NCBI GenBank assembly: GCA_965262725.1
Contig: OZ253555.1
Span: 128,001 to 192,000 of the forward strand
Direction: 5' to 3'
DNA from: Dehalococcoidia bacterium
Lineage (GTDB): Bacteria; Chloroflexota; Dehalococcoidia; UBA2979
DNA: 64,000 nt
Positions 1 through 64,000 of the stretch are shown here, one piece after another. The notes under the pieces were generated by a model. It was not told where the DNA came from. It was given only the letters and a program-made list of their open reading frames with translations, and made no database searches. Position 1 is the stretch's first letter; each line of letters begins with the position of its first letter. The position numbers and the translations under genes are program-made.

Positions 1-118
1 CTCACCCGCGCCCTCGTTCTCGATGAGGATGGGGTCTCGCCGGTCAGACGCCTGTGCCCGTAGCGGGTCGAGCGCCACGGGGAGGCCGGCCCCTCCGTCT
101 CGAATGTGTCCTGCGGGG

Positions 119-1192
119 TCAGCGGAGCGCCGATGCGACCTGAGACGCCGCCTCATGCTGCATCCCGGGGAGCACGTGCGCGTAGATCGCGTACGTGATC
201 GCCGAGCTGGCATGTCCGAGCTGCGCGCTGATGCTGGTGATCGGCACTCCTTGCATCGCCATGAGCGAGGCGCACGTGTGTCGCAGCGTGTGGAAGGTGA
301 CGCCGTCGAGTTCGGCCTCGCGGAGGAGCGACTGGAATGCGCGGCGCATGTTGCTGGGCCTCCAGTGGGTCCCGATGCCCGAGGGGAAGACGAGATCCCG
401 CTCCCTCCAGCGTGCACCGAGCCGGAGGCGGTGCGCGCCCTGCTCGGCGCGATGCCGGCGGAGGACGCGCACGGCCTCAGCGGAGAGGGCCACGGCCCGC
501 CGCGAGCGGTGCGTCTTGGGCTCCATCTCGACGATGCCGCGTCCGGCGAATTCGCGGATCGTGCGCCTCACGCGCACCTCGCGGGACGGCAGGTCGATGT
601 CTGCCCAGCGCAGGGCGAGCAGCTCCCCGCGCCGCGCGCCCGTCTCGAGCGCGACGTAGAGGAGCGCATATATAGATGTATCGGCGGCGACCTCGAGCAG
701 CCGCCGGGCCTCGGCCACGCTCAGGACGCGCATCTCGCGCCGCCGCGTCGTCGGCGGGCGGGCCGCTTCTGCGGGGTTGACCTCGATCAGGCGCAGCTCG
801 GTCGCGGTCTGGAGCGCCGACTGGAGCTCCCGGTGCAGGCGGCGCACCGTATTCGGCGAGCGGCCCGATTCGAGCAGGCGCGTCATCAGCGCATCGACGT
901 CGACGGGTTGGAGTTCGCTCAGCCTCCGCGCACCGAGCGCCGGTTTGAAGTGGAGTTCGACGTCCCGGCGGTAGAGGTCGAAGGTGGATTCCTTCACACG
1001 CAGGGCCTGTCGCGCGAGCCAGAGATCGAGATAGGCGCCGACCAGCAGCGGGTCGCCCGTCGCACCGGTGCCGCCGGGAGGGGCGGAACTCCGGGGGCGG
1101 CGCACGCGGTCGACGCCCCGGGTGATGCCTCGTCGCCGCCGGGTCCGCGTGTGCCGGCTCGGCGGGCGTTCCTCCTCCGGGCGCTTCGTCAT
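119..1192 (-). CDS. Tyrosine recombinase/integrase (phage-integrase type); N-terminal arm-binding domain not recognisable
   Basis: Catalytic motifs TGARRGE (R), PKT (K), FHTLRHT (HxxR), QLGHAS (H), IYAH (Y). Core-binding segment YLDLWL..VKESTFDLY..RLSELQP. SD GGAGGGAG upstream of ATG 1192. Confidence 0.92.
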   Translation of the reverse strand: MTKRPEEERPPSRHTRTRRRRGITRGVDRVRRPRSSAPPGGTGATGDPLLVGAYLDLWLARQALRVKESTFDLYRRDVELHFKPALGARRLSELQPVDVDALMTRLLESGRSPNTVRRLHRELQSALQTATELRLIEVNPAEAARPPTTRRREMRVLSVAEARRLLEVAADTSIYALLYVALETGARRGELLALRWADIDLPSREVRVRRTIREFAGRGIVEMEPKTHRSRRAVALSAEAVRVLRRHRAEQGAHRLRLGARWRERDLVFPSGIGTHWRPSNMRRAFQSLLREAELDGVTFHTLRHTCASLMAMQGVPITSISAQLGHASSAITYAIYAHVLPGMQHEAASQVASALR

Positions 1193-1208
1193 CGCTCCCT
1201 CCGTGCGT

Positions 1209-4200
1209 TCAGATCCAGGACCTGCCGGCCGGCATCCGGAGCGCTTCTGCCGGCACTATCTCCTCGATGCCGGTCGCCACGAGCGTGCGCTGCTCCCCCG
1301 CCCGCTCGTCGAGCACGCCCCGCGCCCGCACGAAGGCCGCCGTCCGCACCACCCCGCGCTGGGCGGAGGCGAGCTCGCGGCGCACCAGGATGTTCATCAG
1401 GCCGTACTCGTCCTCGAGGAGCAGGAAGACGATCCCGCGCGCGGTGAGCGGGCGCTGGCGGCAGACGACCAGTCCCGCCACCTCCACCGGGCGCCCGGCC
1501 GGCAGCACGTGCAGGTGCCGGCTGGAGGCGACCCCCTCGCCGAGCGACTCGCGCAGGAACCGCATCGGGTGGCTGTCGGGGGAGAGTCCGAGCAGCGCGT
1601 AGTCGAGGGCCATCCGCTCGCGGTCGTCGAAGTCCGTCAGCGCAACGGCGTCCTGCGCCGTCGGCAGCTCGAGCCGCAGCTGGCGCCGGGTCGGTTGCGC
1701 CGAGGGGGTATGCGCCATCCCCCCCGCCGGCCCGCCGCTGAACAGCCCGAGCTGCCACAGCAGCTCGCGGCGGTTCAGCCCGAAGCCGTCGAATGCGCCG
1801 GCCTGGATCAGGCGCGCCGTCTCCCTGCGGCCGAGCCCCGTGCGCTGCACGAAGTCGAACAGCGAGCGGTAGCGTCCCGCACGCTCGCGCTCCTCCTCGA
1901 TCCGCCGCGCCCAGGCGGGCCCGAGGCCCTGCACATAGCCGAGCCCGATGCGGATCGCGCCGGTGGCGCTCTCCGTGTCGGCGGGCTGCTCGATCGTGCA
2001 CATCGCGCGGCTGACGTCGATGTCGGGGCGCCGGACGGCGACGCCGTGGCGCTTCGCGTCGTTGGTGAGGACGTGCGGAGGGTAGAACCCCGTGGGCTGG
2101 TGGTTGAAGAGCGCGCAGAGGAACTCCGGGGCGTAGTACTGCTTGAGCCAGCTGGACTGGTAGGCGAGCAGCGCGAACGCTGCGCCGTGGCTCTTCGGGA
2201 AGCCGAACTCCGCGAAGCCCAGCAGGTTGTCGAAGACCCGCTCCGCCACCGTGTGCGCCACGCCCCGCTCCGCGGCCCCCGCGAGGAAGCGCTCGCGCCA
2301 GGTGTCCATCGCCTCGCGCGCGTGCCGGCGGCTCATCGAGCGGCGGAAGCGCTCGGCCTCCCCGGAGCTGAAGCCGCCCATCTGCTGAGCGACCTGCAGC
2401 ACCTGCTCCTGGAAGATCACTACCCCCAGCGTCTCCTCGAGCACGTCGCGCACGCACTCGTGCGGCATCGCGGGGCGGTAGCGCGGATCGCGGCGCTGCT
2501 GCTCGCGGCGCCGTACGTAGGGGTTCACGGCGCCGCCGACGATCGGCCCCGGCCGCACGATCGACACCTGCACGGCGAGATCCTCGAGGGTGCGCGGCTG
2601 CGTCCTGGGCAGCATCGCGATCTGCGCGCGCGACTCGATCTGGAAGACCCCGACGGTGTCGCCGCGGCAGATCGAGTCGTAGACGGCCTGGTCCCGGAAA
2701 TCGATCCGCGAGAGGTCGACGATGCGTCCGCGCCCGGCGGCTATCAGCTCCACCGCCTCCTCGACGACCGAGAGCATGCCGAGCGCGAGGAAGTCGATCT
2801 TCACCATCCGCGCGTCGCTGACGGAGTCCTTGTCCCAGTGACAGAGGTAGCGGCCCGGCATCGCCGCCGGCTGGCAGGGCACGCAGTCAATAAGCGGGCC
2901 GGAGGCGATCACCATCCCGCCGGGGTGCTGCGAGAGGTGGCGCGGGATCCCCTCCAGCTGCTGGGCGAGCTCGGAAAACTGCTGCCATCCGCGTGCCTGG
3001 GCGCGGCCCTGGAAGTGCGGGGAGCGCGCGAGCTCCTCCGGGATCTGGTCGGCCCCGTCGTGCGGCCCCGCGAGCCGGGCGAGACGGTCCAGCTCCGCCT
3101 CCGGCAGCCCCAGCGCCTTGCCGGCGTCGCGGATCGCGCTCTTCGGCCGGTAGGTGGCGAAGGTGGCGACGAGGGCGGTGCGCTCGCGGCCCCAGCGCGC
3201 ATGGACGCGCTTGATCAGCTCCGCCCGGATATCGCGAGGGAAGTCGAGATCGATGTCGGGCAGGGAGTGCATCTCCTCGTTCAGGAAGCGCCCGATGAAG
3301 AGGCGGTGGTGAATCGGGTCGATGTGGGAGAGCCCGATCAGGTAGCAGACGATCGAGGCGACCGAGGATCCGCGGCCGCGGCCGGGAGGCAGCTGCGTGC
3401 GGCTGCGGGCGGTGCCGCTCCCGCGCACCTCGCGGGCGACCTCCCGCGCCAGCCGGAAGACCTCGTGGTAGATGAGGAAGAATCCGGCGAGATCGTGCAT
3501 CCGTATCAGGCGCAGCTCCTCGTCCAGCTGCGCCTGGGCCTTGCTGCGCACGGCCGGGGAGCGGTAGCGCTCCCGCAGGCGCTCCCGGCAGATCCGCTCC
3601 AGCTCGAGCAGCGGCGTGGTGCCTTCAGGAAGCGGTGGCGTGGGGAGCCGGTAGCCGAGATCCTCGGTCAGGTCGAAGCGGCAGCGCTGCGCGATCCGCA
3701 CCGTGTTCGCCGCCGCCTGCGGGTGATAGCGCGCGAAGCGCCGCGCCTGCCGCTGCGGGCTGCGCAGCCAGAACTCGGCGTTCGGCCTGCGCTCGGCGTG
3801 GCACTCATCGAGGGTGGCGCGCCGGCTGATCGCGACCAGCACATCCTGTAGCCGGTGACGCTCGCGCGCGTGGTAGTGCACGTTGCCGGTACCGACCACG
3901 CCCACCCCCGCGCGCTCCGCGAGCGCGACCAGCGCCTCGTTGCGCGGGCGGTCGCCGCGGACGTAGTTGTCCTGAAGCTCGACGAAGACCTGGTTCGTCC
4001 CGAACCAGGCGATGAGGCGCTCGAGGGCCGCGACCGCCTCGCTTCCGCGCCCCGCCTGCACGAGGGAGGGGATGCGCCCGTCGCGGCACCCCGTCAGCAC
4101 GATCAGTCCCTCCGCGTGCCGGCCGAGCACGGCGAGCGGGAGCACCGGATCGAGGCGCCGCTCCTCCTGGGCGCGCGGATCCGTCTCCCTCAGCCCGAAG

Positions 4201-4673
4201 GCGTAGCTGGAGAGCCGGCAGAGGTTGGCATATCCCTGCCGGGTCTCGGCGAGAAGCGTGAGGTGCGAGCGCACCTCTGTGCCCGCATCACGCGCCGCCG
4301 CGGGTTCGGAGACGGTCAGCTCCAGCCCGGTGATGGGCCTGATCCCGGCCGCGCGCGCCGCATGCGCGAACTCCATCGCCCCGAACATGCCGTCGTGGTC
4401 GGTCAGCGCGAGCGCCGCGTGGCCCTGCTCCGCGGCGCTGTGCACCAGCTCGTCCGGGCTCGAGGCGCCCTCCAGCAGCGAGTAGTAGCTGTGTGCGTGC
4501 AGCTCCACGTATGGGACGCCGCCCAGTGCCTCCTCCGGGATGGGCGGTGGGGAGCCGCGCGGCGTCCGGGGGACCGGCACCCCCGTCTCGATCTGCGCGC
4601 GCCGCCGCTCGAACTCGTCCCAGCGCTCCATGTAGCCGGGCTCTAGTTCCCGGCGCCCGCGTGCCACCGGCAT
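1209..4673 (-). CDS. dnaE2: Error-prone DNA polymerase III alpha subunit (DnaE2/ImuC)
   Basis: PHP motif YVELHAHSYYSLLEGASSP, GRGSSVASIVCYLIG, PDIDLDF, RHLSQHPGG, KIDFLALGML, FGFPKSH, C-terminal OB fold VVCRQRP. LexA box upstream and imuB nearby. Confidence 0.96.
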   Translation of the reverse strand: MPVARGRRELEPGYMERWDEFERRRAQIETGVPVPRTPRGSPPPIPEEALGGVPYVELHAHSYYSLLEGASSPDELVHSAAEQGHAALALTDHDGMFGAMEFAHAARAAGIRPITGLELTVSEPAAARDAGTEVRSHLTLLAETRQGYANLCRLSSYAFGLRETDPRAQEERRLDPVLPLAVLGRHAEGLIVLTGCRDGRIPSLVQAGRGSEAVAALERLIAWFGTNQVFVELQDNYVRGDRPRNEALVALAERAGVGVVGTGNVHYHARERHRLQDVLVAISRRATLDECHAERRPNAEFWLRSPQRQARRFARYHPQAAANTVRIAQRCRFDLTEDLGYRLPTPPLPEGTTPLLELERICRERLRERYRSPAVRSKAQAQLDEELRLIRMHDLAGFFLIYHEVFRLAREVAREVRGSGTARSRTQLPPGRGRGSSVASIVCYLIGLSHIDPIHHRLFIGRFLNEEMHSLPDIDLDFPRDIRAELIKRVHARWGRERTALVATFATYRPKSAIRDAGKALGLPEAELDRLARLAGPHDGADQIPEELARSPHFQGRAQARGWQQFSELAQQLEGIPRHLSQHPGGMVIASGPLIDCVPCQPAAMPGRYLCHWDKDSVSDARMVKIDFLALGMLSVVEEAVELIAAGRGRIVDLSRIDFRDQAVYDSICRGDTVGVFQIESRAQIAMLPRTQPRTLEDLAVQVSIVRPGPIVGGAVNPYVRRREQQRRDPRYRPAMPHECVRDVLEETLGVVIFQEQVLQVAQQMGGFSSGEAERFRRSMSRRHAREAMDTWRERFLAGAAERGVAHTVAERVFDNLLGFAEFGFPKSHGAAFALLAYQSSWLKQYYAPEFLCALFNHQPTGFYPPHVLTNDAKRHGVAVRRPDIDVSRAMCTIEQPADTESATGAIRIGLGYVQGLGPAWARRIEEERERAGRYRSLFDFVQRTGLGRRETARLIQAGAFDGFGLNRRELLWQLGLFSGGPAGGMAHTPSAQPTRRQLRLELPTAQDAVALTDFDDRERMALDYALLGLSPDSHPMRFLRESLGEGVASSRHLHVLPAGRPVEVAGLVVCRQRPLTARGIVFLLLEDEYGLMNILVRRELASAQRGVVRTAAFVRARGVLDERAGEQRTLVATGIEEIVPAEALRMPAGRSWI

Positions 4674-4706
4674 TCCTTTCCGCCGCGAACGGCGGCCGAG
4701 AGTAAC

Positions 4707-4720
4707 AGAACATCTGTTCC
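4707..4720 (-). promoter_or_regulatory. LexA (SOS) box AGAAC-ATCT-GTTCC in the dnaE2 promoter
   Basis: GAAC-N4-GTTC at 4708-4719. On the minus strand it lies in the spacer between TTGATC (-35) and TGT-TACTCT (extended -10). Confidence 0.85.
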
Positions 4721-5006
4721 AAGATCAACATACCGCCCGAACGAGCCCTGGCGGAGCAACGCCACCCTGTGAGCGCAGATTACCCATAGCATCACTGCTG
4801 GCCGGAGCCACCTATCAGATATCCGCCTCACGGCTCGGCCGCGAGCGCGGGAGCCCCGGCATGCAACGGTTACTGGATGGTGGCGGCGTGACGGACCAGG
4901 GAACGATCCGGCGTGAAGCCGCATATCTCTCGGCAGGATGGTGTTGGAGCAGCGTGAGACGCGACGCACGAGCTACCCCGGCCGACCGGCGGAGGGTGAG
5001 GGGCGT

Positions 5007-5564
5007 ATGACCGACGACGAGGCCATCCGGCGCTGTCAGGACGGAGACCATGACGCCTTTCGCCATCTTGTGGAGCGGTACAAGAACCCGCTCTACGGCA
5101 CCGCCTACGTGATGACCGGCAATGCCGCCCACGCCGAGGAGCACGTCCAGGAGGCGTTCCTGTCGGCCTGGCGCGGCATCCGTACCTTCCGGCGGGGCCT
5201 CCCGGTGAAGCCCTGGTTGATGCGGATCCTCGTGAACACCGTGCTCTCCCAGCAGCGGAGACGCACGCTGACGACGGTGCCGATCGAGGAGTCGCTGCTG
5301 CCGGGAACGACCCCCGGTCCGCAGGACTCAGTCGAGGCGAGCGAGAACCGCGAGGCCGTGCGTCAGGCCCTCGCCCGGCTCAGCCCCGAACACCGCCAGG
5401 TCGTCGTGCTGCGCTACTTCGCCGACCTGACGGTTCCACAGGTGGCCCGCTCCGCCGGGGTGCGGGAGGGCACAGTCAAGTCGCGGCTTCACCGTGCGCT
5501 CCGCCAGATGCGCGAGTTGCTGGAGCAGTCCGGCGTGATGGAGGTAGCCGGCAATGGCACCTAA
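5007..5564 (+). CDS. ECF RNA polymerase sigma factor
   Basis: AFRHLVERY, AEEHVQEAFLSAW, KPWLMRI, region 4 LSPEHRQVVVLRY..GTVKSRLHRA. Confidence 0.93.
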   Translation: MTDDEAIRRCQDGDHDAFRHLVERYKNPLYGTAYVMTGNAAHAEEHVQEAFLSAWRGIRTFRRGLPVKPWLMRILVNTVLSQQRRRTLTTVPIEESLLPGTTPGPQDSVEASENREAVRQALARLSPEHRQVVVLRYFADLTVPQVARSAGVREGTVKSRLHRALRQMRELLEQSGVMEVAGNGT

Positions 5565-7791
5565 CGACGCATTCGATCAGGAGATGGAGCGCCGCCTGAG
5601 AGAGCACTTCACCGAGGAGGCTTCCGAGCTGCGCGCGCCCGACGACCTCTGGGATCGACTGGAGGGGCAGCTGGGCGAGCAAGAGCCGCCGCGCCGCTTC
5701 GCGTTGCTGCGTGGCGGAGCCCTCGTCGGCGGGACGGCCTGGGTTCCGGCGGCGGCCGCGGCCGTCCTGGTTCTGGCCGCCGGGATGGGAGCCTGGCTCC
5801 TCACCGGTAACGGTGGCGGCGACGCTGCCCCGGTGGCCGCCGGCCGGCGGTTCGCCCCGGAAAACGTTGAGGCTTTGCGGGCTGCCTACGCCGTCGCGAC
5901 AGCTGCCGCCCAACTGGCCCCCGTCGCGGCGGCGCCCCTCATCGACCCGCTGGCCGCCCCTGCCGCGACGGCTGCACCCCGCGCGGCGGCTGCGCCCACC
6001 GCGGCGGCGCAGCCCCGCGCGACGGCTGCGCCCACCGCGGCGGCTGCGTCCGCGGCGGCGGTTGTGCCCCGCGCGACGGCTGCGCCCACCGCGACGGCTG
6101 CGCCCGTCGTGGCGGCTGCGCCCGCCGCGACGGCTGCCCCGGCTGCCCCGCCCGCCCCGGCGGCCCCGGTCGTCGCCGAGCCGATCGCCACCCCGGCCAG
6201 CGGCTCTGGCGGAACCGGCGGTGACGGCGCCGCCTCGGAGTCAGAAAGCGCAGCCGACGGGGGCTCGACGGTGTCAGCGCCGCCGGAGCCGCCCGCGACC
6301 GGTCCCGGCTCCAAGCATCCGCCTGGCCTCGATCACCCGCCCCAGCCCCAGCAGCCCGCGGCCACCACGTTCGAGGACTACGGCCGCACGCCGTTCGCGG
6401 AGACGTCGACCGATGCGATCTCCACGTTCAGCCTCGACACCGATCGCACGTCCTACTTCCTCGCCCTGAGCTGGGTTCGCAACGGCTACACCGTCGAGCC
6501 CGACTCCGTGCGGGCGGAGGAGTGGATTAACGCCTTCGACTACGGCTATGCGGCGCCGGGCGACGATCGCAGCTTCGCCGTCACGAGCGAGGTGGCGCGG
6601 CATCCGCTCGAGAGCGACCGGCACCTCGTGCGCATCGCTCTCCAGGCGCCGGAGCTCCGCGACGACACGCCCCTGAACGTGACGCTCGTGCTGGATGCAT
6701 CGGGCTCCATGAGCCAGGGGAACCGCGTCGCAATCGCCCGCGAGGCGGCGGAGACCCTCCGCCAGAGCCTCAGCTCCCGCGATCGCGTCGCCGTAGTGCA
6801 CTTCAGCCAGCGTGTGCTCGACGACTACACCGTCGAACACAGTGCACCCGACGATCAGGACGTCGTGTCGTCGATCAGCCGCCTGGTGCCGTCGGGCAGC
6901 ACGAACGTGCAGGCCGGGCTCAATCTCGGCGTCCGGCTCGCAGGCGCCGCCCGCCTCGAGCGGCCCGGGGCCTACAACTACATCATCCTGATGTCCGACG
7001 GCGTGGCGAACGTGGACGCGACGGATCCGTTCGCCATCCTCGAGTCGGCCCCGGATTCCGACAGCACGAACCCGCTCCGCCTGATCACGATCGGCGTGGG
7101 GATCGAGAACTACAATGACTTCCTGCTGGAGCAGCTGGCCCAGCACGGCAACGGCTGGTACCGCTACCTCGACGACGCCGCGCAGGCTCGCGCGACGTTC
7201 AGCCGCGAGAACTGGCTCGCGCTCTCCACGCCCTTCGCCGACCAGGCACGGGCCCAGGTGACGTGGGATCCCGCGATCGTTCAGGCCTGGCGCATCGTCG
7301 GCTACGAGAACCGCATCACGCCGGATCACACCTTCGAGCAGAACCGCAGGGAGTTCGCCGAGCTCCCCTCCGGGGCCGCCACGACGGTGCTCTACGAGCT
7401 CGTCCTCCACGAGGGCGCCGGCAACCGCTCCACCCGACTGGGAAACGTGGAGGTGCGCTGGGTGGACCCGGCCTCCGGGGCATCACGCAGCCAGAACGCC
7501 GACGTCCTCGGCGACGCGGGCACCTCGTTCGCTGCCGGCGAGCGCTACTTCAGGCTCGCGGCGATCGTGGGGCTCGCCGCCGATCGCTACAGCGCCCTTT
7601 CACCCCAGGTCGAGAACGCGGAGGTCGACTACGCCGGCATCCGGGGCGACCTCTCCGCCCTCGGGGCGGAGCTGAGCGCTCTTCAGGGGGTGCTCGGATC
7701 GCTCCAGTCCTACGCCGACTTCCGCTTCCTCCTGAACCGGCTCACGCAGGCTGCAGCAGAGCTGGCTCCCACGTCGGGCTACAGCCGGTGA
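5554..7791 (+). CDS. Anti-sigma-like membrane protein fused to an Ala/Pro linker and a YfbK-type vWA domain
   Basis: Overlaps the sigma gene end. N-terminus ERRLREHF..PDDLWDRLE, one TM helix, STFSLDTDRTSY, VRAEEWINAFDY, MIDAS LDASGSM, LMSDGVANV, WRIVGYENR. Confidence 0.85.
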   Translation: MAPNDAFDQEMERRLREHFTEEASELRAPDDLWDRLEGQLGEQEPPRRFALLRGGALVGGTAWVPAAAAAVLVLAAGMGAWLLTGNGGGDAAPVAAGRRFAPENVEALRAAYAVATAAAQLAPVAAAPLIDPLAAPAATAAPRAAAAPTAAAQPRATAAPTAAAASAAAVVPRATAAPTATAAPVVAAAPAATAAPAAPPAPAAPVVAEPIATPASGSGGTGGDGAASESESAADGGSTVSAPPEPPATGPGSKHPPGLDHPPQPQQPAATTFEDYGRTPFAETSTDAISTFSLDTDRTSYFLALSWVRNGYTVEPDSVRAEEWINAFDYGYAAPGDDRSFAVTSEVARHPLESDRHLVRIALQAPELRDDTPLNVTLVLDASGSMSQGNRVAIAREAAETLRQSLSSRDRVAVVHFSQRVLDDYTVEHSAPDDQDVVSSISRLVPSGSTNVQAGLNLGVRLAGAARLERPGAYNYIILMSDGVANVDATDPFAILESAPDSDSTNPLRLITIGVGIENYNDFLLEQLAQHGNGWYRYLDDAAQARATFSRENWLALSTPFADQARAQVTWDPAIVQAWRIVGYENRITPDHTFEQNRREFAELPSGAATTVLYELVLHEGAGNRSTRLGNVEVRWVDPASGASRSQNADVLGDAGTSFAAGERYFRLAAIVGLAADRYSALSPQVENAEVDYAGIRGDLSALGAELSALQGVLGSLQSYADFRFLLNRLTQAAAELAPTSGYSR
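5960..6140 (+). repeat. Imperfect coding repeats (PRATAAPTA-like) in the vWA protein linker
   Basis: Recurrent CGCG(A/G)CGGCTGCGCCCACCGCG units. Confidence 0.7.
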
Positions 7792-7799
7792 CGGGGCTC

Positions 7800-7968
7800 C
7801 GAGGGCCGTTACCGGCTGGCTCCCGCGTCCCGCCTGCACGAGGACGGGGATGCGCCGGTCGCGGCACCCCGTCAGCGCGATCAGCTCCTTCCCGTGTCAG
7901 GTGTCGCGCTTCCCGGCCGCGCGGCTCCGTCTCCCAGCGCTGGTAGCCGCGCCGTAGTTCTCGGCGCC
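7800..7968 (-). pseudogene. Decayed, internally deleted copy of the dnaE2 5' region
   Basis: 7800-7900 aligns with 4022-4122 (e.g. CCCGCCTGCACGAGG, GGGGATGCGCC, GTCGCGGCACCCCGTCAGC). 7919-7935 aligns with 4173-4189. 7943-7968 aligns with 4632-4657. Confidence 0.85.
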
Positions 7969-8074
7969 ACCGCTCGCCGCACGCGACGGGGCACGCGCAG
8001 TACCGCGTTACGCATTGCTAACCGGTCGCTGCTGAGGGTAGGCTGTGGAACACAGAATATGTGGAGCTGTGAAT

Positions 8075-8365
8075 ATGCGGAATATCACCGTGTCCGTCGA
8101 TGACGAGACCCATCGGCTCGCCCGCACCAAGGCGGCGGAACTGGACACATCGGTATCGGCTCTCGTGCGCGACTATCTCAGGCGTCTCGCCCGCGGGCAG
8201 GCAGTCGGAATCGGATCTGACCGCCACGTGGCTGAGACAGAACGCGAACGTCGGGGCAGGCTCCTGGCCGAAGCCGTCGAGGACATCACGAAGAACGGCG
8301 GCGGGTTGCATATGGCCGACAACCTGCCGAGGGACTCGCTCCACGACCGCCGTGCGCTTCGTTGA
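8075..8365 (+). CDS. Ribbon-helix-helix antitoxin (VapB-like)
   Basis: MRNITVSVDDETHRLARTKAAELDTSVSALVRDYL; overlaps the PIN toxin gene. Confidence 0.85.
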   Translation: MRNITVSVDDETHRLARTKAAELDTSVSALVRDYLRRLARGQAVGIGSDRHVAETERERRGRLLAEAVEDITKNGGGLHMADNLPRDSLHDRRALR

Positions 8366-8771
8366 CACCAACGTCTTGCTGTATGCGGTGAGCGCGCTGT
8401 CGGAGAACGCTGCCAAGCGCCGCCGCGCCCTCGCGCTCCTCGAGGAAGACGACCTGGCGATCTCGGTCCAGGTGCTTCAGGAGTTCTATCATCGGGCGAC
8501 GCGTCCCAGCCGCCCCGCGGCCATCACTCCCGAGCAGGCCCTGCGATTCATCGAGGCCATCGACAGCTTGCCGGTTCAGCCCATCACACTCGACACATTC
8601 CGCGCCGGCGTGGCCATCAGTCAGCGATTCGGATTGTCCTGCTGGGACGGTGCAATCCTCGCCGCCGCGCGCGCCATGGGCTGCGACGCGGTCTACTCGG
8701 AGGATATGAGCTCCGATCAGGACTACGGCGGCGTGAGGGTGCTCAACCCCTTCGTTGATCAGGAACACTGA
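8352..8771 (+). CDS. PIN-domain toxin (VapC-like)
   Basis: GTG start; FVDTNVLLYA, ISVQVLQEFY, LSCWDGAILAAA, YSEDM, VLNPF. Confidence 0.92.
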   Translation: MRFVDTNVLLYAVSALSENAAKRRRALALLEEDDLAISVQVLQEFYHRATRPSRPAAITPEQALRFIEAIDSLPVQPITLDTFRAGVAISQRFGLSCWDGAILAAARAMGCDAVYSEDMSSDQDYGGVRVLNPFVDQEH

Positions 8772-8814
8772 GCAACGCTCACGCCATGCGCATTGCGTTC
8801 TGGACACGTGTAGT

Positions 8815-8828
8815 AGAACAAAAGTTCT
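8815..8828 (+). promoter_or_regulatory. LexA (SOS) box AGAAC-AAAA-GTTCT upstream of imuB
   Basis: Perfect AGAAC-N4-GTTCT directly before an extended -10 (TGA-TATGAT, TATGAT at 8831-8836). Confidence 0.9.
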
Positions 8829-8863
8829 GATATGATGCCGCCCCTTCTGGCGGGGGGTAGCAG

Positions 8864-10060
8864 ATGTCGAGCTCGTATATCGCGTGCCTGCTGGTGCCGG
8901 CGCCCGCGCTCGGCGTCGAGGTCGCGCGCCGCCCGGAGCTGCGGGGCCGGCCCGTCGCCATCGCCAGCGCCTGCGGTCAGCGCGTGGCGGAGGCGAGTCC
9001 GGCCGCCGCACGGCGTGGCGTGCGTCCGGGACAGCGAGTCAGCGAGGCCGTGGCCTGGTGTCCCGGGCTCGTGGTTCTCGCGGAGCGGCCCGCGCGCGTG
9101 CGTCGCGCCGCTTCGCAGCTCGTGGATGCGGTCGCCACGGTCAGCCCGCTTGTCGAGGAGGCAGCTCCGGGCGAGGTCTACGCCGACCTGCGCGGCCTCG
9201 ATGGTCTCTACCCGGAGGTGGATGCGCTTGCGCAGGCGCTGCTGGGGCCGGCTCCGCAAGCGCTGGGCGCGAGGCTGGGGGTGGCCGGCAGCCGCTTCAC
9301 GGCGCGGGCGGCCGCCTCCGTCGCACCCCCCGGGGGCTGGTTGCGGGTTGCCGAGGGAGAGGCGCGGGCCTTTCTCGATGCGTTGCCGATCGGATTGCTC
9401 CCGCTCGAGGGGGCCGATCGGGACTGGCTCGCCGTGCTCGGCCTCGTCACGCTCGGTGACCTGGCGGCTCTGCCGCGGCACGCCGTCGAGGCGCAGCTCG
9501 GGCCGGCGGGGACGCGGGCCTGGCTCGCCGCACGGGGCGAGGATGCGTCGCCGCTGATTCCTCGGACCCCCCGGGAGCGCGTGCGGGAGAGGGCGCAGTC
9601 CGAGCCGCCGCTCATCAGCCGCGAGGCGGTGCTGATGACGTTCGAACAACTTCTGGGACGCGCACTCAGCCGCCCGCCTGCCCGCGGCCGCCTGGTGCGC
9701 TCCGTCCACCTGGGCGCCACGACCGGGGACGAACGTCTCTGGGAACGCACGCGCGTGCTGACCGAGCCGACCGGCGACCGCTCGCGTCTCTGGACCGCGG
9801 TCCGCCCCGCCATCGAGACGGCGGCATTCGGCGGGCCGGTGGCGGAACTGGCTCTGGAGCTAGACGGGCTGACCGTCGAGCGCGGCCTCCAGGGGAGGCT
9901 GCTGCACGACCTGGGCGTCCGTCGCCGCGAGCGGCTCGATGAGATGGCGCACCACCTCCAGCTGCGCTACAGCCGGGCGGCGCTGCGCCGCGTCGTCGCC
10001 CTGGTGCCGGACAGCCGCATCCCCGAGCGCCGCTACGCCCTCGCGGATTACGACCCGTGA
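8864..10060 (+). CDS. imuB: Catalytically inactive Y-family polymerase (ImuB)
   Basis: RPELRGRPVAI, AARRGVRPG, SPLVEEAAPGEVYADL (acidic catalytic residues lost), LGLVTLGDLAALP, clamp-like QGRLL, SRIPERR. Confidence 0.88.
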   Translation: MSSSYIACLLVPAPALGVEVARRPELRGRPVAIASACGQRVAEASPAAARRGVRPGQRVSEAVAWCPGLVVLAERPARVRRAASQLVDAVATVSPLVEEAAPGEVYADLRGLDGLYPEVDALAQALLGPAPQALGARLGVAGSRFTARAAASVAPPGGWLRVAEGEARAFLDALPIGLLPLEGADRDWLAVLGLVTLGDLAALPRHAVEAQLGPAGTRAWLAARGEDASPLIPRTPRERVRERAQSEPPLISREAVLMTFEQLLGRALSRPPARGRLVRSVHLGATTGDERLWERTRVLTEPTGDRSRLWTAVRPAIETAAFGGPVAELALELDGLTVERGLQGRLLHDLGVRRRERLDEMAHHLQLRYSRAALRRVVALVPDSRIPERRYALADYDP

Positions 10061-10356
10061 GCGGCGGGGGCGGCGCGCTCAGCCCGCTCGGGCTGCCCCG
10101 GCCGATCGAGGTTCGCCTCGGTGTCGATGGCGAGCCGCGCTCGCTGCGGAGGTGGCGGCGGCACGGCGCGCCGGGCTCGCCGCTCGCTATTCGGCGGGTC
10201 GAGGAGGTGTGGCGCATCGCGGAGGAGTGGTGGCGCGCGGCGCCGCTGCACCGCACCTACTACCGCGTCCTGGTGGATGGCGGCGGCATGCTCACGTTGT
10301 TCCACGACGACACGCAGCCGCCGGGCGAGGGCTGGTACGAGCAGCGTGACGGGTGA
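10057..10356 (+). CDS. DUF6504-like small protein (resembles an ImuB C-terminal domain)
   Basis: PRPIEV..EEVWRIAEEWWR..RTYYRV..LTLFHD..WYEQ; GTGA overlap with imuB. Confidence 0.8.
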   Translation: MSGGGGALSPLGLPRPIEVRLGVDGEPRSLRRWRRHGAPGSPLAIRRVEEVWRIAEEWWRAAPLHRTYYRVLVDGGGMLTLFHDDTQPPGEGWYEQRDG

Positions 10357-10409
10357 GTCGGGGTGCGGGCCAGCCGCCGGGCCGACCCGGGGATCCTCCG
10401 CACGCGGTG

Positions 10410-10450
10410 AGGCCCCCGGGATGGCAGGAGTACTGCCATCCCGGGGGCCT
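10410..10450. terminator. Perfect 18-bp inverted repeat, probable terminator between convergent genes
   Basis: AGGCCCCCGGGATGGCAG-gagta-CTGCCATCCCGGGGGCCT. Confidence 0.75.
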
Positions 10451-10494
10451 TCTCCCACGCGCGAGGCGCACCTGGCGCGTGAGGAGTCCTCTCG

Positions 10495-11124
10495 CTACTC
10501 CGACGACGTCTTGAGGCCATCCAGACCCAGCATGACGAACCAGACCGCCCAGGCGATGTAGCAGATCCGGGCGATACTGATCATGTCGTCGAGCTGGCTG
10601 TTGTCGAGGATGCCGATGACGTAGGTCACCAGTGCGACCAGCGACGCCGCCGCGACTACCCACGCGATGATCTTGGTGGAGTCGCCCCTGTTCGACAGGG
10701 CGTAGCTGTGAATGGCGATCCCCAGCGACAGGGGAACGGCCGACATCAGGACGAGCCCGAACTTGGTCGCGTACACGGAGGCGTGCCCGTCGGCCATCAT
10801 CAGGGTCAGCGCCTGCGCGAAGACCCACCCGAGGATGCCGACCGCGATCATGGTGAACGCGAACCGCGCCAGCTTGTCGTCGTTGCCGTCCTGGAAGGAC
10901 TGCAGCCCGTGGAGCGTCAGGATCAGGCCGACTACGATGAAGAACGTCGTCCAGTTGGCCAGATCGGCGTTCCCCGCCGCGGCGGCGACCTGCCCGGCCC
11001 CGTCCGAGATGTCCGCACTGTCGATAAGCATGCCGCCGGGCTGGAGCGCGAAGGCGACCAGCGCCAGCACGGGGCCCACAATCAGGGACAGCGCCCCGAG
11101 GTTGCCCACCGTAACTTTCTCCAC
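10495..11124 (-). CDS. Multi-pass membrane protein of unknown function
   Basis: About six hydrophobic helices in a clean ORF. Confidence 0.75.
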   Translation of the reverse strand: MEKVTVGNLGALSLIVGPVLALVAFALQPGGMLIDSADISDGAGQVAAAAGNADLANWTTFFIVVGLILTLHGLQSFQDGNDDKLARFAFTMIAVGILGWVFAQALTLMMADGHASVYATKFGLVLMSAVPLSLGIAIHSYALSNRGDSTKIIAWVVAAASLVALVTYVIGILDNSQLDDMISIARICYIAWAVWFVMLGLDGLKTSSE

Positions 11125-11255
11125 AGCAGTTCCTTCCCAGGACCGCTAAGGCGCGCAAACCAATGACCGCGTTCTGCGTCGCCTCCTGCCCGAATATCGG
11201 CACATTACCACGTATGTGAAGGGGTTGCGGGGGGTCCGGATCGCCGTGAACGGCG

Positions 11256-12260
11256 CTAGTCGCCGCCCGTCGTCGGTCCCGGATCCGCGGCGCCGAAGTC
11301 GACGTTGGAGAAGGCCTGGCGCGCCGCCCCGTGGCAGAGGCCGTCACGCTCCTCCTCGGTGAATGTGACCCCGTAGCGCGCACCCCACGCGGGGAGATCG
11401 AGCGCGATCTCGGCGAATCGTTTCGTCCGCGCGCGCGCGGCGCTGCCCACGCCCGTCTGAGGCAGATCGCTTCCCCAGACCACGCGATCGGGCCCCATCA
11501 CGTCGAGGAAGACGCGCAGCACCCGCATCAGCTGCGGCAGGTTGTGCTCCTCCACCGCGCCGAGGGCCTGCCAGTCGCAGAGATCGAGCCAGACGTTGCG
11601 CTTCCCCTGCGCCGCCTCCAGGCCGCGCCAGTAGGCCCCCGTCTCGAACGGCGCTCGGGCGGCGCCGGCGTGCCCCATCAGGATGCGCAGCCCCGGGTAG
11701 CGCCGTGCGACGAGTTCCACCCACTCCGGCCAGGCCCAGATGTTGCCGCCGGTGTGAATGAGTACGGGCACGTCGAGCTCCTGCGCCTTCTCGTACATCG
11801 GGAAGAGCCGCTCGTCGCTCGCCTGGTAGCCGTTGGGCGGGTAGACTTTCCAGCCGACGGCGCCGTAGTCGCGCACGCATTCCTCGAGGAAGGCGACCGC
11901 GCGCGGCCGCCTCGCGTCGACGCCGCACATCGCCCACAGCTTCCCGGGGTGACGCGCCACGGCGGCGTAGGAGCGGCGGTGGAACTCCTCCACGGAGAGC
12001 TGGTTGTCCTCCTCCGGGCCGTACGCCATCCCCCAGTCGAGCACCTGGATCACCGAGTGACCGATGCCGTAGGTCGCCATCTCCTCCACGGCTCCGTCGC
12101 CGCTCTCGTCCATCGTCGGGGACTGGCGGATCCGCTCCAGCACCTGCTCCACCGTGCGTCCCGTGCGGCGAGCGATCGCCTCGGCGGTGAAGGTCGGGAG
12201 GTGGCTCGGCGGGAACCAGTCGAAGCCCCAGAGATGGCGGTGCACGTCGATGAGTGTCAT
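11256..12260 (-). CDS. Amidohydrolase_2 family protein
   Basis: IDVHRH, GWKVYP, PMYEKAQELDVPVLIHTG, ILMGHAG, VVWGSD. Confidence 0.9.
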   Translation of the reverse strand: MTLIDVHRHLWGFDWFPPSHLPTFTAEAIARRTGRTVEQVLERIRQSPTMDESGDGAVEEMATYGIGHSVIQVLDWGMAYGPEEDNQLSVEEFHRRSYAAVARHPGKLWAMCGVDARRPRAVAFLEECVRDYGAVGWKVYPPNGYQASDERLFPMYEKAQELDVPVLIHTGGNIWAWPEWVELVARRYPGLRILMGHAGAARAPFETGAYWRGLEAAQGKRNVWLDLCDWQALGAVEEHNLPQLMRVLRVFLDVMGPDRVVWGSDLPQTGVGSAARARTKRFAEIALDLPAWGARYGVTFTEEERDGLCHGAARQAFSNVDFGAADPGPTTGGD

Positions 12261-12458
12261 CCGGTTCCCCCGATCGCCGCCGTCCGCGTCCCGTCGCCCC
12301 GGGGCCGGGGCGACGCGTGCGAGTTGTACCACGGCTCCCGGCGCCGCTGGCGCGCGTCTCGCCGCGCCGGGCGGCGTCCGGGTGCCGGGCTTCGCGGTGG
12401 TAGAGTGCCGCCTGCGGCCGCCCGGCAGCGAGAATCGGCGGCCGGGGAGGGTCTGGCG

Positions 12459-13310
12459 ATGACGACGACTGCCCACCGCGCGACTCACGGGCTGGTGCAG
12501 AGCCCGCACGGCGCGATCGAATACCGCGAAACCGGCGAGGGGCCGGCGGTGCTGCTCCTGCACTGGAACTCGTCCTCCGCCGCCTACTTCCTCCCGGTCA
12601 TGCCGCTGCTCGCGCCGCGGGTGCGCGCCATCGCGATGTCGACGATGGGCCACGGCGAGTCGGACCGGCCGCCTGAGCCCTACTCATCTCTCCACGAGTA
12701 CGCGCAGGCGGCGTTGTGGCTGCTCGACGGGCTCGGGCTCGAGCGGGTGCACGTCGTCGGTACGCACACGGGGGCGATGATCGGGACGGAGCTCGCCGTG
12801 AGCTGGCCGGAGCGTGTCGACCGGCTCGTGCTGGAGGAGCCCTTCAACTGGAACACCGAGCGGCGGCGCGCCGCGCACCTGCGTCTGCACGAGTACCGCG
12901 AGCCCGACGACGAGGGTGAGTTCCTGAAGCGCCTCTGGCAGTGGACCCGCGATCGCGTCAGCGAGGAGATGCCCGGCGCCACGCCCGACTTCCGGCTGCT
13001 CAGGCAGCGCTTCATCGACAAGCTACGGCTCGCCGATGAGGCGCCCGAGCCCTACGCGCCGATGGCCTGGGAGGGCGCCGGTCCCTATGCGATGTGCCAC
13101 TACGAGATGTGGGAGGCGGCGCCGCGCGTTCAGGCGCCGACGCTGGTGATACACGGCACCGGCAGCCAGCTCGGCCGCTCGCACGAGAAGTTCCTCGATC
13201 TCATTCCGAACGCGCGCGGGCTCCGCGTCCCCTCGGTCGGCAACTCCGTGCCGTTCCAGCACCCGGAGCTGTGGACGCGGGAGGTCCTCGCCTTCCTGCT
13301 CGAGGGCTGA
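12459..13310 (+). CDS. Alpha/beta-hydrolase fold protein with non-canonical GTHTG elbow
   Basis: GEGPAVLLLH, GHGESDRP, VVGTHTGA, PERVDRLVL, APTLVIHG. Confidence 0.88.
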   Translation: MTTTAHRATHGLVQSPHGAIEYRETGEGPAVLLLHWNSSSAAYFLPVMPLLAPRVRAIAMSTMGHGESDRPPEPYSSLHEYAQAALWLLDGLGLERVHVVGTHTGAMIGTELAVSWPERVDRLVLEEPFNWNTERRRAAHLRLHEYREPDDEGEFLKRLWQWTRDRVSEEMPGATPDFRLLRQRFIDKLRLADEAPEPYAPMAWEGAGPYAMCHYEMWEAAPRVQAPTLVIHGTGSQLGRSHEKFLDLIPNARGLRVPSVGNSVPFQHPELWTREVLAFLLEG

Positions 13311-13418
13311 GGACCTCCGGCAGGTATGGCGGGACGAACCGGCTGAGGGCGTCACGCCCTCAGGCCCGCTCCCGAGCGGTCGCCTGGCCTCACCACGGGA
13401 CCGGACCCCGGCGGGCAG

Positions 13419-14336
13419 CTATTCGTACCAGCCCGACGCGAAGATCAACCCGTCGTAGCGCACGGCCCAGGTGTGCTTCTGCCGCTCATCACCTGTGTCG
13501 GGATTCAGCAGCACGTAGTCGACCCAGCGTCCCGACTCGGGGGCACCCAGCAGCTCGTCGCCGTAGAAGTATCCCGTGGAGTCGACGCGGAGGCTGGGAT
13601 CCCGACCCCGGAACACCGGATTGTGGTGGGCGATGGTGTAGCCGTCCTGGTCGACGATGAAGACGTACCACTGGTCGTCCACGCTCTCCGTGGTGTTGTA
13701 GTAGGCGACCGTGTCCTCGCGGCCGATGGCGTCGTACAGGGCGATGGCCCTCCCGACGAAGGTCGTGGTGTAGGCGGGGGCGTCGGACTTGCCGGGCGCT
13801 CGCTCATACCAGCCTGATCCAAAGGTCAGGCCGTCGTATTCGACTATCCAGGAATGTTTGACCTCGACGGCGCCCGAGGCCGGGTTCGTGAAGGTGTAAC
13901 TGAACCAGGCGCCGTCCTCGTCGGCGACCGCGACCACCGCCTCTCCGGCGGGATAGTTGTGAGGCCCGACGGCCTCGGAGGCGGGCCGGTCAACGAGGTC
14001 GGGGTTGGCATGGGCTCGTATTATGTCGTCCTGATCGCCGATGAACACGTACCATTGGCCGTCGATGCTCGCCCTGGTGTTGTAGTGGGCGACCGTGGCA
14101 TCGAGACCCTCTGAGTCATACTTCCTGATGGCCGCCCTGACGACATACTTGGTGTACTCGGCGGGCTCCCATCTGGGGGGTACGGCGGCCGGCGCTTCGG
14201 TGGCGATGTCCCCCGCGGGACCCTGAGGCCCGGGAGGCCCCTGCTCTCCGGCAGGTCCGGCATCTCCCTGGCAGGCGGCAACCGCCAGGACAAGGGCAAT
14301 GATCGAGATGGTCGTTATGAGTGTGCGCACGCTCAT
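13419..14336 (-). CDS. Lipoprotein with a short collagen-like segment and two tandem Cache domains
   Basis: Lipobox LAVAAC, GPAGEQGPPGPQGPAG, duplicated QWYVFI.DQD and DGL.F.SGWYE motifs. Confidence 0.82.
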   Translation of the reverse strand: MSVRTLITTISIIALVLAVAACQGDAGPAGEQGPPGPQGPAGDIATEAPAAVPPRWEPAEYTKYVVRAAIRKYDSEGLDATVAHYNTRASIDGQWYVFIGDQDDIIRAHANPDLVDRPASEAVGPHNYPAGEAVVAVADEDGAWFSYTFTNPASGAVEVKHSWIVEYDGLTFGSGWYERAPGKSDAPAYTTTFVGRAIALYDAIGREDTVAYYNTTESVDDQWYVFIVDQDGYTIAHHNPVFRGRDPSLRVDSTGYFYGDELLGAPESGRWVDYVLLNPDTGDERQKHTWAVRYDGLIFASGWYE

Positions 14337-14570
14337 GCCTCCGGCTTGCGTCGTCCTCGGCACAGACCTGGCTGCTCGGCGGGGCGGTATTCCCGTCAGC
14401 GCTTCCGGCCCGGCCTGCTCCTCCACGTCCGCGACTGGACCTGATCGCCGTCCCGATCGCCGAGAGTCTAGGTATCACTTACCAAGTCAGAGCGCCAATC
14501 GGCCGGACGGCTCCGACGAGGCCGCGGACGATGCTCGGGACCAGGGTGGCGCCGGATCTCGGATGCGCGA

Positions 14571-15365
14571 TCAGGGCGCCGTCACGAAGTCCGCCACCTC
14601 GCGCGCGAAGCGGTGCGGCGCTCGCCACGGGAGCTGCCCCGGCAGTCCCTCGAAGAGTTCGAAGCGGGCGCCGGGCGCGGTGAGTGCCGCGTCGCGGTCC
14701 TCCTCGATGAGCGTGTCGAACTCCACGCCGAGCACGAGCACCGGGCAGCTGAGCGCCCTCAGATCCGGCTCGGGGTCGTGCCGCGCGACCCCGTCGAGCG
14801 CCCAGCCCCACCGCTCGTGGATGCGCAGCACGCTGGTGGTCATCAGGGTCGCCAGCGCGAGGTCCGCGGCGCCGCCGCGGGTGGTGGCGGTGCGCCACTG
14901 ATCGCGCAGGTGCGAGCCGTCCTCGGCGAGCGCGATCGGTCCCGGCGGCGAGGCGAGCCAGCCGGCGCGCCACTCGCGCATCGCCCCCGGCGTCCCCGAG
15001 ATCACGAGGTGGCTCACGCGCTCGGGCGCCTGCGCCGCCATCTGCAGCGCGATCCCGGTGCCGGTGTGCACGCCGACGGCGGCGAAGCGATCGACGCCGA
15101 GGGATGAGGCCGCCTCGAGCATCGCGGCGGCGTACTCGGGCACGGACTGAGGGCCCGGCGGCGGGTCGGAGTGACCGTAGCCCGGCGTGTCGAAGGCGTA
15201 GGCGGAGATCCGCTCGCCGAGGAGCGGGAGCGTCCGCTCGAAGATGGCCGAGGACTGTGGTGACTCGTGGAAGAGAAGCGCGGTCGGGCGCGCAGCATCC
15301 GCCTCGCCCACTCCCTCAGCCCGGAAGTGCACCTGTCCCCAGCGACAGGAGGCGTAGCCGCGCAT
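14571..15365 (-). CDS. Alpha/beta-hydrolase fold protein with non-canonical GVHTG elbow
   Basis: GQVHFR, LFHESPQSS, DTPGYGHSDPP, VGVHTGT, PERVSHLVI. Confidence 0.88.
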   Translation of the reverse strand: MRGYASCRWGQVHFRAEGVGEADAARPTALLFHESPQSSAIFERTLPLLGERISAYAFDTPGYGHSDPPPGPQSVPEYAAAMLEAASSLGVDRFAAVGVHTGTGIALQMAAQAPERVSHLVISGTPGAMREWRAGWLASPPGPIALAEDGSHLRDQWRTATTRGGAADLALATLMTTSVLRIHERWGWALDGVARHDPEPDLRALSCPVLVLGVEFDTLIEEDRDAALTAPGARFELFEGLPGQLPWRAPHRFAREVADFVTAP

Positions 15366-15468
15366 CGCATTCCCGCTTCCCCCGGCTCCCGCCCGTGTAG
15401 CGTACCGTACACCGGCGCCGCGGCCGGCGGCGGCTCGTCCGACGGAGCGGGGCCGGGAGGTGGGAGCG

Positions 15469-15738
15469 GTGTCCGACGTCCGCATCGTCGCCAAGGCGAT
15501 GGATGATCTCGCCGATGACTGGCACTGGGTGCTGCTGCACGGCGCGGAGGAACTCGAGCCGCGGCTCTACTATGTGCAGCGGGTCGGGACCGTCTGCGGG
15601 CTGCTGATCGCCGCGGCGCCGCAGCAGGTGCGCCTCTTCGACATGGGCGCGCCGGCCGAGCCGACCTGCCCCCGCTGCCTGGAGCACGGCGGAGGCTCCG
15701 TGCTGAGCGAGGCCGAGGCGGTCGCGGCGCTCGCCTGA
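15469..15738 (+). CDS. Small hypothetical protein, possible Zn-binding
   Basis: GGAG SD before GTG; WH..TVCG..TCPRC pattern. Confidence 0.55.
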   Translation: MSDVRIVAKAMDDLADDWHWVLLHGAEELEPRLYYVQRVGTVCGLLIAAAPQQVRLFDMGAPAEPTCPRCLEHGGGSVLSEAEAVAALA

Positions 15739-15910
15739 GAGGCTGCACAACTCGGCTGGGCGACTGGGCGGTGCTCGCCGAGGCGGTGCTGGGTGCTGAG
15801 GTCTCGCCCAGGTCGGCGTCGACTAGGACGACCTCACGAGGCTGCCAGAAGCTTGTCGTCTCAGTTGGATCGACCGGGCCGCGGAACCCTACCTTTTTGT
15901 GCAGGGCGCT

Positions 15911-17041
15911 CTAGGACTTCCTCGCGATGGCCTCATCAGCAGTCGGCGCGAGGAACTGGAGCATCGTACCCTCAGGGTACGTTCTTGATCTTCTTCGTGT
16001 ACCTTGCAGTATCTCGATCTCCCCACGGACCTCCATGGGCTTCAAAGTACTGCTCTTTAAGTGACCCGAATGGAAGTCCGTTGCGTCGGACTTTACGAAT
16101 TCCTCGATATCTTCAATGTTCTGCCATCCTTTGGATGCGAACTGACTACGCAGCTCCATCGCAAGACGACTAAGGTCGACAATGCTTTCGCCAAAAGTGA
16201 GTTGACCGTGCTGTCCACCTCGGAACTTGAAGTCTCCGAACGGGTCAGCTTTCCAAATTGCCTGCTTCATCTTGTCGCAACCGTCTAGGCTATTGGTTCC
16301 GAAAAAGATGGTGTATATTAGTCTACTACCGCTATAGAGTTCGAAGTGAACAACGAACCTGGCACCGTTGCTCTTGAGCTGATTCTTATACAAGTCATAG
16401 AAAAACTCCTTCCTCTCTACGCTGTCCGTTAGGTCGATTCCGTCTCGCCATTGAGTACATCCAAAGAGCTCGTCAAGATGCCTGCTGAACTCAGGCCGTG
16501 TCTTGAATCGGTTGATCGACTCGTACATAAACGAGATGTAGACTTCTGATCTCCGGTTACGCAATATTCTTGATATGGTCCTCATGGGCGTGCCGGAAAC
16601 ACCAAATGGATCAATCATCACAAATGCCGGTGCCAGATGGGTTCGTTGCTCTTCGAGTTCGTCGAGAACATCTGTGAGAGTCTCATCAAAGGTGTCGTTG
16701 ATGACTTCGTAGTGGCACTGTGGAGGCAATTGACCCTTAAGATCGCCCAGAACCCGTTCAAGGTGCATGCTTCGGGCCGCGTCGCGCTCGATGAACATGT
16801 AATTCACTTCGCTTTGGAACTGATTCCGGGCGCGATGGTTGATCAACGCATTTAGAGCAATGACCGGTGAGCCGAGCTCGCCACCTGAGTACTTGCCTGG
16901 CCCGGCGAACGCGTCGATGAAGAGGATGCGGCCATTCCATTTGCTCATGATTGGCAACCAAGCCTGCATGTAACTCTCGAGTACGAGGTGTTTGCCTCTG
17001 GTCTGCGGCTCGAGTGGCCAAGTGGTACCGCTAACGGACAT
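15911..17041 (-). CDS. tcmP: Three-Cys-motif partner protein TcmP (SAM-methyltransferase-like)
   Basis: TRGKHLVLESYMQAW, FIDAFAGPG, GSPVIAL, MFIE, FVMIDPFG, GCDKMKQAIWK. Overlaps the DUF5131 gene and is visibly AT-richer than its flanks. Confidence 0.88.
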   Translation of the reverse strand: MSVSGTTWPLEPQTRGKHLVLESYMQAWLPIMSKWNGRILFIDAFAGPGKYSGGELGSPVIALNALINHRARNQFQSEVNYMFIERDAARSMHLERVLGDLKGQLPPQCHYEVINDTFDETLTDVLDELEEQRTHLAPAFVMIDPFGVSGTPMRTISRILRNRRSEVYISFMYESINRFKTRPEFSRHLDELFGCTQWRDGIDLTDSVERKEFFYDLYKNQLKSNGARFVVHFELYSGSRLIYTIFFGTNSLDGCDKMKQAIWKADPFGDFKFRGGQHGQLTFGESIVDLSRLAMELRSQFASKGWQNIEDIEEFVKSDATDFHSGHLKSSTLKPMEVRGEIEILQGTRRRSRTYPEGTMLQFLAPTADEAIARKS

Positions 17042-17804
17042 GCTGGCCGCTGATTGCAGTCGCAGGATATTCACGCCATTGACGTCCGTCTAAGACTGCT
17101 TCGTCTCCCGACCGCTTGCCGCGCCTACCCCCTAGCTGCTTGAGGAAGAATGCGACACCTGCGTCGGCTGATTGGTCACGCAGGCCCCTTGCCCAGTCCA
17201 AGTCCATCGCTCTGGCGCCGCGTCCGCTTTCGCCGCCAGCAATAACCCAATGGATGTCTCCTCGACGAAGCCAAGTGCCGAGGTCGATGGTGCCGAGCAG
17301 CGGTTCGGCCGAGACGAAGCGTACCTTTGCTGGCAGCCGCGCCAGCACCGTTATTCGTGGTGCGTACTTCTGGTTCTCCACCGAAGTGCCAATCCAGACG
17401 CCTGCTGGCCACACCCCGCCATATCGGCTCTGGTTGCGGTCCCACCATCCGACCGCTCGCCCCGGACGCTTTGTCAAGACTTGGAATATGTGCCCGCGCG
17501 CTGCCGCTGCGATGCTCATCACATCAAAGACCTGCGTCACGAATTCATAGGGAACACGCGGATGAAAGACGTCGGACATACTGTTGACGAAGATGCGGCG
17601 GGGCTTTCTCCACCGCAAGGGGGCGTCTAGACGCTCAGGCAGCAGTTGCACTTCCTGCGGTGCAGTCTCGTACCCGCGCACGCCCATCGCGGTTAGTCGC
17701 GGGTACATCGAGTACATGTAGCAATGGTCGCAGCCGGGAGACACCCGCGTGCAACCCGTGACCGGATTCCAAGTCTCATCCGTCCATTCAATCGTCGATG
17801 GCAT
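17031..17804 (-). CDS. DUF5131 / phage Gp37-Gp68 family radical-SAM-like protein
   Basis: IEWTDETWNPVTGCTRVSPGCDHCY (CX6CX2C), FVNSMSDVFH, FQVLTKRP, RFVSAEPLLG, WVIAGGESG, FFLKQLGG. Confidence 0.95.
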   Translation of the reverse strand: MPSTIEWTDETWNPVTGCTRVSPGCDHCYMYSMYPRLTAMGVRGYETAPQEVQLLPERLDAPLRWRKPRRIFVNSMSDVFHPRVPYEFVTQVFDVMSIAAAARGHIFQVLTKRPGRAVGWWDRNQSRYGGVWPAGVWIGTSVENQKYAPRITVLARLPAKVRFVSAEPLLGTIDLGTWLRRGDIHWVIAGGESGRGARAMDLDWARGLRDQSADAGVAFFLKQLGGRRGKRSGDEAVLDGRQWREYPATAISGQHVR

Positions 17805-17821
17805 CGCAGAACGCCTCCATA

Positions 17822-17835
17822 CGAACTTGTGTTCT
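17822..17835 (-). promoter_or_regulatory. LexA (SOS) box CGAAC-TTGT-GTTCT upstream of DUF5131-tcmP
   Basis: GAAC-N4-GTTC at 17823-17834, immediately 5' of the SD (GGAGG, 17814-17818). A minus-strand TTGACA lies at 17851-17856. Confidence 0.7.
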
Positions 17836-18117
17836 CATACTAGCGCCTCCTGTCAATCCTCTGCCGAAGCTCGACAGCCCTCCGTAGCGTTCGCGCGCGA
17901 CCGCGCGAGTCGCAGCGCTGTCTGGCGCGCGGGACCCTCTCGGATTCGCCAGCGCTGCTCAGCGGCTCGTCCCGCGAGCCGAGTTTGATGATTGTGCCGT
18001 CCGAGGAAGTGGAGCGCGTCGACTTGCCTCCAGCACGCAGGGGCCCACCCATTCGCCCCGGTCTTATGTCCGCGACACCGATATGCGGTGATGAGGAGTG
18101 GCATCGCTGCGCACTAG

Positions 18118-19510
18118 CAGGGTCGGGAAAAAGGCCCCCTTTGGCGCGGCCACGGAGCGAATCACCGCCAAGAGGGCGTATGCGGCGTCATTTCGGGGCC
18201 GATTCTGGCCCCCTCCGGGGCTCTCTCAGCCCGTCCGGGCGCCCCGGGACCTACTCCGGGCGCACTACGCCCGTGACAGCGCGGCGTCGATATTGGCCAC
18301 GCGCACCAGGTTGTACGCGGCAGCGCCCATCTCCATCCAGAAACCGTTGACCTGTTCGCCGATGTAGCGGAGCTTGCGCCCGCCCCCCACGGTCTTCAGC
18401 CACCCGAAGCTCTCCTCCACCATCTTGCGCCGGCGCTGACTCACCTCGTAGCCGGGCGTCTGCGCCACCTCCTCGGGGATGGCGCTGTGCTTCGCTCGCC
18501 GTGCCACGTGCGGCACGACCCCGAGTTCGCACAGCCCCTCCACGAAGTGCTTCGCGTCGTATCCCTTGTCGGCGCCCAGCGTCGCCCCCGGTGTCAGGCT
18601 GCGCTCGGCCATGGCCAGCGCCGCATCCCGCTCCGCCCGCCCGTGCGCCGTCGTGAGCTCGACATCGACGATGAGCCCGTTGCGGTTCTCCGTCATCACA
18701 TGCCCGATGTAGCTCGGGCGCGCCGCCTGCCCGTTCCCCTTCCGGTACAGGTGCGCGCCGGGATCGGTCGTGCTGACGTGGGTGTCCCGGTGCCGGCGCT
18801 CGCCGCGGAAGTCGACGTCCGGATTGCGGCCCGCAGGCTTGTCCCCGTCCTGCTCGTCGCGTGACCGGTAGCTCTTGTGCGACGCCCACGCCTCGAGCTG
18901 CGACCCGTCGACCGTGAAGTGCTCCTCGGACAGCAGGTTCCGCTCCCTCGCCTCCCTCACGACTTCCTCGAAGAACCCCCGGGCGATGTCGCCGTCAAGG
19001 AGCCGGGAGCGGTTCTTCGAGAACGTGGAGCGGTCGAAGGAACCGGGGTCTCCCGGGAGGTCGAGGAACCACTTGAACGCCATGTCGGACCGCAGCCGCT
19101 CGCAGAACTGGCTCTCGCTACGAATCGAGAAGAAGGCGATGAGGAGTGTCGACTTGAGCAGCGTCTCGGGCGGAATCGACGGTCGCCCGGACTCGCTGTA
19201 GAGACCGTCGAAGCGCGGGGAGAGATTGGCGAGCGCCCGGTCGACGATGGGCTTGATGCGTCGGAGCGGGTGGTCGCTGGGGACGAACATCTCCGGGCAG
19301 GTGAGAGTGGCGCGGCCCTGGTCCTCGCTCTGTCCTCGCATCGATATCCTCCCTCGTGGGGGTCCCTCTTGTATGATCGTTAGTATACTCGTCTTATCAG
19401 TTACAGTCGACCACTACCTGGGGCTTCTGACAGCTACCGGGGGCGTTTGTTGCACCCGCGGGGCACCGCCGGCCATGCTCCGGGCACCCAGGGAGAAAAT
19501 CACAACCCTG
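18118..19510 (-). mobile_element. IS5-family insertion sequence with CTAG target duplication
   Basis: CTAG at 18114-18117 and 19511-19514; imperfect IRs CAGGGTCGGGA / CAGGGTTGTGA. Confidence 0.8.
18265..19341 (-). CDS. IS5-family DDE transposase
   Basis: VPSDHPLR, GRPSIPPE, STFSKNR, HFTVDGS, TLGADKGYD, EESFGWLK, AAAYNLVR. Confidence 0.95.
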   Translation of the reverse strand: MRGQSEDQGRATLTCPEMFVPSDHPLRRIKPIVDRALANLSPRFDGLYSESGRPSIPPETLLKSTLLIAFFSIRSESQFCERLRSDMAFKWFLDLPGDPGSFDRSTFSKNRSRLLDGDIARGFFEEVVREARERNLLSEEHFTVDGSQLEAWASHKSYRSRDEQDGDKPAGRNPDVDFRGERRHRDTHVSTTDPGAHLYRKGNGQAARPSYIGHVMTENRNGLIVDVELTTAHGRAERDAALAMAERSLTPGATLGADKGYDAKHFVEGLCELGVVPHVARRAKHSAIPEEVAQTPGYEVSQRRRKMVEESFGWLKTVGGGRKLRYIGEQVNGFWMEMGAAAYNLVRVANIDAALSRA

Positions 19511-20278
19511 CTAGGGATCGCCGAGTTCGCGCGCCGCGACGGTGATCGCGTTCGCGCTCGCGGGCATCCCGGCGTACGGCCCGACCTGCAGCAAGAGCTC
19601 GCCCATCTCCTCGCGCGTGATCCCGAGTCCGGTGGCTCCCCGCACGAAGGCGGCGAGCTGAGCCTCCTGCCCCAGCGCCGCGAGCGACGCGACGCTGCAG
19701 ATCACGCGTGAGCGCGCGTCCAGACCCGGCCGCTGGAAGATCCCGCCGAAGGCATAGCGTAGTGTCCAGGTCCGTAGCTCCGGTTGCAGCGCCGCCGCGG
19801 CGACGAGGTAGGGCGGCGGGGCGGCGCTCTCGCCGAGGAGTTCGGAGCGGAACTCCACGCCGCGCGCCTCCGCCTCCGCGAGCGAGCGCTCCGGCACCGA
19901 GCGCGGGGCCGCTTCGACGCCACGTTCGGCGAAGACCTTGTGCGCGACGCCCAGCGATCCGGCGGCGGTCGGCATCCCGGCGTGCACCGAGCAGTGGACG
20001 AGGATCTCCTCCACCTCCTCCGGCGCGAGGCCGATGGTGAGTGCGGCGCCGACGTAGCGGCGCAGCTGCTCGAGGCGCTGGAGTGAGCTGAGCGCGGAGA
20101 GTGTCGCCAGCATCCGCTCCCTGAGCCCCAGGCCGGGGCGCGCCCAGATCGCTCCGAAGATCGCCTCGGTCGAGTGTTCCTCGAGCCCCGGCACGGCGTG
20201 AAGCGCCGCGGGGGCTGCGAGCCCCAGCGTCGCGCGCATCGCCCGCCCGGCCCGGATCACCTCCTCGCGCGTCGGCAT
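19511..20278 (-). CDS. Carboxymuconolactone decarboxylase/AhpD-like protein with two domains
   Basis: FGAIWARPGLGLRER and FGGIFQRPGLDARSR repeats; YAGMPA. Confidence 0.88.
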   Translation of the reverse strand: MPTREEVIRAGRAMRATLGLAAPAALHAVPGLEEHSTEAIFGAIWARPGLGLRERMLATLSALSSLQRLEQLRRYVGAALTIGLAPEEVEEILVHCSVHAGMPTAAGSLGVAHKVFAERGVEAAPRSVPERSLAEAEARGVEFRSELLGESAAPPPYLVAAAALQPELRTWTLRYAFGGIFQRPGLDARSRVICSVASLAALGQEAQLAAFVRGATGLGITREEMGELLLQVGPYAGMPASANAITVAARELGDP

Positions 20279-20298
20279 GACCCCTCTCCCTCCGCTGC

Positions 20299-21804
20299 TC
20301 AGGCGCCCGCGGGCCGCCCGCTCGCTTCCTCGATTGCGATCGGGCGCTCGCCCTCGTGCTCCCGGCGCCCGAGCTCGTCGGCGAGGCGCAGCGCGAGGGC
20401 GACGATGGTCAGGGTCGGGTTCGCGTACCCGCCCGTCGGGAAGGTCGATGCGCCGCTCACCCAGAGGTTCGGCACGCCGTGCACGCGGCCCGCCCCGTCC
20501 ACCACGCCGCGCGCCGGATCGCGGTGCATGCGGGTCGTGCCCATCTGGTGCGAGCTCGGCGACGTCAGCTCGGGGAGATCGCCCGCAGGCGGGACCTCGA
20601 GGTGGCCGACGCCCGCGCGCGCGAGTTCGTCGGCGAGCAGCCGCTCCGTGCGCCGCACGCTCGCGAGCTCGCCGTCGCTCCAGCGCCAGCGCACCGATGC
20701 CTGGGGCATCCCCAGCTCGTCGCGGGCGTGCTCGGAGAGCGTGAGACGGTTGTGGGGGTCGGGGGCGAGCTCCGTCTGCAGCTCGACATCGAACGCGGGC
20801 TCTCCGGCGGGGACGCGCGACCAGCGGATTCCGCCCGCGCGCACGAGCCGTGCGGCGCTCGCCAGCAGCTCGAACTCGCGCTGCGCCGCCGGGGCAAGCG
20901 CCAGCTTCGCGCCGACCATGCCGCTGCCCACCCGGCGGACGCCGTAGAGCGCCGAGCGCTCCATCAGCGAGGGCTCCCGGGCGGTGAGGATGCCCGCGTG
21001 CACCTTGGCGTGCTCCATCAGGTAGCGGCCGACGAGGTCGCGGCGGTTGCCGATGCCCGCGGCCTCTCGCTCGTTCGAGAGCAGGAGCAGCCGGGCGTTC
21101 TCGATCGCGCCCGCCGCGAGCACGAAGCGGCGCGCCCGCACCGAGCGCCGGCCGCCCCCGAGCGAGGCGAGGCGCACCCGCTCGACCGCCTCCCCTCCCG
21201 CTCGCGGCTCGAGCGCGACCGCCGTCGCATGCGTCAGGATCGTGACGTGAGCCTTCGACTCGAGCTCTGCGGGGTAGCGCTCCGTGAAGACCTCGGGGGG
21301 ACCGAACGTCTCGATAGCCGTCTCGAAGCGTGACGGATCGAGGGGGAGCCGCGGCGCCGCGGCGCTCTCCCAGTCCTCGACGCGGCCGGAGGGCTCCGGA
21401 ACGCCGCAGGTCGCAAGCGCCCGCTCCAGGTAGGGCTCGAGCTCCTCCCAGCCGAAGGGCCATCCCGAGTCCGGCACCCAGTCGCGCGCCTGCAGGTCGA
21501 GCGGGGTGAGCGGGAGGTAGCGCGCCCAGAGGTCGGCGGATCGGTGCCAGATGTGCGCCGTGCCGCCGAGCTGGCGCCAGCGGGTCTCGCCGTGCGGATG
21601 GAGGTCGCTGGCGCTCTCCTCGAGGTCGGCGAGCCGCTGCGCCCCGTCGTCGCTCTCGCGTCCGCCCGACTCGACGAGCAGGATGCGCGGCCCGTCGGCA
21701 GCGAGCTCGCGGGCGATGGTGAGCCCCGCGGGACCCCCGCCGACGATCAAGAGGTCGGCGTCGAGCTCGCCTCCGTCGGGGAGGCTGCGCGCGTCGAGGA
21801 TCAT
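20299..21804 (-). CDS. GMC family FAD oxidoreductase
   Basis: IVGGGPAG, VLAAGAIENARLLL, GRYLMEH, HQMGTTRM, ANPTLTIVALA. Confidence 0.93.
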   Translation of the reverse strand: MILDARSLPDGGELDADLLIVGGGPAGLTIARELAADGPRILLVESGGRESDDGAQRLADLEESASDLHPHGETRWRQLGGTAHIWHRSADLWARYLPLTPLDLQARDWVPDSGWPFGWEELEPYLERALATCGVPEPSGRVEDWESAAAPRLPLDPSRFETAIETFGPPEVFTERYPAELESKAHVTILTHATAVALEPRAGGEAVERVRLASLGGGRRSVRARRFVLAAGAIENARLLLLSNEREAAGIGNRRDLVGRYLMEHAKVHAGILTAREPSLMERSALYGVRRVGSGMVGAKLALAPAAQREFELLASAARLVRAGGIRWSRVPAGEPAFDVELQTELAPDPHNRLTLSEHARDELGMPQASVRWRWSDGELASVRRTERLLADELARAGVGHLEVPPAGDLPELTSPSSHQMGTTRMHRDPARGVVDGAGRVHGVPNLWVSGASTFPTGGYANPTLTIVALALRLADELGRREHEGERPIAIEEASGRPAGA

Positions 21805-21886
21805 CGGGCGGCCGCTTCGCCGGGGAGGCGTGGCCCCATCTCCGCTCCCGTCCGAGCCGCAGCGCGCCCCGGGCGCCGGTCGGGGC

Positions 21887-22969
21887 CTAGCTCCCTGAGG
21901 GATCCGGCAGCGTCACTACGACCCCGTCGCGCGCCGAGCGCACGGCCGCGTCGAGGACCTCCTGCACGCGCAGCGCGTCGACGAGGTTCGGCTCCTGCGG
22001 CTCGCCGCTCTCGATGGCGCGGATCAGCGCGTGCGCCATCGTCCCGAAGCGGCGCTCGGCGCACGCGGCGACCTCGGGCGGGTCGTCGGGCGGCGGCACC
22101 TCCACGACGCGCGGCTTACCGCCCTCCGAGCGCCTGGCCACCGTGACGGTGGCGCCCGCGCCCATCTCGTCGCCGTCGACCACCACGCTGCCCTCGCTGC
22201 CGTAGAGCTCCACGCGGCGCCCGAGCACGCCCGGGACGTTGGCCGAGAAGTGGATCGAGATGGCGGCGCCGGAGCGGGCGGAGCCGAGCAGCGCGAAGCT
22301 GTCGTCGGCGGTCACGCGGTGCATCACGCCGGCCTCGTCGGGCACCTCGTCGGTCCAGTGCCGCAACTCGCAGGAGACGCTCGCCCACTCGCCCACGAAC
22401 TGGCGCGCCATGTCGATGTAGTGGCTGCCGACCGCCATCAGCATGCCGCCGCCCCGGTCGGCGTCGCGGTGCCAGCTCCAGTCGCGCCCCGGCCAGCCCG
22501 CGAAGTGGTTGTAGCTGTAGTGGCGCGGCTCCCCGATCACCCCCTCCGCGATCAACTGCCGCATGTAGCCGTGCGTGACGAACGGACGCATCGTCATGCA
22601 GACGACGTGGGCGACGCCCGCGGCCTCCACGGCGGCGAGCATCTCGCGCCCCTCCTCCACGTTCAGGCCTATGGGCTTCTCGCAGAGGATGTGCTTTCCG
22701 GCCTCGGCCGCGGCGAGCACCATCGGGTGGTGCAGCTCGTTGGGACCGGCGATGTAGACCATGTCGATCTCGGGCATCGCCAGCATCTCGCGGTAGTCGT
22801 CGGAGGCGTGCGGGATGCCGTACGTCGCGGCGGCGGCCTCGGCGCGCTCGCGGCGCCCGCTCGCGATCGCGTGGAGCTCGATTCCGTCGTACGTCGAGAA
22901 CGCGGGGAGCGGCGCCGCCGCCGCCCACGCGGTGCCGATCACCCCCATCCGGTAGGTCCGGGCCGCCAT
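21887..22969 (-). CDS. Gfo/Idh/MocA family oxidoreductase
   Basis: GVIGT, GKHILCEKP, GGGMLMAVGSHYID, ELYGSEG. Confidence 0.93.
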   Translation of the reverse strand: MAARTYRMGVIGTAWAAAAPLPAFSTYDGIELHAIASGRRERAEAAAATYGIPHASDDYREMLAMPEIDMVYIAGPNELHHPMVLAAAEAGKHILCEKPIGLNVEEGREMLAAVEAAGVAHVVCMTMRPFVTHGYMRQLIAEGVIGEPRHYSYNHFAGWPGRDWSWHRDADRGGGMLMAVGSHYIDMARQFVGEWASVSCELRHWTDEVPDEAGVMHRVTADDSFALLGSARSGAAISIHFSANVPGVLGRRVELYGSEGSVVVDGDEMGAGATVTVARRSEGGKPRVVEVPPPDDPPEVAACAERRFGTMAHALIRAIESGEPQEPNLVDALRVQEVLDAAVRSARDGVVVTLPDPSGS

Positions 22970-23006
22970 CACGCTCCTCCGTCCTCCGCGCGCATCGTGG
23001 TCCGCA

Positions 23007-23807
23007 CTATAGCGAGGGCGGGCCGCCCGCTCCGGGCGCGCGGTGCTCCACGAGGAAGGAGACGACCGCATCGCGCAAGCGCGCGTCGGTGAGGCAGCCG
23101 ACGTGGTCCCTCCCCTCGAGCACGAGCACCCGTGCGCCCGGCAAGAGCCGCGCGAGCTCCTCGCGGATCCAGGGCTCCGCCGCCGGATCGTCGCCGCCAG
23201 CGGCCACCAGCGCCGGCACCCGCGCCCCCGAGAGGTCGGGCCGGGCGAAAGGCTCTGTTCGCACCACCTCGCGCGCCGCGCGCACGACCTCCGCCGCCTG
23301 GCCCGAGAGCCGCGTCAACGCACCGTCGAGCTGGCTCAGCGCCCGTGCGCGCTGCTCCTCCGCCCGCTCCTCGGCCGCGAGGTGGAGACCCTGGATCGCG
23401 AGCGCGCCGACGATCACGCCGCCGAGCGTGAGCGAGCGCACCCGGGCCGGCTGCGCGTCGGCGAAGCGGATGGCGTGGCATGCCCCCATCGAGTAGCCGG
23501 CGAGGTGCGCCGCGTCCACCCCCTCGATGTCGAGCACGCAGGCGATGTCGTCGACGCACGGCGACCCCGCGAGCAGCCGGGGATCGGCGACGCCTCCGCT
23601 TCTCCCGTAGCCGCGCGCGTCGGGGCGGATCACCCGCAGCCCGGCCTCCGTCAGGGGCTCGACCCAGCCGAGCCGTTCCCACGCCGACCCGTCGGCGCCG
23701 GCCGCGTGCAGGAGTACCACGGTCTCCGGCTCGGAGGCCCCCGTCTCGGGGGGGAGGTCGACCTCGTAGTGGATCTGAAGACCGTCGCGCGACACTACCT
23801 CGGCCAC
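23007..23807 (-). CDS. Alpha/beta hydrolase with canonical Ser nucleophile
   Basis: DARGYGRS, GYSMG, GRDH. Confidence 0.88.
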   Translation of the reverse strand: MAEVVSRDGLQIHYEVDLPPETGASEPETVVLLHAAGADGSAWERLGWVEPLTEAGLRVIRPDARGYGRSGGVADPRLLAGSPCVDDIACVLDIEGVDAAHLAGYSMGACHAIRFADAQPARVRSLTLGGVIVGALAIQGLHLAAEERAEEQRARALSQLDGALTRLSGQAAEVVRAAREVVRTEPFARPDLSGARVPALVAAGGDDPAAEPWIREELARLLPGARVLVLEGRDHVGCLTDARLRDAVVSFLVEHRAPGAGGPPSL

Positions 23808-23944
23808 GGCGCCCTCCCGCCGCGCTCGACCGGGCGCGGCGCCTGAGTCTACCGCGACGGCGTGCGCGTCCGACCCGGCGTCGTTGTGGGCGCTATAACC
23901 ACGGTGCTGCCGATGTCGGGGCCAGCAGGGAATGGGGGCGGACG

Positions 23945-24361
23945 ATGCACAGCCGGGAGACGGTGGGGCTCAGCGAGGGGCGGCGCGCGCTCGACGCGAT
24001 CCTCGAGGCGCACGCCGCGACTCAGGATCCGCGCCCGATCGCGGTCGCTGTCGTCGACGACGCGGGCGAGCTGGTGGCCTTCGCGCGCTCCGGGCCCGGC
24101 AACCCGCTCTCGGGGCGCGTGGCGACGGCGAAGGCGTACAGCGCGGCGCGCACCCGCAGCGAGACCGCAGCGCTCGGTGTGAGGCTCGCCGAGATGGGCG
24201 TGGGTATCGGCGACCTCGCGGACCCCGGCCTCACCACGCTTCAGGGCGGCGTCCCCATCCTGAGCGCCGATGACGCCTGCGTCGGTGCGGTCGGCGTCTC
24301 CGGTCTCGCCGCCTCCGAGGACGAGGAGCTCGCTCGGCGGGGTGTGGAGGCGATGGCCTAG
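23945..24361 (+). CDS. GlcG/HbpS family heme-binding protein
   Basis: AVAVVDDAG, AKAYSA, GGVPI, GAVGVSG, EDEELA. Confidence 0.9.
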   Translation: MHSRETVGLSEGRRALDAILEAHAATQDPRPIAVAVVDDAGELVAFARSGPGNPLSGRVATAKAYSAARTRSETAALGVRLAEMGVGIGDLADPGLTTLQGGVPILSADDACVGAVGVSGLAASEDEELARRGVEAMA

Positions 24362-24592
24362 CTTCATGTCCCTTCGGAGCGCGGCGCGTGAGCGGGTCGG
24401 AGTGCAGATGCCCGCAGCCACGACTCCGACGGGCGTCGTCTCACCGGGGCGGGATCGAGACCACTGTGGTGCCCTGCACCCGCTTGACGCAGGCTCGTCG
24501 TGTACGTGGCAGGCCGGAAGCTCGCCGTGCAATGGCGTCCCGTTGGCTCTCACTGCTGCCGCCAAGTCAATCGAAGACCACGAACCTCGGAT

Positions 24593-24925
24593 TCACGAGG
24601 AGAGGAGATCGGTGACGTCGGTCCAGAAGAGCGCCAGCAGGCAGATCAGCACGGCGGCGGCGAGCGTGAACGCCCCGGCGAAGAGTCGCGTGAGCAACGG
24701 GGGCTCGAAGTAGAGGTGCATGAAGAAGGCGACGACCGCGACGAACTTCACCGCGGAGAGGATGATCAGCACCGGGATCAGCGCGTCCCCGAGGTCGACC
24801 CATAGCGAGGCGCCGAGTTCGACGGCGGTGACCAGCGCGAGCGCCGCACCGATCCCGATGTACTGCTTCGGTGCGAGGCCGTGTTGCTTGTCGGCCGATT
24901 CGGCGTGCGATTCCTGACCGCTCAT
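24593..24925 (-). CDS. ctaF: Cytochrome c oxidase subunit IV
   Basis: VTAVEL, AVKFVAVVAFFMHL; last gene of the cox operon. Confidence 0.85.
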   Translation of the reverse strand: MSGQESHAESADKQHGLAPKQYIGIGAALALVTAVELGASLWVDLGDALIPVLIILSAVKFVAVVAFFMHLYFEPPLLTRLFAGAFTLAAAVLICLLALFWTDVTDLLSS

Positions 24926-24971
24926 CGCGCGCTCGCCTTCCTTCCCTGATCCCGCTCCACGCGACTTCCCA

Positions 24972-25658
24972 CTAGGCCGGAATCAGGTAGACGACCGTGA
25001 AGATCACGATCCAGACGATGTCGACGAAGTGCCAGTAGAGGCCGGCCGTCTCCACATGGAAGCCGGCCTCGGGCCCGAGGCCCCTCCCTCGGAACGCGCC
25101 CACGAGCATCGAGCCCAGGATCACCACGCCGACGGAGACGTGGGCTCCGTGGAAGCCCGTGAGCACGAAGAACGATGCTCCGAACTGGTTGGTCCCGAGG
25201 TTCAGCCCCTCCTGCCCGAAGGTGTAGAACTCGTAGGCCTGGTAGCCCAGGAAGGTCAGCCCCAGCGCGATCGTCGCCGCGAGAGAGAGCTGCATCATCA
25301 CGGGTCGCGCGTGCCGCGCACCGAACACGGCCAGCGCCATCGTGACCGAACTCATCAGCAGCACGAAGGTGCTCTGCGAGGTGATCGGGATGTCGAGGAC
25401 ACCCTGGTAGCTGACACCGTCGACGGTGCGGTCGGATGGGAACCACCCCGTCACCACGGCGCGGCCGCCCTCGAGGTGCGTGTGAGCGTCGATGAAGGAC
25501 CCGGGTGCGGGGGGAATGTCACCCTTGAAGATGAGGTACGTGGAGATCAGAGCCCCGAAGAAGAGGCACTCCGAGCCCAGGAACATCCACATCAGGAGCT
25601 TCCGGTTGTCGATCCCGGTGGAGAGGTGGTGGAGGACGCTGCGCTGAGCTACGGCCAC
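24972..25658 (-). CDS. ctaE: Cytochrome c oxidase subunit III
   Basis: MWMFLGSECLFFG, FFVLTGFHGAHV, LYWHFVDIVW. Confidence 0.95.
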   Translation of the reverse strand: MAVAQRSVLHHLSTGIDNRKLLMWMFLGSECLFFGALISTYLIFKGDIPPAPGSFIDAHTHLEGGRAVVTGWFPSDRTVDGVSYQGVLDIPITSQSTFVLLMSSVTMALAVFGARHARPVMMQLSLAATIALGLTFLGYQAYEFYTFGQEGLNLGTNQFGASFFVLTGFHGAHVSVGVVILGSMLVGAFRGRGLGPEAGFHVETAGLYWHFVDIVWIVIFTVVYLIPA

Positions 25659-25671
25659 GATGCGACCTCGC

Positions 25672-27474
25672 CTAGTCCGTGGGTTCCAGGACCCAGCCCC
25701 AGATTCCGTAGATGATCACCGCCACGCCGAGCGCGGTCACCGCGAGATGGGAGAGCGGTCCGACGCCGAGCATGAGCACGCCCGCGGACACGATGAGCGG
25801 GTAGTACGACGGCGGCGGCATGTGAATGTGTGTCCCCGCGTCTCCCGCCGGCTGGCTCAGGCCGTGATCGCGGTCGTGCCACAGCGGGTCGCGCGCGCGG
25901 ACCTCGGGAATCGCGTCGAAGTCGTGTTCGGGCGGCGGCGACGACGTGGCCCACTCCAGGCCGGATGCATCCCAGGGATTCCAGGAGGCGGTCTTCGGGC
26001 GCTTCATGGTGCGCGCGACGTTGACGATGAAGACCAGCACTCCGAGCGCGAGCACGAACGAGCCCAGCGAGGCGACGAGGTTCCAGAACTCCCAGTCGAG
26101 GCCGTCGTCGTAGGTGTAGATGCGCCGCGGCATCCCGGCCACGCCGAGGAAGTGCATCGGGAAGAAGGTGAGGTTGAGGCCGACGAACATCAGCCAGAAG
26201 TTGAGCTTGCCGAGACCCTCGCCGAGGAGGCGGCCGGTGATCTTGGGCCACCAGTAGTAGAGGCCAGCGAAGAGACCGACGATCGCGCCGCCGACGAGCA
26301 CGTAGTGAAGGTGCGCGACGATGAAGTACGTGTCCTGCTGCTGCTGGTCCACGGGCGGTGAGGCGTGCATGACGCCGGAGATTCCGCCGATGGTGAAGAG
26401 CACGATGAACGAGACGGCGAAGTACATGGCCGTCGTGAAGCGGATGCTTCCGCCCCACATCGTGCCGAGCCAGTTGAAGATCTTGATGCCGGTCGGGATC
26501 CCGATGATCATCGTGCTCGTGGCGAAGACGACGCGCGGCACGGCTCCCAGACCGGTCGTGAACATGTGATGACTCCACACGGCCCATCCCAGGAACCCGA
26601 TCGCGATACCGGCGAAGACCATCGCCGGGTAGCCGAAGAGCGGCTTGCGCGAGAAGGTCGGGAGTACCTCCGAGACGATTCCCATCGCCGGCAGGATCAG
26701 GATGTAGACCTCCGGGTGGCCGAATATCCAGAAGAGATGCTGCCAGAGGATCGGATCCCCGCCGCCGCTGGGAAGGAAGAAGCTCGTGTCGTAGTTGCGG
26801 TCGAAGAGCAGCTGGATCAACGCGACCGTCAGCACCGGCAGCGCGAGTATGAGGAGGAATGCCACCACGAGCGTCATCCAGGCGAAGACCGGCAACCGCA
26901 TCATGATCATGCCCGGCGCCCGCATGTTGATGATCGTGACGGCGAAGTTGAGCGCGGCGGCGAGCGACGACACGCCGAGGATCAGCAGCCCGATCACGTA
27001 GTAGTTCATCCCGCTGCCGGAGTAGAGGCTCTCGTTGAGAGGGGCGTAGGCGAACCAGCCGGTGTCCGGGGCGCCGCCGAGGAAGAAGCTGCTGGTCAGG
27101 AGGATCCCGCCTGAGAGGAAGATCCAGTAGGAGAGCGCGTTCAGCCTGGGGAACGCGACGTCGCGCGCGCCGATCATCAGCGGGATCAGGAAGTTGAAGA
27201 ACGCCGCTCCCAGCGGCATCACCGCCAGGAAGATCATCGTCAGCGCGTGCATCGTGAACAGCTGGTTGTACAGGTCGGGGTCGACGACCCCACCGTTCGG
27301 GACCGCCAGCTGCGCCCGGATGAGGAGCGCCTCCACGCCCCCCATCAGGAAGAAGAGGAACGCCGTCACTCCGTACAGCACGCCGATGCGCTTGTGATCG
27401 ACGGTCGTGAGCCACGACCACAGCACGCCCCGGGCGGCTGCAGGCTGAGACAACGTGCCGACAAGTGTTGCGAT
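25672..27474 (-). CDS. ctaD: Cytochrome c oxidase subunit I (A1 type); start at ATC 27474 or TTG 27453
   Basis: TVDHKRIG, FTMHA, AFPRLN, FGHPEVY, WSHHMF, AHLHYV, GMPRR. Confidence 0.97.
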   Translation of the reverse strand: MATLVGTLSQPAAARGVLWSWLTTVDHKRIGVLYGVTAFLFFLMGGVEALLIRAQLAVPNGGVVDPDLYNQLFTMHALTMIFLAVMPLGAAFFNFLIPLMIGARDVAFPRLNALSYWIFLSGGILLTSSFFLGGAPDTGWFAYAPLNESLYSGSGMNYYVIGLLILGVSSLAAALNFAVTIINMRAPGMIMMRLPVFAWMTLVVAFLLILALPVLTVALIQLLFDRNYDTSFFLPSGGGDPILWQHLFWIFGHPEVYILILPAMGIVSEVLPTFSRKPLFGYPAMVFAGIAIGFLGWAVWSHHMFTTGLGAVPRVVFATSTMIIGIPTGIKIFNWLGTMWGGSIRFTTAMYFAVSFIVLFTIGGISGVMHASPPVDQQQQDTYFIVAHLHYVLVGGAIVGLFAGLYYWWPKITGRLLGEGLGKLNFWLMFVGLNLTFFPMHFLGVAGMPRRIYTYDDGLDWEFWNLVASLGSFVLALGVLVFIVNVARTMKRPKTASWNPWDASGLEWATSSPPPEHDFDAIPEVRARDPLWHDRDHGLSQPAGDAGTHIHMPPPSYYPLIVSAGVLMLGVGPLSHLAVTALGVAVIIYGIWGWVLEPTD

Positions 27475-27514
27475 CGTCGTCTCCCCTCCGAGTCGGGCCG
27501 CCCCGGGCGCGCCC

Positions 27515-28606
27515 CTACTTCAGCTCGAGCAGATAGGCGGCGATCGCCCGGATTTGCTCGGGCGTCAGGACCCGCTCGAAGGCGGGCATGAACCGAGCTG
27601 CGTTGTCCAGCGAGTCGACGCCGGGCTTCACGCGGGTGGGATTGCTGATCCAGGCGGCCAGGCTCTCGAGGTCCGTGTCCAGGATCCCGGCCGCGATCGT
27701 GAGGCGCGATCCGACGTGCGTGAGGTTGGGACCGATCACCGCCTTCGCGTCGGTGCCGCCCACGGTGTGGCAGGTCGCGCAGCCGAGCACGGCGGGTCCC
27801 TCCGCAACAGGCCAGACCCGCTTCATGAAGAGCTCCTCGCCCTCCAGCGCCTGCGCGCTGGCCGGAGCCGCGCCGTCCTGGGTCTCACTCGCGACCCACG
27901 CGGAGAAGTCCTCGGGGGTGTCCACGAAGACGCGGAAGCGCATGTTGGCGTGCGCCATCCCGCAGAACTCGGCGCACTGGCCGAGATAGGGCTCCTCGCG
28001 CGCGGCGTCGAGGTCGGGCGTGAACCAGAGCTCGTTCACGTGCCCCGGGACCATATCGACCTTGCCCGCGAGTCGCGGCACCCAGAAGGAGTGGATCACA
28101 TCCTCCGAGAAGAGGTTGAACGAGACCGGGCGGCCGGCGGGGATGTGCAGCTCGTTGGCCGTGACCAGGTCATCGGACGCGCCGTCGCCGTCCAGGTCAT
28201 AGCGGAACTCGAACCACCACTGGCGTCCGACGGCGTCGACCCGGAGAGCGCCGTCCGGGGCGGGGCCGCTGCTCTCGGCGACGACTCGCCACGTCGGCAC
28301 CAGGATGACGGCCACGAGTACGACCGGGACCAGCGTCCAGAACAGCTCGAGGCGGACGTTGCCGCGGAACTGACTCGCCACGCGGCCGGCACGCTCCCGG
28401 TAACGGATGGAGATGCCGACGGTGAGTGCGAGGATGGCGATGAAGACCGCCATGCCGAGCCAGAAGACGAGCACATAGATGGAGTGGATGTCGCTCGCGA
28501 GGTCCGACCGCGGATCGACCGTCGTCTGGGGCGCGCTGCACGCCGTGAGCGCGGCGAGGGAAACGACGGAGGGAAGAAGGAGAATGCCGCGGGAGCGTCT
28601 CGCCAT
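27515..28606 (-). CDS. ctaC: Cytochrome c oxidase subunit II with fused cytochrome c (caa3 type), lipoprotein
   Basis: Lipobox LTAC, QWWFEF, DVIHSFW, CuA motif CAEFCGMAHANM, heme c motif CATCH. Confidence 0.95.
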   Translation of the reverse strand: MARRSRGILLLPSVVSLAALTACSAPQTTVDPRSDLASDIHSIYVLVFWLGMAVFIAILALTVGISIRYRERAGRVASQFRGNVRLELFWTLVPVVLVAVILVPTWRVVAESSGPAPDGALRVDAVGRQWWFEFRYDLDGDGASDDLVTANELHIPAGRPVSFNLFSEDVIHSFWVPRLAGKVDMVPGHVNELWFTPDLDAAREEPYLGQCAEFCGMAHANMRFRVFVDTPEDFSAWVASETQDGAAPASAQALEGEELFMKRVWPVAEGPAVLGCATCHTVGGTDAKAVIGPNLTHVGSRLTIAAGILDTDLESLAAWISNPTRVKPGVDSLDNAARFMPAFERVLTPEQIRAIAAYLLELK

Positions 28607-28734
28607 TGCCCCCGTGCTCCGTTACCAACCCGACGCAGGGCATCGGCACCCCGGCGGCACGCTCGGACTAAGCGCGGCGGGCCCGTACACGGCCGCCCTG
28701 GTGCCTGTCCGTGTAGCGGCTCGGCTCGGCTCGG

Positions 28735-29271
28735 CTAGTGGACGGTGAAGGCCACCCTCATGCCCTCGCCGTAGTGGCTCTCCAGGTTTCCTGTCTCCTC
28801 GACGATGTTGCAGATCAGTACGTAGTTGCCGGCTTCCAAGTGGAACACGTGCGACGCCGAGCTTGCGGGCGCGAACTCCTCGATCTCGCCGACGAGTTCG
28901 ATGTCGTCCTCGGGCACGGAACCGTCATGGATGGTCGGCAGGGCGTCGGGCGCGAGGTCCGTGCGGATGACGACGAGCTCGTGCGGGTGTTCCGGCCCCA
29001 GGTTGTCGACGAGGAAGTAGATATCGCCCGCCTCGACGCTGGTGACGGACGGCTCAAGCGTCCACTCGGCGAGGGAGACGCGGACTTCGGTCACTCCTTC
29101 GGGCTTCGGGTGCACGACGCCCGGCGCGGTGTCATCGTGCTCGTTCCCGTGGTCATCGGACGCCTCGGACGACATCTCCATCTCGGTGTGTTCGTCCGCT
29201 TCGTCGTCGCCGTCGCCGCAAGCGGACAGGAGCACCGCAAGAGCCGCCACCGCTGCAAGTAGGGCGTACAT
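28735..29271 (-). CDS. Cupredoxin (blue copper) lipoprotein; start may be 29310
   Basis: Lipobox LSAC, acidic/His linker, HELVV..YVLICNI..HYGEGM type-1 copper ligands. Confidence 0.82.
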   Translation of the reverse strand: MYALLAAVAALAVLLSACGDGDDEADEHTEMEMSSEASDDHGNEHDDTAPGVVHPKPEGVTEVRVSLAEWTLEPSVTSVEAGDIYFLVDNLGPEHPHELVVIRTDLAPDALPTIHDGSVPEDDIELVGEIEEFAPASSASHVFHLEAGNYVLICNIVEETGNLESHYGEGMRVAFTVH

Positions 29272-29755
29272 CCACCTGTGGTGCAGTAGCGACCAGCATA
29301 GAGTAGTCATGATGCGCTCCTCCACGTACGTAATTATCCTACACACTGCCCGGAAGGACTTCAATCGCAATGCACCCGCTGTGCCGCCTCACGGGCCTGT
29401 GTGTTCCGAGCCAGATCGGCTACCCGGTGCACGTGCTCCGGTCCGTCTGGGCGGCGGCGAGTGAGGGCGCAGGGCCCGATGGACGCGACCCGCATTGCCA
29501 CATGCGGGCCGAGGGCCGAGCGCACCCTGGATGAACCGCTGTCGCGTCCACGGCTCGGCGAGGCGCACCCCTCGCCACCGCGGATCACCGGTCGGCGTCC
29601 GGCGGGCACGCTGGAGGGATGCTCGTCCGCGCCGTAGCCTGAGAGGGGGACGGAGGCTCCTGCGCGCATCGGAAGCGTTCGCGACGACGGTCGACCGTCG
29701 TCGCCGCGAGAGGGCTATCGCCGGGGATCGAGGTCTCCGGGGGAGGGGCGGGACC

Positions 29756-30271
29756 ATGGACGTCCGGGATCTCATCACCGACGGACTCGAGCGTGGCCAC
29801 GGCATCATCCGGCGCGCGCTGCAGAACGCCACGCCGGAGCTGATGGCGTACCAGCCGGCGTCGGGCTCGAACCCGGTCGGCTGGCTCGCCTGGCACGTGA
29901 CGCGCGTCCAGGACCACCACATCGCCGGGCTCTCCGGTGTGGGGCAGGCGTGGATCGAGGACGGCTGGCACGAGCGCTTCGGGATGGCCGCGGAGAGCGA
30001 GGACTACGGCACCGGCCACACGCCGGAGCAGATGGTGGGCGTCGGCTCGCCGGATGCGCAGCTGCTGCTCGACTACGACGACGCGGTGTGGGCGCGCACC
30101 ACGGCCTACGTCGGCACGCTGACGGCGGAGGAGCTCGACCGCGAGCTCGACGAGCCGCAGTACCGGCCGCTGCCGACGGTCGCGGTGCGGCTGATGAGCC
30201 TCATCCACCACAGCGCGCACCACAGCGGCCAGATCGACTATCTGCGCGGTCTCGCCGGCCAGCCCCGCTGA
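29756..30271 (+). CDS. DinB family protein
   Basis: NPVGWLAWH, HHSAHHSGQIDYLRG. Confidence 0.9.
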   Translation: MDVRDLITDGLERGHGIIRRALQNATPELMAYQPASGSNPVGWLAWHVTRVQDHHIAGLSGVGQAWIEDGWHERFGMAAESEDYGTGHTPEQMVGVGSPDAQLLLDYDDAVWARTTAYVGTLTAEELDRELDEPQYRPLPTVAVRLMSLIHHSAHHSGQIDYLRGLAGQPR

Positions 30272-30350
30272 GGCGCGCCCGCGGCGTCATCACGGGTGTA
30301 GAGTGGCGGCCGCCGCTCGTGCTGGAGGCGGCTGCTGAGCGAGGTGCGAC

Positions 30351-32123
30351 GTGACGATCGGTGAGTATCGGGTCCGGGATCCTGAGGCCGTGAGCGCGGA
30401 CGGGGAGCTCACCGATCAGGCGGACGGCGCCGAGCTCTTCGTCGCCCAGCTCGTCGCCGGTGGCGTCGAGGCCCTCTACATCAACTCCGGCACCGACACC
30501 TTCCCCGTGCAGGAGGCGATCGCCCGCCGGCAGGCGCTCGGGCTGCCCGTGCCGCGCGTCGTGCTCTGCCTCGACGAGGCGGTGGCCGCCGCCGCCGCGC
30601 ACGGGCACTACGCGGTCACCGGGCGGCCGCAGGCCGTGCTCGTCCACGTCGACGTCGGGACGCAGCAGATAGGCGGCGCGCTGCACAACGCGCAGCGCGG
30701 CGGCGCCGCGATGCTGATCTGCGCCGGCCGCTCCCCCTACACCATCGACCAGGGCGTGCCGGGCGGCCGCTCCTCGCCGATCCACTGGCAGCAGGAGCAG
30801 CTCGACCAGCACGGGATCGTGCGCAACTACACGAAGTGGGACTACCAGCCGACCCGCGCGAGCATGGTGGCTGCCGCCGTGCAGCGCGGGCTCCAGGTAG
30901 CGGCGAGCGCGCCGCCCGGCCCGACCTACCTCTCGCTCCCGCGCGAGGTGCTGCTCGAGCGGCCGGAGGAGCCCGCGCTCGTCGCGCCGGATCGCCACGC
31001 GCCCGTCCCCGCGCCGGGGCCGCGGCCGGAGCTGATCGCGCAGGCGGCCGCCCGGCTCGCCGCCAGCGAGCGGCCGCTTCTGCTCACGGCGATGGCCGGA
31101 CGCGACCCGGACGCCGTCGCCCCGCTCACAGAGCTCGCCGAGGCGCTGGGCGCCCCCGTCTACGCCAACGGCTTCCGGCTCTGCATTCCTACGACGCACC
31201 CGCTCTTCGCCGGCACGCAGGCGCGGGAGGCGGTGGCGGAGGCGGACGTGATCCTCGCCGTCGACACGCTCGTGCCCTACATCCCGCAGGAGGTGCGGCC
31301 CGCCGCCGGCGCGACCGTGATCGAGATCGACGTCGATCCGCTGAAGCGGACGGTGCCGCTCACCGGCTTCCCCGTCGACATCGCGATCCAGGCCGACCCC
31401 GCGCTCGCCCTGCGCGAGCTGCTCCGGGCGCTGCGGGAGGCGAGGACGCCGGATCAGGCGGCGCGCGCCGCCGCCAGGGGGCAGGCGGTGGAGGCGGCGA
31501 ACGCCGAGCGGCGACGTGACTGGCGGGAAGCGGCGGAGCAGAAGGAGCTTCAGGTGCCGCTCGCGGCGGATCACGTCGTGGCGGTCATGGGCGAGTTCAT
31601 CGACGAGAGCTGGACCGTCCTCGACGAGGCGGTCGGCAACTCGCCGTGGGTCTCGCGGATGCTGAGCCGCACGAGGCCCGGCTCGCATTTCAAGAGCGCC
31701 GGATCCTCGCTCGGCTGGGCGCTCGGCGCCGCGGTCGGGGTGAAGGTGGCCGAGCCCGAGCGCCGCGTCATCGCCCTCGTCGGCGACGGCACCTTCGTCT
31801 ACGGCTGCCCGACGGCGGCGCTGTGGGCCGCGGATGTGCAGGATGCGCCGTTCCTGACTCTCATCTTTAACAACCGCATGCACAACGCCACCAGGAATGC
31901 GCTGCGCGGCGCCTTCCCGGAGAGCTACGCGCAGGCGACCGAGAACTGGCCCGGGATACGTATCGATCCGCCGCCGGACTACGCCGCGCTGGCGCGCGCC
32001 AGCCGGGCGCACGGGGAGACGGTCGAGGATCCCGGCGCGCTTCGCGGCGCGCTCGAGCGCGCGATCGCCGCGATCGAACGGGGACAGGCCGCGGTCGTCG
32101 ACGTGCACGTCGCGGCGCCCTGA
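30351..32123 (+). CDS. Thiamine pyrophosphate-dependent enzyme (acetolactate synthase-like family)
   Basis: NSGTD, VHVDVGT, YTKWDY, LGWALGAAVG, GDGTF..NN TPP motif. Confidence 0.92.
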   Translation: MTIGEYRVRDPEAVSADGELTDQADGAELFVAQLVAGGVEALYINSGTDTFPVQEAIARRQALGLPVPRVVLCLDEAVAAAAAHGHYAVTGRPQAVLVHVDVGTQQIGGALHNAQRGGAAMLICAGRSPYTIDQGVPGGRSSPIHWQQEQLDQHGIVRNYTKWDYQPTRASMVAAAVQRGLQVAASAPPGPTYLSLPREVLLERPEEPALVAPDRHAPVPAPGPRPELIAQAAARLAASERPLLLTAMAGRDPDAVAPLTELAEALGAPVYANGFRLCIPTTHPLFAGTQAREAVAEADVILAVDTLVPYIPQEVRPAAGATVIEIDVDPLKRTVPLTGFPVDIAIQADPALALRELLRALREARTPDQAARAAARGQAVEAANAERRRDWREAAEQKELQVPLAADHVVAVMGEFIDESWTVLDEAVGNSPWVSRMLSRTRPGSHFKSAGSSLGWALGAAVGVKVAEPERRVIALVGDGTFVYGCPTAALWAADVQDAPFLTLIFNNRMHNATRNALRGAFPESYAQATENWPGIRIDPPPDYAALARASRAHGETVEDPGALRGALERAIAAIERGQAAVVDVHVAAP

Positions 32124-32313
32124 CCGGGAGGCCGGACTCGCAGGTCGTCCGCCCGCGCCCGGCTCGGCCCGCTCGGGGAGCAGCTACGACCCGGATCCGA
32201 CGACGGTCGCGGTGGATGCCGTGCCCATCGTGGTCGAGTCCACGACCGACGAGTACTTCGTGCTCTCTGTGAAGCACTGGAACCGGGCTCTCACGCCGCG
32301 ATGGCGAGAGGTG

Positions 32314-32353
32314 TGGAGCGGGAGACGGGATTCGAACCCGCGACCCTCTGCTT
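32314..32353 (-). other. 3' fragment of a tRNA (Gly-like), probable att-site remnant
   Basis: Reverse complement AAGCAGAGGGTCGCGGGTTCGAATCCCGTCTCCCGCTCCA covers the anticodon 3' strand, T-arm, acceptor strand and CCA. No 5' half lies upstream. Confidence 0.8.
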
Positions 32354-32418
32354 CGTGGACGTGGGACGAGCCGCCGCGGGTCCACGCGCGCGATCCGGGG
32401 CCGGCTGAGGCACCTCCC

Positions 32419-34134
32419 CTAGCGGTGCCACTCGGCGATATTCCAGAGCTCGCTGTCCCACCCGTTGATGCGCACGCCCTGAAGCGTCTCTGCGTGAGCG
32501 GAGACTGAGCCCCTCAACACGAGCGGGATCTCGTAATAGCCCTGGACCAGGATGTCGTTGAGCTCCTTCACGAGTGCGTCGCGCTCGGGCCCGATCGGGA
32601 GCTGGGAGAGGCGCGTCAGGAGGTCGTCGTAGGCCGGGTCGCAGGCGCGCGCGTTGTTCTCGCCGGCCCAGTTGTCCTCCCGTGTCTGGATGTGTTCGCA
32701 GTCCAGTCCGGCGAGATAGCCCTGCGGGTCGACGCCCGGTCCGGTCGCGTACATCTGGACGTCGGCGAAGAACCGGCGGAAGGAGGCGCCCGGGTCGTTC
32801 ACTGCGTCGTCGCCGAAGAAGACGCCCCCGTCGTGCCCAAGGAGCTCGGCCTCGACGCCGATCTGCCGCCACCACTCCCGTACCAGCTCCTGCGTTGCCT
32901 GCCTGACCGGGTTGACCGTGGTCTGGTAGGTGATGCGCAGGGGGACGCCCCGGTATTCGCGGACGCCGTCTCCGTCGCTGTCGATGACGCCGCTCTCGTC
33001 GAGCAGCCTGTTCGCGCCCTCGATGTCCTGAACGAGGCAGCCCTCGTTCGCAGTCGACGCGTAGCGCGGTGGGGCCGCGATCAGGTTGCAGGCGGGCCTC
33101 CCGGCGAAGCCGTAGAGCTCGCCGGCGATGCGGGAGCGGGAGATAGCCATCGACATCGCCTGCGGGATCGGCGTGAACGTCAGGAAGGGGTGGGGGTTCG
33201 TCCCGCCGAGGTACTCGGAGCGCCGCTCGCCGAGGGCCGGGTCCGGATTGGTCTGGTTGACGACGATGCGCTCGACGGTGCTGGCAAAGGCCGCCACCAC
33301 CGTGCCGCGCCCGCCCGCCTCCAGCTCGGCCAGCGTCCCAGGCTCCACCTGGATGTTCCAGGCGTAGTCGGCCTCGCCCGTCTCCAGGACGGCGCGCGCC
33401 GCCGAGAGCGCGTCGCCGCCCCCCTGGAGCATCACGCGGTCGAAGTAGGGCGCCTCCCCGCGGTAGTGCGGGTTCCGCTCGAAGACGGCGCGATCGTTGG
33501 GCACGAACTGCACGATGCGGTAGGGGCCGCTCCCCAGCGGGGCGACGTTCTGCTCGACGCAGCCCCGAGCCGCCGCACCGACGCAGCCCGAGAACTGCGC
33601 CTCGCTGATGACCGCCGTCGAGCCGCCGACGAAGGCGTCGTAGGGATACGGCGCCTGAGCCTCGAAGAGGATCTCGACCGTGAGGTCATCGGGGGCGCGC
33701 ACGGAGGAGATGCCGGAGAAGGCGCTGCCGACAGTGCAGCCGCTCTCCGGGGCGGTGCAGTAGCGCCAGGTGAAGACCACGTCGCGCGCGGTCAGCTCGC
33801 TCCCGTCCGACCACGTGAGACCCGGGCGCAGCCGCCACGTGATCGAGGTCCCGTCGGGCGCGATGCCGCCGTTCTCCACGGTCGGGATCTCGGCGGCGAG
33901 CCTCGGGACGAGCCGCCCCTCCGGGTCGTAGCTCGCCAGGGGCTCGAGCGTGATCGCGGCGGCGTCGGTGTCCTTGAACCCCGATGACAGGTACGGGCTG
34001 GGGAGCGAGGGGGCCTGCCAGTAGAGGAGCGTCAGGACGCGCTCCTCCTCCTGCGAGTCCGACCCGAACGCCCCGCAGCCGGCCGCGAGGAGGAGCCCGA
34101 TCAGGGCGAGGGCGGCGGCCAGCACCGTCTTCAT
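32419..34134 (-). CDS. Peptide/nickel ABC transporter substrate-binding lipoprotein (family 5)
   Basis: Lipobox LAAGC, LLYWQAPS, PRLAAEIPTVENGG, WSDG, GSGPY, WDSELWNIAEW. Confidence 0.93.
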   Translation of the reverse strand: MKTVLAAALALIGLLLAAGCGAFGSDSQEEERVLTLLYWQAPSLPSPYLSSGFKDTDAAAITLEPLASYDPEGRLVPRLAAEIPTVENGGIAPDGTSITWRLRPGLTWSDGSELTARDVVFTWRYCTAPESGCTVGSAFSGISSVRAPDDLTVEILFEAQAPYPYDAFVGGSTAVISEAQFSGCVGAAARGCVEQNVAPLGSGPYRIVQFVPNDRAVFERNPHYRGEAPYFDRVMLQGGGDALSAARAVLETGEADYAWNIQVEPGTLAELEAGGRGTVVAAFASTVERIVVNQTNPDPALGERRSEYLGGTNPHPFLTFTPIPQAMSMAISRSRIAGELYGFAGRPACNLIAAPPRYASTANEGCLVQDIEGANRLLDESGVIDSDGDGVREYRGVPLRITYQTTVNPVRQATQELVREWWRQIGVEAELLGHDGGVFFGDDAVNDPGASFRRFFADVQMYATGPGVDPQGYLAGLDCEHIQTREDNWAGENNARACDPAYDDLLTRLSQLPIGPERDALVKELNDILVQGYYEIPLVLRGSVSAHAETLQGVRINGWDSELWNIAEWHR

Positions 34135-34326
34135 CTGAGGATCCCGGCATGACTCGCGTGGGGGAGCGGCGGGATCTCGCTCATCGCGGCGACCCTAGCA
34201 CCGCACCTCGGCGGGATCATGCTCCCGCTCCGGCGGGGCCGCCGCGCGGTCAGCCGGCGGCGGTATGCTGTCGGCAAGGCGGAGCGCGGCACCGCTGCCG
34301 ACTCGTTGCGCGAAGCGGGGGCCGCG

Positions 34327-35277
34327 GTGGCCGAGCATGTGATCACGCCGGGGGACGGGACGCTCCACGGCCGCTTCTCGCGCGATCTCCCTCCCGCGCT
34401 CACCGTCGACCCCGGCGACACGATTGTCCTCTCCACCCTCGACGCGCTGTGGAGCCTCGAGCCGCCGACCGAGGACGGCTCGCCGCACCGCGCCTACGAG
34501 CCGCGCCGCGAGGGTATCGACGACGGCCACGCGCTCGTGGGCCCCGTATCGGTCCGGGGCGCCGAGCCGGGGATGACGCTCGAGGTGGAGCTGCTCTCGC
34601 TGCGCACCGGGCCCTGGGGGTGGACGCGCGCGGGGCTCCGCGCCACGCCGCTCGCGGAGCGCCTCGGCGTCGCCGGGCAGCCCGCCCGGTTGCTCTGGGA
34701 CCTCGATCGCGACGCGGGCCTCGCGCGCGATCAGTTCGGACACAGTGTGCCGCTGCGCCCCTTTCTCGGGGTGATCGGGCTCGCTCCGGCCGAGCCCGGC
34801 CTCCACCCGACGTGGCCGCCCCGGCGCGAGGGCGGAAACATCGACTGCCGGGAGCTGGTCGCCGGGAGCCGCCTCCTGCTCCCGATCGCGGTGCCGGGGG
34901 CGCTGCTCTCCGTCGGCGACGGCCACGCGGCGCAGGGAGACGGCGAGGTCTCCGGGACGGCCGTGGAGTGCGCGATGGAGCGCGTGGAGCTGGTCGTGCG
35001 GCTTCACGAGCGGCTCGCGCTTGAGACGATGCGCGCGGAGACGCCGGCCGGCACCCTCACCCTCGGCGTGCACGAGGATCTCGAGGAGGCGGCGCACATC
35101 GCGCTCGACGCGATGGTGGGACTGATCGCCGAGCGAGAGGGGATCTCGCGCTCTCAGGCGCTCGCGCTCGCCTCGGTCGTGGTCGATCTGCGCGTGACGC
35201 AGATCGTGAACGCCGGCGTCCGCGGCGTGCACGCGCTCCTCCCCGCCGGAGCGCTCGCGCGGGGGTCCGCGGGGTGA
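34327..35277 (+). CDS. Acetamidase/formamidase family protein
   Basis: GHALVGPVSVRGAEPG, GGNIDC, GDGHAAQGDGEVSGTAVEC, DLRVTQIVN. Confidence 0.92.
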   Translation: MAEHVITPGDGTLHGRFSRDLPPALTVDPGDTIVLSTLDALWSLEPPTEDGSPHRAYEPRREGIDDGHALVGPVSVRGAEPGMTLEVELLSLRTGPWGWTRAGLRATPLAERLGVAGQPARLLWDLDRDAGLARDQFGHSVPLRPFLGVIGLAPAEPGLHPTWPPRREGGNIDCRELVAGSRLLLPIAVPGALLSVGDGHAAQGDGEVSGTAVECAMERVELVVRLHERLALETMRAETPAGTLTLGVHEDLEEAAHIALDAMVGLIAEREGISRSQALALASVVVDLRVTQIVNAGVRGVHALLPAGALARGSAG

Positions 35278-36464
35278 GCGCTCGCCCCGCGCGCGAGCCA
35301 CTCTGGAGCCGTGACTACGTCCTCACGCTGCTGACGACGTTCTCCTTCTTCGCGAGCGTCTTCTACCTCACGATCACGCTGCCCGAGTACATCGACGAGC
35401 TCGGCGGCGCGGCGTGGGAGGTGGGGCTCGTGACCGGGGCGTTCGCCGTCGTCCCCATCGTGCTCCGGCCCTACGTCGGCCGCTGGAGTGACCGCGGTGG
35501 CCGCAAGTGGCTGATCCGCGGGGGGCTCGTCGTGATGGTGCTCTCCCTCGCCCCGATGGGCGCCACCCGCGAGATTCTGGTGCTCCTCTGTCTGCGCCTG
35601 GTGCAGGGCATCGGTGTCTCGATGGTGCCAACCTCGGCGGCGGCGCTGATAGCCGCGGTCGTGCCGGCGTCGCGTCGGGGCGAGGGCGTCGGCTTCTTCG
35701 GGATGGCGGCCGGCAGCGCGCAGATGGTCGGTCCCATCGCCGGCGCCTGGTTCGCGGCGCAGTGGGGGTTCGGGGCGGTCTTCGCCATCGCGAGCATCAC
35801 CGCGGCGGTGGCGCTGCTCTCGATCCACCCCGTCTCCGAGCCGCCGGTCGGCGCCTCCGTGCGCTCCGGTCGGAGCGGCCCGCTGCTGCCGCGGCGCGCG
35901 CTCTTTCCGGCCGCGATCTTCTTCGCGACGACGCTCGCCTTCACGGCGGCGTTCATCTTCCTGCCGCTCCTCGGGAAGGAGCGTGGCCTCGGCGAGGTGG
36001 CGCTCTTCTTCACGATGCACGGCGCCGCCTCGCTCGTGGCGAGACCGCTCGGCGGGCGGATCTCCGACCACTTCGGCCGTGTGCCGGTCGTCACCTTCGG
36101 CCTCAGCGCGATGGTCGTCTCGATGCTGATCCTCGCCTCGGCCGGGAGCTTCGGCCTCGTCCTCGCCGCCGGACTCTGCTCCGGCCTCGGGCTCGGCTCG
36201 ACGCAGACCGGGTGCTTCGCCCTCGCGCTTGATTCCGTGCCCTACGAGCAGCAGGGGGGCGCCACCGCGGTGCTCCAGCTCGCCTGGGACGTCGCCGGCA
36301 TCGTGGCGGGCGTCGGCTTCGGGATCGTCGCGACCCTTGCCGGCCTGGCGGCGATCTTCTGGAGCTCGGCGGCGCTCGTGGGCGTCGCCATCGTCGCGCT
36401 GCATCTCGGCCGGGCGGGCGGGCTGACGGCGACGACCCCGCTGGGCCCGCCGCCGCCCGCGTAG
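35274..36464 (+). CDS. MFS transporter
   Basis: About 12 TM segments; GRWSDRGGRK and GRISDHFGR motif A. Confidence 0.92.
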   Translation: MSARPAREPLWSRDYVLTLLTTFSFFASVFYLTITLPEYIDELGGAAWEVGLVTGAFAVVPIVLRPYVGRWSDRGGRKWLIRGGLVVMVLSLAPMGATREILVLLCLRLVQGIGVSMVPTSAAALIAAVVPASRRGEGVGFFGMAAGSAQMVGPIAGAWFAAQWGFGAVFAIASITAAVALLSIHPVSEPPVGASVRSGRSGPLLPRRALFPAAIFFATTLAFTAAFIFLPLLGKERGLGEVALFFTMHGAASLVARPLGGRISDHFGRVPVVTFGLSAMVVSMLILASAGSFGLVLAAGLCSGLGLGSTQTGCFALALDSVPYEQQGGATAVLQLAWDVAGIVAGVGFGIVATLAGLAAIFWSSAALVGVAIVALHLGRAGGLTATTPLGPPPPA

Positions 36465-36547
36465 TGCGCCCCGCCACCCGCAGGCGCCGCTCCGGGTAGG
36501 CTCTGGCGGGGGCGGCCGCGGATCGCCGCCGGGCGGACGGGAGCACG

Positions 36548-37174
36548 ATGCCCACAGGCGCCGAGGGCGAGCGCGAGGCGCTCCGCCACTACATCGACGA
36601 CACGCTCCGGGCGCCTCAGGTCGCCGCGGACGCGATCCTCGGCGCCATCTTCCTTGCCGATGCCGGGAACCGCGCCCTCATGGCGGCGGCTGTGGCCGGC
36701 CGGCTCGCCGAGGCGGCTCGCCGCTTCACCGCGGTCTACGGCGCCCTCTCGGACCGCACGCGTCCCGTCATGGACAGGCTCCAGGCGCCGCTCCCCGGCG
36801 CCGCCGAGTGGGAGGCCCTCGCCGAGCATCTGCGCCGGATGAGCGCCCCCGCCATCCTCGCTGTGCTCCGCCTCGACGAGAGCGCCGCCGTGAGCGCGGA
36901 GGCGCTCTCAGCCCATGCGGATGAGCTCGGCAGGTACACGGAACTCATCCGCGCCCACGAGGTGGAGCCGCCGCGCCTCTGGCGCGAGCGGGGCGAGCCC
37001 GGCGAGCCCGGCTGGCTGCGCTTCAACGGGCGCGCGCAGGACGGCGCGCCCGTTGAGGAGCGCCTGCCACTGACCGAGGAGGCGGTGGTGGCGCTCGCCG
37101 ACGCGGTGGGCGAGCTGGTCACGCTCTCGCGCGACTTCCTCGGCGCCTACGCGGACGCGCGTCCGGCGGGCTGA
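36548..37174 (+). CDS. Hypothetical protein (helical)
   Basis: GGAG SD and host-like codon usage; no family recognised. Confidence 0.6.
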   Translation: MPTGAEGEREALRHYIDDTLRAPQVAADAILGAIFLADAGNRALMAAAVAGRLAEAARRFTAVYGALSDRTRPVMDRLQAPLPGAAEWEALAEHLRRMSAPAILAVLRLDESAAVSAEALSAHADELGRYTELIRAHEVEPPRLWRERGEPGEPGWLRFNGRAQDGAPVEERLPLTEEAVVALADAVGELVTLSRDFLGAYADARPAG

Positions 37175-37210
37175 GCATGGGCGCGGCCACCCGCAGCCTG
37201 CGTCCCCGCA

Positions 37211-37358
37211 GGGAGTGCCGGTCGAGACCGTTCACGTGGAGTGAACCCGTGCACTGGCCGGGTGCTGATGAAGGCCTGAAGCTGAGCCAGAGCGCGAAGG
37301 CGTCGTCGCCGGCGATGGCGTGGCGGAGACGGCCGACGCCCAGCTAAGCCGCCTTCGA
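37211..37358. ncRNA. Candidate structured non-coding RNA
   Basis: Nested helices GCCGGT/ACTGGC, GTTCAC/GTGAAC, GAAGGC/GCCTTC, AGCTG/CAGCT and GGCGTCG/CGACGCC in the gap between convergent genes. Confidence 0.4.
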
Positions 37359-37368
37359 GACGAGTCTG

Positions 37369-38700
37369 CTACCCGCCGAGGTCGACGCCTGCCGGGGAGC
37401 CCAGGGCCGTCCACGCGTGCTGCGCGATCGCGAGCAGCCGCGCATCGCTCCCGAACGCGCCGACCAGCTGCACCCCGACGGGGAGTCCGGCCGGCCCACG
37501 TCGGACGGGCACCGCGACGCACGGGAGGTGGAGCACCGTCCAGAGCCGGTTGAGGATCGGGTTGCCGGTGCTCGCGAGCCCGGCGGGCGCCTCGCCGGGG
37601 GCGCTCGGCGCGATGATGGCGTCGTAGCGCTCGAAGATCCCGGGCATCGCCCGCCGCGAGCGCATCACGAGGTCGGTCGCGGTGCGGAGCTCGGCCGCGC
37701 CGACGCGCTCCCCGAGCGCGAGCCGATCCTTGATATGATCGGAGAGATCGGACCGGCGGTCGCGCCACTCCTCGGCAAGCCAGAACGTCATCTCGCGGCA
37801 CATGATCGCGTTCTGCGCCTCGCCCAGGTCGTCGAACTCGGGCGGGAGCTCCATCGCCTCGACGCTCGCGCCCACTCCCCGCAGCGCCTCTGCCGCGTCG
37901 TCGAGCGCCTCCGCGACGCCGGCGCCCGTGTGTGACCAGTCGGGCGTGCGGCAGACGGCGAGGCGGAGATCGCGCGCGCCCCGCGCGTCGACCAGAGAGT
38001 CGAGCGCCGGCAGCGCTTCGCCGCGGTAGGCGCCGAGCACCAGCGCGAGATCCTCGATGCTGCGGCCGTACCAGCCGATGGTGTCGAGCGAGTCGGCGAC
38101 GAAGCTCACGCCGTCGCGCGCGACCGTGCCGAAGCTGGGCTTGATGCCCGGAATGCCGTTGTAGGCGGCGGGCCGGATCACCGAGCCGGCCGTCTGCGTC
38201 CCGAGCGCGAGCGACACCTGGTAGTCGGCGACGGCGGCCCCCGATCCCGAGGAGGAGCCGCCGGGCGTGTGCCCCGGATTGTGGGGGTTGCGGGTCGGGC
38301 CGGCGCCGCCGCAGGCGAACTCCGTGGTCACCGTCTTGCCGAGGATGACGGCGCCCGCCGCGCGCAGCACCGCCGTCGCCGTCGCGTCGCGCCCGGGGTG
38401 CCGGCCGCGGTAGATGACGGAGCCGCGCTCGGCCGGGAGCTCCTCGGTATCGATGATGTCCTTGATGCCGACGGTGATGCCGTGGAGCGGGCCGCGGTCG
38501 GTCTCCTGCGCGTCGCGCGCGCGCGCCATCTGAAGCGCGAGCTCCTCGTCGAGGTGCGCCCACGCCCGGACGTCATCGTCTCGCGTGCGGATGCGATCCA
38601 GGCACGCCTGGAGCAGCGTCTCTGAGCGAAGCTCGCCCGCCGCGATCGCCCGCACCGCCTCGGACGCCGTCAGCCGCGCCGGATCCGCCACCTGCGTCAT
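37369..38700 (-). CDS. Amidase signature family protein
   Basis: GIKDII, GKTVTTEFA, TPGGSSSGSGAAVA, GTQTAGSVIRPA. Confidence 0.95.
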   Translation of the reverse strand: MTQVADPARLTASEAVRAIAAGELRSETLLQACLDRIRTRDDDVRAWAHLDEELALQMARARDAQETDRGPLHGITVGIKDIIDTEELPAERGSVIYRGRHPGRDATATAVLRAAGAVILGKTVTTEFACGGAGPTRNPHNPGHTPGGSSSGSGAAVADYQVSLALGTQTAGSVIRPAAYNGIPGIKPSFGTVARDGVSFVADSLDTIGWYGRSIEDLALVLGAYRGEALPALDSLVDARGARDLRLAVCRTPDWSHTGAGVAEALDDAAEALRGVGASVEAMELPPEFDDLGEAQNAIMCREMTFWLAEEWRDRRSDLSDHIKDRLALGERVGAAELRTATDLVMRSRRAMPGIFERYDAIIAPSAPGEAPAGLASTGNPILNRLWTVLHLPCVAVPVRRGPAGLPVGVQLVGAFGSDARLLAIAQHAWTALGSPAGVDLGG

Positions 38701-38804
38701 GCCGCTCCCCCGCTCATCGTCGCGGGCCCGGGCGGCTCTCCAGCCGCGCTCCCCGCCTCAGGGGGGCGCAGCTTACCAGCGGCGTCCGAGGCCCCGCGCC
38801 TCTG

Positions 38805-39335
38805 CTACGCCTCGCTCCGGAGGTAGGCCGTGGCGAGCGCGTCGGCGTACTCGTTCCAGAGCGAGCCGTCGTGCGCGCGGATCCATCGGATGCGCGCGCG
38901 GGGACGATCCGTCGCCAGCCGGTAGGCGCGCGTGACGAGATCGAGGTTCTTGACCGGCCCGTCCTTCCGCCGCCAGCCGCGGCGCTCCCATCCCGCCGCC
39001 CACTTGGTCACGGTGTCGACGATCAGGCGGCTGTCGCTGTAGAGGTCGGCCTCCTCCTCGGGTCCGAGCAGCGAGAGCCCCTCTATAAGCGCGGTGAGCT
39101 CCATGCGGTTGTTGGTGGTGTGGGGCTCTGAGCCGTAGCGCTCGGCTACGATCTCGCCCTCCGCCACGCGGACCGTGCCCCAGCCGCCGGGGCCCGGGTT
39201 CCCCGAGCACGATCCGTCGGTGAAGACGCCGCTTTGCGGTCCGGCCGTGTAGCGCGCCAGCACCTGCGCGCGGGTCAGAGACGCCCCGCGCGACGTGCCT
39301 CCCCGCGGCGTGCCGGGGGCGCTTCGCGGCCGCAT
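38805..39335 (-). CDS. rnhA: Ribonuclease HI
   Basis: FTDGSCSGNPGPGGWG, TTNNRMEL, YSDS, VKNLDL, WIRAH..NEYADALA. Confidence 0.93.
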   Translation of the reverse strand: MRPRSAPGTPRGGTSRGASLTRAQVLARYTAGPQSGVFTDGSCSGNPGPGGWGTVRVAEGEIVAERYGSEPHTTNNRMELTALIEGLSLLGPEEEADLYSDSRLIVDTVTKWAAGWERRGWRRKDGPVKNLDLVTRAYRLATDRPRARIRWIRAHDGSLWNEYADALATAYLRSEA

Positions 39336-40951
39336 TACTCGAGGCTCACGCCGCTGTAGAGCATGACCGGGTCACCGGCGAAGACGTCGCTCTCGAGGTT
39401 GACGACGACCACCACGGGGCGGTCGGCGACGACGAGGCCGCTCCCCACCCATCCGTCGGGAAGACGGGGATCCTCCCACTGCCGGAAGCTCCGCTCGCGC
39501 TCGACGCGCAGCGACGCCGAGATGAGGCCGTCGGGGAACTGCTTGGAGTAGTAGAAGGTTCTCAGCGTCGCGTCGCTGCCGTCGAAGGTCAGGACGCGGA
39601 ACCACGAGTTCCACCCCCGGTTCTCGCCGAACGGCCCGAAGTTCTTGTTGAGCACCGGCAGCAGCACCTGACGGGACGCCTCCTCCACGGTGAAGCCGCG
39701 GTAGTCGGCGAGCGGTCCCCCCTCCGAGAGGCGCTGCGCCACGACCGCGATCGGATCCACCGATTGGATGCGGACGGTCCCGCGGAAGACGGGCGGGAGT
39801 GTCACGCCCGGTGGGAGGCAGCCGCCAGCGCCGGCGAAGCGGAGATCGCAGCTGATCGCCGCGTTCACGCCGAGCTCCTGCTCGATCTCGAAGCGGTCGC
39901 CGTGCTCGTCGACGCCCTCGAAGAGCACGGTGACCCGCGTCGGCACGGTCGGCGTCCCCGAGAGGATGCGGAAGCGTGTCGTCCAGGTGCTCTGCCCCTC
40001 GCTCGCGTTGCGGTCGACGAGCGGCAGGACGACCTGGCGCGAGAGCTCTCCTGAGTCGATGGCGCGGTAGCTGGCGAGGCCGGGCCCGTCGCGTTCGCGG
40101 GTCTCGACCATCATCGCGGTGCCCGGCAGGCCGCCGTCGGGGTCGTCGCCGCTCGGGAGGGCTACGACCACGGCTGAGCCGTCGAAGCCGGACTCGACCG
40201 GGAGGCTGTGCTCGTCCCTCACCAGCGAGCCGCGCGGCGGCACGCGGTGCCCCCCGTTCTGACAGCCCGGGGTCGGCCCGGGCGGGTCGACGATGGCGGG
40301 AACGGTCCTGAGCTGCTCGTAGTAGCGGATCTCGATGCAGGCGTACTCGTCTGAGCTCGTGTTCTCGATCGAGAGGCGGGAGACATAGCGTCCCGTGTTC
40401 TGCACGATCGGCGCGTAGAGCGTGTTGCTCCCGTGGGCGAGCCGGAGCGTGTCGCCGGCGATCTGGAACAGCCCCCCCTTGAAGGCGTCGCGGGCGAGCA
40501 GGGTGACGAACGGCTGATCGGCCGTCACGTAGGCGGAGCCGCGGTAGCCGAGCGGGAGATCCTCGAAGCCCTGCTGGAAGAAGGAGCGCCCGGATCCGGG
40601 CCGGAGCGTCCCGCAGACGTCGTCCGTCGGGCAGCGGTCGACCGCTATCTCGTTTCCGTCCTCGTCGTGGAACTGGATCTCGATCGTCGCGGGTTGCGTG
40701 CCGACGTTCTGGATGCGCAGCCAGGAGTTCTCCGTGCCGAGATCGAGAGGCTGCGCGGAGAGCGGTCCCTGGTCGGTGACCGTCGCGGCCACCATCGCGA
40801 GCGCCGCGAGCAACACGCCTCCGAGGGCGCGCCGCCCGGGGCGCCACAGCCGATCGCGCAGGCGCAGGTGAAGCGGTCGGGGCGCTGGCGCGGGCGACGC
40901 TCGCCGTCGGCCGCCGCCTGAGCCGGCGTCGTGCGGCAGAGGTTCGTGCAC
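39335..40951 (-). CDS. Secreted/surface protein with repeated beta-rich domains
   Basis: N-terminal hydrophobic segment; repeated G(S/T)..V.(A/S)D.P..VV motifs; paired cysteines. Confidence 0.7.
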   Translation of the reverse strand: MHEPLPHDAGSGGGRRRASPAPAPRPLHLRLRDRLWRPGRRALGGVLLAALAMVAATVTDQGPLSAQPLDLGTENSWLRIQNVGTQPATIEIQFHDEDGNEIAVDRCPTDDVCGTLRPGSGRSFFQQGFEDLPLGYRGSAYVTADQPFVTLLARDAFKGGLFQIAGDTLRLAHGSNTLYAPIVQNTGRYVSRLSIENTSSDEYACIEIRYYEQLRTVPAIVDPPGPTPGCQNGGHRVPPRGSLVRDEHSLPVESGFDGSAVVVALPSGDDPDGGLPGTAMMVETRERDGPGLASYRAIDSGELSRQVVLPLVDRNASEGQSTWTTRFRILSGTPTVPTRVTVLFEGVDEHGDRFEIEQELGVNAAISCDLRFAGAGGCLPPGVTLPPVFRGTVRIQSVDPIAVVAQRLSEGGPLADYRGFTVEEASRQVLLPVLNKNFGPFGENRGWNSWFRVLTFDGSDATLRTFYYSKQFPDGLISASLRVERERSFRQWEDPRLPDGWVGSGLVVADRPVVVVVNLESDVFAGDPVMLYSGVSLE

Positions 40952-41157
40952 GTTGGCCGTGCCCCTCGCTATCCCCCGCCGGGGATCCTACGGCATCCGC
41001 CCACGGGCCCGAGCCGTGCCCGCGGGCATCCCGAGTCGGCGCGCGGAGCGTGGACACTCCCTCGCGGCCGATGCTACGCTCGCTCGCCCGTGAGCGCTGC
41101 GCTCAGGGGGCGGTTCCAGCGCCGCCCACGGCCTGGCCGGCGGGCGCGGCACACCGC

Positions 41158-41234
41158 CGGGGTGTAGCTCAGCTTGGCAGAGCGCGTCGTTCGGGACGAC
41201 GAGGCCCGCAGTTCAAATCTGCGCACCCCGACCA
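41158..41234 (+). tRNA. tRNA-Pro(CGG)
   Basis: CGGGGTG acceptor stem, anticodon arm CGTCG-TTCGGGA-CGACG, GTTCAAAT, CCA end. Confidence 0.96.
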
Positions 41235-41359
41235 CCCTCTCCCCGCGTCCGCGGATCGCCCCAAGCGGCTCCGCCGCGCCGCCTCCGCGTGCGACGTAGC
41301 ATGTCGGGCGCCGCGCGGGCCCCGGTCACGACGACCGGCGCCGGCGGGAGGGGGCCACC

Positions 41360-41845
41360 CTGAAGCCGGGGAGCGCGGAGGACTTTCTCTACTTCGCCTA
41401 CGGGTCGAACCTCGATGCCGCGCGGCTCCACCGGAGTTGCCCGAGCGCCCGGCCGGTCGGTCGCGCGCGGCTCCCGGATCATCGGCTGCGCTTCCCGCTC
41501 TTCAGCCGGCGCTGGGGAGGCGGCGTCGCCGACGTGGCGCCGGAGCCGGGCGGTGAGGTCTGGGGCGCGCTCTGGCTCATCGCCTCCCGCGAGGCGGACG
41601 CCCTCGACGCGCAGGAGGGCGTGGACGCGCGCCCCCCGCGCTACCGGCGCGTGGAGATCGAGGTGGAGCGCCCCTCCGGCGAGCGCGCCTGGTGCCTCGC
41701 CTACCGCGTCGCCTCACCCGGGGCGGGCGCGGAGCTCCCCCCCTCTCGGGACTACCGCGACACGATGCTGCGCGGGGCCCGCGCCGCCGCTCTCCCCGAC
41801 GCCTACGTCGCGCGGATCGCCGCGCTCCCGCCTGCTCCGGGGTAG
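41360..41845 (+). CDS. Gamma-glutamylcyclotransferase family protein (probable CTG start)
   Basis: In frame upstream of the tracked ORF: LYFAYGSNL..WGGGVADV..VWGALW..LDAQEG..YR. Confidence 0.88.
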   Translation: MKPGSAEDFLYFAYGSNLDAARLHRSCPSARPVGRARLPDHRLRFPLFSRRWGGGVADVAPEPGGEVWGALWLIASREADALDAQEGVDARPPRYRRVEIEVERPSGERAWCLAYRVASPGAGAELPPSRDYRDTMLRGARAAALPDAYVARIAALPPAPG

Positions 41846-41996
41846 CGTTCTTGAAGACGCCGCTACGGATCGCCGCTGGTAGAATCGATGAAGGCGGCGC
41901 CCTCACCCTCCCCGCGCGCCCCGGCCGCCTGATGCACGACGGTGCCGACGACCCGCCCCTCGCGAGCGGGCCGCGGGCGCCGTGAAGGGACCGAGG

Positions 41997-44510
41997 GTGG
42001 TCCAGCACTCGACCGAGCGCATCCGACCCGCCCGCATCGAGGACGAGATGCGGGATTCGTACCTCGACTACGCGATGTCGGTCATCGTCTCGCGCGCGCT
42101 CCCGGACGCCCGCGACGGGCTGAAGCCGGTGCAGCGACGCATCCTCTTCGGGATGCAGGAGCTCGGCGTCGGGCCGAACTCGGCATTCAAGAAGACCGCC
42201 CGCACCGTCGGCGAGGTGATGGGGAAGTTCCACCCCCACGGCGACAGTGCCATCTACGAGGCGCTGGTGCGGATGGCGCAGGATTTCTCGCTCCGCTATC
42301 CGCTCATCACCGGGCAGGGCAACTTCGGCTCGGTCGACGGCGATCCGCCGGCGCAGATGCGCTACACCGAGGCGCGCCTCGCGCCCATAGCCTCGGAGCT
42401 GCTCGCCGATCTCGACCGCAACACGGTCGACTTCCAGGCGAATTTCGACGACTCCATCAGCGAGCCCGTGGTGCTGCCCGCCCGCATCCCGAACCTGCTC
42501 CTGAACGGCGCCAGCGGCATCGCGGTCGGGATGGCGACCAACATCCCGCCTCACAACCTGCGCGAGATCTGCGCCGCCGTGGAGCTTGTGATCGAGCGGC
42601 CGGAGTGCAGCGTCGACGACCTCATGGAGGTCGTGCAGGGGCCGGACTTCCCGACCGCCGCCAGCATCTTCAACCGCGCCGAGATCCGGCAGGCCTTCGC
42701 CACCGGTCGCGGGCGCATCACGATGCAGGCGCGCGTCGATCTCGAGGAGTCGCGCGCCGGCCGCCACCAGATCGTCGTGACCGAGCTCCCGTACCAGGTC
42801 AACAAGGCCTCGCTCATCGAGCGCATCGCGGACCTCGTGCGCGGCAAGCGCATCGAAGGCATCTCCGACATCCGCGACGAGTCCGACCGGCACGGGCTGC
42901 GCATCGTCATCGAGCTGGCGCGGGGCGCGAGCTACCACGCCGTGCGCGCCCAGCTCTTCCGGCACACGGCGCTGCGCTCGACCTTCGCGGTGAACACGCT
43001 CGCGCTGGTCGACGGGCAGCCGCGCACGATCACCCTGAAGGAGGCTCTCGAGTCCTACATCGGGCACCGGCGGGTCGTGATCCGCCGACGCGCCGAGTTC
43101 GATCTCGAGAAGGCGCAGGAGCGCGCGCACATCCTCGAGGGGCTCCTGATCGCGCTCAGCGACCTCGACCGCGTCATCGCCATCATTCGCGGCTCCGACT
43201 CCGTCGAGGCGGCGCGCCAGGCGCTGCAGCAGGAGCCCTTCGGCCTCCGCGATTCGCAGGGGGAGCTCGCCCTCGGGGCGGATCCCGACGGCGGCCCCCT
43301 CTTCCTCAGCGAGCGGCAGGCCCAGGCCGTACTCGACATGCAGCTGCGCCGTCTGGCGCAGCTCGAGAGCCAGCGCATCCGGGACGAACACGATCAGCTC
43401 GTGACGGTGATCCGAGATCTGGAGGCGCTGCTCGCCGCCCCCACGCTGATCGACGAGTACATCGTGCGCGATGCGCGCGAGCTCGCCGAGGAGTACGGCG
43501 ACGAGCGGCGCACGCAGGTCTTCCCGCAGGCGGTCGAGGACATCGCCGACGAGGACCTGATCGCGCACCAGCAGATCGTCGTCACCATCTCCGATCGCGG
43601 CTACATGAAACGCGTCCCCCTGGACACGTACCGCTCGCAGGGCCGGGGCGGCCGCGGCGTCACCGGAATGACCACCCGTGAGTCCGACGCGGTCCGCCAT
43701 CTCTGGGTCTGCGACACGCACGACTCGCTGCTGCTCTTCACCGCCTCGGGGCGCGTGTACTCGCTGAAGGGCTACGAGGTGCCGGAGGGATCGCGCACGG
43801 CCCGCGGTGTCCCGGTCGTGAACCTCGTCGAGATCGAGCCCGCAGACCGCGTGACGGTCGCGGTGGTGGTGACGGACTTCTCGCGTGACTCGCTCGTTCT
43901 GGCCACGCGCGACGGCGAGGTGAAGCGCACGCCCCTCGACCAGTTCGAGTCGGTGCGCCGCGCGGGGCTGATCGCGATGAGGCTCGAGCGCGGGGATGAG
44001 CTCATCGGCGCCCGCGCCGCCTCCGACCGCGACGACGTGCTGCTGGTCGGCTCGCACGGGCAGGCGATCCGCTTCACGGTGGGGACGCTGCGCGTCGCCT
44101 CGCGCGCGTCGGGCGGCGTCCGCGGGATGAGGCTGCCTCAGGGCGCCTCCGTCATCGCGCTGGTCGTGGCCGCGGACGGCGACTATCTGCTTGTGGTCTC
44201 GGAGCGCGGCGGCGGGAAGCGCACGCCGATGGCGGAGTACCCGACCAAGGGGCGGGGCGGCTCCGGCGTCCTCACCTTCCGCGTGAGCGCCCGCTCCGGC
44301 CCGCTCCGGGTCGCGCGCGTCGTGAGGGACGAGCAGGAGCTGATGCTCGTCTCCCGCGACGGGATCGTGCTGCGCACGCGCGCCGACCTCGTGAGCCTGC
44401 AGGGACGCCTGACGCAGGGCGTCTCGGTGATGGCGGTCGGGGAGGGAGACGCCGTCGCCTCGCTCGCCGTCGTCGACTTCACCCGCCGCACGGGCGGGGA
44501 CGGGGCGTAG
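41997..44510 (+). CDS. gyrA: DNA gyrase subunit A
   Basis: [44 protein letters not shown], GyrA box QGRGGRG. Confidence 0.96.
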
Positions 44511-44586
44511 TGCGCCGCCCCGCCCGCTACCGACGGACGCGGGCCGCCGCGGCCCCCGGATTACGGCTCTGAGGACGCCTCCCGGG

Positions 44587-45615
44587 ATGCCGGCCGGCGA
44601 GTTCGACCTGATCGAGCGGTTTCTGGCGCGGCTCGGGGCGAACGCGGCGACGATGATCGCGGTGCCGCCCGGCGACGACGCGGCCGCGTGGGCGATGCCG
44701 CCGGGGGCCCTCGCCGTCGCCTCCGTCGACACGCTGACGGAGGGGACGCACTGGCGCCCCGACACGATGGGCTACGCAGACGTCGGCTGGCGGGCGGTGG
44801 CGACGGCGCTCTCCGACCTGGCCGCGATGGGCGCCGAGGCCGACGTGCTGTTGGTGGCCTGCGTGCTGGGCCCGACCCTCACCCTGGACGAGGTCGACGA
44901 GGTTGCCTCCGGCCTCGCCGAGGCCTGCGCCGAGCACGGCGTGCGAGTCGCCGGCGGCGACACGGCGCGCGGTGCCGCCACCTCGCTGTCCGTCACCGCG
45001 TTCGGCCACGCGCTCCCCCGGGCCGCGGGCGAGCCGCCACCGCTCCTCCGCCGCGCCGGCGCCCGCGCCGGCGACGCGATCGCGGTCTCGGGCCGCCCGG
45101 GTGCCGCCTCGGCCGGGCTCGCGCTGATCGACGCCGGGCGCGCCTCCGAGCCGGCCGCCGCGCCGCTGGTCTCCGCGCACCGGCGGCCGCGGGCGAGGCT
45201 CTCGCTGGGGCGCCGCGCGCTCGCGGCCGGGGTGCGCGCCGCCGTCGACATCTCCGACGGCCTGCTTCAGGACCTGGGCCACCTCGCCCGCGCCTCCGGT
45301 GTCGCCGCCTCCCTCGATCTCGCCTCGCTCCCGCTTCATCCGGCGGCGGCGCGGCTTCTCGGCGAAAGGCGCGCGCGCGACCTCGCCCTGGGCGGCGGCG
45401 ACGACTACGAGCTCCTGCTGGCGGGCCCCGCGTCGGTGCTCGGAGACCTCTCCGGCCCCGATCTTGCGGTCACCGTGATCGGCCGCGCCTGTCGGCCGTC
45501 GGCCGGCTTGCCGGCCGGGACGGTGCGTGTGCTCGACGAGCACGGGGATGCGTACGACCCGCCGGCGGGAGGCTGGGACCACCTGCTCTCGGCGGCGGAG
45601 GCGTGGCGGAGATGA
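44587..45615 (+). CDS. thiL: Thiamine-monophosphate kinase
   Basis: GEFDLI, GDDAA, LSDLAAMG, GGDT, DISDGL, GGDDYELL. Confidence 0.95.
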   Translation: MPAGEFDLIERFLARLGANAATMIAVPPGDDAAAWAMPPGALAVASVDTLTEGTHWRPDTMGYADVGWRAVATALSDLAAMGAEADVLLVACVLGPTLTLDEVDEVASGLAEACAEHGVRVAGGDTARGAATSLSVTAFGHALPRAAGEPPPLLRRAGARAGDAIAVSGRPGAASAGLALIDAGRASEPAAAPLVSAHRRPRARLSLGRRALAAGVRAAVDISDGLLQDLGHLARASGVAASLDLASLPLHPAAARLLGERRARDLALGGGDDYELLLAGPASVLGDLSGPDLAVTVIGRACRPSAGLPAGTVRVLDEHGDAYDPPAGGWDHLLSAAEAWRR

Positions 45616-46118
45616 GGACCTCCGACCGGGTGCTCGTGGCGACGCACGGCGCAGCGCAAACCCGCCGGCTCGGACGGCGCGTGGCGGCGCTCCTGCACGC
45701 CGGCGATGTTCTGTTGCTGCAGGGCGACCTCGGCGCCGGCAAGACGGCGCTCGCGCAGGGGATCGGCACGGGGCTCGGCGTCGCGACGCCCGTGACGAGT
45801 CCGACCTTCGTGCTGCTCGCCCGCCACGACCCGGCGCCAGGCGGCAAGGGCCTGTCGCTCTTCCATGCCGATCTCTACCGCCTCGCGGGAAGCGACGAGG
45901 TCGAGGAGCTGGCGCTGGCCGAGCAGGCCTCGGCCGGCGTTCTTCTCGTCGAGTGGCCGGAGCGAGGCATCGAGGCGCTTCCCGCGGAGCATCTGCTCGT
46001 GCGCATCGAGCCGGCGGCCGCCGCCGACGAGCGCCGCCTCACCTTCGTCGCGATGGACAAGCGTTACCGGCGCGTCCTGGACGGCCTCGCCTCTCGCCGG
46101 GGGGCGCTCCGTGTCTAG
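45612..46118 (+). CDS. tsaE: tRNA t6A biosynthesis ATPase TsaE
   Basis: LQGDLGAGKT, VTSPTF, HADLYRL, VEWPE. Confidence 0.95.
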   Translation: MRTSDRVLVATHGAAQTRRLGRRVAALLHAGDVLLLQGDLGAGKTALAQGIGTGLGVATPVTSPTFVLLARHDPAPGGKGLSLFHADLYRLAGSDEVEELALAEQASAGVLLVEWPERGIEALPAEHLLVRIEPAAAADERRLTFVAMDKRYRRVLDGLASRRGALRV

Positions 46119-46875
46119 GGAGCCCGAGCCGGGCGCGGGCGTCGCGCTCGGCATCGACACGGCCTCGACCGACGCGTCGCTGGCGCTCCGGCGCGGGGAG
46201 AGCGTGCTCGCCCTCAGCTGCTGGCGCGTCGAGTCGACCCTCTCGCGCGAGCTGCTCGCCGAGCTCGCGGAGATGCTCGCCGAAGCTGGCGTGACCCGCG
46301 GGGAGATCACGCGCATCGCGGTCTGCGCCGGTCCCGGCGCCTACACGGCGCTGCGCATCGGCGTCGCGACGGCGCAGGGGCTGGCCCTGGCGCTCGGCGT
46401 CCCGCTCGCCGGCGTCTCGCGCCTGGAGGCGGATGCGCTGCCGTACCTCGACGCCTCGCGCCCGGTGGTCGCCGTCCACGACGCCGGCCGCGGCCGGTTG
46501 GCGTGGGCTGCGTACCAGGAAGCCGAGGGGCACGGCGCGCCGCCGCGCGAGCTGGTGGCGCCGCGGGCCGACGACGCAGAGGGCCTGGCGAGTGGCGCGC
46601 CGGCGGGGGCTCTCTGGTGCGGCGAGCTCGCGGAGGAGCTGCTGGGGGAACTCGCCCGGGCGGGCTGCCCGCTGGGTCCGGGGGATCGGGCGCCCGCGCG
46701 GGAGGCGGGGCGTCGCAGCGCCGTCGGCGTGCTCCGCCTGGCGTGGCTGCACGAAGCCTTCGGCGATCCGGCGGGCGTCGACGCGGTCTACCTCCGCCCG
46801 CCCCCGATCACGCGGCCGCGCGCCCCCGTGCCGCCGCCCGGCGCTGGCCCCACCTCCGCGGCTGTGAAAGAGTAG
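46111..46875 (+). CDS. tsaB: tRNA t6A biosynthesis protein TsaB
   Basis: LGIDTA, GPGAYTALRIG, HDAGR, AVYLR. Confidence 0.92.
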   Translation: MSREPEPGAGVALGIDTASTDASLALRRGESVLALSCWRVESTLSRELLAELAEMLAEAGVTRGEITRIAVCAGPGAYTALRIGVATAQGLALALGVPLAGVSRLEADALPYLDASRPVVAVHDAGRGRLAWAAYQEAEGHGAPPRELVAPRADDAEGLASGAPAGALWCGELAEELLGELARAGCPLGPGDRAPAREAGRRSAVGVLRLAWLHEAFGDPAGVDAVYLRPPPITRPRAPVPPPGAGPTSAAVKE

Positions 46876-46935
46876 CGCCGCGACGACCGGAGGGCGGCTG
46901 AGGGCCGCTCGCAGCGGGTAAGGAGCGGGGGAGCC

Positions 46936-47385
46936 GTGGAGCGCACGCTGATCCTGGTGAAGCCGGATGCGCTGCAGCGCGGGCTGGCGGGGGAGGTGCT
47001 CTCCCGCTTCGAGCGCCGCGGACTGCGGCTGGTCGGCCTCCGCCTCGTGCACATCGACGAGTCCCTGGCCCGCCGCCATTACGCCGAGCACGAGGGGAAG
47101 CCCTTCATGGAGGGGCTCGTCTCGTTCATCACCAGCGCGCCGGTCGTCGCCGCCGTGTTCGAGGGCCCGAACGCCGTTGCGGCGGCGCGCCAGACGATGG
47201 GCGCGACCAACCCGCTGGAGGCCGCGACCGGCTCGATCCGCGGCGATCTGGCGCTCGACCTCGGCCGCAACCTGGTGCACGCATCCGACAGCCCGCAGAG
47301 CGCCGCGCGCGAGATCGCGCTCTTCTTTGCGGACGAGCCGATGATCGAGTGGAGCAGCGATCGCGATCGCTGGGTCGCGGAGTAG
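46936..47385 (+). CDS. ndk: Nucleoside diphosphate kinase
   Basis: [29 protein letters not shown]. Confidence 0.97.
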
Positions 47386-47403
47386 CCGGGCACGCGGCCG
47401 CCG

Positions 47404-47811
47404 CTACTGGATGCGCACGACCTCCTGGGCGCGGCTCCAGAGCCCCTCGAGGTCGTAGTACGCGCGGCGCTCCTCGGTGAAGAGGTGCACCACCACCCCC
47501 CGGCAGTCGAGCAGCACCCAGCCGCCCGCCGGGTCGCCCTCCTGCTCCGCTCGCCCGAGGCCCGGCACCGCCCCCATCACGGAATTGACCAGCGTGCGGA
47601 GCTGCCGGTCGCTGGTCCCCGTCGCGATCACGAAGTAGTCGGCGAAGGCGCGGAGTCGGGTGAGATCGAGCAGCACGATGTCCGCGGCCTGGCGGTCGGC
47701 GAGCGCGTCGATGAGACGGTGCGCCAGAGCGAGCACCTCGGGGTCCCGGGGCGGGGCGTCCTGCTCATCCGCACCCTGCTCGCCTGCCGTCTCCGCGCTC
47801 GGCTGCTCCAT
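47404..47811 (-). CDS. rsfS: Ribosome silencing factor RsfS
   Basis: ADYFVIATGTSDRQ, WVLLD, VVHLF, RAYYDLEGLW. Confidence 0.95.
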   Translation of the reverse strand: MEQPSAETAGEQGADEQDAPPRDPEVLALAHRLIDALADRQAADIVLLDLTRLRAFADYFVIATGTSDRQLRTLVNSVMGAVPGLGRAEQEGDPAGGWVLLDCRGVVVHLFTEERRAYYDLEGLWSRAQEVVRIQ

Positions 47812-47918
47812 GCCTGTCCTTCCCCCGGGGCGCCCGCCCCGGCCGCTCGCCTGGATCGTAGCAGAGCGATTCCGCACTAGAATGAGAGCTCGGGTCGGGG
47901 TCCGACGGAGGGGGAGCG

Positions 47919-49106
47919 ATGAGCCCGGAGCGGGTTCTTGTGGCGATGTCGGGCGGCGTGGACTCCGCGGTCGCCGCCGCTTTGCTTCACCGCGCAGGCT
48001 ACGACGTCGTGGGCGTCACGCTCCGCCTCTACACGCAGCCCGACGACGCGGCTCTGAGCTCCGGGCGCACCTGCTGCGGCGTCGAGGAGGTCGACGACGC
48101 TCGCCGCGCGGCGCAGCTCATCGGCATCCCGCACTACGTGCTCAACATGGAGCGGGAGTTTAAGCGCGACGTGATCGACGGATTCGTGGACGCCTACGCC
48201 CGCGGGCGCACCCCGAACCCCTGTCTCGAGTGCAACCGCCGCGTGAAGTTCCGGACGCTCCTCGATCGCGCACTCGCGATGGGCGCGGACCGCCTCGCCA
48301 CCGGGCACTACGCACGGATCGATGACAACGCCGAGACGGCCGCGCCGGTGGACGGGAGCCCGGCGCGACGCCGGCTCCGCGCCGCGGCCGATCCCGCGAA
48401 GGACCAGTCGTATGTTCTCTACACGCTGGGTCAGCGTGAGCTCGCGCGGACGCTCTTCCCGCTCGGGGGGATGACCAAGCCGGAGACGCGCGCCGTGGCG
48501 AGGGAGCTCGGACTCGGCGTCGCGGAGAAGCCTGACTCCGTGGACATCTGCTTCGTGCCCGGCGGTGACTACCGGCGTCTCCTCGCCGATCAGGGGCTCG
48601 TCCTGGAGCCGGGCGTGGTGGTGGACGCGGAGGGTCGGGAGGTCGGACGGCACCGCGGCGCCGCCGGCTACACGGTCGGTCAGCGGCGGGGCCTCGTCCT
48701 GTCGGAGTCCGGCCCCGGTGCCCGGCGCTTCGTCACGGCGGTGGACGCAGAGCGCAACGTCGTCGTCGTCGGCGGGGAGCGGGAGTTGCAGGTGGGCGCT
48801 GTCGAGGCCTCGGCCCCGAGCTGGGTGGTCGAGGCGCCACGGGATGGCGAGCGTCTCGGCGCCCGCCTGCGCTACGGCGCCCCGCTTGCCCCCGGCCGCG
48901 TCGAGAGCGTGAGCGACGTCGGCTTCCGCCTGGCGCTCGACGCCCCGGCGCGCGCCCCCGCGCCGGGGCAGGCGGTCGTCCTCTACCGTCCGTCGCTAGA
49001 GCGCGGCGACGAGGTCGTCGGCGGCGGAACGGTGGAGGCGAGCACCCCCTGGGAGCCGCGGCGGGCGGCGTCCGCCGCGCTTCCGCGGCGCACGTCGCGC
49101 GGGTAG
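47919..49106 (+). CDS. mnmA: tRNA 2-thiouridylase MnmA
   Basis: AMSGGVDS, TPNPCLECN, ATGHYA, KDQSY, DICF, YTVGQRRG, PGQAVV. Confidence 0.97.
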   Translation: MSPERVLVAMSGGVDSAVAAALLHRAGYDVVGVTLRLYTQPDDAALSSGRTCCGVEEVDDARRAAQLIGIPHYVLNMEREFKRDVIDGFVDAYARGRTPNPCLECNRRVKFRTLLDRALAMGADRLATGHYARIDDNAETAAPVDGSPARRRLRAAADPAKDQSYVLYTLGQRELARTLFPLGGMTKPETRAVARELGLGVAEKPDSVDICFVPGGDYRRLLADQGLVLEPGVVVDAEGREVGRHRGAAGYTVGQRRGLVLSESGPGARRFVTAVDAERNVVVVGGERELQVGAVEASAPSWVVEAPRDGERLGARLRYGAPLAPGRVESVSDVGFRLALDAPARAPAPGQAVVLYRPSLERGDEVVGGGTVEASTPWEPRRAASAALPRRTSRG

Positions 49107-49226
49107 GATGGATGCTTGCATCCGCGATCGGGATGAGGGACCGCGTGTGAGCTGTGCGTGGACGCGGGAGAGAGATCGGCGCCTCCGCATCTGGTCGCGC
49201 ATCGTCGCGGTTCACGGCGGCGCCGC

Positions 49227-49616
49227 ATGAAGATCGCCCTGATACTGATCGTCCTCGCCGCCGTCGTGGCGGCCGCCGTGGCCGCCCCCGTGATCGTCTT
49301 CGAGCCGAACCTTCAGGAGAGCCGCGACATCGTCATCATCGTCGTCGGGATCGCCGGCGTGGCGCTGCTCCTGGGATCGCTCATCACGCTTCTGCTGATC
49401 GCGCTCGGCATCCATCACCTCTCGCGTGTGCTGCGTCGCCTGCTGGAGGATCCCGTCCGCCCGGCGCTGTCGGAGGTACGCGACACCGCTCGCAATGTGC
49501 GCGGCGCCACCGAGTTCGTGGCCGACGCCGCCGTGCACCCCCTGATCCGCACCATCGCCACGGTGCGCGGAATCCGTCGGGGCCTCTCGGTCATCACGGG
49601 CCTGAGACGCCGGTGA
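49227..49616 (+). CDS. Small membrane protein (DUF948-like)
   Basis: Two TM helices followed by amphipathic TARNVRGATEFV..PLIR. Confidence 0.65.
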   Translation: MKIALILIVLAAVVAAAVAAPVIVFEPNLQESRDIVIIVVGIAGVALLLGSLITLLLIALGIHHLSRVLRRLLEDPVRPALSEVRDTARNVRGATEFVADAAVHPLIRTIATVRGIRRGLSVITGLRRR

Positions 49617-49864
49617 GCGCCCGGGGCCTCCTCGCTTTCGCCGCCAGCGCCGGCGTTGGCTTCCTCGCCGCGCGCGCGCTGCTCGGCCGGGACCCCTCCG
49701 CCACCCCCCTTCCCGATCAACTGCAGAACGCCCGATCCCGTCTGCTCGCGGCGCGCGACGTCGCCGTGGAGGCGCTGGTGGAGGCGCGCTCAGCCCGGGA
49801 CGAGGCGGCGTCCGACCTCACGCAGGACTACCTCCGCCGCACCCGCTCGCAGCCCGAGGCGTAG
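49613..49864 (+). CDS. Small hypothetical membrane-anchored protein
   Basis: GTGA overlap with the upstream gene; hydrophobic N-terminus and helical C-terminus. Confidence 0.55.
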   Translation: MSARGLLAFAASAGVGFLAARALLGRDPSATPLPDQLQNARSRLLAARDVAVEALVEARSARDEAASDLTQDYLRRTRSQPEA

Positions 49865-50043
49865 GCGAGCGCCTCCCGCCGCCGCGGCGGCCTCCGCCGG
49901 CTCCCCGCTTCGTCGACCCGGTGTGGACTCCGCGACCGCGCGTCCCCTGCGCGGTTCCCGTCGACGGGCAGCGGGAGGGTGCCCGCGCTCCGGGGGTCTC
50001 CCGCTGCTTGGTCGATGCCCGGGCGCTTCCTATACTCGCCCGT

Positions 50044-50129
50044 GGAGAGGTGTCCGAGTGGTCTATGGTGCCGTTCTCGAAAAGCGGTAGGCGCAAGCCT
50101 CGTGGGTTCGAATCCCACCCTCTCCGCCA
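50044..50129 (+). tRNA. tRNA-Ser(CGA)
   Basis: GGAGAGG acceptor, anticodon loop CTCGAAA, long variable arm, GTTCGAATC, CCA end. Confidence 0.96.
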
Positions 50130-50150
50130 CGCATCGCCCGATCACCTCGC

Positions 50151-50242
<92 letters not shown>

Positions 50243-50405
50243 CCCGATCGGGGTGCCCCGGCTTCGGCGCCTCCGTCCCGATCCCGGCCCCGCGCCGCGG
50301 CGTCGGGGCTCATCGGCGGCGCCCGCCGGGCCATCGGAGCATCGCGGAGTCGGGTCGCCGGCGCGCGCGATCCCGGTCGCGGGGCCTGCCGGTGCGAGCC
50401 GGCGC

Positions 50406-51281
50406 CTAGATCCGCTCGGCGCGTACGACGACGCGATCGACGTAGGACCTCGACTCGAAGTTGAACTCCCCGCCACAGGTGATCAGGGTGATGCTGTCCA
50501 CCGGCACGTCCGAGCCAAGGATCTCTTGCCAGTCCCCGTCCACGGCATCGACGTGGCGGCGCCAGGACACGGCGTAGCGCACCGTCTGACCGCCGCTCTC
50601 CAGCTCGATCACGTCGCCGGGCGAGAGCAGGCTGAGGCTGAAGAAGACGCCGCGGCCGCGGAAGTCGACGCTCGCGTACGCGACGTGCGCGGCGTAGTCG
50701 ACGTGCCCGGAGAAGACGGCGTTGTTGCCGCCGCCGATCTCGCCGCCGAAGCCCTCCCACCCGGTGAAGTCGTACCAGACCACGTCGCTCGGGCCGGCCG
50801 GGTTCGGCATCTGTCCGTCCCCGCCGACGCTCCGAACGCCCAGGGGGGCGTCGATGCCGAGCGCCGGGACGCGCACGCGTCCGAGCACGGCGCTGGGGGG
50901 CTCTCCGTACTGGGAGTGCAGTTCATCGATGCTCCCGACTGCCGGGCCGTCGGGCACGGGTGTGGGCGTGATGGCCTCGGGCGGCGGGTCGGGACTCTCG
51001 GTCGGGGTCGGGGGCGGGGGCGCCGTGGCCGTCCCGGTGGTCGCGGGCGTGGCCGTGAGGGCCGGCGTGGCTGTCGGCGTCGGCGAGGGCGTGGCTGTCG
51101 GCGTCGGCGTGACTTCCCGCACGATCACCGGGGGTGCGTCCCCGTTCGAGCCGCTCCGGAGCAGCACCACCGCGCTCAACGCCGAGAGGAGGATCGCGAT
51201 CAGGATCAGGAGTCCGACGCGGCCAGCCGGGCCGAGGTTCCACCAGAGGTCCGCCGGGCCGTCGCGGCGAAACTCGCCCAT
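50406..51281 (-). CDS. Class F sortase with TM anchor and Pro/Thr linker
   Basis: VPALGIDAP, VVWY, NAVFSGHVD, ITLITCGG, RVVVRA. Confidence 0.92.
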   Translation of the reverse strand: MGEFRRDGPADLWWNLGPAGRVGLLILIAILLSALSAVVLLRSGSNGDAPPVIVREVTPTPTATPSPTPTATPALTATPATTGTATAPPPPTPTESPDPPPEAITPTPVPDGPAVGSIDELHSQYGEPPSAVLGRVRVPALGIDAPLGVRSVGGDGQMPNPAGPSDVVWYDFTGWEGFGGEIGGGNNAVFSGHVDYAAHVAYASVDFRGRGVFFSLSLLSPGDVIELESGGQTVRYAVSWRRHVDAVDGDWQEILGSDVPVDSITLITCGGEFNFESRSYVDRVVVRAERI

Positions 51282-51548
51282 GGCGGCATTCCTCCCGTCG
51301 CACCGAGGGTCCCGCGGGGCGCGCGCTCGCGCGCCGGGACGCCTGATCCACGATAGCGTGGAGCGCCCGGAAGAGACAGGTCGGCCGGGCCTGCGTCGCA
51401 AGCTGTCGCCCGGTGCGGTCGTCCGCCCGCTGCTCCCGGCGGAGGGGCACGCGAGGTCGCCGCGCGGGTGCCCGCGCCGGCGGCTGAGGCCATGCCCGTG
51501 CCCGCCTCCTTATGCGGGTCTTACTTCGGGGAGGCGCACAATGCGCGC

Positions 51549-51815
51549 ATGCGCCTTCTCCTCATCGAGGATGATGAGCGGTTGGCCGATGTCGTGGCCC
51601 GGGGCCTCCGCCAGGCGGGGATCGCCGTGGACGTGGCGCTGGATGGCGGAGGTGGCCTCGAGAAGGCGCTCGTCACCCGCTACGACGTCGTCCTGCTCGA
51701 CCGCGACCTCCCCCGCGTGCACGGAGACGAGGTCTGTCGCCGGCTGGCCGAGCGCCCCGTGTCGTAGAGACCGCGCGCCGCCTCCCGCGGCGCGGCGCTC
51801 GAGGGCGCGGATGAC
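51549..51815 (+). pseudogene. Truncated OmpR-type response regulator (partial receiver domain)
   Basis: MRLLLIEDD..YDVVLLDRDLP..GDEVCRRL stops at 51767. A GADD remnant lies at 51804-51815; there is no output domain or kinase. Confidence 0.8.
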
Positions 51816-51973
51816 GCCGGGCCATGCGGGTGCCCGAGCGGCGGGAGGCGTGGATTAACTCCCGCCCCGCCGCGTCGGACGTTAACTCTGGCGCCGCCCC
51901 GCCGTTTCTTCTAGCAGGGGGATGAACCAATCGCCAGCTCAGACGCGTCGCTTCTATACTCGCGGAGCATTCC

Positions 51974-52627
51974 GTGGAGGCTCCTCTGGCCGATCGCACG
52001 CCCGGCGGCGGATCCCACACCGGGCTCCCGCTTGATGTCGAGCGCGAGCTGGTCCGGCGCATGCAGGCGCAAGATCCCGACGCCTTCGGCGCGATATACG
52101 AGTCCTACCTCCCGCGCCTCTACCGCTACTGCCTCGTCCGGCTTCGCAACCCGATCGAGGCGGAGGACGCCGCCGAGGACATCTTCGTCCGGGTGCTCTC
52201 CTCTATTGACCGGTTCACCTGGAGACCGATGGGCGCCAGCCGAAGCCCGTTCGCTGCATGGATCTTCCGGATCGCCCATAACCACCTTGTCTCGATCTAC
52301 CGCCGCGCCGCCGTCCGGCCCGGTCTCGATCCGCTCAGCGAGACGATCGCGGATGAGCAGCGGGGCCCCGAGGAGCTCGCCGAGCGGCGCAGCGAGATCG
52401 ATGAGGCCTTTGAGGCCGTCGCCCTCCTGCCTGAGGCGCAGCGGGATGTCGTTCTCCTGCGCTTCGGCTCGGGACTCTCGGTCGCCGAGACGGCGGCAGC
52501 CCTCAACAAGACCCAGGGCAACGTGAAGGTGCTGCAGCACAAAGGGGTCCGCCGCCTGCGGGAGATCCTCGGCGACGAGGGTTGGGTCACGCGGCGCGGC
52601 CGATCGGTGAAGGCGGGACGGGCGTGA
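51974..52627 (+). CDS. ECF RNA polymerase sigma factor
   Basis: [51 protein letters not shown]. Confidence 0.93.
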
Positions 52628-53694
52628 ACCTCGACATCGACCCGGAGATGCTCGCCGACGAGGCGAACCTGTTCGAGGCCCTCCTGGAGGGGGGACTCGA
52701 CGTGCCCCGGGGCGCGTCCGGGACCGGGGACCCGGCGGATATCGCCGCCGACGCGCGGTACGCGGCGCGGCTGGTCTCGATGCTCGAGCGCGTGGAGCCA
52801 CGACCGCACTACGCCAGTCGCTCCCACGCGATGCTTCGCTCCCGCTTCTTCGGCTCGCGCCCCCGGCGCGTGCTCGCCTCGCGCTGGGCACGCTCGTGGC
52901 GCCTCTCGCTCAGGTGGGGAGCGGCGCCCGCCGCCGCGGCTGCGGCAGCCGCCGCGGCCGTCGTCGCCGTGGTCGTCTTCTCCGGTGGGTCGGGCGGTCC
53001 GCTGACCGAGGCCGAGCCGGCGGTCGTCCAGCCGGTCCCTGCCCAGCGGGAGGCCGCCCAGCCGGTGGTCGCCCGGCAGGGGCCCGCCGAGTCGGCGGCT
53101 CCCACATCCGCGGAGAGCGCCGCCACTCCGGGGGACGTCGTGCTCTCGGTCGACGAGGAGATCGCACAGCTGACCGCCGCACTGCAGCGGATACAGGAAA
53201 ACTCGCAGAACGTCGACGGCGAGCTGCTCCGGGAGGTGACGGCGCGCACGGCCTCGGTCGCCCAGCGCATCAATCGTGAGCCGGAGACGGTGACGCCGGC
53301 TTCGGTGAAGATCTACAGGGACCAAACCGAGGCTCAGCGCTCCGTTCTCAGCGGAGTCACCGTCTCTCCGGGTGATGAGCGGGCGCTGGCGGCGGCGCAG
53401 AGCGTCGCCGAGGACGGGGTGGTCGTCGCCTCACGCTACCTCAGCGATGAGAGCGACGAGACGCCCGCCGTGACGCCGACGCCGACGCCGACAGCCGAGC
53501 CGACGCCGACAGCCGAGCCGACGCCGACAGCCGAGCCGACGCCGACAGCCGAGCCGACGCCGACAGCCGAGCCGACGCCGACAGCCGAGCCGACGCCGAC
53601 AGCCGAGCCGACACCGACAGCCGAGCCGACGCCGACGCCGACGCCCGAGCCAACGCCGACAGCCGAGCCGACAGCCGAGCCGACTCAGTCCTGA
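52624..53694 (+). CDS. Putative anti-sigma factor (single TM, helical extracellular domain, PT-rich tail)
   Basis: GTGA overlap with the sigma gene; one hydrophobic helix; C-terminal PTPTAE repeats. Confidence 0.7.
53482..53625 (+). repeat. 18-bp tandem repeat x8 (CCGACGCCGACAGCCGAG = PTPTAE), followed by degenerate units
   Basis: Read directly from the sequence; units are near-identical. Confidence 0.95.
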
Positions 53695-53737
53695 GGCGCC
53701 GCCCTCCGGGTGGCGTCGGCGACTCCGCGTCGTCCCC

Positions 53738-55429
53738 CTACGGCTCGTCGAAGCGGATCACCAGGCGATCGCCGTCGTTGATCAGCAGCAGCGACTGCAC
53801 GAACGCCGGCGCCCCCGCGATGTAGACATCCCAGCTTCCGACACCGTCGCGCCGGAAGAAGGCGGCCGGCGCGCGGCCCGGCGGCGTCAGCAGGTGCGCG
53901 AAGCGAGCGGGGTGGCCGTCGGGCCCGTGATAGACGAGCTCGGCGAGTCCGGCCCCCGCGGGGACCGCGCCCTCGAGGAAGGCCTCCTCGGCTCCGGCCG
54001 GGCGCAGCAGGCCGAGCCCGGCCAGGGAGCCGAGGCTGAGCAGTCCGGCGCCCGTGGTGCCGTCGAATCCGGGCGTGTCGGCGTCGATGGCGCGGGCACG
54101 CAGCTCGCCGGCGAGCTCGTCGCGCCCGGCCCTCGGGAAGGCCTCCTTCAGCAGGGCGGCCGCCCCGGCCGCGTGGGGCGCCGCCGCGGACGTGCCCCCG
54201 AATCCGCTCGTGATCGCGCTCGAGACTCCCGTGGGGGCGATGAGGTCGGGCTTGGGGCGCCCATCGCTCGTCGGGCCGCGCGAGGAGGATGGGGCCGCGG
54301 CGAACGCGTCCAGGAACGCGGGATCGAGCGCACCCACCGTGATCACGAGCGGATGATCCGCCGGCTCGGAGAGCGACCCGGCCGCGACCGGGATATCGAT
54401 GGTGGAGCCGCGATCCGGCGCGCCGACCACGAGGAGAGAGAGGTGGCGCGGCGTCTCGTCGCTGGCTGTCGTGATGCGCACGCTGTGCGCGCCGCTCTCC
54501 GTGGCCAGCACCTGTAGCACCTCGATGGGGTCGCCGTCGCAGTCCTGCACGCCACGGGCGGCGCGCACGAGCGAGCCGTTGGGCGCGAAGAGCTCGAAGT
54601 CGTAGTCGGAGCAGGCCGCTCCCCATTCATCCTGCCAGCGGAGGGAGACCGTGATCAGGTCGCCCGCCTCGAAGGTGTGCTGCACGCGGCTCACGCCGTC
54701 GGCGAACTCGTGCCGTGAGTCGCCGTTCGCATCGACGAACCGCCCCGACCATTGCTGCTGGGCCCAGTTCCCCGCCGCGACCGTCCACAGCTGCCCGGCG
54801 TCGGTGCCGCGCGTGACGGCGTCGTTGACCGCTCCCGTCCCGTCGCCGGGTCCGCTGTGCACGTACCCGAGCGAGAACGACACGATCGGTACCCCCTCCT
54901 CGACCAGGTAGGCGATCGCCTCCCCGAACTCGTCGAGACTCGAGAAGTTCAGGAGATAGAGCTCCGCGCGCGGCGCGATCGCATGGACCAGCTCGGCGGC
55001 GCGCAGACCGTGATCCGTGCCGCCGGCCAGGCTGCCGTCCGCGCGGAACGAGCGGGCCACGACCGAGGGCGGGAGCGTCTCGCCGAGAGCCGCCTCGTAT
55101 CCGGCGAACCCGGCGTCGAGAACGGCGACGCGCACGCCGTGTCCGCTGAAGCCGGCGCGGTGCCAGCGCTCCGCACCGATGAGGGTCGTGGCTGCCGTGG
55201 GGGCCGCGGCTTCTTCGACGGGGCGTGGGTCGGTGATCTGCCCCAGCAGGAGGGCGATGGGTCCGGTCGCGGCCTGGGCGGGAGCCGCCGGTTGGTTCGG
55301 CTCCGGCGCCTCGGAGCCCCCCTGGGCAAGCAGCGCCACGCCCGCGAGCACGATCGTCAGGGCGGTGCGCCCGAGAACGCCCGCGAGCCAGGCCCCTGGC
55401 GCGTGTGCGCCGAATTCTCGCACCGTCAT
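53738..55429 (-). CDS. Secreted subtilisin-like S8 serine protease
   Basis: Triad VAVLDAG (D), DHG (H), GTSAAAPH (S); also AAGN and KPDLIAP. Confidence 0.92.
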
Positions 55430-55614
55430 CTCCCCGCACCGACCGAGGACGGAGCGCCGATCCGATCCGCCTCGTCGGGACGAGGCTCGCGCTGGAGCGC
55501 CCGCGGTGCGCGATCGCCGCTCGCGCACATCGTATCCGAGGCTCCGCCGCCGGGGGCGCACCCGCGCGTCACGCCGCCTCGCCGTACCATGGGCGGGCAG
55601 GAGGAGGGCGTACC

Positions 55615-55824
55615 GTGGCAGGAAGCGAGGAGCGCGTCGTAGTGGGCCCGGACCCGCGCACGTGCCCCCACGAGACCCTGATGCCTCGCTGGCGAGGGCC
55701 GGAGGTGATGGGCGAGGAGGGCGGCGCGATGGGCTACGTCTGCCATCGCTGTCACTCCGAGTTCTCGCCGGACGCGGCTTGGGCACTGCGCGGCCGCCCG
55801 CCGGGCTCCGGCGAGGGGATGTAG
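55615..55824 (+). CDS. Small Zn-finger-like protein
   Basis: GAGGAGG SD then GTG; CPH..LMPRW..MG..CHRC pattern. Confidence 0.6.
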   Translation: MAGSEERVVVGPDPRTCPHETLMPRWRGPEVMGEEGGAMGYVCHRCHSEFSPDAAWALRGRPPGSGEGM

Positions 55825-55959
55825 CGTCTACCGGCGGCGCCTCGCGCGTTCACCTTGCGCGGGCTCGCCGGGAACGCGCACCATGTGGCGCAACCGATCG
55901 GGGACAAGGCTCCTCCTCCGCCACCGAGGCGGGGAGAGTCGGGGAAGGCGGGATCAGCG

Positions 55960-56277
55960 ATGTTGACTCTCAGTGAGAGCGCCGTGAGCCACCTGGCGGA
56001 GATCGCCGGCGAGCGGATCGGCGAGGGCGACGGCGTGCGCGTCTTTCTCTCGTCGGGCGGCTGCGGCTGCTCCGTGTCGTTCGGCATGGGGATCGACGGG
56101 CAGCGCGACGGTGACACGATCACCGAGTCCGGAGGCCTGCGCTTCCTGATGGACCAGCAGGCCGCGGATGCCTTGGAGGGCGCCTCGATCGATTACGTCG
56201 AGGACGTGATGCAGCAGGGCTTTTCGATCGACGCGCCGAACGCGCCGAGCGGCGGGGGCTGCGCCTGCGGCAGCTAG
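55960..56277 (+). CDS. HesB/IscA-type Fe-S cluster assembly protein
   Basis: GGCGC, ASIDY, GFSIDAPN, CACG. Confidence 0.9.
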   Translation: MLTLSESAVSHLAEIAGERIGEGDGVRVFLSSGGCGCSVSFGMGIDGQRDGDTITESGGLRFLMDQQAADALEGASIDYVEDVMQQGFSIDAPNAPSGGGCACGS

Positions 56278-56350
56278 TCTCAACGCACGGATCTCGGTAG
56301 GACGCTCGCTACTCCCGCGCGCCCTCACGACGCGGACGTACACTCCTAGC

Positions 56351-57175
56351 GTGCGTGTCGACGACATTCTCCGGGGGGAGCCCGAGGGGGCCGAGTCGCG
56401 CGAGCCGGCGGCCGCCCTCAGGCTGCTCACGGGCGGCGCCGTCTCCCTCCTCACCTCCCGCTATCGCGGCCGGGTGAACGTGATGCCGGTGGCGTGGCAG
56501 ACGCCACTCTCGTCGGTGCCGCCCCTGGTGGGCGTCGCCATCCACGAGTCGCGCTTCACAATGGAGCTCATCAGCCGGGCCGAGGAGTTCGCGCTCAGCT
56601 TCCCCACGCGCGCGCTGCTCCACCACGTGCAGTACCTCGGCTCGATCTCGGGGGAGCAGGTCGACAAGCTGGAGCTGGCCGGGATAGAGAGCTTCTCGCC
56701 GCGATACGTCACGGCGCCGCTGCTCGAGGGCTGCGCCGCCTGGATCGAATGCGAGGTCGTCCAGGTGCTGCCCGCGGGCGATCACCAACTCGTGCTCGGT
56801 CATCCGCTCGCCGTGCTCGTCGATCCGGTCTCCTTCGATGAACGCTGGCGCCCCGAGGCGCCCGAGGAGCGCCGCCCCCTCCACTACCTCGGTGACGCGC
56901 ACTACGGCGTGCTGGGGCGTCTGCTCGCAGCGCGGGTGCCCGACTCCGGCGCCTCGCTGGATCGCGCGCTCAGGGAGCAGATCGCAGAGGAGCTCGAGCT
57001 CGATCGCGAGGCGCGTGAGCGCCGCGAGGAGGAGCGCGAGCGGCTGCGCGAGGAGGTGGCGGAGGGGAAGGCCATCGACCTCGCCGCCTGGGAGGCGCAG
57101 GAGCTTCCCCCGCTCGATCTCAGTCTCGGCGTCATCGTCGAGGCGCCGCCCGGCGCGGACGGGCCCGACGGCTAG
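56351..57175 (+). CDS. Flavin reductase-like protein with acidic C-terminal extension
   Basis: NVMPVAW, PPLVGVAI, EFALSFP, AWIECEV, GDHQLVLG, LHYLG. Confidence 0.88.
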   Translation: MRVDDILRGEPEGAESREPAAALRLLTGGAVSLLTSRYRGRVNVMPVAWQTPLSSVPPLVGVAIHESRFTMELISRAEEFALSFPTRALLHHVQYLGSISGEQVDKLELAGIESFSPRYVTAPLLEGCAAWIECEVVQVLPAGDHQLVLGHPLAVLVDPVSFDERWRPEAPEERRPLHYLGDAHYGVLGRLLAARVPDSGASLDRALREQIAEELELDREARERREEERERLREEVAEGKAIDLAAWEAQELPPLDLSLGVIVEAPPGADGPDG

Positions 57176-57319
57176 GGACACTCGGTCAAGTCACACGGCT
57201 GACAGTTTCATGTGCTCAGGGGGCTCGTCCGGATGTCGGCCCCGGCCCGCCGCGCCGCCTCGTACCTCATCGACTCCAGGACCTGAGGGCACTGCTCGCG
57301 CCCCTCCCTGGCCGGGCTC

Positions 57320-58402
57320 TCAGTCGCCAGAACGGAGCAGCCGCGCTCCGGCCAGCAGGCTCATCGCCGGGAGGACTCCTGACAGAACCACGATCAGCGC
57401 CCGGCCCGCCGGCCGCTGCCACCACTCGGGGTCGGATCCCGCGGCCGCGGGCCCGCGCGCCGGCGAGCCGGCGGGCTCCGCCGTGGCCTCCGGGGTCGGC
57501 GCCGGCGCGGGCTCGGGGGCCGGTTCCGGCGTCGCCTGCGGGGTCAGTGCCCGTGTCGCCGCCACCGCCTCACCGGGGCCCGCGAATCCCTCGTACACCA
57601 GCGCGGAGAGCTCCCGGATCGTCGAGTAGGCGGCCGGGAAGTCTCCGCCGTGCCGGGTGAGCACCACGACCACGTAGTCGCCGCCCGGCGCCTCGACGAT
57701 CCCCGCGTCGTGCTCCCACTCCACCAGGGAACCTGTCTTGTGCGCGATCGGGACGTCCCCGGGCAGTCCCTGCGGAAGCAGGTGGCGGATCCGCTGTCCA
57801 CGGAGCAGCGAGTACATATCGGTGCTCGCCGCGGCTGAGACGATGTCTCCGGCGTAGAGCCGTTCGAAGAAGCGGGCGATGTCGGTCGGGGTCGTCACGT
57901 AGCGGGGCTCGAGGACGGTGTGCTCCATCCCCAGCCGCCGTGCATGTCCCACCACAGCAGCGTCCGTCAGGCGCTCGTGCAGGGCGACCGCCGTGGGGTT
58001 GTCGGACCACTGAATCATCGCCTGGATGGCGCTCGCCACCGTCACGAACACCGTGTGATCGGGCTCGGTGTGGGGGACGTCGACGTAGTGGCGCGACAGC
58101 AGCTCCAGGACGTGGTCGAGGGCGAGCGAGCCGGAGGACATCTGCTCGTAGGCCTCGGCCATCACGAGCAGCTTGTAGAGCGACGCGCTGCGGAAGGTCG
58201 TCTCGGCATTGACGGTGCAGCGCGCCCCGGTGGCGAGCTCGACGACGACGAGCCCGACCTCGACGCTCGCGGCCTCCGCCCGGCCCTGGATCAGGGCGCA
58301 CTCCTCGTCGAGCCCGGCACGGGCGGCCGGCGCGCCGAGCGATGCGCTCACCAGCAGGGCCGCCATCAGTGCGGCGCCGAGCACGAGCGAGCGAACGGGC
58401 AT
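57320..58402 (-). CDS. Class A beta-lactamase-like serine hydrolase with C-terminal TM anchor
   Basis: SxxK (SASLYK), SDN, HKTG, HDAGIV; signal peptide and C-terminal hydrophobic helix. Confidence 0.88.
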   Translation of the reverse strand: MPVRSLVLGAALMAALLVSASLGAPAARAGLDEECALIQGRAEAASVEVGLVVVELATGARCTVNAETTFRSASLYKLLVMAEAYEQMSSGSLALDHVLELLSRHYVDVPHTEPDHTVFVTVASAIQAMIQWSDNPTAVALHERLTDAAVVGHARRLGMEHTVLEPRYVTTPTDIARFFERLYAGDIVSAAASTDMYSLLRGQRIRHLLPQGLPGDVPIAHKTGSLVEWEHDAGIVEAPGGDYVVVVLTRHGGDFPAAYSTIRELSALVYEGFAGPGEAVAATRALTPQATPEPAPEPAPAPTPEATAEPAGSPARGPAAAGSDPEWWQRPAGRALIVVLSGVLPAMSLLAGARLLRSGD

Positions 58403-58605
58403 CGGGCGGACGGACACGGGAGCTCCTGCGTGGGTCACCGGTGCCCGCGCGGCTCTGAGGCCGCCGGGCCTGCGGAACGTCGTCATCGCGCGCGCGGTCA
58501 CAGGGGACCGCGCCGGCGCCGGGCACTCTCGCACAAAACCGGGGGGCGGGCCCGCGCCGCGCGGCCGCCGACGCGTCGCCAAGTCTGGAATAAGCCGGCC
58601 GGCGC

Positions 58606-58634
58606 TTGACGCGCGGGAGAGCGGTCAGCATTAT
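58606..58634 (+). promoter_or_regulatory. Sigma70-type promoter candidate for the acyl-CoA dehydrogenase
   Basis: TTGACG-17 nt-CATTAT. Confidence 0.5.
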
Positions 58635-58767
58635 CCCGCGGGGGTCGGCGGTGTCCTCCGTGCCGTGTGGGTGCGGTGTGCGCTGGTGGCGTTGCGGCCA
58701 AAAGCCGGCATAAACACGGGATGACGTACGCCCGGTGATCGGGCGCGACGGCAGCGGGGAGGTGCGC

Positions 58768-59877
58768 GTGGATCTCGGCCTGAGCGAGACGCAGGAGTTG
58801 CTGAAGAACGCGGCACGCGAGTTCCTGGAGAACGAGTGCCCTGAGACCCACGTCCGCGAGATGGAGGAGGACGACAAGGGGTACTCCCCCGAGCTCTGGG
58901 CGAAGATGGCGGAGCAGGGCTGGCAGGGTCTGCTCATCCCGGAGGAGTACGACGGCGCCGGCCTCGACTTCCTCGACCTCGCCGTGCTGCTCGAGGAGTT
59001 CGGGCGGGCGCTCGTGCCGGGGCCCTTCATGTCGACGGTGCTCGGAGGAGCGGTGCCGCTCATGGTCGCCGGCTCCGAGGCGCAGAAGCAGGAGTACCTG
59101 CCTAAGATCGCATCCGGGGAGGCGATCTTCACTCTCGCGCTCACCGAGCCGAGCGCCCGTTTCGACGAGCAGGGGATCGAGACCGAGGCGAGCGTTTCCG
59201 GCAGCGACGTGACGCTCAACGGCACGAAGCTCTTCGTCTCCGACGCGAACGTCGCCGACTACATGGTCGTGGCGGCGAAGTCGTCCCAGGGGACCACGCT
59301 CGCGATCGTCCCGACGAACCAGCCCGGCGTGAAGATCCGGCAGCTGCTCACCATCGCCCGCGACAAGCAGTGCGAGGTGGTGCTGGAGAACGCGACGGGT
59401 GAGCTTCTCGGCGCCGACGGCGCCGGCTGGGGTCTGCTGCAGCCGGTGATCCAGCGGTACACCGTCGCCGAGGCCGCCTACCTGGTCGGCCTCGCGCAGA
59501 TGGACTTCGAGATCTCGGTCGACTATGCAAAGGAGCGAGTGCAGTTCGGCCGGCCGATCGGCTCGTTCCAGGCGATCCAGCACAAGTGCGCGGACATGGT
59601 CACCGATGTCGATGGGTCGCGCTTCATCATGTACAAGGCCGCCTGGTCCGTGAACACGGATCAGGACGATAGCCAGATGGCGGTGAACATGGCGAAGGCG
59701 TGGACCTCGGATGCGACGCGGCGCGTGGTGGCACACGGCCAGCAGATTCATGGCGGCATCGGGTTCACGAAGGACTACAAGATCCAGCTCTACTACCGTC
59801 GCCAGAAGCGGGCCGAGCTCGCCTTCGGCGACACCGAGCACCACCGGGAGCTGGTCGCACAGCAGCTCGGCATCTAG
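58768..59877 (+). CDS. Acyl-CoA dehydrogenase family protein
   Basis: LALTEP, LNGTKLFV, RVQFGRPIGSFQAIQHK, QIHGGIGFT. Confidence 0.95.
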   Translation: MDLGLSETQELLKNAAREFLENECPETHVREMEEDDKGYSPELWAKMAEQGWQGLLIPEEYDGAGLDFLDLAVLLEEFGRALVPGPFMSTVLGGAVPLMVAGSEAQKQEYLPKIASGEAIFTLALTEPSARFDEQGIETEASVSGSDVTLNGTKLFVSDANVADYMVVAAKSSQGTTLAIVPTNQPGVKIRQLLTIARDKQCEVVLENATGELLGADGAGWGLLQPVIQRYTVAEAAYLVGLAQMDFEISVDYAKERVQFGRPIGSFQAIQHKCADMVTDVDGSRFIMYKAAWSVNTDQDDSQMAVNMAKAWTSDATRRVVAHGQQIHGGIGFTKDYKIQLYYRRQKRAELAFGDTEHHRELVAQQLGI

Positions 59878-61050
59878 TGTCCTGATTCGTAATAGCGACA
59901 GATAACGGGTATGGTGGCACAGCGGGGTTTTGCCCCATGGGGCAGACTCTGGAGTGTCATGAGCACCCGAATCGGACGGCCGACGGTCGCGATCGTCCTG
60001 AGCGACGAGGAGCGTGAGACGCTGGAGCGGTGGGCGCGCCGGCCGACATCGGCCCAGGCGCTGGCGCTGCGCTGTCGCATCGTCCTGGCAGCGGCCGAGG
60101 GGACATCGAATAAAGCGATCGCCGCGGCGCTCGATTGCCATCCGGTCACCGTCGGCAAGTGGCGCCGGCGCTTTGCGCAGGGGCGGCTCGATGGGCTACA
60201 GGATGAGCCGCGCCCCGGGGCGCCGCGCACGATCGCCGATGCACAGGTGGAAGCGGTGATCGTCACGACGCTGGAGGAGCAGCCTCCCAACGCGACGCAC
60301 TGGTCGACCCGATCGATGGCAGCCGCGGTCGGGATGTCGCAGTCGGCGATCTTCAGGATCTGGCGCGCCTTCGGCCTGAAGCCGCACCTCGTGGAGAGCT
60401 TCAAGCTGTCGCCCGACCCGCAGTTCATCGACAAGGTGCGCGACGTGGCCGGGCTCTATCTCAACCCGCCCGACGCGGCGGTTGTGCTGTGCGTGGACGA
60501 GAAGACCCAGATCCAGGCACTCGACCGCACCGCGCCGACGGTGCCGATGATGCCCGGCGTCCCCGCCCGCCAGACGCACGACTACATCCGTCACGGCACG
60601 ACGAACCTCTACGCGGCGCTCGATGTCGCCTCGGGATGCGTGATCACGGAGATGACCCCCCGGCACCGGGCTCGGGAGTTCCAGCAGTTCCTCGCCCTCA
60701 TCGACCAAAGCGTTCCCCATGAGCTGGCGGTGCATGTCGTGCTCGACAACGTCTCCACGCACCGCACGCCCGCCATCCAGCGCTGGCTCCAGCGCCATCC
60801 CCGCTTCACCTTCCATTTCACGCCGACCTACAGCTCCTGGATGAACCTCGTGGAGCGCTGGTTTGCAGAGCTCACCAGCAAGTGGCTCCGGCGCGGCACG
60901 CACCATAGCGTCCCTGATCTGATCCGCTCAGTGGAGATGTGGGTCGCCAGCTGGAACGAGAATCCGAGGCCCTTCATCTGGCACAAGTCCGCGGACCAGA
61001 TCCTTGACAACCTCGCCGGATATCTAGAGCGCATCCCTGAATCGGGACAC
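59877..61050 (+). mobile_element. IS630-family insertion sequence
   Basis: IRs (TA)GTGTCCTGATTC / GAATCGGGACAC(TA); TA duplication within CTAG. Confidence 0.92.
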
Positions 61051-61053
61051 TAG
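59959..61053 (+). CDS. IS630-family transposase
   Basis: PRPGAPR, THWSTR, VDEKTQIQAL, YIRHGT, VLDNVSTH, SSWMNLVERWF. Confidence 0.96.
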   Translation: MSTRIGRPTVAIVLSDEERETLERWARRPTSAQALALRCRIVLAAAEGTSNKAIAAALDCHPVTVGKWRRRFAQGRLDGLQDEPRPGAPRTIADAQVEAVIVTTLEEQPPNATHWSTRSMAAAVGMSQSAIFRIWRAFGLKPHLVESFKLSPDPQFIDKVRDVAGLYLNPPDAAVVLCVDEKTQIQALDRTAPTVPMMPGVPARQTHDYIRHGTTNLYAALDVASGCVITEMTPRHRAREFQQFLALIDQSVPHELAVHVVLDNVSTHRTPAIQRWLQRHPRFTFHFTPTYSSWMNLVERWFAELTSKWLRRGTHHSVPDLIRSVEMWVASWNENPRPFIWHKSADQILDNLAGYLERIPESGH

Positions 61054-62261
61054 GGGTTCTCTGAACAGGTCGCCGCGTCGTTACTGGAGCACATGCACAC
61101 TCCGATGACTATATGCGATCATGGCACTCCTCCGGGAAAGGGGAGCGCTGCCATGCATCAGCCGACATTCGCGAGAGTCGAGTTCGAGCGGGATGGCTAC
61201 AAGACGCGCCGCCAGAAGTTCCTCGAACGGCTGGATGGCCTCGTCCCGTGGCAGAGGTTCGAAGCAGCCATCGAGCCCCACTACCCGAAACCGGGCCGCG
61301 GGCGGAGGCCCTACCCGCTCTCCGTGATGCTGCGCATCCATACCGTGCAACTCTGCTACAACCTCAGCGACCCCGGCATGGAGGATCTGCTCCACGAGGC
61401 CGAGTCGGTGCGAGCCTTCTGCTTCCTCACGCTCTCCGAGCCCATCCCCGACGAGACGACGATCCTCAACTTCCGGCACCTGCTCGAGCGCCACTCCCTG
61501 GGTAGCAGGATCCTCCAACTCATCAACGAGCACCTCACGAGCAAGGGATTGAAGCTGAGCGAGGGCAGCATCGTGGATGCGACCATCATCTCGGCGCCAT
61601 CGTCGACGAAGAATCGCGGGCGGGCGCGGGACCCGGAGATGCATCAGACCAAGAAGGGGAAACAGTGGTTCTTCGGGATGAAGCTGCACATCGGCGCCGA
61701 CAGGGATACTGGACTGGTCCACAACTTCACGACCACGCCTGCGAACGTGTCGGACGTGTCTGAGACGCACCGCCTGCTGCACGGCGAGGAAGCCGAGGTC
61801 TACGGCGACGCCGGGTACCGGGGCGTGCAGAAGAGACCCGAGAACGCGGACTCCAGGGTCAAGGACTGGAACGTGGCGATGCGCCCGGGCCTCCGGCGTG
61901 CGCTCGACCCGGAGAGTCCTGAGGCCGTCGAGGAGAAGCGGAAGGCATCGGTGCGAGCGCTGGTGGAGCACCCGTTCTACAGCGTGAAGCGGCGCTTCGG
62001 CTACGCCAAGGTGCGGTACCGGGGTCTCTTCAAGAACCACGAGCGGTGTGCGGTCTTGCTGGGGTTCCACAACCTGCTCACCGCGAAGCCGCACCGTGCC
62101 TGACCGTGGGTGGAGTGCGCCCTCCCCGCCCCACACGGGGCGAGGAGGGGAGCCACAGGGGCCCGCGAGGGGGCGGATATGACCACTGTCATCGGGAATC
62201 CGCCTGAGAGCGCCTGACCGCGGCGAAACTGGGTCGCTAGACCCACCTGATCAGACTTGCC
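61054..62261 (+). mobile_element. IS5-family insertion sequence with CTAG target duplication
   Basis: CTAG at 61050-61053 and 62262-62265; imperfect IRs GGGTTCTCTGAACAGGT / GGCAAGTCTGATCAGGT. Confidence 0.85.
61153..62103 (+). CDS. IS5-family transposase (IS5 subgroup)
   Basis: GRRPYPL..MLRIH, PDETTILNFRHLLE, VDATII, FGMKLHIG, GDAGY, RALVEHPF. Confidence 0.96.
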   Translation: MHQPTFARVEFERDGYKTRRQKFLERLDGLVPWQRFEAAIEPHYPKPGRGRRPYPLSVMLRIHTVQLCYNLSDPGMEDLLHEAESVRAFCFLTLSEPIPDETTILNFRHLLERHSLGSRILQLINEHLTSKGLKLSEGSIVDATIISAPSSTKNRGRARDPEMHQTKKGKQWFFGMKLHIGADRDTGLVHNFTTTPANVSDVSETHRLLHGEEAEVYGDAGYRGVQKRPENADSRVKDWNVAMRPGLRRALDPESPEAVEEKRKASVRALVEHPFYSVKRRFGYAKVRYRGLFKNHERCAVLLGFHNLLTAKPHRA

Positions 62262-62316
62262 CTAGGGAGCGCGGCCGCCGGGGAGCGGCCCGGCACCGAG
62301 CAGGCACGGTCTCGAG

Positions 62317-62348
62317 GAGGGCCGCCCGAGTGGGGCGGCCCTCTTTCT
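62317..62348 (+). terminator. Rho-independent terminator
   Basis: GAGGGCCGCCC-gagtg-GGGCGGCCCTC-TTTCT. Confidence 0.75.
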
Positions 62349-62459
62349 ATCCGGGCGCGTCGTCGCATCCTCGCCACCTTCGCGACGGGCTTGGGATAAT
62401 GGCCGGGAGGGGCGGTGCGCCGCGCGTGAGCGTCGTGCGCATCGCGGGAGTGGGGAGCG

Positions 62460-63269
62460 ATGAACAACCTGAAGACGGCGGTGCTGCTGTCGGCGATCAG
62501 CGGGCTCCTGGTCGCCATCGGCTGGGGGCTCGGCGGCCCCGTGGGGGCGGTGGTGTTTCTCGGTATCGCCGTCGCGATGAACTTCGGGAGCTACTGGTTC
62601 TCGTCCGACATCGTGCTGCGCACCGCCCACGCGCACGAGATCGAGCGCGAGCAGGACCGCGCTCTCTTCGACCTGGTGGCGCGCGTGGCGCGCGACGCCG
62701 ATCTCCCGATGCCGCGCGTCTACATCATGGACTCGCCGCAGCCGAATGCCTTCGCGACCGGCCGGTCGCCGCGGCACGCGGCCGTCGCCGTCACGACCGG
62801 CATCCGCGAGCTCCTGACGGAGCGCGAGCTGCGGGGAGTGCTGGGCCACGAGATGGCGCACGTGAAGAACCGCGACATCCTGACCTCCTCGATCGTGGCG
62901 ACGATTGCGAGCGCGATCTCGATGATCGGCTTCATCGGTCTCTGGTTCGGCGGCCGCCGCGACGGGATGGCCGGCCTGGTGATGCTGCTCGTCGCTCCGA
63001 TCGCCGCCACGCTGATCCAGCTGGGCATCAGCCGCACGCGCGAGTTCGAGGCCGACCGCGACGGGGCGCGTATGGTCGGCGACCCCGAGGCACTCGCCTC
63101 CGCTCTGGCAAAGCTGCACGCGGGGGCCGAGCGTCGGGTCATGCCGGTGCCGGAGTCGACGGCGCACCTCTTCATCGTCAACCCGCTCCGGGCGGGCTCC
63201 GTCGGGGGGCTTTTCTCGACGCATCCGCCGCTCGAGGAGCGCGTCGCGCGTCTCCGGAGGATGCAGTAG
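62460..63269 (+). CDS. htpX: Zinc metalloprotease HtpX
   Basis: PNAFATG, GVLGHEMAHVKNRD, ISRTREFEAD, FSTHPP..ER. Confidence 0.95.
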   Translation: MNNLKTAVLLSAISGLLVAIGWGLGGPVGAVVFLGIAVAMNFGSYWFSSDIVLRTAHAHEIEREQDRALFDLVARVARDADLPMPRVYIMDSPQPNAFATGRSPRHAAVAVTTGIRELLTERELRGVLGHEMAHVKNRDILTSSIVATIASAISMIGFIGLWFGGRRDGMAGLVMLLVAPIAATLIQLGISRTREFEADRDGARMVGDPEALASALAKLHAGAERRVMPVPESTAHLFIVNPLRAGSVGGLFSTHPPLEERVARLRRMQ

Positions 63270-63440
63270 CGAGAGCGTCCGACGGCCGCGGCGTGGAGCC
63301 GCCGCGACACGGGGCTCCCGCGGAGGTGGTGACGTCCGCCGCGTGGCCGGCATGCGCCACGGAGGCGCCCGGCGGGTGCGTCCGGCGCCTATCGGTCGCG
63401 GGCGGGGGAGCGTGCGGTGGGGAGTGAGCCCCCGGGCGGG

Positions 63441-64000
63441 ATGGACTCGGCCTCGGCCTCGCCCGCGGACGCCGCCGGGCGCCTGCGCGAGCGCATGGCG
63501 CCTGAGCTGCCTGGGGCGATGCTCGAGCACATCGACCGCGTGGTCGCCCTTGCGCGGCAATTCGCGGCGTTGCACGCGCTGCCTGAGGCCCGCGTCGCCC
63601 TCGCCGCGCAGGGCCACGACCTGCTGCGCGCGGTGGCTCCGGCGGAGCTTTTGCGCCGCGCCGAGCAGCGTGGCCTGCCGATCCTCGTAGTCGAACGCGA
63701 GCGGCCCGTGCTGCTGCACGGCGTCCTGGGCGCGCTCGAACTCGCCGAGCGCTTCGGCGTCGCCGACCGGGGCGTCCTCGATGCGATCCGCTGGCACACG
63801 ACGGGCCACCCGAGCTACCCGGACTGGGCGTGGGCGATGTTCGTCGCCGACAAGGTGGAACCGGCGAAGGCCGGCGCCTGGCCACCGCTTCGCGACGTGG
63901 AGATGATCGCGAGGCGGCCACGCCCCGGCGCGCTGCGCGAGGCCGCGGCCGCCTACCTGCGCCTGTCGCTGGCGCGGCAGCGGGAGCGGGGCGAGCCCGC
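63441..64000 (+). CDS. HD-domain phosphohydrolase (YqeK-like Ap4A hydrolase), runs off the window end
   Basis: Manual translation gives EHIDRV, GHDL, LLHG, AIRWHTTG, FVADKVEP. Absent from the ORF track because no stop falls in the window. Confidence 0.88.
   Translation, partial: MDSASASPADAAGRLRERMAPELPGAMLEHIDRVVALARQFAALHALPEARVALAAQGHDLLRAVAPAELLRRAEQRGLPILVVERERPVLLHGVLGALELAERFGVADRGVLDAIRWHTTGHPSYPDWAWAMFVADKVEPAKAGAWPPLRDVEMIARRPRPGALREAAAAYLRLSLARQRERGEP

What the first reader, a model, noticed from the sequence alone, without database searches (positions are those of the whole stretch)
15911..17856. LexA-boxed DUF5131 (radical-SAM-like) + TcmP (methyltransferase-like) two-gene system: candidate uncharacterised DNA-damage, DNA-modification or defence module
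Seen: two overlapping genes in an AT-richer island next to an IS5. Gene 1 has CX6CX2C. Gene 2 has SAM-binding-like IDAFAGPG/FIE and a DPFG motif reminiscent of amino-methyltransferase motif IV, plus an extra C-terminal domain. A GAAC-TTGT-GTTC box sits directly 5' of the SD and has the same form as the boxes at dnaE2 and imuB. Rough expectation is under one chance hit of this 8-base pattern in the whole window. Known: PF07505 and TIGR04474 (TcmP) co-occur regularly, and to my knowledge their function is unresolved. Inference: SOS induction points to radical chemistry on DNA or nucleotides (lesion repair akin to spore photoproduct lyase, base modification, or damage-triggered anti-phage activity).
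Basis: partly seen in the sequence, partly recalled or inferred. Interest (0 to 1): 0.75.

Follow-up and report, generated by a model that had tools for sequence, protein, structure and literature searches.

The report
SOS-controlled radical-SAM and methyltransferase gene pair
A recently acquired two-gene module, made of a radical-SAM-type enzyme and a methyltransferase-like partner, sits behind a DNA-damage (LexA) operator that recurs upstream of its relatives in many other genomes, so this uncharacterised candidate phage-defence pair is probably switched on by DNA damage.

Summary
On the minus strand lie DUF5131 (17804-17031, PF07505, CX6CX2C) and TcmP (17041/17074-15911, TIGR04474). They overlap in a low-GC island beside an IS5. 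An exact GAAC-N4-GTTC box (17823-17834) lies 18 nt before the DUF5131 start codon. The window holds only two other exact boxes, and both precede dnaE2 and imuB.

New here:
- In 77 related loci the same box (at most 1 mismatch) lies within 120 nt upstream in 25. The rate for 438 control genes is 5% (Fisher p 7e-11), and spacing controls give 4-8.
- A second LexA-type operator, GAAC-N7-GAAC, is enriched in other loci.
- A Rhodococcus plasmid copy carries a perfect TCGAAC-N4-GTTCGA.

TcmP models as a class I methyltransferase (nearest TYW4, RlmJ, Trm1) with a wHTH-like tail. PADLOC already lists the pair as the unvalidated defence candidate PDC-M30. Relatives sit between Type IIG restriction and HKD-SNF2 helicase genes, and in prophage immunity cassettes.

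Best reading: a mobile, LexA-repressed two-enzyme module that modifies nucleic-acid bases, probably for defence. DNA repair is the main rival. The chemistry is not shown. No paper on its function or its SOS control was found.

The parts
17823..17834 (-). LexA-type operator GAAC-N4-GTTC (gene strand GAACACAAGTTC; extended GAGAACACAAGTTCGT)
   Evidence: Exact match; 3 in the window against 0.40 expected. It lies 18 nt before the ATG. The same motif is enriched upstream of homologues.
17814..17818 (-). Shine-Dalgarno GGAGG, 9 nt before the DUF5131 ATG
   Evidence: Sequence read.
17851..17856 (-). TTGACA hexamer upstream of the box; promoter role uncertain
   Evidence: Sequence. The strict sigma-70 scan found no promoter in 15700-18300.
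17031..17804 (-). DUF5131 / Gp37-Gp68 family protein, radical-SAM superfamily subgroup with CX6CX2C (C18, C25, C28)
   Evidence: PF07505 E 1.1e-83. PADLOC PDC-M41B/M30B E 1e-82 and 5.5e-79. phrog_2045 E 1.6e-85. Cysteines invariant in 28 of 28 homologues. Literature classification.
15911..17041 (-). TcmP: class I SAM-methyltransferase-like domain plus a C-terminal wHTH-like domain. The alternative upstream start is GTG 17074.
   Evidence: TIGR04474 E 6.7e-55. PDC-M30A E 1.3e-54. Start inferred from alignment A1. AF2 model has pLDDT 82. Foldseek hits TYW4, RlmJ and Trm1.
15750..18113 (.). Low-GC island carrying the two genes (approximate limits), taken as recent horizontal acquisition
   Evidence: GC profile. 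GC3 is 0.61-0.67 against 0.80-0.98 for the ORFs kept as host-like. The closest relatives, at 73-85% identity, are in other Chloroflexota genomes.
18114..19514 (-). Flanking IS5-family element; the transposase is 19341..18265
   Evidence: NF033581 E 2.9e-65. 15-nt inverted repeats, 87% complementary.
4708..4719 (.). Comparator LexA-type box upstream of dnaE2 (1209-4673, minus strand)
8816..8827 (.). Comparator LexA-type box upstream of the imuB-like gene (8864-10060, plus strand)

Best explanation
The locus is a horizontally acquired two-gene operon that LexA represses and DNA damage switches on.

Tier 1 (about 0.8). LexA binds the GAAC-N4-GTTC operator that sits just upstream of the ribosome-binding site. 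RecA-stimulated LexA self-cleavage after DNA damage then derepresses DUF5131 and the translationally coupled TcmP.

Tier 2 (inferred, about 0.45). The two enzymes act in sequence on a nucleic-acid base, most likely in DNA. TcmP binds through its wHTH-like tail and uses its Rossmann SAM site and D-P-F-G motif on an exocyclic amine. DUF5131 uses a [4Fe-4S]/SAM-derived radical on the same base or nucleotide. The resulting modification serves the mobile element or its host as an inducible anti-phage or anti-invader function. It would be a second line of defence that is fired once DNA damage or DNA ends signal infection.

What is shown: gene identities, operon structure, foreign origin, the operator, and its recurrence in relatives. 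What is inferred: LexA binding, the substrate, the chemistry, and the benefit.
For: Operator.
- There are 3 exact boxes in the window against 0.40 expected, and all 3 lie 18-37 nt upstream of start codons. Two of them precede dnaE2 and imuB, which I recall as canonical LexA targets.
- GAAC-N4-GTTC is the published LexA motif of Gram-positive bacteria, and GTTC-N7-GTTC is that of Alphaproteobacteria (passages in PMC3323433 and PMC8565304).
- The host is a Chloroflexota bacterium: the closest GyrA hits that carry a source name are 'Chloroflexi bacterium' at 92% and 'Dehalococcoidia bacterium' at 75%.

Comparative test.
- 79 of 80 related loci carry DUF5131 beside TcmP: 69 as DUF5131>TcmP, 7 as TcmP>DUF5131, 3 on opposite strands.
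- Of the 77 loci with 120 nt of upstream sequence, 25 have the box with at most 1 mismatch. The expectation is 3.6 from the loci themselves; 500 shuffles gave mean 2.9 and maximum 9.
- 22 of 438 other genes with an upstream gap of at least 50 nt have such a box (odds ratio 9.1, p 7e-11).
- 16 of 45 upstream-sequence clusters have the box (p 2.6e-10).
- Controls with other spacings or orientation gave IR3 4, IR5 4, IR6 4 and everted 8.
- GAAC-N7-GAAC occurs exactly in 7 of 77 against 0.4 expected. It is found in Longimicrobiales loci and in close Chloroflexota relatives of the window's genes.
- The window's own 309-nt upstream region has no blastn similarity to any locus, so its box is not simply inherited sequence.
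- A Rhodococcus plasmid copy has TCGAACAAGGGTTCGA at -32 of its DUF5131 gene.

Enzymes.
- DUF5131 is a radical-SAM subgroup with CX6CX2C, in the same megacluster as spore photoproduct lyase.
- TcmP has a class I methyltransferase fold. Its best matches are TYW4 (E 9e-7), RlmJ (TM 0.51 on the target) and Trm1. The SAM-loop and DPFG residues are invariant.
- The secondary-structure order of residues 300-375 of the 387-aa ORF numbering looks like a wHTH. PF22560 gives weak hits in 6 of 30 homologues and is carried by 22-43% of the nearest Atlas clusters.

Defence and mobile context.
- Both proteins hit PADLOC PDC-M30A/B.
- In 8 loci the order is Type IIG REase-MTase (E 3e-116) > DUF5131 > TcmP > HKD+SNF2 helicase, and AbiEi-like genes lie in 4 loci. 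Two of these 8 loci (L004, L037) carry exact boxes.
- In the temperate Gordonia phages ThankyouJordi and Fairfaxidum the pair lies between the integrase and the immunity repressor.
- In S. meliloti, TcmP is listed in one putative transcription unit with the Hna defence helicase (passage in PMC12445080).
Against: - No experiment shows LexA binding, induction, Fe-S or SAM chemistry, a substrate, or phage resistance.
- PDC-M30 is only a candidate system. That it is unvalidated is recalled from PADLOC's naming, not seen in a call.
- The AF2 model of DUF5131 is mediocre (pLDDT 70.7; the Cys-motif region is below 50). Its Foldseek matches are generic TIM barrels (best E 6.8e-4), and no radical-SAM enzyme appears among the rows shown.
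- Pfam did not report PF04055 for DUF5131.
- About half of the loci have neither operator at the thresholds used. All 7 rows of the gammaproteobacterial-type clade lack one.
- Of the 11 actinobacterial plasmid loci I examined (out of 31 plasmid records with a match), only 1 has an individually convincing box. The one phage locus I scanned (L081) has none near the genes.
- The best structural neighbours of TcmP are RNA-modifying enzymes, so the substrate could be RNA.
- No canonical sigma-70 promoter was found around the box.
- LexA-controlled genes on mobile elements can also be damage-tolerance genes. The example I have in mind, umuDC/rumAB-type cassettes, is recalled.
Confidence: 0.45

Rival explanations
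1. SOS-induced DNA-damage reversal or tolerance. DUF5131 would be a spore-photoproduct-lyase-like radical enzyme that reverses a lesion without oxygen or light. TcmP would be its lesion-recognising, base-flipping or co-catalytic partner. The module would spread on mobile elements in the same way as plasmid-borne mutagenesis cassettes.
For: The LexA operator is conserved and is shared with dnaE2 and imuB in the window. DUF5131 lies in the same radical-SAM megacluster as spore photoproduct lyase and MJ0683-like proteins. SplB-type radical SAM genes and a UDG-linked two-gene cassette are reported as LexA-regulated in several phyla (passages in PMC8565304 and PMC3765255). A radical SAM gene is induced 20-fold by mitomycin C and bound by LexA in S. 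venezuelae, although its family was not checked (passage in PMC9380542).
Against: The neighbourhoods are those of defence islands and prophage immunity cassettes, not repair loci. Some genomes carry several copies, and the genes have a foreign composition. A conserved, apparently active methyltransferase site has no obvious role in lesion reversal. The CX6CX2C motif and the absence of an SPL or Radical_SAM Pfam hit mean the protein is not an SPL family member.
Confidence: 0.25
2. RNA (tRNA or rRNA) modification module. TcmP would methylate a base in RNA as RlmJ, Trm1 and Trm5 do, and DUF5131 would elaborate it. This would resemble the radical-SAM plus methyltransferase steps of wyosine biosynthesis (an analogy recalled from knowledge). 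The effect would be to change translation during stress or infection.
For: The best Foldseek matches of TcmP are all RNA-modifying enzymes: TYW4, RlmJ, Trm1 and Trm5a. One prophage annotates its DUF5131 homologue as 'RNA methyltransferase', which is the depositor's label only.
Against: TM-scores are modest (0.34-0.51) and sequence identity is 10-13%. The wHTH-like tail, the LexA control, and the phage contexts among DNA methyltransferase, RecT, RepA and RuvC genes all point to DNA.
Confidence: 0.12
3. Selfish addiction, toxin-antidote or restriction-modification-like pair. DUF5131 would damage unmodified DNA and TcmP would protect it. LexA control would be a feature of the mobile element's life cycle rather than of host benefit.
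For: The pair is strictly linked (79 of 80 loci). It has a mobile distribution and neighbours such as zeta toxin, PIN and AbiEi. In Gordonia phages the methyltransferase is co-oriented with the immunity repressor while DUF5131 is transcribed convergently.
Against: In 69 of 79 loci the putative toxin is encoded first and is translationally coupled to the putative antidote under one repressible promoter. That is not the usual layout for an antidote that must always be present. No nuclease domain was found.
Confidence: 0.1
4. The box in this window is a chance or non-functional match, and the operon is not SOS-regulated in this host.
For: It is a single 8-specified-base match. No canonical promoter was found. 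One-mismatch boxes in the window are at chance level. Many homologous loci lack a box.
Against: There are 3 exact hits against 0.40 expected, and all lie at promoters, two of them of genes I recall as canonical LexA targets. The box lies in non-homologous upstream DNA yet at the same place as in relatives. The enrichment is specific to this spacing.
Confidence: 0.08

Closest known systems
PADLOC candidate system PDC-M30 (and PDC-M41): TcmP-like A subunit plus DUF5131 B subunit
   Same: Both proteins hit the models strongly (PDC-M30A E 1.3e-54; PDC-M30B E 5.5e-79; PDC-M41B E 1e-82), and the genes are adjacent.
   Different: PDC entries are candidates with no mechanism; that status is recalled. 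Nothing in the library or in the papers I searched mentions LexA control.
Spore photoproduct lyase and SplB/MJ0683-like radical SAM DNA repair proteins
   Same: They belong to the same RadicalSAM.org megacluster 5. SplB-type genes are reported as LexA-regulated in several phyla.
   Different: DUF5131 has CX6CX2C rather than CX3CX2C and gives no SPL or Radical_SAM Pfam hit. It has an obligatory methyltransferase-like partner and a mobile, defence-island context.
LexA-regulated two-gene cassette of uracil-DNA-glycosylase-like and radical SAM genes (COG1573-COG4277)
   Same: It is a two-gene cassette reported as SOS-regulated (passage in PMC8565304). That COG4277 is the radical-SAM member is recalled. 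DUF4130's link to SplB-like radical SAM and UDG genes is from PMC3765255.
   Different: The partner there is a UDG or DUF4130 protein, not a methyltransferase. No sequence relationship was tested here.
RlmJ (23S rRNA m6A2030), Trm1 (tRNA m2,2G26) and TYW4 methyltransferases
   Same: TcmP shares the class I Rossmann fold with them; Foldseek probability 1.0, E from 9e-7 to 5e-5. TcmP has a D-P-F-G motif where amino-methyltransferases have (D/N/S)PP(Y/F). That Trm1 itself carries DPFG is recalled and was not checked.
   Different: Identity is 10-13% and TM-scores are 0.34-0.51. Profile searches find no sequence relative in the PDB. TcmP has an added wHTH-like tail and an obligatory radical-SAM partner.
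LexA-controlled cargo of mobile elements (plasmid or ICE umuDC/rumAB cassettes, colicins, SOS-induced toxins); recalled
   Same: Foreign genes placed under the host's LexA operator.
   Different: The proteins are unrelated. The comparison concerns regulatory logic only.

Membership tests
PF07505 / DUF5131 (RadicalSAM.org Megacluster-5-2) | HMM match above the curated cut-off over the full length | tested here: met
   280.9 bits against 28.9; residues 3-247 on profile positions 2-243 of 243.
PF07505 / DUF5131 (RadicalSAM.org Megacluster-5-2) | CX6CX2C cysteine triad | tested here: met
   C18, C25 and C28 are present and invariant in 28 of 28 homologues. The motif is stated for Megacluster-5-2 in PMC9477430.
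Radical SAM superfamily | Partial TIM-barrel radical-SAM fold | tested here: inconclusive
   The AF2 model has pLDDT 70.7. Foldseek gives only weak generic TIM-barrel matches, and no radical-SAM enzyme is among the rows shown.
Radical SAM superfamily | [4Fe-4S] binding and reductive SAM cleavage | not testable with these tools
   Needs anaerobic reconstitution and a 5'-deoxyadenosine assay.
TIGR04474 TcmP | HMM match above the cut-off, and adjacency to a PF07505 gene | tested here: met
   186.8 bits against 53. The genes overlap by 11 nt. The pairing holds in 79 of 80 related loci.
Class I SAM-dependent methyltransferases | Rossmann methyltransferase fold with a glycine-rich SAM loop and a motif IV | tested here: met
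   Foldseek probability 1.0 to many methyltransferases. FAGPG and DPFG are invariant. Catalysis was not tested.
PADLOC PDC-M30 | Both component HMMs present and adjacent | tested here: met
PADLOC PDC-M30 | Protection against phage | not testable with these tools
   It is a candidate only. No paper with a test was found.
LexA (SOS) regulon | Operator matching the host's LexA motif in the promoter region | tested here: met
   An exact GAAC-N4-GTTC lies 18 nt from the ATG, and the same motif precedes dnaE2 and imuB.
LexA (SOS) regulon | Operator conserved upstream of orthologues | tested here: met
   25 of 77 loci against 22 of 438 controls. Spacing controls gave 4-8. 16 of 45 sequence clusters carry the box.
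LexA (SOS) regulon | LexA binding and damage-dependent induction | not testable with these tools
   Needs EMSA, ChIP or RNA-seq.
Spore photoproduct lyase / SplB | CX3CX2C motif and an SPL-type HMM match | tested here: not met
   The motif is CX6CX2C. No Radical_SAM or SPL Pfam or NCBIfam hit was reported. The PDB profile search gave no SPL match.
Restriction-modification system | A methyltransferase paired with an endonuclease domain | tested here: not met
   No nuclease family was found in either protein.

The most novel reading that the evidence does not exclude
DUF5131-TcmP would be a new kind of SOS-triggered DNA-chemistry system. An N-methyltransferase and a CX6CX2C radical SAM enzyme would together write a so far unknown base modification into DNA when LexA is cleaved, or erase an unknown lesion from it. 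Hosts in at least three phyla would have repeatedly rewired the module onto their own LexA operator type: a palindrome in Chloroflexota and Actinomycetota, and a direct repeat in Longimicrobiales. That repeated rewiring would mean damage-coupled expression is essential to its function.
Probability: 0.3. Interest if true: 0.85.

Novelty: new member of a known kind. Interest (0 to 1): 0.62.

Why it matters
DUF5131 is a large radical-SAM subgroup with no known reaction, and TcmP has no Pfam family. The pair is common on phages, plasmids and defence islands. A conserved damage-responsive operator gives the first physiological handle on it: when it is expressed, and therefore how to assay it. If the product is a new DNA modification or an oxygen-independent repair reaction, it would add a new chemistry to the SOS response and to phage-host conflict. 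The same data also suggest what the LexA motif of Longimicrobiales may be.

Tried and rejected
- Complex prediction on DUF5131 with TcmP, using alignments A2 and A1, returned no answer (0.14 against a mark of 0.32). It counts neither for nor against binding.
- PDB sequence-profile searches found nothing meaningful. A2 gave 3 chance-level hits with E >= 0.14, and A1 gave none.
- The BFVD fold search of TcmP gave only generic methyltransferases.
- The DUF5131 fold search gave only weak TIM-barrel matches.
- The strict sigma-70 scan found no promoter in 15700-18300. I could not assign -35 and -10 elements around the box.
- blastn of the window's upstream and downstream flanks against the 80 loci found no similarity.
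- Literature searches. 'DUF5131' returned 1 paper, a classification only. 'TcmP', 'three-Cys-motif partner', 'PF07505' and 'TIGR04474' returned 2 relevant papers, both listings only. 'PDC-M30', 'PDC-M41' and 'Gp37Gp68' returned 7 papers, which I saw only in the search listing. 'GMT-wHTH' and 'PF22560' returned 0. 'Dehalococcoides ethenogenes' with 'LexA' and 'GAAC' returned 0.
- The claim that Dehalococcoides LexA uses the Gram-positive box is therefore recalled and was not seen.
- CIRCE/HrcA was considered for the GAGTGCTA-containing boxes and rejected because the spacing does not fit (by eye).
- A gamma-type CTGT-N8-ACAG box was looked for by eye only in the six Gamma/Proteobacteria upstream regions printed, and none was seen.
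Full report
**What is there.** The minus strand carries two genes in a low-GC island.
- Gene 1 (17804..17031, 257 aa) is a full-length DUF5131/Gp37-Gp68 protein (PF07505, E 1.1e-83). Its cysteines C18, C25 and C28 are spaced CX6CX2C and are invariant in 28 of 28 aligned homologues.
- Gene 2 is a TcmP protein (TIGR04474, 186.8 bits against a cut-off of 53) with no Pfam family. The ORF begins at GTG 17074. Alignment with 29 homologues places the start at M12, which is ATG 17041, so the two genes overlap by 11 nt around the DUF5131 stop.
- GC falls to 0.47-0.63 across the genes, against 0.70-0.76 outside. GC3 is 0.67 and 0.61, against 0.80-0.98 for the ORFs kept as host-like.
- An IS5-family element lies 310 nt upstream (transposase 19341..18265; inverted repeats 18114-18128 and 19500-19514).
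- The host is a high-GC Chloroflexota bacterium. The closest GyrA hits that carry a source name are 'Chloroflexi bacterium' (92%) and 'Dehalococcoidia bacterium' (75%).
- The nearest relatives of the two genes are in other Chloroflexota genomes (DUF5131 up to 85% identity, TcmP up to 74%). This points to recent transfer within the phylum from a lower-GC lineage.

**The operator in the window.** GAACTTGTGTTC lies at 17823-17834. It is 4 nt upstream of GGAGG and 18 nt from the ATG.
- GAAC-N4-GTTC occurs exactly 3 times in the 64 kb window, against 0.40 expected.
- The other two copies lie 35 nt upstream of a 1154-aa DnaE-type polymerase and 37 nt upstream of a Y-family ImuB-like gene. That these two genes are typical LexA targets is recalled.
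- One-mismatch copies in the window are at chance level (17 against 14.2).
- GAAC-N4-GTTC is the published LexA motif of Gram-positive bacteria (passage in PMC3323433). That Dehalococcoides shares this motif is recalled; my search for the paper found nothing.
- A strict sigma-70 scan found no promoter in the region.

**Comparative test of the operator.** One scan of species-representative genomes with the TcmP alignment returned 80 loci. They come from Dehalococcoidia and other Chloroflexota, Caldilineaceae, Longimicrobiales and other Gemmatimonadota, a few Pseudomonadota, and one Acidobacteriota.
- DUF5131 lies beside TcmP in 79 of 80 loci: 69 upstream on the same strand, 7 downstream, 3 on the opposite strand. 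L026 has none.
- Three loci were dropped from the operator count. L026 has no DUF5131, and L044 and L068 lie at contig ends. That left 77.
- Within 120 nt upstream of the first gene, 25 of 77 loci have the box with at most one mismatch. The rate in the loci as a whole predicts 3.6. In 500 shuffles the mean was 2.9 and the maximum 9.
- Among other genes in the same loci with an upstream gap of at least 50 nt, 22 of 438 have such a box (odds ratio 9.1, Fisher p 7e-11).
- When the upstream regions are clustered by similarity, 16 of 45 clusters carry the box (binomial p 2.6e-10). The signal is therefore not a single inherited sequence.
- The same half-sites at other spacings or orientation give 4 (N3), 4 (N5), 4 (N6) and 8 (everted).
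- Several further loci have two-mismatch versions of the same shape. An example is AGAAC-N4-GYGC running into TATAAT-like hexamers.
- The window's own 309-nt upstream region has no detectable similarity to any of the 80 loci.

**A second operator type.** The direct repeat GAAC-N7-GAAC occurs exactly in 7 of 77 upstream regions, against 0.4 expected. With one mismatch it occurs in 25 of 77, against 7.5 expected. The N6 and N8 controls give 5 and 7.
- It appears as CGAAC(A/G)(A/G)AAACCGAA(Y/W) in 8 of the 11 Gemmatimonadota loci printed. It appears on the other strand in L006, L011, L012, L017 and L065, which are among the closest relatives of the window's genes.
- GTTC-N7-GTTC is the published LexA motif of Alphaproteobacteria (passages in PMC3323433 and PMC8565304).
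- I could not check whether it is the LexA motif of these hosts.
- On a quick maximum-likelihood tree of TcmP, well-supported branches force at least 9 changes of the palindrome label and at least 4 of the direct-repeat label. This was the quick tree, with SH-aLRT support only; the careful search did not finish.
- Part of that label turnover is a threshold effect.

**Loci without an operator.**
- All 7 rows of the clade that holds the gammaproteobacterial loci have no operator.
- Four loci carry a different palindrome, TCTACGGTG-N3-CACCGTAGA.
- Of 31 plasmid records with a TcmP match, I examined 11.
  - One, Rhodococcus sp. USK13 pUSK13_1, has a perfect 16-nt TCGAACAAGGGTTCGA at -32 of its DUF5131 gene.
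  - One Micromonospora plasmid has a one-mismatch box at -43.
  - Four have only distal one-mismatch matches, which are within chance for a 200-nt window.
  - Five have none.
- The one phage locus I scanned (L081) had no box near the genes.

**The proteins.**
- RadicalSAM.org lists DUF5131 as Megacluster-5-2, beside spore photoproduct lyase (5-3) and MJ0683-like proteins (5-1). It states that 5-2 has a CX6CX2C motif (passages in PMC9477430).
- My AF2 model of DUF5131 is only moderate (pLDDT 70.7). Its fold matches are weak, generic TIM barrels, so the fold evidence is inconclusive.
- The TcmP model is good (pLDDT 82). Its best PDB matches are TYW4, RlmJ, Trm1 and Trm5a (E from 9e-7 to 1e-4, TM 0.34-0.51, identity 10-13%).
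- The SAM-loop residues of TcmP (FIDAFAGPG), the acidic residue after strand 2 (E96) and D155-P-F-G158 after strand 4 are invariant or nearly invariant. The site therefore looks active and resembles that of amino-methyltransferases.
- Residues 300-375 of the 387-aa ORF numbering have a helix-helix-helix-strand-strand order that looks like a winged helix. PF22560 (GMT-like wHTH) is weakly hit by 6 of 30 homologues. It is carried by 22-43% of members of the nearest Atlas clusters.
- Neither protein has a sequence relative in the PDB.

**Context in relatives.**
- PADLOC-DB holds models for exactly this pair, PDC-M30A/B and PDC-M41A/B.
- Beyond the pair the neighbourhoods vary. The most frequent third family occurs in 12 of 80 loci, and that cluster looks like opposite-strand ORFs over the pair.
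- In 8 loci the order is Type IIG restriction-methylase (PADLOC E 3e-116) > DUF5131 > TcmP > HKD+SNF2 helicase (E 7e-42). AbiEi-like genes lie in 4 loci. Two of these 8 loci (L004, L037) have exact LexA-type boxes directly before DUF5131.
- In phages, DUF5131 occurs in 180 records and TcmP in 10, all Gordonia phages.
- In ThankyouJordi and Fairfaxidum the TcmP-like methyltransferase follows the immunity repressor on the same strand. DUF5131 converges on it, next to a metalloprotease and the integrase.
- In mycobacteriophage TChen and prophage prophiT36-2a, a lone DUF5131 sits among replication and recombination genes and near a large DNA methyltransferase.
- On plasmids the neighbours include zeta toxin, PIN, ImmA/IrrE and a large DEAD/DEAH helicase.
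- In S. meliloti, TcmP is listed in one putative transcription unit with the Hna defence helicase (passage and table in PMC12445080).

**Interpretation.** I hold the regulatory claim at about 0.8: a LexA-repressed, damage-induced operon. For function, the common thread is a radical-SAM enzyme coupled to a nucleic-acid-type methyltransferase. The pair is carried by mobile elements, often sits in defence islands or prophage immunity regions, and in many lineages is wired to the SOS signal.
- I favour an inducible DNA-base-modifying module with a defensive or element-protective role (about 0.45 for the whole chain).
- SOS-linked lesion repair or tolerance is the main rival (0.25). It draws on the kinship with spore photoproduct lyase and on published LexA control of SplB-type radical SAM genes.
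- RNA modification (0.12), an addiction-type pair (0.10) and a non-functional box (0.08) remain possible.

**Novelty.** The locus is an ordinary member of a catalogued but uncharacterised pair. I found no paper that assigns it a function or links it to LexA. The searches and their counts are listed under Tried and rejected. Subscription-only papers, bioRxiv supplements and the PADLOC documentation were not visible to me and could hold relevant data.

Noticed in passing
L002, L003, L004, L010, L011, L012, L037, L065 (about 1100-10350 in each); L025 and L026 have the helicase only: A recurrent four-gene order: Type IIG REase-MTase (about 1340 aa) > DUF5131 > TcmP > HKD(PLD)+SNF2 helicase (about 1080 aa, PADLOC C3a139/DrmD-like). 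In 5 of the 9 loci that carry the helicase, it starts within about 25 nt of the TcmP stop or overlaps it. It may be a third operon member or the pair's effector.
   Followed up: partly
L039-L072 Longimicrobiales/Gemmatimonadota loci, about -60 to -100 from the DUF5131 start; L006, L011, L012, L017, L065 at -32: A conserved direct repeat CGAAC(A/G)(A/G)AAACCGAA, of GAAC-N7-GAAC type. It may reveal the LexA motif of Longimicrobiales, or a promoter carried over from a donor with a direct-repeat LexA box.
   Followed up: partly
L002, L003, L008, L010, about -45 to -20 from the DUF5131 start: A different 9-3-9 palindrome, TCTACGGTG-N3-CACCGTAGA, replaces the LexA-type box. The regulator is unknown.
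   Followed up: no
window 1-10060: The mutagenesis genes are split. dnaE2 (1209-4673, minus strand) and the imuB-like gene (8864-10060, plus strand) each have their own LexA-type box. They are separated by an ECF-type sigma factor (4938-5564), a vWA protein (5554-7791) and a PIN-domain gene (8100-8771). A tyrosine integrase (119-1192, minus strand) abuts dnaE2. No imuA-like Pfam hit was seen in the ORFs I scanned.
   Followed up: partly
window 59911-62103: Two further transposase genes lie side by side: a DDE_3/IS630-like gene (59911-61053) and an IS5-like gene (61093-62103).
   Followed up: no
L081 (Gordonia phage ThankyouJordi) and L095 (Fairfaxidum): The TcmP-like methyltransferase is co-oriented with, and directly follows, the immunity repressor. 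DUF5131 converges on it, beside a metalloprotease and the integrase. This layout is typical of lysogen-expressed genes.
   Followed up: partly
L082 (Rhodococcus sp. USK13 pUSK13_1): Two divergent TcmP paralogues lie next to one DUF5131 gene. A zeta-toxin family gene and an HTH gene lie beside them.
   Followed up: no
L018/L019, L014/L033, L038/L076, L077: Some genomes hold two copies of the pair. L018 and L019 are identical in TcmP and lie on one contig. L077 has a second DUF5131 about 5.5 kb downstream.
   Followed up: no
summary (phage collection): Two phage records match DUF5131 at 90-95% identity but were not among the rows listed. I did not look at them.
   Followed up: no
PMC9380542, regulon table (passage seen): The S. 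venezuelae LexA regulon includes a 'Radical SAM protein' (vnz_31145) that is induced 20-fold by mitomycin C. I did not determine its family.
   Followed up: no
L092 (Mycobacterium sp. SMC-8 plasmid) and the S. meliloti SMa2245/SMa2243 pair (PMC12445080): TcmP lies next to very large DEAD/DEAH (Hna-type) helicase genes in unrelated hosts. This echoes the HKD-SNF2 neighbour seen in Chloroflexota.
   Followed up: partly
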